The notes: generated from the letters alone by a model not told the origin. Shown: positions 1 through 32,000, counted from the first letter of the stretch. The stretch: DNA of 32,000 bases from Candidatus Saccharimonadota bacterium (GCF_002214165.1 NZ_CP019964.1:210001-242000); one strand, 5' to 3'. Numbers and translations: made by a program.

Positions 1-1400
1 AATGGCTTAAGGCAACGGCTTTGGGGGGATTCAGGGAGGTAGGAAGGAGCAGCCTTCTGCTGGAAACACCGAATTCAAAAGTGATAATCGACTGCGGAAT
101 AAGCCCGGAGCCTGGTATAAAAGGGCTTGATGCAAATGCTGGATCGGAGGGCAACAAGGCATTCCCTTACCTGGACAGCGCCAACATAACGATGAATGAC
201 ATAGACGCGGTCATACTTACGCACGGCCACATGGATCATATAGGATTCGTGCCATACCTATTCAAGTACGGCTACGATGGGCCTGTATACTGCACCCCTC
301 CAACAAGGGATCTTGCAGCTCTTCTTCTTAACGATTACACAAGGCTGGTAGCCCATAGCGGAGGAACGCCTTTGTATGACGAGAAGGATATAAGGAAGAT
401 GCTTACGCATATGATAACAAGGGATTACAAAGAGGTAACGAATGTAACAGATGAGCTTAAGCTGACTTACCACAACGCAGGGCATATATTGGGAAGCGCA
501 ACGGTGCACCTTCATTACGGGGAAGGAATGTACAATATAGTGCACAGCGGTGATATGAAATACGGCTTCACAAGGCTATTTGACCCTGCCGCCACTGATT
601 ACCCAAGGATAGATGCGTTCTTCACGGAAAGCACTTACGGAGGGCCTCATGACATAACCCAGGACAGGCACGATTCAGAAAAGAACCTTATGTCGATCAT
701 AAAGAAGACTACGGACAATGGGGGAAAAGTGCTTATACCCCTCTTTGCAGTGGGAAGAAGCCAGGAGATACAGCTTGTCATAGAGTCCTACTTCAAGAGC
801 TACGGACTGGATGTTCCGGTTTATCTAGACGGAATGATAATAGAGGCAAATGCTATACACACCGCCTATCCAGAATACCTAAAGGAAGGGCTTAGGAGGA
901 AGATACTAAACAACAACTCGCCTTTCGAAAGTGAGATATTCGAAGTTATAAAGGGAGAGCGCGAAAACGTTATAGACGCGCAGGGCCCAGCAATAATACT
1001 CGCAAGCGGAGGAATGCTGAACGGAGGTGCGAGCGTAGAGTACTTCAGGAGGCTTGCAGGCGATGAGAGGAACTCGTTAATCTTTGTCGGTTACAACAGC
1101 GCAAACTCCTTAGGAAGGAAGATACAGAATGGTGTGAAAGAGGTCCCTCTGCCCGACCCTGATGGGAGATTCGTGCCTACGGAAGTCAAGATGGGCGTCA
1201 ATGTAGTGGAAGGATTCTCAGGCCACAGCGACAGGAGGCAGCTGATGGATTTCGCAAAGCACCTAACCGTAAGGCCAAAGAACGTGTTCACAATGCATGG
1301 AGAGGAATCCAAATGCGTTGACCTGGCGGACACCCTTGGAAGGGCACTTCATGCGAATGCAAGGGCACCTATGAATCTGGACACGATACGCCTCAAATGA
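1..1400 (+). CDS. aCPSF1-type beta-CASP / metallo-beta-lactamase RNase (archaeal CPSF73 homologue), 5'-truncated by the window edge
   Basis: The reading frame is open back to position 3 (WLKATALGGFREVGRS...). It has the HGHMDHIG (HxHxDH) MBL motif, and later the GHSD and MHGE motifs typical of beta-CASP enzymes. The N-terminal KH domains expected for aCPSF1 would lie upstream of the window. Confidence 0.85.
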   Translation, partial: WLKATALGGFREVGRSSLLLETPNSKVIIDCGISPEPGIKGLDANAGSEGNKAFPYLDSANITMNDIDAVILTHGHMDHIGFVPYLFKYGYDGPVYCTPPTRDLAALLLNDYTRLVAHSGGTPLYDEKDIRKMLTHMITRDYKEVTNVTDELKLTYHNAGHILGSATVHLHYGEGMYNIVHSGDMKYGFTRLFDPAATDYPRIDAFFTESTYGGPHDITQDRHDSEKNLMSIIKKTTDNGGKVLIPLFAVGRSQEIQLVIESYFKSYGLDVPVYLDGMIIEANAIHTAYPEYLKEGLRRKILNNNSPFESEIFEVIKGERENVIDAQGPAIILASGGMLNGGASVEYFRRLAGDERNSLIFVGYNSANSLGRKIQNGVKEVPLPDPDGRFVPTEVKMGVNVVEGFSGHSDRRQLMDFAKHLTVRPKNVFTMHGEESKCVDLADTLGRALHANARAPMNLDTIRLK

Positions 1401-1432
1401 ACTAATAGGATAAGTGGAAGGCATTGGGAATC

Positions 1433-1486
1433 GCCCTGTCCTTATAGGCAGGGCTTCTGCCATGTCTATTTTTGGATATTATTTTT
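1433..1486 (+). terminator. Stem-loop plus two T5 runs downstream of the aCPSF1 gene
   Basis: GCCCTG (1433-1438) pairs with CAGGGC (1449-1454), extendable by G-U and C-G pairs. T5 runs follow at 1469-1473 and 1482-1486. Oligo-T tracts are the usual archaeal termination signal. Confidence 0.4.
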
Positions 1487-1651
1487 AGCAATCGTCTTTT
1501 ACGAGCCTGCCTAATATTTTCATTATGCTCAGCATTATCGCAAGAATCCCCCTATTTCAGGATCCTTGATATCTTTCAAAATGGTCCAGATACAATTAAC
1601 TTTTTTATAAATCTTTATCTTTACAACACTTAAGCCCCAAGCAATACAGAA

Positions 1652-2038
1652 TTGGAAGCGAACTACAGTCTTGTGGCATCAGCCATATATGGCCTCGCAG
1701 GCGCAGGCATAGGCGATGTAGCCAATCCAGCAATTACCTATGTGCTTTCAGGCGGACAGGCAACATCCTTGCCTTATCTGGAGATTGTTAAGATAAATAG
1801 CCAAACCTACAGTGACTACAAGAAGCTTCTTTTACATTTTGGAAATGCATTCCTTAATAAATACGAAGACGAACGCAGGAGGAATCTCTTCATAATGACC
1901 ATGGCCAAGAAGGGGTACTATAAAGCGATTGAAGATCAACTTAAAGAGCTGTGCTTTGTCGAGATAGAAAAGATTTTTAACAAGGTGCAGGAATTAAAAG
2001 GCAGGCTCATAGATATAACAGATAATATACCATATTAG
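1652..2038 (+). CDS. Hypothetical protein (128 aa, TTG start)
   Basis: This is the only sizeable ORF between the aCPSF1 gene and rpoH, and it is on the same strand. A TTTTTTATAAA TATA-like element lies about 40 nt upstream. I recognise no motif. Confidence 0.35.
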   Translation: MEANYSLVASAIYGLAGAGIGDVANPAITYVLSGGQATSLPYLEIVKINSQTYSDYKKLLLHFGNAFLNKYEDERRRNLFIMTMAKKGYYKAIEDQLKELCFVEIEKIFNKVQELKGRLIDITDNIPY

Positions 2039-2166
2039 GAAAGTTGGTACTGAATTGCCTAAAATTGCAATTATGGATAAGATTACGATAAAAATAGTTA
2101 TGCCTAAGAATAAAAATAAACGATTTAATGCAAAAGTTATTTATTTATTTGTTTTAAAATAATTAA

Positions 2167-2418
2167 TTGCTGCCGGTGAACTACTTGTCTTCTAATCCAA
2201 TTTTAGTTGAAAAACATGTAATATTGAGCGATAGCGAAGCTGATGAAGTGCTCAAAAAATTTAAGATTACTCCTGATAAATTGCCAAAGATCTACGATGA
2301 CGATCCACAAATTCTGAAAGTAAAGGGCAAGCCAGGGCAAATAGTCGCAATTGACAGAGACGACGACGGCAAAAAGTATACATATTACAGGCTTATAATC
2401 AAGAAAGGCAGCATATAA
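2167..2418 (+). CDS. rpoH: DNA-directed RNA polymerase subunit H (Rpo5/Rpb5 C-terminal domain homologue)
   Basis: The size (about 80 aa), its position directly upstream of rpoB, and the sequence HVILSDSEADEVLKKFKITPDKLPKI...DPQ...GQIVAI.R are typical of RpoH. The start is ambiguous (TTG 2167, GTG 2176 or TTG 2185). Confidence 0.85.
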   Translation: MLPVNYLSSNPILVEKHVILSDSEADEVLKKFKITPDKLPKIYDDDPQILKVKGKPGQIVAIDRDDDGKKYTYYRLIIKKGSI

Positions 2419-2446
2419 TCCCTGTAGTTTTAAGTAGGTTGGTACA

Positions 2447-3907
2447 ATGTATAATGAACACGAAATTCTCGAGTCTTACCTTAAGTCTACATCCATAGCC
2501 CAGCAGCAGATAGATAGCTATAATAGATTTATAAGCATAGGCATAGGCAAAGTAATAGAAGCCAATTCGTTGGTAGAACCAGATGTCGCTGATTTTGCGA
2601 TAAAATTCAAAGGCATACGTTTGGAAACACCTATGGTAATAGAGTCGGACAGTTCAATAAAGAAGATTTATCCACACGAGGCGCTTGCAAGAAACCTTAC
2701 ATACTCCGCTCCGATGTACCTTACATATGTTCCAGTGATAAGTGGAATAGAGAAGCTTGATTCACAAGATGAAGCGTATGTAGGCGAATTGCCCATAATG
2801 GTAAAGAGCAACTTATGCTACACAAAGAATATGTCAAGGAACCAGCTGGCAATGGACCACGAGGATCCTGATGACCCTGGCGGTTATTTCATAATTAAAG
2901 GCACTGAGAGAGTACTAGTAGGGATAGAGGACCTTGCACCTAACAGGATGTTTACCTCAAAAGAAAAAGATATGTATTCGACCAGGATTTTCTCAACTAC
3001 TCTCAGCTTCCGCTCAAAATGCACGGTAAACAGGGACGAATATGGGATATACACTCTATTGTTCCCAACACTGTCAAAGGGCATTGACCTGATTTTGGTA
3101 CTGCACGCATTGGGGTTGTCCAATGACGAGATACTGGCATCAGTGTCGAATGCAGATGTAAAAAATGACCTAATGGTAAACATAGATGTGAGTGAGTCAA
3201 AGGACCTATCGCAGAAAGAAGCCATAACCAAATTGGGAAAGGACACCGCGCCCAACCAAGCAGCGTCTTATCAGGAAAAAAGGGCGGAGATGCAGCTTGA
3301 CACCTATATACTTCCGCATCTTGGCTCCGCTCCAGAAGTAAGGAAAGAGAAAGGACTGTTCCTTCTCAAAATGGCAGAGCGCTCGTCACTGCTTGCCTAC
3401 AAGTACATAAAGCAGGATGACAGAGACCACTATGCCAACAAAAGGATTCGCCTTGCAGGCGACATGATGGAAGAGCTGTTCAACACTGCATTCAGGGCTT
3501 TCGTCAAGGACGTGAAGTACCATATAGAGCGCACGACAGCGAGAGGAAGGAAGTTGACGGTAAAAACGAACATCAACCCTGACAGCCTTACGGACAAGAT
3601 ATTATACTCAATGAGCACAGGATCATGGCCTGCAGGGCAGACAGGAGTATCGCAGGTGCTTGACAGGATGAACATAATGAGCACATTTGCGCATATAAGG
3701 AGAGTAAAATCCCCCCTGGCAAAGAAGCATCCTCACTTCAAGGCAAGAGACGTACACGGGACGACGATAGGAAAGATATGTCCTAGCGAAAGCCCAGAAG
3801 GTGGTGAGGTAGGGCTTACAAAATACCTTGCTGTAATGTCAAAGGTAACTGTGGGTGCCGATGAGAATTTCCTGCAGAATAAGCTGAAAGAAATGAAATT
3901 AATCTGA
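2447..3907 (+). CDS. rpoB2: DNA-directed RNA polymerase subunit B'' (N-terminal half of split subunit B, Rpo2N)
   Basis: It carries the conserved Rpb2-type block GGYFIIKGTERVLV and the HFKARDVHGT..GKICP.ESPEG region. It ends 10 nt before the B' gene. Confidence 0.93.
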   Translation: MYNEHEILESYLKSTSIAQQQIDSYNRFISIGIGKVIEANSLVEPDVADFAIKFKGIRLETPMVIESDSSIKKIYPHEALARNLTYSAPMYLTYVPVISGIEKLDSQDEAYVGELPIMVKSNLCYTKNMSRNQLAMDHEDPDDPGGYFIIKGTERVLVGIEDLAPNRMFTSKEKDMYSTRIFSTTLSFRSKCTVNRDEYGIYTLLFPTLSKGIDLILVLHALGLSNDEILASVSNADVKNDLMVNIDVSESKDLSQKEAITKLGKDTAPNQAASYQEKRAEMQLDTYILPHLGSAPEVRKEKGLFLLKMAERSSLLAYKYIKQDDRDHYANKRIRLAGDMMEELFNTAFRAFVKDVKYHIERTTARGRKLTVKTNINPDSLTDKILYSMSTGSWPAGQTGVSQVLDRMNIMSTFAHIRRVKSPLAKKHPHFKARDVHGTTIGKICPSESPEGGEVGLTKYLAVMSKVTVGADENFLQNKLKEMKLI

Positions 3908-3917
3908 TGGTGATATA

Positions 3918-5759
3918 TTGCCAAGTAAAAATAATGCCTCTGTAAATGAAAAATGCCCAGTTTACCTGGACGGCAAATTAATCTCTTATGTAAAGGACGG
4001 TAGCGAATTTGTAAAAGAGATAAGAAAGAACAGGAGAATGGGATTGATATCAAACGAAGTTAATGTCTACTACAATGCCAAGATCAATGAAGTACATGTA
4101 AATGCAGATAACGGAAGAGTAAGGAAGCCCTACATAATCGTGAGTAACGGCAAAAGCCTTTACACTCCGGAGCTCAAGGAAAAGCTTAAAAAAGGAGAGA
4201 TAGATTTCAATTACCTAGTCCATCACGGAGTGATAGAGTACTTGGACGCAGAGGAAGAAGAGAACATATACTGTGCCCTTTCAGAAAAAGACATAACGGA
4301 AGATACCACGCATCTTGAAATAGAGCCTTCGATAATGTTCGGAGTTACAGTAAGCAGCAGCGTTTTCCCTGAATTCAACAATGTAGGAAGGCACCCAATA
4401 GCATGGAACTTCATGAAGCAGTCGCAGGGTTTTTACGCAACGAACTTCAATTACCGGTACGATGCAAGAGCATTTCTGATGTATTACCCTCAAGAGCCTC
4501 TGGTAACGAGTTCCGCATACCGCTCATTGAACCTGAGCAAGCACCCTGCAGGCCAGAATTTCGTGGTGGCATTGAGCACCTATTATGGTTATAACATAAA
4601 AGACGCATTAGTCCTAAACAAGGCTTCTGTGAACAGAGGTTTGGGAAGAAGTGTATTCTTCAGGACTTACTCTGACGAAGAGATAAGATATCCTGGAGGC
4701 CAGCAGGACAAGTTTGTAATACCTCCAGCAACATCGGAAGGTTATAGGGGAGAGCATGTCTATGCAAAGCTTGGAGAAGATGGGATAGTAGAGCCTGAAG
4801 TTGATGTCGAGGAAGGAGACGTTATAATAGGAAAGGTATCCCCTCCAAGATTCCTGGAGGAGCAGACGAGCTATGGTGTCAGCGAAGAAAGAGTGAGAGA
4901 CAATTCAGCCGAACTGAGGTCTGGTGAGTCCGGAGTGGTAGACAGCGTATTGCTGAGCGAGAGTCCAGGAGCCACAAAAATAGTTAAAGTGAGGATAAGG
5001 GGCATAAAGACGCCCGAGGCTGGAGACAAGTTTGCAAGCAGGCAGTCGCAGAAAGGGGTAACAGCATTGCTGGTACCTCAGGAGGATATGCCATTTACAA
5101 AAGACGGGATAATACCTGATCTTCTTCTTAATCCAAACAGCTTGCCTAATAGAATGACATACGGGCACATGCTTGAGATGCTTGCCGGAAAGGCAGGATC
5201 ATTAGAGGGTAAGAAGTTTGATGGAACCGCCTTTAGTGCAAATGGGTCTGACTTGGTGAAGGAATACGGCCGTATATTGCAGTCCCATGGGTTTGAGGAG
5301 TACGGGGACGAAGAGTTTTACGATGGAAGGACAGGAAAGAAGTTCGATGCGAAGCTGTTCACTGGAGTGGTATACTTCCAGAGGCTATGGCATATGGTAA
5401 GCCTGAAGATACAGGTAAGGAGCAGAGGGCCTGTCCAGATATTGACAAGGCAGCCTACGGAGGGCAAGCCTCGTAAGGGAGGGCTGAAGTTCGGAGAGAT
5501 GGAACGTGAAGCCATAATAGGCTATGGCGCCAGCTTGGTCCTAAAAGAGAGGATGCTGGACCAAAGCGACAAGGCCCCTGTATGGATATGCAAGAGCTGC
5601 GGAGATCTTGGTTATTTTGATTACATAAAGAATACTGCGGTATGCCCAACATGCGGCAGCAGCGACCTTGAAGAAGTTGAGATAAGCTATGCATTCAAGC
5701 TGCTCATAGATGAGCTCAAGTCGATGCACATACTGCCAAGGATAAAATTGAAAGGTTGA
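3918..5759 (+). CDS. rpoB1: DNA-directed RNA polymerase subunit B' (C-terminal half of split subunit B, Rpo2C)
   Basis: It has the GDKFASRQSQKGV motif (Rpb2 GDKFASRHGQKG), GGLKFGEMERE, and a C-terminal zinc ribbon CKSCG...CPTCG. The start is TTG. Confidence 0.93.
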   Translation: MPSKNNASVNEKCPVYLDGKLISYVKDGSEFVKEIRKNRRMGLISNEVNVYYNAKINEVHVNADNGRVRKPYIIVSNGKSLYTPELKEKLKKGEIDFNYLVHHGVIEYLDAEEEENIYCALSEKDITEDTTHLEIEPSIMFGVTVSSSVFPEFNNVGRHPIAWNFMKQSQGFYATNFNYRYDARAFLMYYPQEPLVTSSAYRSLNLSKHPAGQNFVVALSTYYGYNIKDALVLNKASVNRGLGRSVFFRTYSDEEIRYPGGQQDKFVIPPATSEGYRGEHVYAKLGEDGIVEPEVDVEEGDVIIGKVSPPRFLEEQTSYGVSEERVRDNSAELRSGESGVVDSVLLSESPGATKIVKVRIRGIKTPEAGDKFASRQSQKGVTALLVPQEDMPFTKDGIIPDLLLNPNSLPNRMTYGHMLEMLAGKAGSLEGKKFDGTAFSANGSDLVKEYGRILQSHGFEEYGDEEFYDGRTGKKFDAKLFTGVVYFQRLWHMVSLKIQVRSRGPVQILTRQPTEGKPRKGGLKFGEMEREAIIGYGASLVLKERMLDQSDKAPVWICKSCGDLGYFDYIKNTAVCPTCGSSDLEEVEISYAFKLLIDELKSMHILPRIKLKG

Positions 5760-5768
5760 GGGGTTGTC

Positions 5769-8291
5769 ATGCAAGCTGAAATTATAGATAGTATAAAATT
5801 TACAACTTTAAGTCCAGACACGATAAAGAAGATGAGCGTAGCAAAGCTTATAGTGGCCGATACATACAATGAAGACGGCTATCCAATAGACGGAGGGCTT
5901 ATGGACCAGAGGCTTGGAGTCATAGACCCTGGGCTCAAGTGCAAGACCTGTGGAGGAAGAGCAAAGAGCTGCATGGGCCATTTCGGGCACATAGAGCTGG
6001 TAAGGCCGGTGATACACCCGGAGTTCGCGAGATTCATATACATGCTTCTGCAGTCAACATGTGAGAAGTGCAATAGGGTAATGTTGAGCAAGGAGCTTGC
6101 AGATGACGTAAGGTCCGCATTGAAGGAGATAAACCTGAACGCAGACGAGCAGAAGGAAGAGCTTCTCTTCAATGACATAGTCAAAAAGCTGAAGACGCTT
6201 AAGAAATGCCCTTACTGCGGATCGGACCAGCATAAGCGCAAGTTTGAAAGGCCTACATTCTTCTACCTTAACGGTGAAACACTTAAGCCGGATACGATAA
6301 GGGATTGGCTTGCAAATATACCTGACGAGGATTTGGTAAGCATAGGGATAGACCCAAATGCAACAAGGCCCGAATGGCTCATACTTAGCGTGCTTCTAGT
6401 GCCTCCAGTAAATGTGAGGCCTTCAATAACCCTGGAGTCGGGAGAGAGGAGCGAAGACGACCTGACGCACAAGCTCGTAGAGATTATGCGTATAAACGAG
6501 AGGCTTTCGCAGGATATAGATGCTGGAGCCCCACAGATAATAATAGACGACCTTTGGGAGCTTCTTCAATATCACGTTACAACATATTTCAACAACGAAA
6601 CGCCTGGAGTTCCGGTAGCAAGGCACAGGAGCACAAAGCCTCTGAAGACATTGGCGCAGAGGCTTAAGGGCAAGGAAGGAAGGTTGAGGTATAACTTAAG
6701 TGGAAAGAGGGTCAACTTTTCAGCAAGAAGCGTCATATCTTCGGATGCAAGCCTTACAATAAACCAAGTGGGAGTGCCGATGAAGATAGCGTCTGTGATG
6801 ACAATACCACTTTACGTAACTAAGTGGAATATTGAGGCGGCAAAGAAGTTTATCCTGAATCCAGATTATCCAAAAGCGCTTAATGTGATATCAAAAGGTG
6901 GCATAAGGAAGAGGGTCACGGAGACAAACCGCGAAGACCTTGTCGCAAGCTTAGAGCCTGGAGATGTAGTGGAGAGGCAATTGATGGACAACGACTTAGT
7001 CCTGTTCAACAGGCAGCCTACGCTGCACAGGCTATCGATAATGGCCCATAGGGTAAAGGTGATGCCCGGAAAGACGTTCAGGATACAGGTTTCTGCAGCA
7101 TATCCTTATAATGCAGACTATGATGGGGACGAGATGAATCTTCACGTGCCTCAGACTCTAGAAGCGCAGGCGGAAGCGATGTACATGATGCAGCCCAAGA
7201 ACCTGATGCTCAGTGCAAGGCACGGCCAGCCGGTCTTCTATGCAGAAGAAGATGAGATAGCAGGAGCGTACTTCTTAACAAAAGGCGACACCTATTACAC
7301 AAAGGATGAAGCAGCCTTGATGCTCGCCTATATAGGCATATTTGATCTGCCAGACGAATCAGAGAAAGGGCTTTACAATGGAAAGGATATAATCTCAATG
7401 CTGTTCCCAAAGGACTTCAATTTCACGGGAAACAACATGAAGGGGCAGGTTATAATAAAGAATGGGAAGCTTATAGAGGGAATACTTGATGCCAGGATGA
7501 TAGGGGAAAAGGGATCAACCCTTATATCAAAGCTATTCATAGACTACGGGCCCGATTTCATAGAGAGGTTCATACTGAATCTGACAAAGATCTCATTGAG
7601 GGCAATTTACAAGAGAGGCTTGACGGTAAGCGTCAAGGACTACATTGTGAGCAACGAAATGATAAGTGAGAGAGATAGAATAATTAAGGAAGTGGAGGAT
7701 AAAGCGAACAAGATAACAGAAGAGTACAACGACAGGACCCTTGAATCATTGCCGGGATACACAAGGAAGCAGACCATGACCACGCTTCTGTTTGCACAGC
7801 TCAGTGAAGCAAGAGACATAGCAGGGAAGTACCTCAATAGGACAATGAACACGACCAACAATGCCTTCCTTCTTGCATCAATAGGAGCAAGAGGTTCAAT
7901 AATGAACGTTATACAGATGAGCATGCTTCTTGGACAGCAGTCGGTAAGGGGAAAGAGGCCGTCTAGAGGTTATTCAGGCAGGGTATTGCCTTACTTCCGC
8001 AAGAACGACAAGGACCCCCGCGCGAAAGGTTTCGTCACGTCATGTTTCTTTGAGGGGCTTACGCCTACGGACTTCTTCGAGCACGCAATGGGAGCAAGAG
8101 ATAGTGCAGCGACAAAGTCGCTGGTAACGGCAGTCAGCGGTTACATGTACAGGAGGCTGGTAAACGCGATGATGGACTTCTACATAAGCGAGGACAAAAG
8201 TGTCAGGGGATCAGGGATGGAGCTTATCCAGCCACTATATGGAGGAGATGGAATAGACCCTATGTACGTCAACGTGGAGCCCAGCAAATGA
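5769..8291 (+). CDS. rpoA1: DNA-directed RNA polymerase subunit A' (Rpo1N)
   Basis: The N-terminal zinc motif [18 protein letters not shown] and the catalytic [10 protein letters not shown] motif are present. Confidence 0.95.
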
Positions 8292-8301
8292 GGTACTTAA
8301 T

Positions 8302-9360
8302 ATGGCAACAAAGAAAGAAGATGAAACATATATAAAGGATGTCAAAGTGCAGTATGGCGAACCTGTGGGTGTGGTGGCAGCACAGTCAATGGGAGAGCCT
8401 TCAACACAGATGGTATTGAGGACGTTCCACAGTGCAGGTATAGCAACAACCATATCATCCGGTTTGCCCAGGGTAATAGAGCTTGTAGATGCAAGGAAGA
8501 AGCAGGCCTCCCCTACAATGACAGTGCAACTTGAGCCCAAGATAAGGAAGGACTATGATGCAGTAAAGAAGCTTGCCAAAAAGTTCCAGGAAATACGCAT
8601 AAGGGACGTTATCTTAAAGCATATCGAGAATCTTAAGGAGTCCAAGCTTGAGCTGGTGCTAAGCAAATCCAAGATGGAGGACAACCTGCTTACCGAGGAG
8701 ATGGTTATAGAGAAGCTGAATAAAAAGTTCAGCGGAATCAGCATAGAAAAGAAGAGCAACCACCTGATAATAAGCCAGAAGAAGCCGAAGGACATACATT
8801 CTACGCGCATAGCGTTCGTACATATAATGGATTTCCAGCTATCCGGAATAAAAGGCATAAACAAGGCAGTGATAATGCAGAATGATGACGAATCATTCTA
8901 TATATTCACGAGCGGCAGCAATATATCCGAAGCGATGCAGCTGGACGGGGTTGTACCTGAAAAAATATACAGCACAGATCCATTTGATGTGCTTAAATCC
9001 TATGGGGTTGAGGCAGCAAGGAATGCGATTGCATACGAGCTTAGGAATACGATGCAGCATGAAGGGGTAAAGGTTGATTTCAGGCATATGGGGCTTATAG
9101 CTGATTCAATGACCCTGACCGGAACCATAATAGGAGTAGGCAGGCACGGGCTGGCAGGGACAAAGGCATCGGTCTTCGCGAGGGCCGCATACGAGGAAAC
9201 GGTGAAGCACTTCGTAAACGCAAGCATATTCGGCGAATCAGACCTTCTGAAAGGTGTATCGGAGAACGTCCTGATAGGAAAGCAGATACATGTAGGTACA
9301 GGTCTTGTGAAGCTTGCGATAAAGAAGGATGATTTAAAGAAGATAAAAGCGGAGGAATAA
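8302..9360 (+). CDS. rpoA2: DNA-directed RNA polymerase subunit A'' (Rpo1C)
   Basis: It has the [16 protein letters not shown] trigger-loop region block and directly follows A'. Confidence 0.93.
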
Positions 9361-9420
9361 TAGGTAAATATTTATTCTTTGTTTTTTAATTAAGTAAGTT
9401 TTAAAGATTAAAGTGAGCAA

Positions 9421-9669
9421 ATGATGAATGCAAACGTAAATTTTACACAGGAAAGGCCATTTGACTTGTTGAACAAATCGATAGGAAAGCAGGTGCTGGT
9501 AAGGCTGAAGAACAATCTCAGCATAAGAGGAAAGATAACATCGTTTGACGCACATATGAATATAGTGATGGACGGTGCAGAAGAACTTGACTCAAGCGGA
9601 GAGCTTAAGGCCAAATTGGGCATAATACTGCTTAGGGGAGGGAATATAATATTTGTCTCTCCTACTTGA
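9421..9669 (+). CDS. Sm-like (LSm / SmAP) RNA-binding protein
   Basis: An Sm1-like block VLVRLKNNLSIRGKITSFDAHMNIVMDGAEE and an Sm2-like block ILLRGGNIIFVSP are present in an 82-aa protein. Confidence 0.85.
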   Translation: MMNANVNFTQERPFDLLNKSIGKQVLVRLKNNLSIRGKITSFDAHMNIVMDGAEELDSSGELKAKLGIILLRGGNIIFVSPT

Positions 9670-9688
9670 ACGCTTAATTAAATTTTGT

Positions 9689-9776
9689 GGGCTCTTGGCA
9701 CAACGGTAGCGCGCCTGCATGGCATGCAGGAGGTTGCGGGTTCAAAATATAAATAATGAAAATCCCGCAGAGTCCA
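9689..9776 (+). tRNA. tRNA-Ala (anticodon GGC) with a 16-nt insertion (putative intron) in the T-loop
   Basis: Manual cloverleaf: acceptor GGGCTCT/AGAGTCC includes the G3:U70 Ala identity pair. The anticodon arm is CCTGC-ATGGCAT-GCAGG. The T-stem GCGGG (9736-9740) / CCCGC (9764-9768) encloses 23 nt instead of 7. The D-stem has one A-C mismatch. Confidence 0.8.
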
Positions 9777-9778
9777 CC

Positions 9779-9790
9779 TTTCTTTTTTTT
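9779..9790 (+). terminator. Oligo-T tract (TTTCTTTTTTTT) immediately after tRNA-Ala
   Basis: A T8 run at 9783-9790 lies directly 3' of the tRNA. This is the typical archaeal termination signal for the LSm/tRNA unit. Confidence 0.5.
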
Positions 9791-10096
9791 ATCTTTCAAT
9801 TTAAATGCGAAGGCGGAAAGAAAAATGCAAGCCCAAGCTAATTTAACTAGAACTTTTACCTGTAATCCAAACATTGGAAGCTTAAACCGGACAAAACCAA
9901 ATTGCAATACGCCTTATTCAAAACCCCCATTAGCAATTTGCAGAGGAGGATTAGGATTAAATTAATAAAAATATTGAAAATTTGTTAAAAATAATTAAAT
10001 TTTATTAATGTTATTCAAAATAAAACAGGGAAAAGTATTTATATAAGTTAATGACAAGTAAATATGCGCGTGTTTTTAAACACCACACCATATCCA

Positions 10097-10121
10097 CCCT
10101 GCATGCAGAAATGCATGCGGG
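10097..10121 (-). terminator. Hairpin downstream of the malic enzyme gene
   Basis: On the minus strand the sequence is CCC-GCATGC-ATTTCT-GCATGC-A-GGG (9 bp with one bulge). It starts 10 nt after the stop codon. No strong oligo-T tract follows, so this call is weak. Confidence 0.3.
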
Positions 10122-10130
10122 ATTATGTTC

Positions 10131-11396
10131 TCAATTTTTAGACAGCTTTTCATGCAAACCTCTATTTCTCTCAAGGTTTTTCCTTATGGTGCTTTTTATC
10201 GCATCAAGATCAGTTATCCTTGAATTGGACTCCTTGACTGCGGTCTCTGCAACTGCAAAGGCCACATTCTCAAATACACCAACGCTTTCATTTGGGTTGC
10301 CGACTGAAGGAAGTATATATTCCGTGGATAATTTGTCCCCTACTGAATCAGCTAGCGCAACAGCCGCATCATAAAGCATGCTGTATGTTACCTTTTTAGC
10401 CCTCGAATCCAGCAAACCTCTCATTATGCCAGGGAATCCAAGCAAGTTGTTCACTTGGTTTGGCTTATCGCTTCTCCCTGTTGCAACCACGAATGCCCCA
10501 AGCTTCTTTGCTTCATCATAATCTATCTCAGGCATAGGATTGGCCAAGGCGAATATTATTGGCTTTTCATTCATCCCATTTACAATATCAGCGGTGAATA
10601 CATTGGGCTTGGAAAGGCCTATGAGCACATCCGCACCCTTGGCAGCATCTGCCAAGCTTCCTTTATCCTTTTCAGGATTTGTTAGCCTGGCTATCTCTTC
10701 CTTAAACTCATTCATGCCCTCATTTCTTCCATCATATATTATTCCGTGCGTATCTACTACATAGACATTTTTTACTTTGGCCAATGCAAGCAGCCTTACA
10801 ACACCCATCCCAGCGGAGCCCGCTCCATTTACCACTATCTTTACTTTATTCAAATCCTTGCCTGCCAGCTTAAGGGAATTTATAAGGCCTGCAAGTATCA
10901 CCATTGCCGTGCCCTGTTGGTCATCGTGTAGTACAGGTATATCCAATTCCTCTGAAAGCCTATCCACAATCCTGAACGATTTTGGGGATTCTATATCCTC
11001 TATATTTATGCCGCCCAAGGTAGGTGATATCTGCTTTGCAAATTTTATTATTTCCTCCTCATCAGTAGTCCCAATGCACATAGGTATCGCGTCAACCCCC
11101 CCATATCTTTTGAACAGCAACGACTTTCCCTCCATAACAGGAAGTCCCGCTTCCGGTCCTATATTGCCAAGCCCCAATATCCTTGTGCCGTCAGATATTA
11201 CTGCTATCATATTGCCTTTGTTCGTATACTCGTAAGCAAGATCTCTGTTATCTTTTATAGCATTACATACAGTTGCAACTCCGGGGGTATAATGAATTGA
11301 AAGGTCCTGGTTTGATTCAATTTTAACCTTCGGGATTATCTCTATTTTTCCATGCATAATGCTGTGTGCGTCTAATATGTCTTTTTCAGTTGTCAT
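10131..11396 (-). CDS. NAD(P)-dependent malic enzyme (malate dehydrogenase, oxaloacetate-decarboxylating), short prokaryotic form
   Basis: It has HYTPGVA, ISDGTRILGLGNIGP and the Rossmann motif VVNGAGSAGMG. The length is 421 aa. Confidence 0.9.
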   Translation of the reverse strand: MTTEKDILDAHSIMHGKIEIIPKVKIESNQDLSIHYTPGVATVCNAIKDNRDLAYEYTNKGNMIAVISDGTRILGLGNIGPEAGLPVMEGKSLLFKRYGGVDAIPMCIGTTDEEEIIKFAKQISPTLGGINIEDIESPKSFRIVDRLSEELDIPVLHDDQQGTAMVILAGLINSLKLAGKDLNKVKIVVNGAGSAGMGVVRLLALAKVKNVYVVDTHGIIYDGRNEGMNEFKEEIARLTNPEKDKGSLADAAKGADVLIGLSKPNVFTADIVNGMNEKPIIFALANPMPEIDYDEAKKLGAFVVATGRSDKPNQVNNLLGFPGIMRGLLDSRAKKVTYSMLYDAAVALADSVGDKLSTEYILPSVGNPNESVGVFENVAFAVAETAVKESNSRITDLDAIKSTIRKNLERNRGLHEKLSKN

Positions 11397-11623
11397 AGAA
11401 ATCTATATAAATTATGAGTTAAGTATAAAAAGAATGACTTGACAAAAAGTTTATTGACGTAATAAATGTTCGTTGATAGACGCTGAACACGTCTGTTATA
11501 AATGATTATATAATGACGGATATACAGAATTAAGGGTTTTTAGGCATTTATGAAAAGCAATACGTAAATTTAAGTTTTTTTACTCCAAAGTAATATAAGT
11601 TTAAAAAAACAGATGATGAAAAA

Positions 11624-12385
11624 GTGGCTTCATTCTCATTGAAATTGATTGTTTACATAATACTTATCTTAGTAACGATAGTTGTAGGTTCATTAGCAAC
11701 CTATACAGTGGGCAATTATTACCAAGTTTTCAATTTAAAGAAGCTAAGCTACCTGGATGCTGTCTATTTCACGGTAACAACGTTATCAACTGTGGGAAGC
11801 AACATAGTTCCAGATACTAATTTAGGCATGATCTTTGAAACGCTACTTATAATATCAGGTCTGGGTGTATTCTTGGGTGCACTCAGCCTTATAGCTGGTG
11901 AGGTAATGGAAGATAGAATGGACAAACTTACAGGAAGCATAGTGGGTATTCAGAAAAGGTTTTTTAAAAATCACATAGTCCTTATAGGAACGGATTCAGT
12001 AAATCTGGTATTAGCAGAAAACCTGAAGAAATTGAACAAGAACTTTATCATATTAAGTTCCGACAGCAATGAGGTTGACAAGCTTAAGAATCTCGGATAC
12101 AAGGCATTTATGGTAGATGTGACATCAGAAGCGGAGCTCAAGAAATTCACTTTGGAAAAGGCTTTTGAAATAATAATAGACATGTCAAACAGTTCAATGC
12201 TGCTTTATACGTTCTTGGTCGTCAATTCAATATCAAAAGAATCCGACAAGATAATAATAATACATTCACAGGAAGCGGAAAAGCGTTTAGCAGACCTAAA
12301 TCTTCCCGCAAACTGCACGATAATAAACCCTAGCTCATTGGTGGCCGTTAATATAATAAACAGCTTAACAAACAAGCCTGAATGA
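11624..12385 (+). CDS. Two-TM pore-loop cation channel with a C-terminal RCK/TrkA-N-like domain (MthK-like architecture, atypical filter)
   Basis: The order is TM1, pore helix plus TLSTVGSN, TM2, then a Rossmann-like HIVLIGTDSVNLVLAENL....FIILSSD domain. The start is GTG. Confidence 0.75.
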   Translation: MASFSLKLIVYIILILVTIVVGSLATYTVGNYYQVFNLKKLSYLDAVYFTVTTLSTVGSNIVPDTNLGMIFETLLIISGLGVFLGALSLIAGEVMEDRMDKLTGSIVGIQKRFFKNHIVLIGTDSVNLVLAENLKKLNKNFIILSSDSNEVDKLKNLGYKAFMVDVTSEAELKKFTLEKAFEIIIDMSNSSMLLYTFLVVNSISKESDKIIIIHSQEAEKRLADLNLPANCTIINPSSLVAVNIINSLTNKPE

Positions 12386-12858
12386 TAAAATTTATAGTGG
12401 TGCATATGGAAAAAATAACCATAAAATCCTTTAAAAATGGCGAATATATACCAAAAGTCTACAGTTGCGAGGGGAATGACATATCACCCGAGATAACTAT
12501 AGATGAGGCGTCTGAAAGCAAGTACTACATGCTTATAATGAACGACCCTGATGCGCCAATGGGCTTATTTACACATTGGGTTATATACAATATGCAATTA
12601 AAGCAGGGCCAGCTGCATGAGAATATAGAAAAGGCTCCTATAACCAAAGAGGGGTTTTATCAGGGCCATAACGATTTTGGAAAAATTGGCTATGGCGGAC
12701 CATGCCCCCCAAAAGGTGACAAGCCGCACAGGTATAACTTTAACTTATACATGCAGGATAGCAAGATAGATGAAGAAGCAATAACAGTCAAAAAGGCATA
12801 TGATCTAGCCTATAAATTCCTCAAGGTTGCTTCTTATCTTGGGATGTATAAACGCTGA
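12382..12858 (+). CDS. PEBP family protein (YbhB/YbcL, Raf-kinase-inhibitor-like)
   Basis: The motifs DPDAP, HW and GPCPP..DKPHRYNFNLY are present. The start is either ATG 12382 (ATGA overlap with the channel gene stop) or ATG 12406. Confidence 0.85.
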   Translation: MIKFIVVHMEKITIKSFKNGEYIPKVYSCEGNDISPEITIDEASESKYYMLIMNDPDAPMGLFTHWVIYNMQLKQGQLHENIEKAPITKEGFYQGHNDFGKIGYGGPCPPKGDKPHRYNFNLYMQDSKIDEEAITVKKAYDLAYKFLKVASYLGMYKR

Positions 12859-12969
12859 TATACAATAGATTATAGGAAAGCATAAATATTAATAATGGTA
12901 AACAGGATACTGTAATAAGAACTTAGCTGTAATGATGGCTATCTAACTTATTCAAAAATCATATAATCT

Positions 12970-13067
12970 GCAGGGATGGCGGAGCTTGGTCAAACGCGAT
13001 GGACTCAAGATCCATTGGCTTAGGCCTGCGGGAGTTCAAATGTATAGAATAAATCTCCCTCCCTGCA
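12970..13067 (+). tRNA. tRNA-Leu (anticodon CAA), type II with long variable arm, with a 13-nt insertion (putative intron) in the T-loop
   Basis: The acceptor is GCAGGGA/TCCCTGC and the D-arm is GCG-GAGCTTGGTCAAA-CGC. The anticodon arm is ATGGA-CTCAAGA-TCCAT, and the variable arm is 14 nt. The T-stem GGGAG (13030-13034) / CTCCC (13055-13059) encloses 20 nt instead of 7. Confidence 0.8.
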
Positions 13068-13094
13068 TATTGACTTTTATAACGATTAATCAAG

Positions 13095-13802
13095 GTGAAG
13101 CCTATGAAAAAAACGGTCCCTACTGCTGAAAAAAAAATAGTCAAAAAATCCAAACTCTTTGAGATACCTATATACAGCCAATCAGAGGATTTTACAAGTT
13201 CTGCTGCAAGCGTGATGATGGTGCTCAAGTATCTGAACAAGGATTACAAGATGCTTAAGGAAGACGAGTTCTCTATATGGAATGAGACAGTCTATGGAAG
13301 CGTATGGCATGGATCCAGGTACGGTATAGCTTACGCATTGGCGAAGAGAGGTGCCAAGCCATATATAGTGAGCAGCAATATAAAGGACTTAGGATACGAA
13401 AGGAAGATAGCCGTATACGAAGGCATAAACTTGGATGCATTGCAATCAGCATTTGACGAGATCAAAACTAAAATTAAGGATTATGAGGTAAAGGAAGTAA
13501 AGGGAAATGTGACCATAAACACTATAAAAAGGTACATGAGCGACAACCAAATACCTATAGTCCTGGTAAATGCCAACGTTCTCAATTCAACAGTATCTCC
13601 TAATGGCTCTCCGCAATGGGTAGTGATTAAAGGTTATGATGAAGATACATTCTACATAAATGACTCATATTCTGGAATTACCTTGATAATGGAGCCAGAG
13701 ATGCTGACAAAATCTCTTGGTTATGAAGGAGAATACTACATGATATTGGTAAAAGCCAAGAAAATTAGCAGCAAGCCCACAAAAGCATCCAAATCAAAAT
13801 GA
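13095..13802 (+). CDS. Peptidase C39-like domain protein (papain-like fold), possibly non-catalytic
   Basis: IPIYSQSEDFTSSAASVMMVLKYLN resembles the Q....CG.a.laMvl block of C39-like domains. PQWVVIKGYDEDTFYINDS resembles the H.vvv.Gyd....i.DP block. The start is GTG 13095 or ATG 13104. Confidence 0.5.
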   Translation: MKPMKKTVPTAEKKIVKKSKLFEIPIYSQSEDFTSSAASVMMVLKYLNKDYKMLKEDEFSIWNETVYGSVWHGSRYGIAYALAKRGAKPYIVSSNIKDLGYERKIAVYEGINLDALQSAFDEIKTKIKDYEVKEVKGNVTINTIKRYMSDNQIPIVLVNANVLNSTVSPNGSPQWVVIKGYDEDTFYINDSYSGITLIMEPEMLTKSLGYEGEYYMILVKAKKISSKPTKASKSK

Positions 13803-13897
13803 ACGTTTGAAGTGATAGCCTAAAATTTATTTTTTGTATTCCTAATATAAGGACCAAGCATTTTGAGATTTCTTTTTACAATTCCTGTAAAAATAAA

Positions 13898-13989
13898 AGC
13901 CTCAGACGGGGATCGCACCCGCGGCCTCTTGTTTTCACCTTTATTTGATAAATTACGAGACAAGCGCTCTACTACTGAGCTACTGAGGC
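13898..13989 (-). tRNA. tRNA-Thr (anticodon CGU) with a 20-nt canonical intron after position 37
   Basis: On the minus strand the acceptor is GCCTCAG/CTGAGGC and the D-arm is GCTC-AGTAGTA-GAGC. The anticodon stem CTTGT/ACAAG encloses 27 nt (loop CTCGTA..A plus a 20-nt insert at about 13934-13953). The T-arm is GCGGG-TGCGATC-CCCGT and the discriminator is U. Confidence 0.85.
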
Positions 13990-14212
13990 AGACTGGAAAC
14001 AGTATCAATATGTGCAATAAAATATTAAATCTTGTTGCATAAATTCCGTAAGGCTAATTTAATATAATATTTTAAGCAGTAAACTTTTATCCTTGGAATT
14101 CTAAATTCTATAAACTATTGCCCATTTAGAATTGTGCATTTATACGTAACGAAATTATTATAAACAATAAACAATAAATATAGCTGTTATAAAATATAAA
14201 TCAGGTAAACTT

Positions 14213-17200
14213 ATGGAATCTGATACTTCTGAGGATAATATAGAGGATGAAGACAATACTCAGAGTGGAAATGACTATATATCAAAGCTGCAGCAGAATA
14301 GCCAAGAGGCTGAGCAGAACAATAGCCCAGACCAGTCTGACGAACCCTCCTCTAGTAATGACAGTTCCTCTGATAATGATAAGGCCGATGATTCCAGCCC
14401 CCAACCAACTACGGATAATGATGGCAATGAAGCAATAACTGAACCTCCAAAGAAAAAGAAGCCAAAAAACATAAGCAATTTGAATATAGGATTTAAGGGA
14501 AGCAATCAAGAAGCACAGGAGGGAGAAGAAGCCAATCAAGGCAATCGGAAGCCAATACCTGAAATACCAAATCTCGATGCACCTAGCAAGCCCCCCGAAA
14601 ATAATAATGAAGATAACAGCGGAATTAAATGGGATACAAGCGGTTATAACCCACATGCATACGTATCAGGATCAAATGCAAATAACCGGTCAAGTAACAC
14701 CAATTACAATCAGCCGATTAGTTCTGAAGGCAAATCAATAGCAAATAATCAACCAAAAAGAAAGTTCGGGTTTCCAAACAATAAAAAATTGGCTACGGTA
14801 AAGCCAAAAGTATTATTAACAACAGAACAAGCACAGAAGCGCAATAAGAAATTCCTTCTAGTAATGGTAATTATCTTAATAGCAATAATAGCTGTAGTAC
14901 TTGCTTCAACATACCTGCACCACAAAAAGGTAATTGTCCCGCCTCCTCCACCGACGCCAAAATTCCACTACATAAATAGCTGCCAAGATGTAATTAACCC
15001 CGGAGTATACTATCTGGGAGTCAATCTTACCTATTCAGGATCCAGTGGAACCTGTATAACCATAGATACAAATAATGTTGCATTTATATGTAAGGACAAA
15101 GGAATAAGTGGCAAAGGGCCTTACATTGTGACTAGCACATCCACGAATGGAGTTGTCATAAACAAGAAAAGCAATGTATCAATAAGCGGATGCAGCATAA
15201 AAGACTTCTCCTATGGGGTTTCCATCCAAAATTCTTCAGGTGTATCTATAACATTTGATAATATATCCCATAACACAATATCTAATGTTAGGATATCAGG
15301 AGGGGAAAACAATAGTGTTATAAATAACACTTTGTCGGGAGCAGGATTGGATTACGGTTCGCTTTATTTAACAGGCAATACAACAGACAATTTGGTTGAA
15401 TTCAATAAGATAACTAGCAGTGCAAATTATAGCATATATGTAAATTCATCTGGAAATAAATTCTACGAAAACTACATAAACAATACTCCTTACGGGTTTT
15501 ACTGTAATGTAGATTATGGACTTATAAGAAGCAATCTTGCAAAGTCAAATATATGCAATACAAATTTCGGATGTGATTTTGTAAAATGCAGCTTGTTAAA
15601 CATACCGGATAATGTATCAAAGATAACCCTGACACCTTCAATAACAAGTTGCGGTTCAATAACCTCCCCTGGCGATTATTATTTAAAAAATAATATTTCT
15701 GCAGGCTACGCATATTCCAATACAAGCAGTTCTTTGGTCAAAAACATCTCATTGTATTATCCAAAATGCATAACAATTAAATCCCCAAACGTAAATTTGG
15801 ACTGCAATAATTTCACCATTTACAACTCAAGCGAAGGAATATATTATTTAGGGCTGAGCAATGTTTCAATAGAAAACTGCAATTTCAGAAATGTAAACAA
15901 ATCAATAAATGTTTCAATTTCGAATGACTCCAAAATAAGTAACATAAGGATAAACGACAGCAGCATATATGGAGTAGGGGTAGTATCATCGACAAAAGTT
16001 GATTTCTCAAACCTGTCAATATCTAACAGCACAAAAGGGATTAACATATTTGCAGATTCGGAGTACAATTCATTTAATAAAATAGCAGTATCAAATAATT
16101 TCTACGGTATATACCTTAACATATCAAACCTTAATGATTTCAGCAACTTCACAATAAATAAAAATACTTTTGGTGTATTCATCAACGATTCCCTTTACAA
16201 CCAATTCAACAAGGGCACAATATTAAACAGCACTAAGATTGATTTATATGCACAGCCTGGCAGTATAGCGAATAAAACTACAAACCTATTTTATTCAACG
16301 GTCTGTGGTTTGAGCGATACAAAGTGGGGGGTATGCACTTACTATGTATTACCTAATCTCAAATTCTACCCTGTAGATAGCTGCTTGAACGTGACTAGAT
16401 CCGGAACTTATGCACTTGATAAGAATCTTGTAACCTCAAGTTCGGACTGCATTGACATAAAAGTTCCAGATGTAAACCTCTCGTGTGGCGGATATTCTAT
16501 TAGCCAACTGACTCCAGGGTATGGAAGTGCAATATATGACAAGGGAGAGAAAAATGTAACAATAAGTGGATGTGCAGTTTATACTTTCAACAAAGCCTTT
16601 GATTTTGAGGAAACTTCAAACATAAATATCTATAACTCTACGGCATCAGATCAAACACCAATATACTTTTCAGATGTTAATCATTCATATATAATAAACA
16701 ATACATTCGATATATCCGGGAATACCGGTCTGATATTACGCAATGTATCAAAGAGCGTAATTTATACCAATAAAATAACCGGAAACTCAAAAGGCAGCGG
16801 GTTGGTACTTAATAACTCATACCTTAATCTGATATTTAACAATTCAATCTATTCAAACAAGATAGGGTTTGCCTTATACAATAATTCTGTAAAGAATACA
16901 ATATTCAATAATACTGTACAGATAAGTTCTAATTACGACTATTACTGCTCCCCAAATGCCAGCCCTATATACTCCGAGTATAAGGGATTCAATTACGGAC
17001 AGAAGGAAAATGACTGCTACTGGCTTTCTGCATTAAGCCCTACAAGCCCAAGTGCAGAGTGCTATATAGTATCAAATCCAACAACCATAAACCTGGGTGC
17101 AGATTATCTTTATAAATATGGGACAGTTTGCATGAAGATTCGTTCAAACGATGTAACATTCAACTGTGACAATCATACAGTGTCGGCTTTAAATGGAGGC

Positions 17201-17410
17201 ACATTCATAAACGTGTCAAATTCTAAAAACTTCAAATTGGAGAACTGCTATATGCAAGGATTTACAGCCCCTATACAGGTTTATAATTCAAGCGGAGAAT
17301 TGACAAACAATCAGATATTAGTAAAAAGCGCCTATAAATCGGATGCAATAGAAATCTCAAATTCGCCTAATATGTCCAGCCAAAATAACTTGGTTTACAA
17401 TTATTCATAA
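14213..17410 (+). CDS. Membrane-anchored surface protein: acidic low-complexity N-terminal region, one TM helix, poly-Pro linker, then repeated right-handed beta-helix (PbH1/NosD-like) modules rich in N-x-S/T sequons
   Basis: A 1065-aa ORF. The TM helix FLLVMVIILIAIIAVVLASTYL lies at 14852-14917, followed by PPPPPTP. Repeated I/V-x-N-N-x-I/F type beta-helix turns and four Cys-containing module heads follow. Confidence 0.75.
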   Translation: MESDTSEDNIEDEDNTQSGNDYISKLQQNSQEAEQNNSPDQSDEPSSSNDSSSDNDKADDSSPQPTTDNDGNEAITEPPKKKKPKNISNLNIGFKGSNQEAQEGEEANQGNRKPIPEIPNLDAPSKPPENNNEDNSGIKWDTSGYNPHAYVSGSNANNRSSNTNYNQPISSEGKSIANNQPKRKFGFPNNKKLATVKPKVLLTTEQAQKRNKKFLLVMVIILIAIIAVVLASTYLHHKKVIVPPPPPTPKFHYINSCQDVINPGVYYLGVNLTYSGSSGTCITIDTNNVAFICKDKGISGKGPYIVTSTSTNGVVINKKSNVSISGCSIKDFSYGVSIQNSSGVSITFDNISHNTISNVRISGGENNSVINNTLSGAGLDYGSLYLTGNTTDNLVEFNKITSSANYSIYVNSSGNKFYENYINNTPYGFYCNVDYGLIRSNLAKSNICNTNFGCDFVKCSLLNIPDNVSKITLTPSITSCGSITSPGDYYLKNNISAGYAYSNTSSSLVKNISLYYPKCITIKSPNVNLDCNNFTIYNSSEGIYYLGLSNVSIENCNFRNVNKSINVSISNDSKISNIRINDSSIYGVGVVSSTKVDFSNLSISNSTKGINIFADSEYNSFNKIAVSNNFYGIYLNISNLNDFSNFTINKNTFGVFINDSLYNQFNKGTILNSTKIDLYAQPGSIANKTTNLFYSTVCGLSDTKWGVCTYYVLPNLKFYPVDSCLNVTRSGTYALDKNLVTSSSDCIDIKVPDVNLSCGGYSISQLTPGYGSAIYDKGEKNVTISGCAVYTFNKAFDFEETSNINIYNSTASDQTPIYFSDVNHSYIINNTFDISGNTGLILRNVSKSVIYTNKITGNSKGSGLVLNNSYLNLIFNNSIYSNKIGFALYNNSVKNTIFNNTVQISSNYDYYCSPNASPIYSEYKGFNYGQKENDCYWLSALSPTSPSAECYIVSNPTTINLGADYLYKYGTVCMKIRSNDVTFNCDNHTVSALNGGTFINVSNSKNFKLENCYMQGFTAPIQVYNSSGELTNNQILVKSAYKSDAIEISNSPNMSSQNNLVYNYS

Positions 17411-17456
17411 GCAGTAGGTATTTTAAATAGGCCAACTGTCTATTTCAGGTGATTAT

Positions 17457-19232
17457 ATGCTGTTCAAAACGTTGTCAGATTATTACGAAAAACTTTCAAA
17501 AACACAATCTAGGATAGAGATGGTAAATATACTATCAGAAATGTTCAAGCAAGCTGCAAAAGGGGAAATATCAAAGCTAATATATATGACACAGGGGCAG
17601 CTAGCACCAAATTTTATTGGCATTGAATTCGGTGTAGCTGACAAGATAATGGAAGAAGCCATAATGATAGCTACTGGGTATAATAAAGAGGAAGTAGAAT
17701 CAGAATACCACAAGCAAGGGGATTTGGGTGAAGCCACAGAAAATCTCATAAAATCCTCAAAGCTTGCTAGAATGTCAAGCAAGAAATATGATGTTTCTGA
17801 TGTATATGGATCAATGTACAAAATCGCAACGATATCAGGAAAAGGCAGCAAAGAGATCAAAATAAGGATGTTGGCTGAACTGATAGCAGCTTCTGATCCT
17901 ATTGAAGCCAAATACATTGTAAAATATCCACTGAATTCGCTGAGGTTAGGAGTAGGAGATGAAACCATACTGGAAGCATTGTCCTTGATGTCAACTTCTG
18001 AACGATCTAACAAATCGATATTGGATCGCTCTTACAATATATGCAGTGATCTTGGAGAGATAGGAGAGATTGTGTTGGAAGGAGGTATAGAAGCCGCAAA
18101 AAACATGAAAGTTTCCTTATTCAAGCCCATAAGGCCGGCTCTTGCAGAAAGGTTACCAACCGCAAGTGAAATATTAAACAAGATGGGAGGAAAATGCGCA
18201 GTAGAGCAGAAATATGATGGATTTAGATGCCAGGTCCATAAAGATGGGAATAAAGTAAAACTATATTCGCGGAGGCTGGAGGAGACAACATCCATGATGC
18301 CGGATATAGTAAAAGCAGTGCAGGATAGCATAAAAGCAGAAAAAGTCATATTTGAGGGAGAAGCACTTGCATATAATGAATCCACTGAGGAATTCCTACC
18401 TTTCCAGGAAACTATACAGAGGAAGCGTAAGTATGGCATCAATGAGAAAATAAAAGAACTACCTCTTCACCTTATGGCATTTGATATAATGTACCTGGAA
18501 GGGGAGGACCTATTGAACAAACCATATGAAACCCGTAGAGAGCTTTTAGAGAAAGCTATAACGGGATCCGATGTCATATCCCCATCCACTCGCATAATTA
18601 CAGACTCCCCAAAAGAATTTGAAGAGTTCTTTGAAAACTCGGTTGAGAATGGCCTTGAAGGGATAGTGGCTAAGGACCTAAGGTCACATTATATAGCAGG
18701 TGCGAGAAAGTTCTCATGGATCAAGATGAAAAGGAGTTACAGAGGAGAGCTTTCAGATACTTTGGATTTAGTGATAATAGGCTACTACAGAGGTAAAGGA
18801 TCAAGAGCAGAACTTCAATTTGGGGGACTTCTCTGTGCAGTCTATAACAAAAAACGAGATATGTTTGAGACTATAACTAAACTTGGCACCGGGTTCACTG
18901 AGGATCAAATGAGGAAATTGCAGGAGCTTCTAACAAAGATAAAAGTAGATTCAAAGCCTGCCCGTGTTGATTCATTGATAGAACCTGATTTTTGGGTTTA
19001 CCCAAAATATGTTGTAACAGTGAAAGCGGATGAAATAACGGAATCGCCAATGCACACCTGTGGAAGATCCATGCAGCCCGATGGAACAGAGGCAGGGTAT
19101 GCTTTAAGATTTCCTAGATTGGTTGGAGAAGAAGCTATACGGGCAGATAAAAGCCCAGAAGATGCAACAGATACCTCAGAGGTTATAGAGATGTTTTCAC
19201 AGCAGAAGAAAGTAAGCTTGTCAAATAAATAA
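17457..19232 (+). CDS. lig: ATP-dependent DNA ligase (Lig1 family)
   Basis: Motif I is EQKYDGFR (KxDG adenylation lysine). Also present are FEGEAL, LEGIVAKD and FSWIKMK. The length is 591 aa. Confidence 0.93.
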   Translation: MLFKTLSDYYEKLSKTQSRIEMVNILSEMFKQAAKGEISKLIYMTQGQLAPNFIGIEFGVADKIMEEAIMIATGYNKEEVESEYHKQGDLGEATENLIKSSKLARMSSKKYDVSDVYGSMYKIATISGKGSKEIKIRMLAELIAASDPIEAKYIVKYPLNSLRLGVGDETILEALSLMSTSERSNKSILDRSYNICSDLGEIGEIVLEGGIEAAKNMKVSLFKPIRPALAERLPTASEILNKMGGKCAVEQKYDGFRCQVHKDGNKVKLYSRRLEETTSMMPDIVKAVQDSIKAEKVIFEGEALAYNESTEEFLPFQETIQRKRKYGINEKIKELPLHLMAFDIMYLEGEDLLNKPYETRRELLEKAITGSDVISPSTRIITDSPKEFEEFFENSVENGLEGIVAKDLRSHYIAGARKFSWIKMKRSYRGELSDTLDLVIIGYYRGKGSRAELQFGGLLCAVYNKKRDMFETITKLGTGFTEDQMRKLQELLTKIKVDSKPARVDSLIEPDFWVYPKYVVTVKADEITESPMHTCGRSMQPDGTEAGYALRFPRLVGEEAIRADKSPEDATDTSEVIEMFSQQKKVSLSNK

Positions 19233-19304
19233 TCTCCTACCTCTTGCGGGATGAATAAAATTGGAGGACACCTTGTAATCAAATGTATTATTAATTTTGC
19301 AAGT

Positions 19305-19319
19305 AAAAAAAAACAAAAA
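19305..19319 (-). terminator. Oligo-T tract (T5-G-T9 on the minus strand) downstream of the winged-helix gene
   Basis: The plus strand reads A9-C-A5 at 19305-19319, which is 20-35 nt past the minus-strand stop codon at 19339-19341. Confidence 0.45.
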
Positions 19320-19338
19320 TTTTAACGCTATAAGCTAG

Positions 19339-19659
19339 CTACCTTCCACTATCTATCGTTTTGGAGAACTTCTGTACGCTTCTTATTATATTTTTAACCT
19401 TGGGGTTTAGCTTATAACCCAAACCATAACCGTTGGCAGTCCTAATATGCGTAGGCTGTATAACATTTAAGTCCAATGAAAGCTCTCTTAATGTTATTAT
19501 TAGCGTCTTCCTTGTAAACTTCTTTTCAAGAACAGAATAAAGCTCCTTAGTAGTCCTCGGTGATTTTTGCAACAAAAGCTCCATAACCGCATAATTAGGC
19601 CTACTCAAAACCTTTCTCAATGCCCAAATATTATCCTGATTCTTATCAATTTTTGCCAT
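19339..19659 (-). CDS. Small winged-helix-turn-helix DNA-binding protein (ArsR/MarR-like pattern), divergent from the pilus operon
   Basis: A 106-aa protein. The segment AVMELLLQKSPRTTKELYSVLEKKFTRKTLIITLRELS looks like H2-turn-H3 of a wHTH, followed by a Gly-containing wing (TANGYGLGYKL). A TTTTAAAT TATA-like box lies about 30 nt upstream of its ATG. Confidence 0.6.
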   Translation of the reverse strand: MAKIDKNQDNIWALRKVLSRPNYAVMELLLQKSPRTTKELYSVLEKKFTRKTLIITLRELSLDLNVIQPTHIRTANGYGLGYKLNPKVKNIIRSVQKFSKTIDSGR

Positions 19660-19755
19660 AAAATTATATTGTAGATAAAGATTTAAAAGTGTTATTATTT
19701 ATACTAACCACTATTTTGATAGCCAAATAGGTACTAAAATACTAGTTTCTTGCGG

Positions 19756-19767
19756 CTCTTATAAGAG
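19756..19767. promoter_or_regulatory. Perfect 12-bp palindrome CTCTTATAAGAG in the divergent intergenic region
   Basis: Read directly from the sequence. It is self-complementary over all 12 positions and lies between the wHTH gene and the pilus ATPase gene. Confidence 0.4.
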
Positions 19768-19790
19768 AAAACTCCAATAAATACGTATAC

Positions 19791-19814
19791 TAAAGTATAT
19801 AAATATATACTTTA
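19791..19814. promoter_or_regulatory. Perfect 11-bp inverted repeat with 2-nt spacer (TAAAGTATATA-AA-TATATACTTTA) overlapping the presumed TATA/TSS region of the pilus operon
   Basis: Read directly from the sequence. It lies 27-50 nt upstream of ATG 19841. A GGTG Shine-Dalgarno-like element is at 19830-19833. Confidence 0.5.
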
Positions 19815-19840
19815 ATATAATAATTAAAAGGTGTAAGATT

Positions 19841-21322
19841 ATGAGCTGGCCACTAATGTCAAAACTAAAGAGGTCATTAAACGAACAAGGATCTTATGAA
19901 ACCAATCTCAGCCCAATCCAACTAAACTTTTCAGTCTCAAATCTGCCTTTTGACAAGCAAGTAGAGAAACTTGGCAGATTTAAGGTTATAGGAAAGAAAA
20001 AGAACATTTACCTATATTTGTTGAATCCTGAGAACTATAAATTGGATGATTATAAAGCATCACAACTTAAACGATATGCTGTTGAGTACCTAGTAAATTC
20101 AGATATAAATTTAGAGTATTCGTCGGAATCGATTGAATACATATCAAGGTTCCTAATGGAAAGATATTCATCAGATCCTTTCCTATCTTATATAATAGCA
20201 CACGATACAGTAGGATATGGGCCAATAAGCATACTTCTTGAAAATTCAAAAGATATAGAAGAGATATTAGTAAACGGCCCTAAATCCAATATCTCTATTT
20301 ACCACGCAAAATATGGATACTGTGAAACAAACCTAAAATTTAATGGTGAAGATGAATTTAGGTTCACTATGAACAAGATACTTTCAGAAACCCTAAATGA
20401 GCTTAATGAGGATTCACCTGTGGTAGATGCACAGCTTAAAGATGGATCAAGGATACATGTTCAAATAAAGCCTTACTCAGAGAATGGCGCAACAGCATCT
20501 ATAAGATTAAATGGAAGCAAATCAATCGGGATAAGAAAGCTTCTCGAATCTGGAACAATAGTCAAGGAGGATATTGTATATTTATGGATGGGACTTGAAG
20601 TTGGCTGCAATATAATAATCTCAGGATCACCATCATCTGGAAAGACAACCCTATTAACTGCAATAAGTGCACTAATGCCAAGATATGAAAGGATAATTAC
20701 AATAGAGGAGGATGTCAATGAATTGAAATTCTATAGCAATTTTATAAATGCGGTAAATTTAAAAAGCAGATCAAAACAGGGACTTACATTAAAGGACCAG
20801 GTGATCAATTCTTTGCATTTAAGGCCCGACCGCCTAATCATAGGGGAAATAAGAGGTCCTGAAGCCCACGATATCTTTTTTGGTGCAAACACCGGAATCC
20901 CCTTTATAACAACAATGCATAGCGAGGCAGATGAAAATTCTCTTCTTGCAAGACTAGAATCAAGGCCAATGTCTGTAGAAAGCCATCTAATACAATCATT
21001 AGATATTGCGATTTTTATGGAACACAGATATGATAACACAAGAAAGCTTAGCAGATTGGTGGAGTACAATTGGTTATCAAAGGCAGAAACTATCGGCGAT
21101 AAGGAATTGCCTATGGTAAAATTAAATGCCATGGTTAATAATACTATTTTTGACATGCATTTATTGAATGAGTCAAAGGTCATAAAGAGATATGCAACAT
21201 TGCATGGAATGAGCAATGATGAAGCAGTAAATGAGTTTATGCGCAGATCTAAATTTTTAGAAGCGATTCCAAGAGACACGGAATTTAGCAGTTATATAGA
21301 AAGATATTGGGAGATAAAATGA
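19841..21322 (+). CDS. Type IV filament assembly ATPase (GspE/VirB11/TadA/FlaI superfamily)
   Basis: It has Walker A GSPSSGKTT, the Asp/Walker B region RPDRLIIGEIRG, the His box ITTMHS, and an N-terminal domain of the usual size. Confidence 0.9.
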   Translation: MSWPLMSKLKRSLNEQGSYETNLSPIQLNFSVSNLPFDKQVEKLGRFKVIGKKKNIYLYLLNPENYKLDDYKASQLKRYAVEYLVNSDINLEYSSESIEYISRFLMERYSSDPFLSYIIAHDTVGYGPISILLENSKDIEEILVNGPKSNISIYHAKYGYCETNLKFNGEDEFRFTMNKILSETLNELNEDSPVVDAQLKDGSRIHVQIKPYSENGATASIRLNGSKSIGIRKLLESGTIVKEDIVYLWMGLEVGCNIIISGSPSSGKTTLLTAISALMPRYERIITIEEDVNELKFYSNFINAVNLKSRSKQGLTLKDQVINSLHLRPDRLIIGEIRGPEAHDIFFGANTGIPFITTMHSEADENSLLARLESRPMSVESHLIQSLDIAIFMEHRYDNTRKLSRLVEYNWLSKAETIGDKELPMVKLNAMVNNTIFDMHLLNESKVIKRYATLHGMSNDEAVNEFMRRSKFLEAIPRDTEFSSYIERYWEIK

Positions 21323-22032
21323 AAGCTCTAAAATACCTGTATTTACAATATCCCTATATAAGCCTATTAACTATAGGAGGATTAATATTCTATTGGCTTT
21401 TTAACATATATTCAATCCTATTGATATTGCCATTTGGGATGACAATTCTATTTATAAAGTTTATAAATAAAAATTACCAGGATATGGAGAATTCCCACAA
21501 AATCCGAAGCAACTTTGTACAGAGCATAAATATGCTTTATTATGAAACCAAATTGAAACACCTTAGCTTGATAAATGGTATAAAAGAGACATCAATAAGT
21601 TCAAACAACAAAGAGGTTTGCTCATATTTTAAAAGTATATCTAGAAGGGTTACTTATGGAGAAAAGTTAATAGATGCATTAGATGATAAATGCCCCAATG
21701 AAATATACGACATGGTTAGCAGCATAAAAGGAAATATATCTAGTGGGATGGATTTTGGGAAAAGCTCCTATTCTGTATACAAATCCGAAATTAATAAAGA
21801 AAATGATCTTTCAGAATACAAAGCATACTCAGCCCAAAAATATTCCACACTTGGAATATTAGCATCTATCGTAATGCCCTCTTTCATAATGTTTGGGGTA
21901 ATCGGATACTCAATCATAAATTCATTCCTTAAAATATTTTGGGCATTCAGCATTGTGCTAACATGCATTATACCACCAGTTTATCTTATTATAAAATTGA
22001 AAATGAAGAGCGTAGATTTCAATGAAGTATAA
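21319..22032 (+). CDS. Half-size platform membrane protein (T2SS-F / TadB-like)
   Basis: It has N-terminal TM helices, a soluble helical middle (....GEKLIDALDD.....) and C-terminal TM helices. ATG 21319 forms an ATGA overlap with the ATPase stop; the ORF-track alternative start is TTG 21307. Confidence 0.7.
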   Translation: MKALKYLYLQYPYISLLTIGGLIFYWLFNIYSILLILPFGMTILFIKFINKNYQDMENSHKIRSNFVQSINMLYYETKLKHLSLINGIKETSISSNNKEVCSYFKSISRRVTYGEKLIDALDDKCPNEIYDMVSSIKGNISSGMDFGKSSYSVYKSEINKENDLSEYKAYSAQKYSTLGILASIVMPSFIMFGVIGYSIINSFLKIFWAFSIVLTCIIPPVYLIIKLKMKSVDFNEV

Positions 22033-22771
22033 ATTTTACACAATGCTTTCTGCATTAAACTCAATTTCGATTGTACTTAATTATAGATATCTGTATATTT
22101 CAGCACCTATATTATTAGCAAATATCTTAGTACTTGCAAAGCCTCGCTTAGGGAATAGAAATTTAAAACAGCAATCTGAAGAATTCTTAATAAACCTTGC
22201 ATCACAGCAAAATTCCAATGACAAGCAAATACTAAATAAAGTATTAAAGTCAATAAATAAAGAATTTAAGTTTGGGAAAGATATAACAAGGGCATTAAGA
22301 TATTATCATTTTTCAGGATCCTTGGAATATCTGAGCAATTTAAAATATAACGAGTCCAAACTTTTGGAAAGGATAAAAGAGATTATAGTTTACTCAATAC
22401 ATTCTGGTACTGATATATACAAGCCAATTCTAACGCTAAAATCCGAGTACTATAAAAGTGATGTAATAAGCAGGAGATCAAGAGCATTAGTCAAGAGTTC
22501 CGAAGCAATTATGATAATGGGTAACTTAGTCTTTATACCAATGTTTGCAGGCATATCCGCCAATATACTGAAATTTACTTCAACTATTTCCTCCGGAGCA
22601 ATTTTGGAATTCTTGACAATAATAATATTTTATCTCCTTATGGTGAATTGGATAAATGCGGAGTATTCTAATAAAAGAGATTACCCTGTACTATATTTAT
22701 CTATTTTTTATACTGCTGTGGCATCATTCGCCTTGTTCTCAACTTACAACGTTGCATCAAGGATGTTATAG
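22022..22771 (+). CDS. Second half-size platform membrane protein (T2SS-F / TadC-like)
   Basis: It has the same TM-soluble-TM layout as the preceding gene and overlaps it by 11 nt. Confidence 0.7.
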   Translation: MKYKFYTMLSALNSISIVLNYRYLYISAPILLANILVLAKPRLGNRNLKQQSEEFLINLASQQNSNDKQILNKVLKSINKEFKFGKDITRALRYYHFSGSLEYLSNLKYNESKLLERIKEIIVYSIHSGTDIYKPILTLKSEYYKSDVISRRSRALVKSSEAIMIMGNLVFIPMFAGISANILKFTSTISSGAILEFLTIIIFYLLMVNWINAEYSNKRDYPVLYLSIFYTAVASFALFSTYNVASRML

Positions 22772-22778
22772 TGATAAA

Positions 22779-23018
22779 ATGAAACAATACCTAAATAAAA
22801 TAAGAAAGAGATTTGAAATGGCCGGATCAAAGAAGGGACAGGGGTCTATAGAGTACCTGTTAATGCTGTCAGCGGTTAGCATAATAATAGTTATAGCGCT
22901 AGCAATGATAGTTCAACTTAAAGGTGATGCTATAGGAATTTTCTATAATTCATCGACCAACCAAAGCTTGGCTAATGAAATAGGCAGGGAGATAGCAAAT
23001 ATAAGTTCAAAGAGGTAA
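22779..23018 (+). CDS. Short type IV pilin with class III signal peptide (KKG-QGSIEYLL), candidate major pilin
   Basis: A basic leader ends in KKG, followed by Q-G-S-I-E (QxSxE) and a 20-residue hydrophobic helix. The mature product would be about 59 aa with three N-x-S/T sequons. The ORF-track start 22656 overlaps the upstream gene and is unlikely. ATG 22818 is also possible. Confidence 0.8.
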   Translation: MKQYLNKIRKRFEMAGSKKGQGSIEYLLMLSAVSIIIVIALAMIVQLKGDAIGIFYNSSTNQSLANEIGREIANISSKR

Positions 23019-23023
23019 GTTTA

Positions 23024-23398
23024 TTGGATAAGCACGCACAGATATCATTGGAATTCCTTATATACCTTGCAATATCCGCAATCTCTCTCTTGTTTATTCT
23101 ATCAATTTATATAGAAGGAACATCTGAGTTAAACTCAAGCGTAAATAACGCTTACCTAGGTTCATTTGTATCAGCAATAAATTCCAATATGAACTATTAT
23201 GAGAGCAACGTTCAGTTATATGTGCCAAAATCAATATGTAACTGCACATCTTCCAACGAATATCTGTCCTGTGCTTATGAAAAATTTAAGCTATATGGAA
23301 ATTTATCTATAACCAAAGAGATATGCTTGAACAGCGGATCAATTGAAACTATGGATCTCTACTATTCAAATGGCAAATATATGCTTTATAGTGATTGA
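23024..23398 (+). CDS. Prepilin-like protein (minor pilin/pseudopilin candidate)
   Basis: The N-terminus is MDKHA-QISLEFLIYLAISAISLLFIL, that is QxSxE plus a hydrophobic helix. It has a TTG start 5 nt after the pilin stop. Confidence 0.7.
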   Translation: MDKHAQISLEFLIYLAISAISLLFILSIYIEGTSELNSSVNNAYLGSFVSAINSNMNYYESNVQLYVPKSICNCTSSNEYLSCAYEKFKLYGNLSITKEICLNSGSIETMDLYYSNGKYMLYSD

Positions 23399-23599
23399 AT
23401 GAAAATGCAGGTTTCATTTGAGATAGTAATATCAATGGCAATAGGGATCCTATTCATCTCTTCGATAATGTACATGTACATGCAGGTAAATGCCAGGATT
23501 TCCGATTTTAAAAATTCCTTGAATATTAACTATTTGCAATCAGTTTTCAATTCTAGCTCTTGGTCTGATAAGTACCTAGTAATCAAAATGAGTAATTAA
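23399..23599 (+). CDS. Small prepilin-like protein (66 aa)
   Basis: The N-terminus is MKM-QVSFEIVISMAIGILFISSIM (QxSxE). The start codon abuts the previous stop (TGAATG). Confidence 0.65.
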   Translation: MKMQVSFEIVISMAIGILFISSIMYMYMQVNARISDFKNSLNINYLQSVFNSSSWSDKYLVIKMSN

Positions 23600-23645
23600 T
23601 AAAATAGGTTATGGGCCAGAAAGACAAAATTGGTAAAGGTGCATT

Positions 23646-23987
23646 ATGATGAATGGATTTATGATAGAGTCTGATATAATATTTGCCGTAATGATTTCAT
23701 CCGTGGCATTCATTTTATTTTATAGTTACACATTAGACTCTAACAATACACTTTATAATGAAGCGATTAAGTCATCAGATACACTTTACGTCAATATGGA
23801 AATACAGCATTTTGTTCATTTAGGGGATTCAGGAAATAGTGCTTTTAGCAATCTAGCCGTTCCATTCAATGCGTCAATTAAGCCATTTAACCCTTTTGAT
23901 TGCTCCGCAAATTGTAGTGCTAATTCAAATTCAATAAACAGATTAGTATACTTGAAAGGAAGCATATACGAGATATCGGTGAACTGA
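23646..23987 (+). CDS. Prepilin-like protein with a G-F type N-terminus
   Basis: The N-terminus is MMNG-FMIESDIIFAVMISSVAFILF. Gly then Phe, an early Glu and a hydrophobic helix recall bacterial G/F(M)xxxE prepilins. Confidence 0.55.
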   Translation: MMNGFMIESDIIFAVMISSVAFILFYSYTLDSNNTLYNEAIKSSDTLYVNMEIQHFVHLGDSGNSAFSNLAVPFNASIKPFNPFDCSANCSANSNSINRLVYLKGSIYEISVN

Positions 23988-25276
23988 TGAAAATACAGAC
24001 AACTATTGAATTTATCATAATATTGGCAGCAATATCATCATTAATTGTGGTTGCCCTTTCAGTATATAACGGAATCTCAAGCGATGCAAAAGAAACTTTC
24101 AATGCTGTATTAAGCTCTGCAGTAAATCAAAGTAATAGTGCACTTTATAACAACCAAAGTCAGACATTTGAAATATCCTATTACCTAAATAGTACCCTGC
24201 CATATAATATGTCCAGTTTAGGGTATATTGAAATATTATCCCAAGCCCCAATCAAAATTTTAAACGTGAGCTATACTACCAATGACGGATATATAGACCT
24301 GGATAAAGGTTTGAAAAATACAACTGTAAATGGATTTTCAATAGACGAGTTTTACTATATACCAAATAGAACAGGTTTATCAAAGATACAATTTAACTTC
24401 AAAATCAAGTATAAAAATAATACTGTTCATAAGAACATTTCTATTAACACCAGTGTTTACAACATATTGAAGTACTCTAAATCTGAATATACGGTTTCAA
24501 TAAATATAAATAATTCATCAGTAACTTATCCAATCGAAAACAAAAACAAAATATATAAATTCAATATAAAAACTCATTGCAGTGCAATGAATAACGGTGT
24601 TGAACTTCCAATAAATGAACAATGTGGGAATGCCAGTTACGACCTATTCATATTTTCCAATTACTGCTTTTATGATCAGAATGCAGAATCAAGAGTTATA
24701 TGCATTTATAAGGATTATAATAATCTGTCTTTGCTTAGCCTAAGCAATAATGAATCAAAACTATCATATAATGGTAAGTTCAAATTCAACGCTCCAAATA
24801 TAAGTATATACTCAAATTTCTCTAGTTCTAATTATAGAAGCTTAAACTTTGATTCATCCGGGTATCCAAGTGGTTATTACGGCAAATTGGAACTGGCAGG
24901 AGCACACGCAAGTAGTGATAACTATAGTAATCAACTATTATATCGCAATGGGAGTTTATGGAGAATAAACTCTTCTTCGGCCGAAGATTTTTATGTTCAG
25001 AAGGCAGAACTTAATTCGTTGCTTGCATTTTATAATGGTACTGGAGTAGATGGAAAGCAGTGGGAATATATATCAGAGAATATAAACGCATATAACGAAA
25101 GTATCCCAAAGAGTTCACAACCATTTGAGCAGGATAATTGCGGTTTAAGCTACCATCTAAACTACAAATGCAAGAACATACCGATAAAGTTCAGCAATAT
25201 AACAGCTGAAATAAAAAATTATAACATAGAGAACGAAACCGTAATTTACGGAAATTATACAATTAACTTAAGGTGA
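23987..25276 (+). CDS. Large (429 aa) prepilin-like protein, Asn-rich and sequon-dense; candidate tip or adhesin subunit
   Basis: The N-terminus is MKI-QTTIEFIIILAAISSLIVVAL (QxTxE). There is a 1-nt overlap (TGATG) with the previous gene. The rest is a long Asn/Ser/Tyr-rich ectodomain with several Cys. Confidence 0.7.
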   Translation: MKIQTTIEFIIILAAISSLIVVALSVYNGISSDAKETFNAVLSSAVNQSNSALYNNQSQTFEISYYLNSTLPYNMSSLGYIEILSQAPIKILNVSYTTNDGYIDLDKGLKNTTVNGFSIDEFYYIPNRTGLSKIQFNFKIKYKNNTVHKNISINTSVYNILKYSKSEYTVSININNSSVTYPIENKNKIYKFNIKTHCSAMNNGVELPINEQCGNASYDLFIFSNYCFYDQNAESRVICIYKDYNNLSLLSLSNNESKLSYNGKFKFNAPNISIYSNFSSSNYRSLNFDSSGYPSGYYGKLELAGAHASSDNYSNQLLYRNGSLWRINSSSAEDFYVQKAELNSLLAFYNGTGVDGKQWEYISENINAYNESIPKSSQPFEQDNCGLSYHLNYKCKNIPIKFSNITAEIKNYNIENETVIYGNYTINLR

Positions 25277-25681
25277 TTGATCTTGGTATATCTAAAATCA
25301 CAAATAGCAACGCTAGAAGCTGTGATCTCTGTTATCATACTGTCTTCATCAATATTAACCTTGTCATATTTAGGATATGCACAATCGACTCCAGAAGAAA
25401 TTCAATCAAAAATAAATTTTTACAACTTGGTGTATGACATGTCCAATATAATTTACAATTATAATAGCAATTGTATAGCAACTTGGAATTATAGTTGCAT
25501 GATTAATACCACGCGTGAGTTATCACGAGTATACCATATGCAATACCTAAAAATATCCTATAATAAAAACTCAACATCCTATGGGAATAAGGAAATTTGC
25601 CATGAACTAAATTATTACTGCTTATACTATAAAGGAAATGAATCATCGATATATGGAGATATATGTTTTCTGGGGTGTTAA
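25277..25681 (+). CDS. Prepilin-like or membrane-anchored protein (134 aa), degenerate motif
   Basis: The N-terminus is ...YLKS-QIATLEAVISVIILSSSILTL, with Gln then Glu displaced by one position. It has a TTG start directly after the previous stop. Confidence 0.5.
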   Translation: MILVYLKSQIATLEAVISVIILSSSILTLSYLGYAQSTPEEIQSKINFYNLVYDMSNIIYNYNSNCIATWNYSCMINTTRELSRVYHMQYLKISYNKNSTSYGNKEICHELNYYCLYYKGNESSIYGDICFLGC

Positions 25682-25955
25682 AATAGCATTTTACGGTATC
25701 CTAATAGCAATTACTATACTTATAGCAATAGGCACTATAGTTCAATATATTAACTATATCGATTCGACCGAATCCATTAACTCCTATTTAAACTCCTATA
25801 TATGCCATTTAAATTTGGGCATACAAGAGAGATTACTCAGCAAAAGCAATATAAGTACAATCTATATCGACAACCTTAAGAGCATAGGGTTAATAGATAG
25901 GTTTAGCGTCAAGGAATACCAAAATAGACAATTTGTAGTTGTCGAATGCTCTTAA
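25653..25955 (+). CDS. Small N-terminally anchored membrane protein, last gene of the operon
   Basis: The N-terminus is MEIYVFWGVKIAFYGILIAITILIAIGTIV, with no clear QxSxE. It overlaps the preceding gene by 29 nt, or 44 nt if ATG 25638 is used. Confidence 0.4.
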   Translation: MEIYVFWGVKIAFYGILIAITILIAIGTIVQYINYIDSTESINSYLNSYICHLNLGIQERLLSKSNISTIYIDNLKSIGLIDRFSVKEYQNRQFVVVECS

Positions 25956-26107
25956 TAAGCATAAATAGGGATAAGGGCAGGACATAGCCCTGTACTAAAT
26001 GCTTATAAGGCTAGGACCAATAAATAAAATTCAAGAAATTCACAAAAACTTATAAAGTTAATAGGACAATAATAGCATTGTTGGCAGTACAATACTTATT
26101 ATGATAA

Positions 26108-26179
26108 GCCCTGGTGGTGTAAAGGCTAGCACGAAGGACTGTGGATCCTTAAGTTCGGGTTCGATTCCCGGCCAAGGCC
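26108..26179 (+). tRNA. tRNA-His (anticodon GUG), no intron
   Basis: The acceptor GCCCTGG/CCAAGGC has one C-A mismatch. The D-arm is GTGT-AAAGGCTA-GCAC and the anticodon arm is AAGGA-CTGTGGA-TCCTT. The variable loop is 4 nt, the T-arm is TCGGG-TTCGATT-CCCGG and the discriminator is C. Confidence 0.8.
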
Positions 26180-26183
26180 TTTT

Positions 26184-27875
26184 TCAGAAGAAATGTACTG
26201 CAAACCCCCTAGTCATCTGTTTTTCGAATTTATGGAATGAACTGGTATTCTTTTTTATATCCTTTACCATACTCTTGTAAAGTATCTTTTCCTGTGCGTC
26301 AAGTTTTCCTTCCTTTACTATAGTTTGCTTTTTGCCATCTACTATCTGGGTTTCTGTTTTGCTTATTACTTCCTTCTTTACCATAAGGTACCATTCGTCT
26401 AGAGAGCTGCCAACATTTTCATCTACCTTACCTTTTATGACTTTAACCAAATCCCCTGTCGACAGCTTGGTCTTTACTCGGGTGTTATATTCTTTAAGCA
26501 GTGGAATCATTATTGCTTTATCGCATATCTTCTCTATATCTGCAGGAGAGTATCCTATTGTGGCTCTAGAAAGCCTGCCCAAATGAAGCTTTTTATGAGG
26601 TTTATTAGAAGTATAAAATTCAAACAAATGCTTTCTCTCTTTATAATTTGGAGGTGGTATGTAAAGCGCATCACCAAATCTACCCGATCTCTTTAATGCT
26701 GGATCTATATCCCAGGGCTGGTTTGTAGCACCAATTACATATATGCCTTCAGGGTTTTTTTCTACACCGTTCATTTCGACCAAAAATTGATTTACTGCCA
26801 GTCTCAATGCGGATCCTTCACCTCCACTATCTCCGCCCCCTCTTTTAACACCTAAAGCATCAAGTTCATCAAAAAATATTATACAGGGTGTATTCTTTCT
26901 AGCTTGTTCAAATATAGCATGCAAGTTCTTTTCTGTATTGCCCGTATACATATCAACTATCTGATTTGTCCTAGCTATTATCACATTAGCTCCAGCCTCT
27001 CCTGCCACCGCATTTACTGTATATGTCTTACCTACCCCAGGAGGCCCATAAAGAAGAAGGCCCACCCCAAGCTTTTTGCCATAATGCTTAAACAATTCAG
27101 GATTTTTTATTGCGAGTACCACATTATCATTCAGAAAACGCTTTAGCTTTTCCTCTCCTACAACGTCTTTGAATGTCATATTCGATTTATAAAAAGGAAC
27201 CTTCTTTATCTGGCCTTCTTCTATCTCCTCTTTATTATCATCCTCTGTGCTGTTATCCCCAGCTCCTGGCCATAAATTGCCTCCCTTACTTAACCTGTCT
27301 AGTTCACTACCGATATCATCTAGATTCTCTGTGCTGCTGCTAGATTGATTAGGATAAGAGTTGCCCAATCCTGAAGAAGATCCAATTTTTGATGACGCTT
27401 CACTATGTATAAGTTTATCAATATTCTTTATTCTATCCTTTGCTTCAGAATAATCCGGATTTTTAGCTAATGATCTTTCATACCACATCCTAGCTTCAGG
27501 GTAATCCTTCTGGGATTCTAAAATGTCTCCTATAAGCAAAGGTGCATCATAACTGGATGGTTGCAGCAATATAACTTTTTCCAAATCCTCCCTGGCTTCA
27601 TTATACTTCTTTTGAATCCTCTCTGTAAGGGCTTTATTGAAATAGGCATCAGCATATTTTGGGTCTATTGAAATAGCCTGGTTGTATTCACTTATTGCCT
27701 TTTCAAATTCATCATCCTCAAAAAATCCGTTGCCTTTTTTCCAGTGATCTTTTGCCTCTGGATTTACTGCCTTTTCATTATTATCATTTGTGTTTTTGGC
27801 TAGGTTATCTGTTTCTAACATATCCGAATCATCAGCATTGCCTTCATCGTCAGGCAAGTTATTTTCAATAGCCAT
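26184..27875 (-). CDS. TPR-repeat AAA+ ATPase (classical AAA clade, single ATPase module)
   Basis: It has an acidic N-terminus and about three TPR repeats (e.g. AISEYNQAISIDPKYADAYFNKA). A Ser-rich linker follows, then Walker A LLLYGPPGVGKTY, Walker B IIFFDELDA and SRH ATNQPWDIDPALKRSGRFG, then a C-terminal extension of about 80 aa. Confidence 0.85.
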   Translation of the reverse strand: MAIENNLPDDEGNADDSDMLETDNLAKNTNDNNEKAVNPEAKDHWKKGNGFFEDDEFEKAISEYNQAISIDPKYADAYFNKALTERIQKKYNEAREDLEKVILLQPSSYDAPLLIGDILESQKDYPEARMWYERSLAKNPDYSEAKDRIKNIDKLIHSEASSKIGSSSGLGNSYPNQSSSSTENLDDIGSELDRLSKGGNLWPGAGDNSTEDDNKEEIEEGQIKKVPFYKSNMTFKDVVGEEKLKRFLNDNVVLAIKNPELFKHYGKKLGVGLLLYGPPGVGKTYTVNAVAGEAGANVIIARTNQIVDMYTGNTEKNLHAIFEQARKNTPCIIFFDELDALGVKRGGGDSGGEGSALRLAVNQFLVEMNGVEKNPEGIYVIGATNQPWDIDPALKRSGRFGDALYIPPPNYKERKHLFEFYTSNKPHKKLHLGRLSRATIGYSPADIEKICDKAIMIPLLKEYNTRVKTKLSTGDLVKVIKGKVDENVGSSLDEWYLMVKKEVISKTETQIVDGKKQTIVKEGKLDAQEKILYKSMVKDIKKNTSSFHKFEKQMTRGFAVHFF

Positions 27876-28134
27876 ATAAGCACTTCAATATTATATACCA
27901 CATTTAATTTTTAAATTCTTTCCATATAAATTAATTTAAAGCAAAAAGTAAAATATTATTGTTTTACCAATATTTAAAGATAGTGATTTTATAACAAAAA
28001 TACCGCATGGGCAGATAGTTACAGACAAATTTCCTATACTGAGTGCAAGCAAAACACCCAATATAGATATCAAAACCTATAAACTTAGAATATACGGAAG
28101 TGTAGAGAATGAGCTTTCATTTACTTGGGAACAA

Positions 28135-28599
28135 TTGATGGGACTTCCAATGTCAAGGGTTAAGGTAGATATACATTGTGTAACAAGGTGGTCCAGGCTA
28201 GGCGATATTTGGGAAGGTATAAAGCTAAAGTACCTACTAGATATGGTTAAGCCCAAGGGCAATTTCCTAATGTTAAGAAGTTCATATGTAGGATATTCTG
28301 CAAATGTGCCAATGAGCTATATAAATGAAGACTGCATGGTAGCATTCAAGTTCAATAACCTCCCACTTGAAAAAGAGCATGGTGGGCCAGTTAGGGCTTT
28401 TATACCAACTCTTTATTTTTGGAAGAGCACTAAATGGTTAGATGAAATAGAGGTTATGGATGAGGACAAAGCCGGATTTTGGGAAAAGCGTGGCTATAAT
28501 ATGAGAGGCGATTATAACAAAGAGGAGCGTTATTGGGATGGCTTAAATTTTGTGAATAAATTAGTATTCTTTGGAAATAAAGATAAAGACGATGAATAA
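28135..28599 (+). CDS. Small sulfite-oxidase-family molybdopterin-binding oxidoreductase domain protein (YedY/MsrP-like core); true start probably upstream
   Basis: It has DIHCVTRWS (the Moco-ligand Cys context), HGGPVR and YFWKS.KW. Coordinates follow the ORF track (TTG 28135), but homologous sequence continues in frame upstream to about 27991 (see findings). Confidence 0.8.
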   Translation: MMGLPMSRVKVDIHCVTRWSRLGDIWEGIKLKYLLDMVKPKGNFLMLRSSYVGYSANVPMSYINEDCMVAFKFNNLPLEKEHGGPVRAFIPTLYFWKSTKWLDEIEVMDEDKAGFWEKRGYNMRGDYNKEERYWDGLNFVNKLVFFGNKDKDDE

Positions 28600-28739
28600 A
28601 ATCACAATATCTAAAGCAACAAAGAACATTACCCCTGCTTTTTAAAATACATAATCTAATAGTCTATTGTATCCGCGATCTTAATTAGCACCAGGCGAAG
28701 TTAAACAAAAGGTTAATATTAACTTATGCAGATAGTTAA

Positions 28740-29726
28740 ATGAAATACATGTTTGTCAACCAAAACAATGACAAATCAGATTGCAAAAATGGCAGCTTTA
28801 ATAGTACCAGCAACCGACAGATCCTAGATACAATTTATAAAAAAGATAAAAAGTTCATAAATTCTTGTTATCTGGATATACTAGAAAAATCATTTGAAGG
28901 AGACATTCGAATTACAAAGAGCAGTGATTATCTATTTGAAATTTCAAAAAAATTTGTTAATCAAGCAATAGATTCTACCTATAAAATATTCACAAAGGCA
29001 TTTCCCGATTTTGCCCATTATAATAAAGGCCAAATAGCTGTAGAAAAATTTGATTACAAAGGTTTAAGATACAAAGATGGGGAGTATGAAGCTTCAGGTA
29101 TATATAAAAACGGCACCATATGCATAAATATGGATTACCTAATAAAGGATGAGGTAATCGCCATAAAACGTCTGGCAAAAAAGTACAAAAGCAAAGAAGA
29201 ATTCATTGAGGCGCTCAAATCCAATAATACATGGGGAAATAACCTGATGAAGTCCTTGTTATATCTATATTCTACAACTTGTCATGAAGTATTTCATCAT
29301 TTACAGTATGTGTATGTATCCCCAAATATAGATGAAAAAGATAATCCTAAATCAAACTGGTTATACATAGAGGGCAGTGCAAGTTATTTTGACAACTTCA
29401 TGATGCATTTACTAATAAATGGGCCAGATACTATAATTGATAATTTGAAGTACTCTGCAGCTCAGGACTTATACAAAATTGCAAAAAATCTAGATGGTCT
29501 CAAAAACCCAAAGGCAAAAGACAAATACGGCAACCATCACTTAGGGTCAGCATTGTTTTCAATAATAAGTTGCAGGTTAGATTTTGATATCGTAGAATAC
29601 CTTAAATTTCTTAAAATTCTATCATCAAAAAGAAAGCTCTCTGATAACAATTTGATATCATTAATTGAAAAAGAATATGGTCCTGAATTTGATAAAATGC
29701 TAAATGTAGCCAAGTTAAAAAGATAA
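28740..29726 (+). CDS. Putative zinc metalloprotease (HExxH ... W-x-x-x-EG, peptidase MA-like pattern)
   Basis: It has CHEVFHH followed about 24 aa later by NWLYIEGSASYF. Otherwise the sequence is unrecognised and very AT-rich. Confidence 0.5.
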   Translation: MKYMFVNQNNDKSDCKNGSFNSTSNRQILDTIYKKDKKFINSCYLDILEKSFEGDIRITKSSDYLFEISKKFVNQAIDSTYKIFTKAFPDFAHYNKGQIAVEKFDYKGLRYKDGEYEASGIYKNGTICINMDYLIKDEVIAIKRLAKKYKSKEEFIEALKSNNTWGNNLMKSLLYLYSTTCHEVFHHLQYVYVSPNIDEKDNPKSNWLYIEGSASYFDNFMMHLLINGPDTIIDNLKYSAAQDLYKIAKNLDGLKNPKAKDKYGNHHLGSALFSIISCRLDFDIVEYLKFLKILSSKRKLSDNNLISLIEKEYGPEFDKMLNVAKLKR

Positions 29727-29741
29727 ACAAGTTCAAGTATT

Positions 29742-30737
29742 TTAGTCTCTAATAAACTTTTTCATCTCCCACAAATGGTTGTATAAGCGTATATATTTAT
29801 CTCTCAACTTGTGGTCACCCTCTCCATCTATCTTATCCTCTAATTTATATATAGCGCGATCCAATCTATTCCCAAAAGCATATCCTGAGTAATCCCTGCC
29901 ATTCTGATTTGACATTTCAAAATCTATGTAATTTACTCTTTTTGTGAAATTTATCTCAATATCTCTTTTATAAGCATCCCTAATTAATTCCGAATTTAAA
30001 TTATCCGCGTTTTCGCTTAAGAAATCAAGCAATCCTTTGGATATATCATTTGGAGGTATAATCTCTATTTCTCTTTTTATACCTAAATAATAATAACTCA
30101 AAATGTAATGGCTTCCCTTCTCCTGTTTTGATGCCAAGTTATTTAAAAGGTATAAAAAGCTTTTACGCTGTACTTTAAATTTAGTTGACTCCTTTAGAAT
30201 GTAACTTGTTGTAGAATTGTCTGGGTATAACCAAACATAATAAGATTTTGAGTTATGTTCAAAGGTCGATAAAGCATTCATTTTTACCTTTTCTAAATCT
30301 TTGTTTACTTCGCTCTTATAGTCAAATTCGATCCTTACTTTATTATAATCTTTATCCAGCCAATAAGCAAAAGTTTCAAATTGATTATAAAACTTGCTTA
30401 AATAATCAAGTGACCTTAATTTGTTAGCGGGGCCAGAGAAAACATATTCTTTAGGTTTATCGTTTTCTAGATACTCCAAAATATAACTAAACTTGGCTGA
30501 TTGATATAATGATGTGGTATTATCAGGATTTAAATGTAAATTAAGAAAACTTACCTTCCTAATATTAGCATGTTTTGAATGCTCTAATGAGTTTATTAAT
30601 TCATTAGCTTGGTTACCATTTTTGCACTGTATCGTCAGTTCAATATGCTTTTGATTATCATTAAACCTTGTCATGTCCAAAAAGGTTATCCTCTCAAAAT
30701 CCTTTCCAACGCCATAATTCAAATCTTTCACAACCAT
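29742..30737 (-). CDS. Hypothetical protein (331 aa)
   Basis: A long uninterrupted ORF in an AT-rich region where random stop codons would be frequent. I recognise no motif. Confidence 0.6.
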   Translation of the reverse strand: MVVKDLNYGVGKDFERITFLDMTRFNDNQKHIELTIQCKNGNQANELINSLEHSKHANIRKVSFLNLHLNPDNTTSLYQSAKFSYILEYLENDKPKEYVFSGPANKLRSLDYLSKFYNQFETFAYWLDKDYNKVRIEFDYKSEVNKDLEKVKMNALSTFEHNSKSYYVWLYPDNSTTSYILKESTKFKVQRKSFLYLLNNLASKQEKGSHYILSYYYLGIKREIEIIPPNDISKGLLDFLSENADNLNSELIRDAYKRDIEINFTKRVNYIDFEMSNQNGRDYSGYAFGNRLDRAIYKLEDKIDGEGDHKLRDKYIRLYNHLWEMKKFIRD

Positions 30738-30882
30738 ATAAACCGTTTAATTGTTTAACTGGTGTACTTTAAAAACTATTTGTACAAATGCAAATTTCAA
30801 ATACAAATAAAATAAAAGTTTATTTAACCAAAAGGCGAAAAGCTTATATATTAATTAACAAGATAATTTATTTGGTAATGAT

Positions 30883-31344
30883 ATGGATAATGCTCATAGC
30901 AATACGGTTTTAATAAATAATAAGGCAACATCTAAGAAAACTGATATGGTAGATGCAATAATAAAAGATGAAAATAGGCTGATCAGATTAAACCGATTCA
31001 AATTTTTAAGGAATGAAGAATATAGGTTAAGTGAAAAGAAAAAGCTATATGCAGATATAAAGCTGGATTTGGAATCGCTTAATGAAAAAGGAGCTCTTGA
31101 TTACCTGAGAGATAGCATATACATGTTAAGAGAGAACAAGCAGAAAAATCTCTATGGGGTAAACATAAGTGATATCTACCAAAAATTGGATAAAAGAGTT
31201 TTAAACGACGCCAACAATGAAATTAACAACAATTCAAATTTCACGAATTATACGGTTATTATACTAGATACAAAGAATAATAGAAAACTGGCATCAAACT
31301 TCATTTCACGTATCATTTCAAGTAAAGCATTTTCCAATTTCTGA
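30883..31344 (+). CDS. Hypothetical protein (153 aa), Asn/Lys-rich
   Basis: The ORF is the only support. It is divergent from the 331-aa gene. Confidence 0.45.
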   Translation: MDNAHSNTVLINNKATSKKTDMVDAIIKDENRLIRLNRFKFLRNEEYRLSEKKKLYADIKLDLESLNEKGALDYLRDSIYMLRENKQKNLYGVNISDIYQKLDKRVLNDANNEINNNSNFTNYTVIILDTKNNRKLASNFISRIISSKAFSNF

Positions 31345-31382
31345 ATAGCTTTAGTTTTTTATTATTAACAAAAATTAACAAA

Positions 31383-32000
31383 TTACGCTTTTAATGGATA
31401 ACTGTATATAGATATTTTAACCCCGTCCTTACCAAATATCAAATTTAATCTTTGTTGGTCAACTTTGCGGTCCCTCGGATTTTCTTTTTCTATAGATATC
31501 AAATGGATAAATTTTACACCAAGATCTGCCACTGCTAATTTTAAGTCCGGCATTATGTTATTTGTATCTGATTGCAATATATAAGCAGAAAAATGGTTTA
31601 AAGAAAGTTGGTCAAGCAATCCCGAGTATCCAGGCTTTGAGGGATTAGCTAATATTAATTCATGTATTTTATCGTCTTTTGGTACCTTTATATCTTCGAT
31701 TCTGATAAGTCTTCCATCAATTTTAGTTTCGGGGAACTCACTTTTAAGTTTATCAACTTGTAAATTAAGATTATCTTTTTCCAATTCATCTATACTATCA
31801 AAATCTAATTTTCGGTATTGTGATATCAAACTTTCTTCCAAATCCGGATCCGCTGATTTTCCCCTCTTTATAATACCAAATACTTTATTCATTGCCCCGC
31901 AATCTGTATGTGCCAGCAGAATAATCTCACGTATATCCTTATTCTTTATCAAATCCTTAATCTCTTTTGCCACTGGGTATACATTCGCACCCGCATTTCT
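31383..32000 (-). CDS. Cab-type beta-carbonic-anhydrase-like protein, N-terminus beyond the window edge
   Basis: The frame stays open past the ORF-track GTG to position 32000. It reads RNAGANV....(27 aa)....ILLAHTDCGAM, matching the RNAG..V / HTDCG zinc-site blocks of Cab-type beta-CAs. The upstream CxDxR block would lie outside the window. Confidence 0.5.
   Translation of the reverse strand, partial: RNAGANVYPVAKEIKDLIKNKDIREIILLAHTDCGAMNKVFGIIKRGKSADPDLEESLISQYRKLDFDSIDELEKDNLNLQVDKLKSEFPETKIDGRLIRIEDIKVPKDDKIHELILANPSKPGYSGLLDQLSLNHFSAYILQSDTNNIMPDLKLAVADLGVKFIHLISIEKENPRDRKVDQQRLNLIFGKDGVKISIYSYPLKA

Follow-up and report, generated by a model that had tools for sequence, protein, structure and literature searches.

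Ten close-packed ORFs occupy the plus strand between positions 19841 and 25955 of the window, which is the whole stretch of 32,000 nucleotides that was analysed. An earlier note on this DNA had claimed ten ORFs there, and all of them are present. The proteins are exact matches to those of Candidatus Mancarchaeum acidiphilum Mia14, locus tags 0252-0260. The cluster is the set of type IV pilus genes Mia14_0252-0260 of this tiny symbiotic archaeon (Micrarchaeota, DPANN), which agrees with the DPANN-type genome suggested earlier. The features are as follows, where a slash marks the position at which a leader would end.

19339..19659, minus strand: divergent ORF of 106 aa, possible operon regulator
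19841..21322, plus strand: g1, secretion/assembly ATPase (Mia14_0252, 493 aa), by Pfam T2SSE and PDB relatives
21319..22032, plus strand: g2, half-size platform protein with one TadC/T2SSF-type domain (Mia14_0253, 237 aa), by T2SSF and hhalign
22022..22771, plus strand: g3, second half-size platform protein (Mia14_0254, 249 aa), by transitive T2SSF homology
22779..23018, plus strand: g4, predicted major pilin (Mia14_0255), by Pfam Class_IIIsignal
23024..23398, plus strand: g5, pilin-like (Mia14_0256, 124 aa, TTG start), MDKHA/QISLEF, by N-terminal motif
23399..23599, plus strand: g6, small pilin-like (Mia14_0257, 66 aa), MKM/QVSFE, by N-terminal motif
23646..23987, plus strand: g7, pilin-like (Mia14_0258, 113 aa), MMNG/FMIESD, by N-terminus
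23987..25276, plus strand: g8, large pilin-like putative surface glycoprotein (Mia14_0259, 429 aa), MKI/QTTIEF, by N-terminus and sequons
25277..25681, plus strand: g9, pilin-like (134 aa, TTG start), ...LKS/QIATLE, unannotated publicly
25653..25955, plus strand: g10, small membrane-anchored protein (Mia14_0260, 100 aa), by hydrophobic N-terminal helix

The genes had been described as overlapping or 0-5 nucleotides apart. All the quoted junctions are there: ATGA at 21319-21322, an 11-nt overlap at 22022-22032, TGAATG at 23396-23401, TGATG at 23985-23989, TGATTG at 25274-25279, and also the 46-nt gap at 23600-23645. The range itself is slightly too narrow, as g3 and g4 are 7 nt apart given the conserved g4 start at 22779. 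This spacing suggests that the ten genes are co-transcribed and translationally coupled. A scan for sigma-70 promoters and intrinsic terminators, which is not informative for an archaeon, found no plus strand terminator inside the cluster.

The divergent ORF upstream is 98% identical in the related locus L001, with a dN/dS of 0.005, and two further loci (L007 and L010) hold a minus-strand ORF of 109-110 aa in its position. It has no match in Pfam or PDB. It is possibly a regulator, and may belong with the operon.

A secretion ATPase of the GspE/VirB11 family is present in the form of g1. It scores 84.7 bits against Pfam T2SSE (cut-off 24.9, E 6.5e-24), in line with the GspE/TadA-family ATPase claimed earlier, and the Walker A motif GSPSSGKT is readable in its sequence. 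Its best solved relatives are the archaeal GspE of A. fulgidus (2OAP, 4e-44), CpaF (2e-36) and FlaI (1.5e-33). The protein is identical to ASI13583.1 and has a dN/dS of 0.064.

The two platform proteins are harder to recognise, and neither g2 nor g3 of the window passes the Pfam T2SSF cut-off alone. For g2 the T2SSF match is weak (E 0.064), spanning positions 14-122 of the 125-position model; its L008 homologue does match T2SSF. An exhaustive HMMER search gave 69 relatives of g3, almost all of 200-275 aa. T2SSF is matched by 10 of 58 g3 relatives, and one of these, P0025, clears the Pfam cut-off with 25.8 bits against 25.2 over residues 72-184. The g2 and g3 families align in hhalign with a probability of 83% (E 8.8e-6, 156 columns), a signal that arose only once the L007 homologue had joined the g2 alignment. 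With a shallow alignment for g2, hhalign showed no similarity, and neither did BLASTP between the two proteins themselves. The AlphaFold model of g3 is all-helical (pLDDT 91.8). Foldseek found no significant PDB match for it (best E 0.77), and the top probabilities, also non-significant, went to two proteins whose fold is of the GspF type: the N-terminal domain of PilC (2WHN, 0.41) and the GspF-like SpoIIIAB (6BS9, 0.35). PDB sequence searches with g2, g3 and their profiles returned nothing relevant. By these profile comparisons, g2 and g3 are distant paralogues with one T2SSF-type domain each. This makes them half-size platform proteins, as the earlier note had it.

The g4 gene is the most conserved of the cluster, with 94% identity and a dN/dS of 0.021, and its mature N-terminus is close to invariant across seven loci. 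The precursor of 79 aa reads MKQYLNKIRKRFEMAGSKKG/QGSIEY..., with a mature part of 59 aa that has no globular domain. It scores 27.1 bits against Pfam Class_IIIsignal (cut-off 23.7), and g4 homologues match this family as well, which upholds the claim of a QxSxE pilin with 59 mature residues. Position 22779 is the likely start, because a second Met at 22818 is replaced by Ile in L001. The gene product is thus probably a precursor of 79 aa whose first 20 residues are the leader, with a G/xxxxEY site like that of Flp. Pfam Flp_Fap was not among the matches returned for g4.

The five ORFs that follow had been said to have pilin-like N-termini. They do: g5 to g9 are class III-like, and conserved as such in seven loci. 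A motif scan looked for a short leader ending in [KRHN][GASMIL]/Q, with a Glu 4-5 residues on and 18 uncharged hydrophobic residues. In all six frames of the 32-kb window this found g4, g5, g6, g8 and g9 only, and it found nothing in 20 shuffles; g7 carries a G/F variant. The pilin-like N-termini are not chance. In g5 the start /Q.S.EF is kept in seven loci (dN/dS 0.088), and the L007 homologue matches Class_IIIsignal with E 0.0033. In most loci g6 has [MA]/Q..FE and then a hydrophobic helix, while L006 has KA/QLFSLD; its dN/dS is 0.146. In six of the seven loci g7 has a short leader with [KNR]G at its end; an acidic residue lies early in the hydrophobic helix that comes next. This gene is 62% identical to its L001 counterpart, where dS is saturated and dN/dS not computable. 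The -1 residues of g6 and g8, Met and Ile, are unusual for substrates of an A24 peptidase; in relatives this position is mostly Ala, Gly or Ser.

The 429-aa g8 has 25 N-x-S/T sequons, against 10.2 +/- 2.7 in shuffles. Five of its 6 Cys are invariant in a four-locus alignment, and dN/dS is 0.109. Homologues of 421-453 aa sit in the same position in L006, L007, L009 and L010. A single-sequence AlphaFold model has a pLDDT of 31 and is unusable, so that g8 is a candidate tip adhesin on its size, position and glycosylation sequons only.

The exact sequence of g9 is not in the protein collection, where locus tags go from 0259 to 0260, and the JGI, Logan and NCBI gene calls all lack it. It is nevertheless intact in L001 (74% identity, dN/dS 0.109), and L006, L007, L009 and L010 have homologues of 125-132 aa. 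The last gene, g10, has a single N-terminal hydrophobic helix and none of the leader, Q or E motif, so the earlier description of a hydrophobic anchor was apt; dN/dS is 0.215. The GenBank start at 25638 (105 aa) does not hold up, since relatives share the ATG at 25653, which gives a 29-nt overlap with g9. The RefSeq start matches L001. NCBIfam has no match for g2 to g9, and for g10 only one at chance level.

All ten ORFs are under purifying selection, with dN/dS values of 0.02-0.22 (g7 not computable), and g5 to g10 evolve faster than g4. In a synteny comparison across relatives, the ten-gene order is repeated in three full-length loci, and two truncated contigs show the same order over the part they cover. 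Order and sizes are kept even where g3 is only about 21-31% identical, over GC contents from 20 to 54%. We take the relatives that share the cassette to be Micrarchaeota; L001 alone is named as such. Word-indexed homologue searches with g8, g3 and g2 found near-identical sequences only, and beyond the lineage hardly any homologue can be detected for the genes other than the ATPase.

The cluster is real, but it is not new. In 2017 Golyshina et al. annotated Mia14_0252-0260, the same DNA, as a type IV pili system (PMC5498576, Supplementary Table 2). The finding is therefore a rediscovery, and the statement that the repertoire could not be matched to a described system was mistaken. In that table g2 is entered as TadC and g3 is not named so, g9 has no entry, the tag numbering is shifted with 0253 appearing twice, and 0260 is named a class III pilin, which the N-terminus of g10 does not back. 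The same authors assign the locus to euryarchaeal clade 2 and a separate one with a CpaF-type ATPase, MIA14_0170-0177, to clade 1 (Methanococcus/Epd). Pfam searches with the ORFs of the window gave no match to an A24 peptidase or to any archaellum accessory family, in agreement with what had been noted before. The prepilin peptidase must then be encoded elsewhere, and the paper gives the FlaK-like MIA14_0570, outside the cluster, as the only one of the genome (PMC5498576). A literature search found no expression, cleavage or filament work on these genes. What can be added to the published annotation is the g9 gene, g3 as the second platform half, the probable 79-aa pilin precursor, and the ten-gene block as a conserved module across divergent relatives.

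We conclude that Mia14_0252-0260 and the one unannotated gene very probably form an operon that assembles a type IV pilus not used for motility. In such a machine, a hexameric g1 would dock on a membrane platform of the single-T2SSF-domain proteins g2 and g3. The short, positively charged leaders would be removed by the peptidase outside the cluster, named in the genome paper as MIA14_0570 (PMC5498576). The mature g4, like the Flp and EpdE pilins an N-terminal helix plus a short tail that may be glycosylated, would polymerise into the filament. The g5 to g9 proteins could be minor pilins that prime or cap this filament, with the presumably heavily N-glycosylated g8 as its likely tip adhesin and g10 as a membrane-anchored accessory protein. 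The filament may then attach to surfaces or to the host, Cuniculiplasma.

Could the cluster be a recently acquired foreign island? It is AT-rich: its GC content is 0.322, whereas the genome as a whole has 0.394 and the RNA polymerase genes have 0.457. The earlier remark that it is more AT-rich than core genes is thus right. It is not distinct from its neighbours at synonymous sites, however. Third-position GC is 0.30-0.36 in the operon genes measured and 0.32-0.36 in the neighbouring ligase, AAA and beta-helix genes; the outliers are the RNA polymerase genes, at 0.50-0.55. Since the operon does not differ in third-position GC from its neighbours, the flanking ligase and AAA genes among them, its low GC content is no sign of foreign DNA. 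In L001, L007 and L010 the cassette also has the same genes on either side, and its GC tracks that of each host contig, from 20 to 54%. A foreign island is highly improbable, and recent horizontal acquisition on GC grounds was rejected on third-position GC and shared flanks. Even less probable, to the point of being negligible, is an archaellum or bindosome-type locus. The best NCBIfam match of g1 is indeed the FlaI model (1.8e-50), but at 172 bits against a cut-off of 550, and BasE gives 69 against 1000. No cluster gene matches archaellins, FlaF/G/H/X (ArlF/G/H, ArlX) or FlaCDE (ArlCDE), or has a substrate-binding domain in Pfam; no archaellum accessory gene is found in the window, as claimed earlier, and the genome authors report no archaellum genes at all (PMC5498576). 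Gene content led to the rejection of both.

Two other readings keep the pilus machinery and change its kind. The cluster might build a short pseudopilus that exchanges DNA or other macromolecules with the host, in the manner of competence or secretion systems, and not a long adhesive pilus. Of the six pilin-like genes, five belong to the minor-pilin type, as is typical of type II secretion and competence pseudopili. We know of no tested archaeal precedent for such an exchange pseudopilus, the cluster has no DNA-binding, translocase or nuclease gene, and g4, being Flp-like and strongly conserved, suits the role of a major subunit that polymerises. This reading is unlikely, although DNA exchange via type IV pili systems was speculated on by Golyshina et al. 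(PMC5498576). The cluster might also be a true Epd member, that is, EppA-dependent and of clade 1 or System 1 as in Methanococcus and Thermococcus. The architecture fits the earlier label 'Epd-like': two separate platform genes (g2 and g3) and a short major pilin with no globular domain (g4, 59 aa mature) are System 1 hallmarks. The pilins also have a QxSxE N-terminus, which is typical of EppA substrates. Membership is another matter. The ATPase scores archaeal GspE (154 bits) and the FlaI model above CpaF/TadA, the window has no FleN/MinD, DUF2341 adhesin or EppA (the dedicated 9-TM peptidase of the Epd system), and two tadC-like genes also occur in many clade 2 loci (Makarova et al. 2016). 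Because the genome authors put this locus in clade 2 and MIA14_0170-0177 in the Epd clade, and report a FlaK-like peptidase and no EppA (PMC5498576), the Epd label is not supported, and we regard true membership as very unlikely.

The non-motility pilus may have a more specific use. A possible, though doubtful, proposal is that the cassette builds the pili-like connections between ARMAN archaea and their wall-less Thermoplasmatales hosts, with a Flp-like g4 filament, a five-member minor-pilin cap, and g8 setting host specificity. The cassette has a fixed gene order and fixed gene sizes across divergent relatives. If true, it would be a DPANN-specific organelle of host attachment, with non-ATPase parts that have no detectable homologues elsewhere. 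In this proposal g8 is the fast-evolving member, hyperglycosylated as judged from its sequons. Cultivated DPANN archaea depend on physical contact with a host. Mia14, which is grown in co-culture, has two candidate pilus systems, and this cluster, as one of them, is a reasonable experimental target.

Of the known systems, the Epd pilus of M. maripaludis shares with this cluster a multi-gene operon, two platform genes, a short major pilin with no globular domain, at least five minor pilins, and, as we infer here, a role in adhesion. The cluster has no EppA, and its ATPase is assigned to another clade. Its parts are contiguous except for the peptidase, whereas the main Epd locus of M. maripaludis lacks the genes for the major pilin and the ATPase, which lie elsewhere in that genome. 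Short major pilins of the System 1 type are typically stand-alone genes.

Euryarchaeal clade 2 or System 2, which includes the PilB4-type variant of H. volcanii, shares a FlaI/GspE-like ATPase. Clade 2 loci often have two tadC-like genes, a private set of several pilins, and a FlaFind-positive minor pilin of 250-550 aa (Makarova et al. 2016). The clade 2 ATPase is arCOG01817, the assignment of the Mia14 locus being that of the genome paper (PMC5498576), and A. fulgidus GspE as the best solved relative of g1 is consistent with it. In size and N-terminus g8 fits arCOG02911 (250-550 aa), with no sequence homologue detectable outside the lineage. Unlike clade 2 loci, the cluster has no MinD/FleN or S-layer-like gene, and its non-ATPase genes are nearly confined to the lineage as far as homologues can be detected. 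In addition, the PilA-type pilin of clade 2 has a globular domain, while the cluster has a Flp-like major pilin of 59 aa.

The bacterial Tad/Flp pilus differs in its ATPase, that of the cluster being nearer archaeal GspE than CpaF, and in having a secretin (RcpA), TadZ, TadD and TadG; neither these nor TadV gave a Pfam or NCBIfam match in any cluster gene. It shares the two single-T2SSF platform proteins (TadB/TadC), the pseudopilins encoded downstream, and a small pilin of the Flp type, which has a long leader and the site G/xxxxEY, in g4 G/QGSIEY.

Ten ORFs follow one another on the + strand at 19841-25955, here called g1 to g10. An ATPase (g1) and two platform proteins (g2, g3) are followed by a predicted major pilin (g4), five pilin-like genes (g5 to g9) and a membrane-anchored protein (g10).

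Features of the cluster, its surroundings and one related locus (a slash marks predicted cleavage)
2447-9360, + strand: split rpoB and rpoA genes
13095-13802, + strand: DUF3335/C39-like cysteine peptidase gene, about 6 kb upstream of the cluster
14213-17410, + strand: NosD/beta-helix protein, 1065 aa, two genes upstream of the cluster
19339-19659, - strand: divergent 106-aa ORF
22779-22817, + strand: g4 leader region, a 20-aa leader if the start is 22779
23399-23407 (g6) and 23987-23995 (g8): MKM/Q and MKI/Q, with Met and Ile at the predicted -1 site
25277-25681, + strand: g9, 134 aa, TTG start, pilin-like
26108-26179, + strand: tRNA-His (GTG), separating the operon from the convergent TPR-AAA gene
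Related locus L007, about 9400-9597: g6 homologue, MKLQILYEMV..., about 66 aa

The g3 protein is 100% identical to one from Candidatus Mancarchaeum acidiphilum, and exact look-ups identify g1-g8 and g10 as Mia14_0252-0260, by the tag in the name or by consecutive accession numbers. The source is the ARMAN-2-related Micrarchaeota archaeon Mia14, co-cultured with Cuniculiplasma divulgatum. The neighbourhood is archaeal, with split rpoB and rpoA, an ATP-dependent DNA ligase, a TPR-AAA ATPase and tRNA-His. A mechanical ORF at 26101-26280 overlaps this tRNA and is spurious.

Two type IV pili systems were described in Mia14 by Golyshina et al. 2017 (PMC5498576), one of which, MIA14_0170-0177, is of the Methanococci/Methanothermobacteria/Thermococci type. 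An earlier note on this DNA arrived at an overall interpretation that agrees with the published one. It also said that the pilin repertoire could not be matched to a described system, which is incorrect: the cluster was published for the Mia14 genome itself (PMC5498576). What the note observed stands, and so does its interpretation, but neither is new. Only a little is added here: a gene missing from the annotation (g9), a second half of the platform (g3), a probable precursor length of 79 aa for g4, and conservation of the complete ten-gene block in divergent relatives.

A related Micrarchaeota MAG, HSP2.bin36 (L001), carries the ten genes in identical order between identical flanking genes. 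Compared with it, dN/dS is 0.02-0.22 in nine of the ten genes, g9 among them (0.109). The remaining gene, g7, was left out because its dS is saturated; its L001 counterpart is intact and 62% identical in amino-acid sequence. The most conserved gene is g4 (94% identity), and g5-g10 range from 62 to 74%. The synteny comparison proposed earlier finds the ten-gene order again in L001 and in more distant loci: on contigs with ever more distant g3 relatives, order is unchanged and gene sizes nearly so. Full-length loci are L007, L010 and L009, while contig ends cut L008 and L006. These cassette contigs have a GC of 20 to 54%, and the class III-like N-termini of g4-g9 are kept in all the related loci. 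Upstream of the cassette, both L007 and L010 also have the beta-helix protein, the ligase and the small divergent ORF.

g9 is absent from the Mia14 GenBank/RefSeq annotation, and gene calling on the same DNA by JGI, Logan and NCBI did not pick it up either; homologues are called in L007, L009 and L010. The g6 homologue of L007 is present but uncalled, and it seems that gene calling often overlooks the cassette's small pilin genes.

The junctions quoted in the earlier note were all found: ATGA at 21319-21322, an 11-nt overlap at 22022-22032, TGAATG at 23396-23401, TGATG at 23985-23989, TGATTG at 25274-25279, and a 46-nt gap at 23600-23645. Its spacing of 0-5 nt fails at g3-g4, where the gap is 7 nt from start 22779. 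That start is probably the right one, and conserved, since L001 has Ile in place of the second g4 Met (22818); the precursor would then have 79 aa. A 20-aa leader is long by archaeal class III signal peptide standards and similar to that of Flp prepilins. Leaders are 20-24 aa in five of six related loci, and longer in L009. The g10 start in common with relatives is 25653. Most starts, including the TTG of g5 and g9, have an SD-like GGTG/GAGG motif 5-12 nt 5'. We infer co-transcription of the cluster and translational coupling of its genes.

As claimed, g1 is a GspE/TadA-family ATPase, matching Pfam T2SSE at 6.5e-24. Among solved structures g1 comes closest to the Archaeoglobus fulgidus secretion ATPase 2OAP (4e-44), with CpaF and FlaI behind; its top NCBIfam match is the FlaI model, at 172 bits far below the cut-off of 550. 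The match of g2 to Pfam T2SSF is weak (E 0.064) and spans nearly the entire model, and g3 searched directly against Pfam has no match. An exhaustive HMMER search brought up 69 g3 relatives, almost all of them 200-275 aa long. T2SSF is matched by 10 of 58 g3 relatives, and one relative, P0025, clears the Pfam cut-off across a stretch equivalent to g3 residues about 66-179. A g2-homologue profile aligns with the g3 family over 156 columns (83% probability, E 8.8e-6). Judged by these T2SSF matches and this alignment, g2 and g3 are distant paralogues with one T2SSF-type domain apiece, in line with the two half-size platform proteins first proposed. The AlphaFold model of g3, built with the alignment of its relatives, is all-helical and confident (pLDDT 91.8). 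Foldseek gave this model no significant match; its top probabilities, neither significant, were for 2WHN (PilC N-terminal domain, 0.41) and SpoIIIAB 6BS9 (0.35), both GspF-type folds.

The suggested Class_IIIsignal check puts g4 above the Pfam cut-off. After the predicted cleavage at KKG/QGSIEY, the mature part would have 59 residues, three glycosylation sequons and no globular domain. A common motif is found in g5 (HA/QISLEF), g6 (KM/QVSFE), g8 (KI/QTTIEF) and g9 (KS/QIATLE), with a variant in g7 (NG/FMIES); g10 has, as previously described, a hydrophobic helix only. A six-frame scan of the entire window found the motif in these pilin genes and nowhere else (0 of 20 shuffles). g8 has 25 N-x-S/T sequons versus 10.2 +/- 2.7 expected, and a four-locus alignment shows no variation at five of its six Cys. 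The -1 Met of g6 and Ile of g8 recur in L001, and the Ile also in L007, where g6 reads MKL/Q. Because most relatives have Ala, Gly or Ser here (some have Leu), Met and Ile are lineage peculiarities in Mia14.

The cluster most likely serves to assemble a thin, glycosylated, non-motility pilus from g4. The minor pilins of this pilus would be g5-g9, with g8 a candidate tip adhesin, and prepilins would be processed by a peptidase encoded elsewhere in the genome. We infer leader cleavage, filament formation and host attachment; the searchable literature yielded no expression or imaging data on the cluster.

The operon is AT-rich, as the earlier note had it, with a GC of 0.322 versus 0.394 for the genome and 0.457 for the RNA polymerase genes. 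In GC3 the RNA polymerase genes are the outliers, not the operon: rpoB (3918-5759) and rpoA (5769-8291), the two measured, have 0.50-0.55, and the other measured window genes 0.30-0.36. Measured operon genes (0.30-0.36) equal the ligase, AAA and beta-helix genes (0.32-0.36). This equality and the conserved synteny argue against a recent foreign origin of the operon.

The divergent 106-aa ORF is 98% identical in L001 despite a dS of about 1.6 (dN/dS 0.005), occupies the same place in L007 and L010, and has no match in Pfam or PDB; it possibly regulates the pilus operon. In the NosD/beta-helix protein there are 49 sequons for N-glycosylation, and its N-terminus is of low complexity and very acidic. 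L007 and L010 also have this gene in synteny with the cassette, and its product may be a surface protein connected with the pilus system. Surface transglutaminase-like peptidases have been linked to some archaeal pilus loci (Makarova et al. 2016).

The cluster had been called Epd-like. Its architecture is similar to Epd and Tad systems in having a platform of two halves, a short Flp-like pilin and five minor pilins, and the predicted g4 cleavage site also fits the Flp pattern G/xxxxEY. Membership of the Epd clade is unsupported however. Golyshina et al. gave clade 1 (Epd/Methanococcus-type pili) to the other Mia14 locus, the only peptidase reported in the genome is FlaK-type (PMC5498576), and g1 scores archaeal GspE and FlaI above CpaF/TadA. 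Placement in clade 2 (euryarchaeal type IV pili) rests on the assignment by Golyshina et al. (PMC5498576). Many clade 2 loci have two tadC-like genes and their own pilin sets, and there are clade 2 loci with a 250-550-aa FlaFind-positive minor pilin (Makarova et al. 2016), a description that g8 fits in size and N-terminus.
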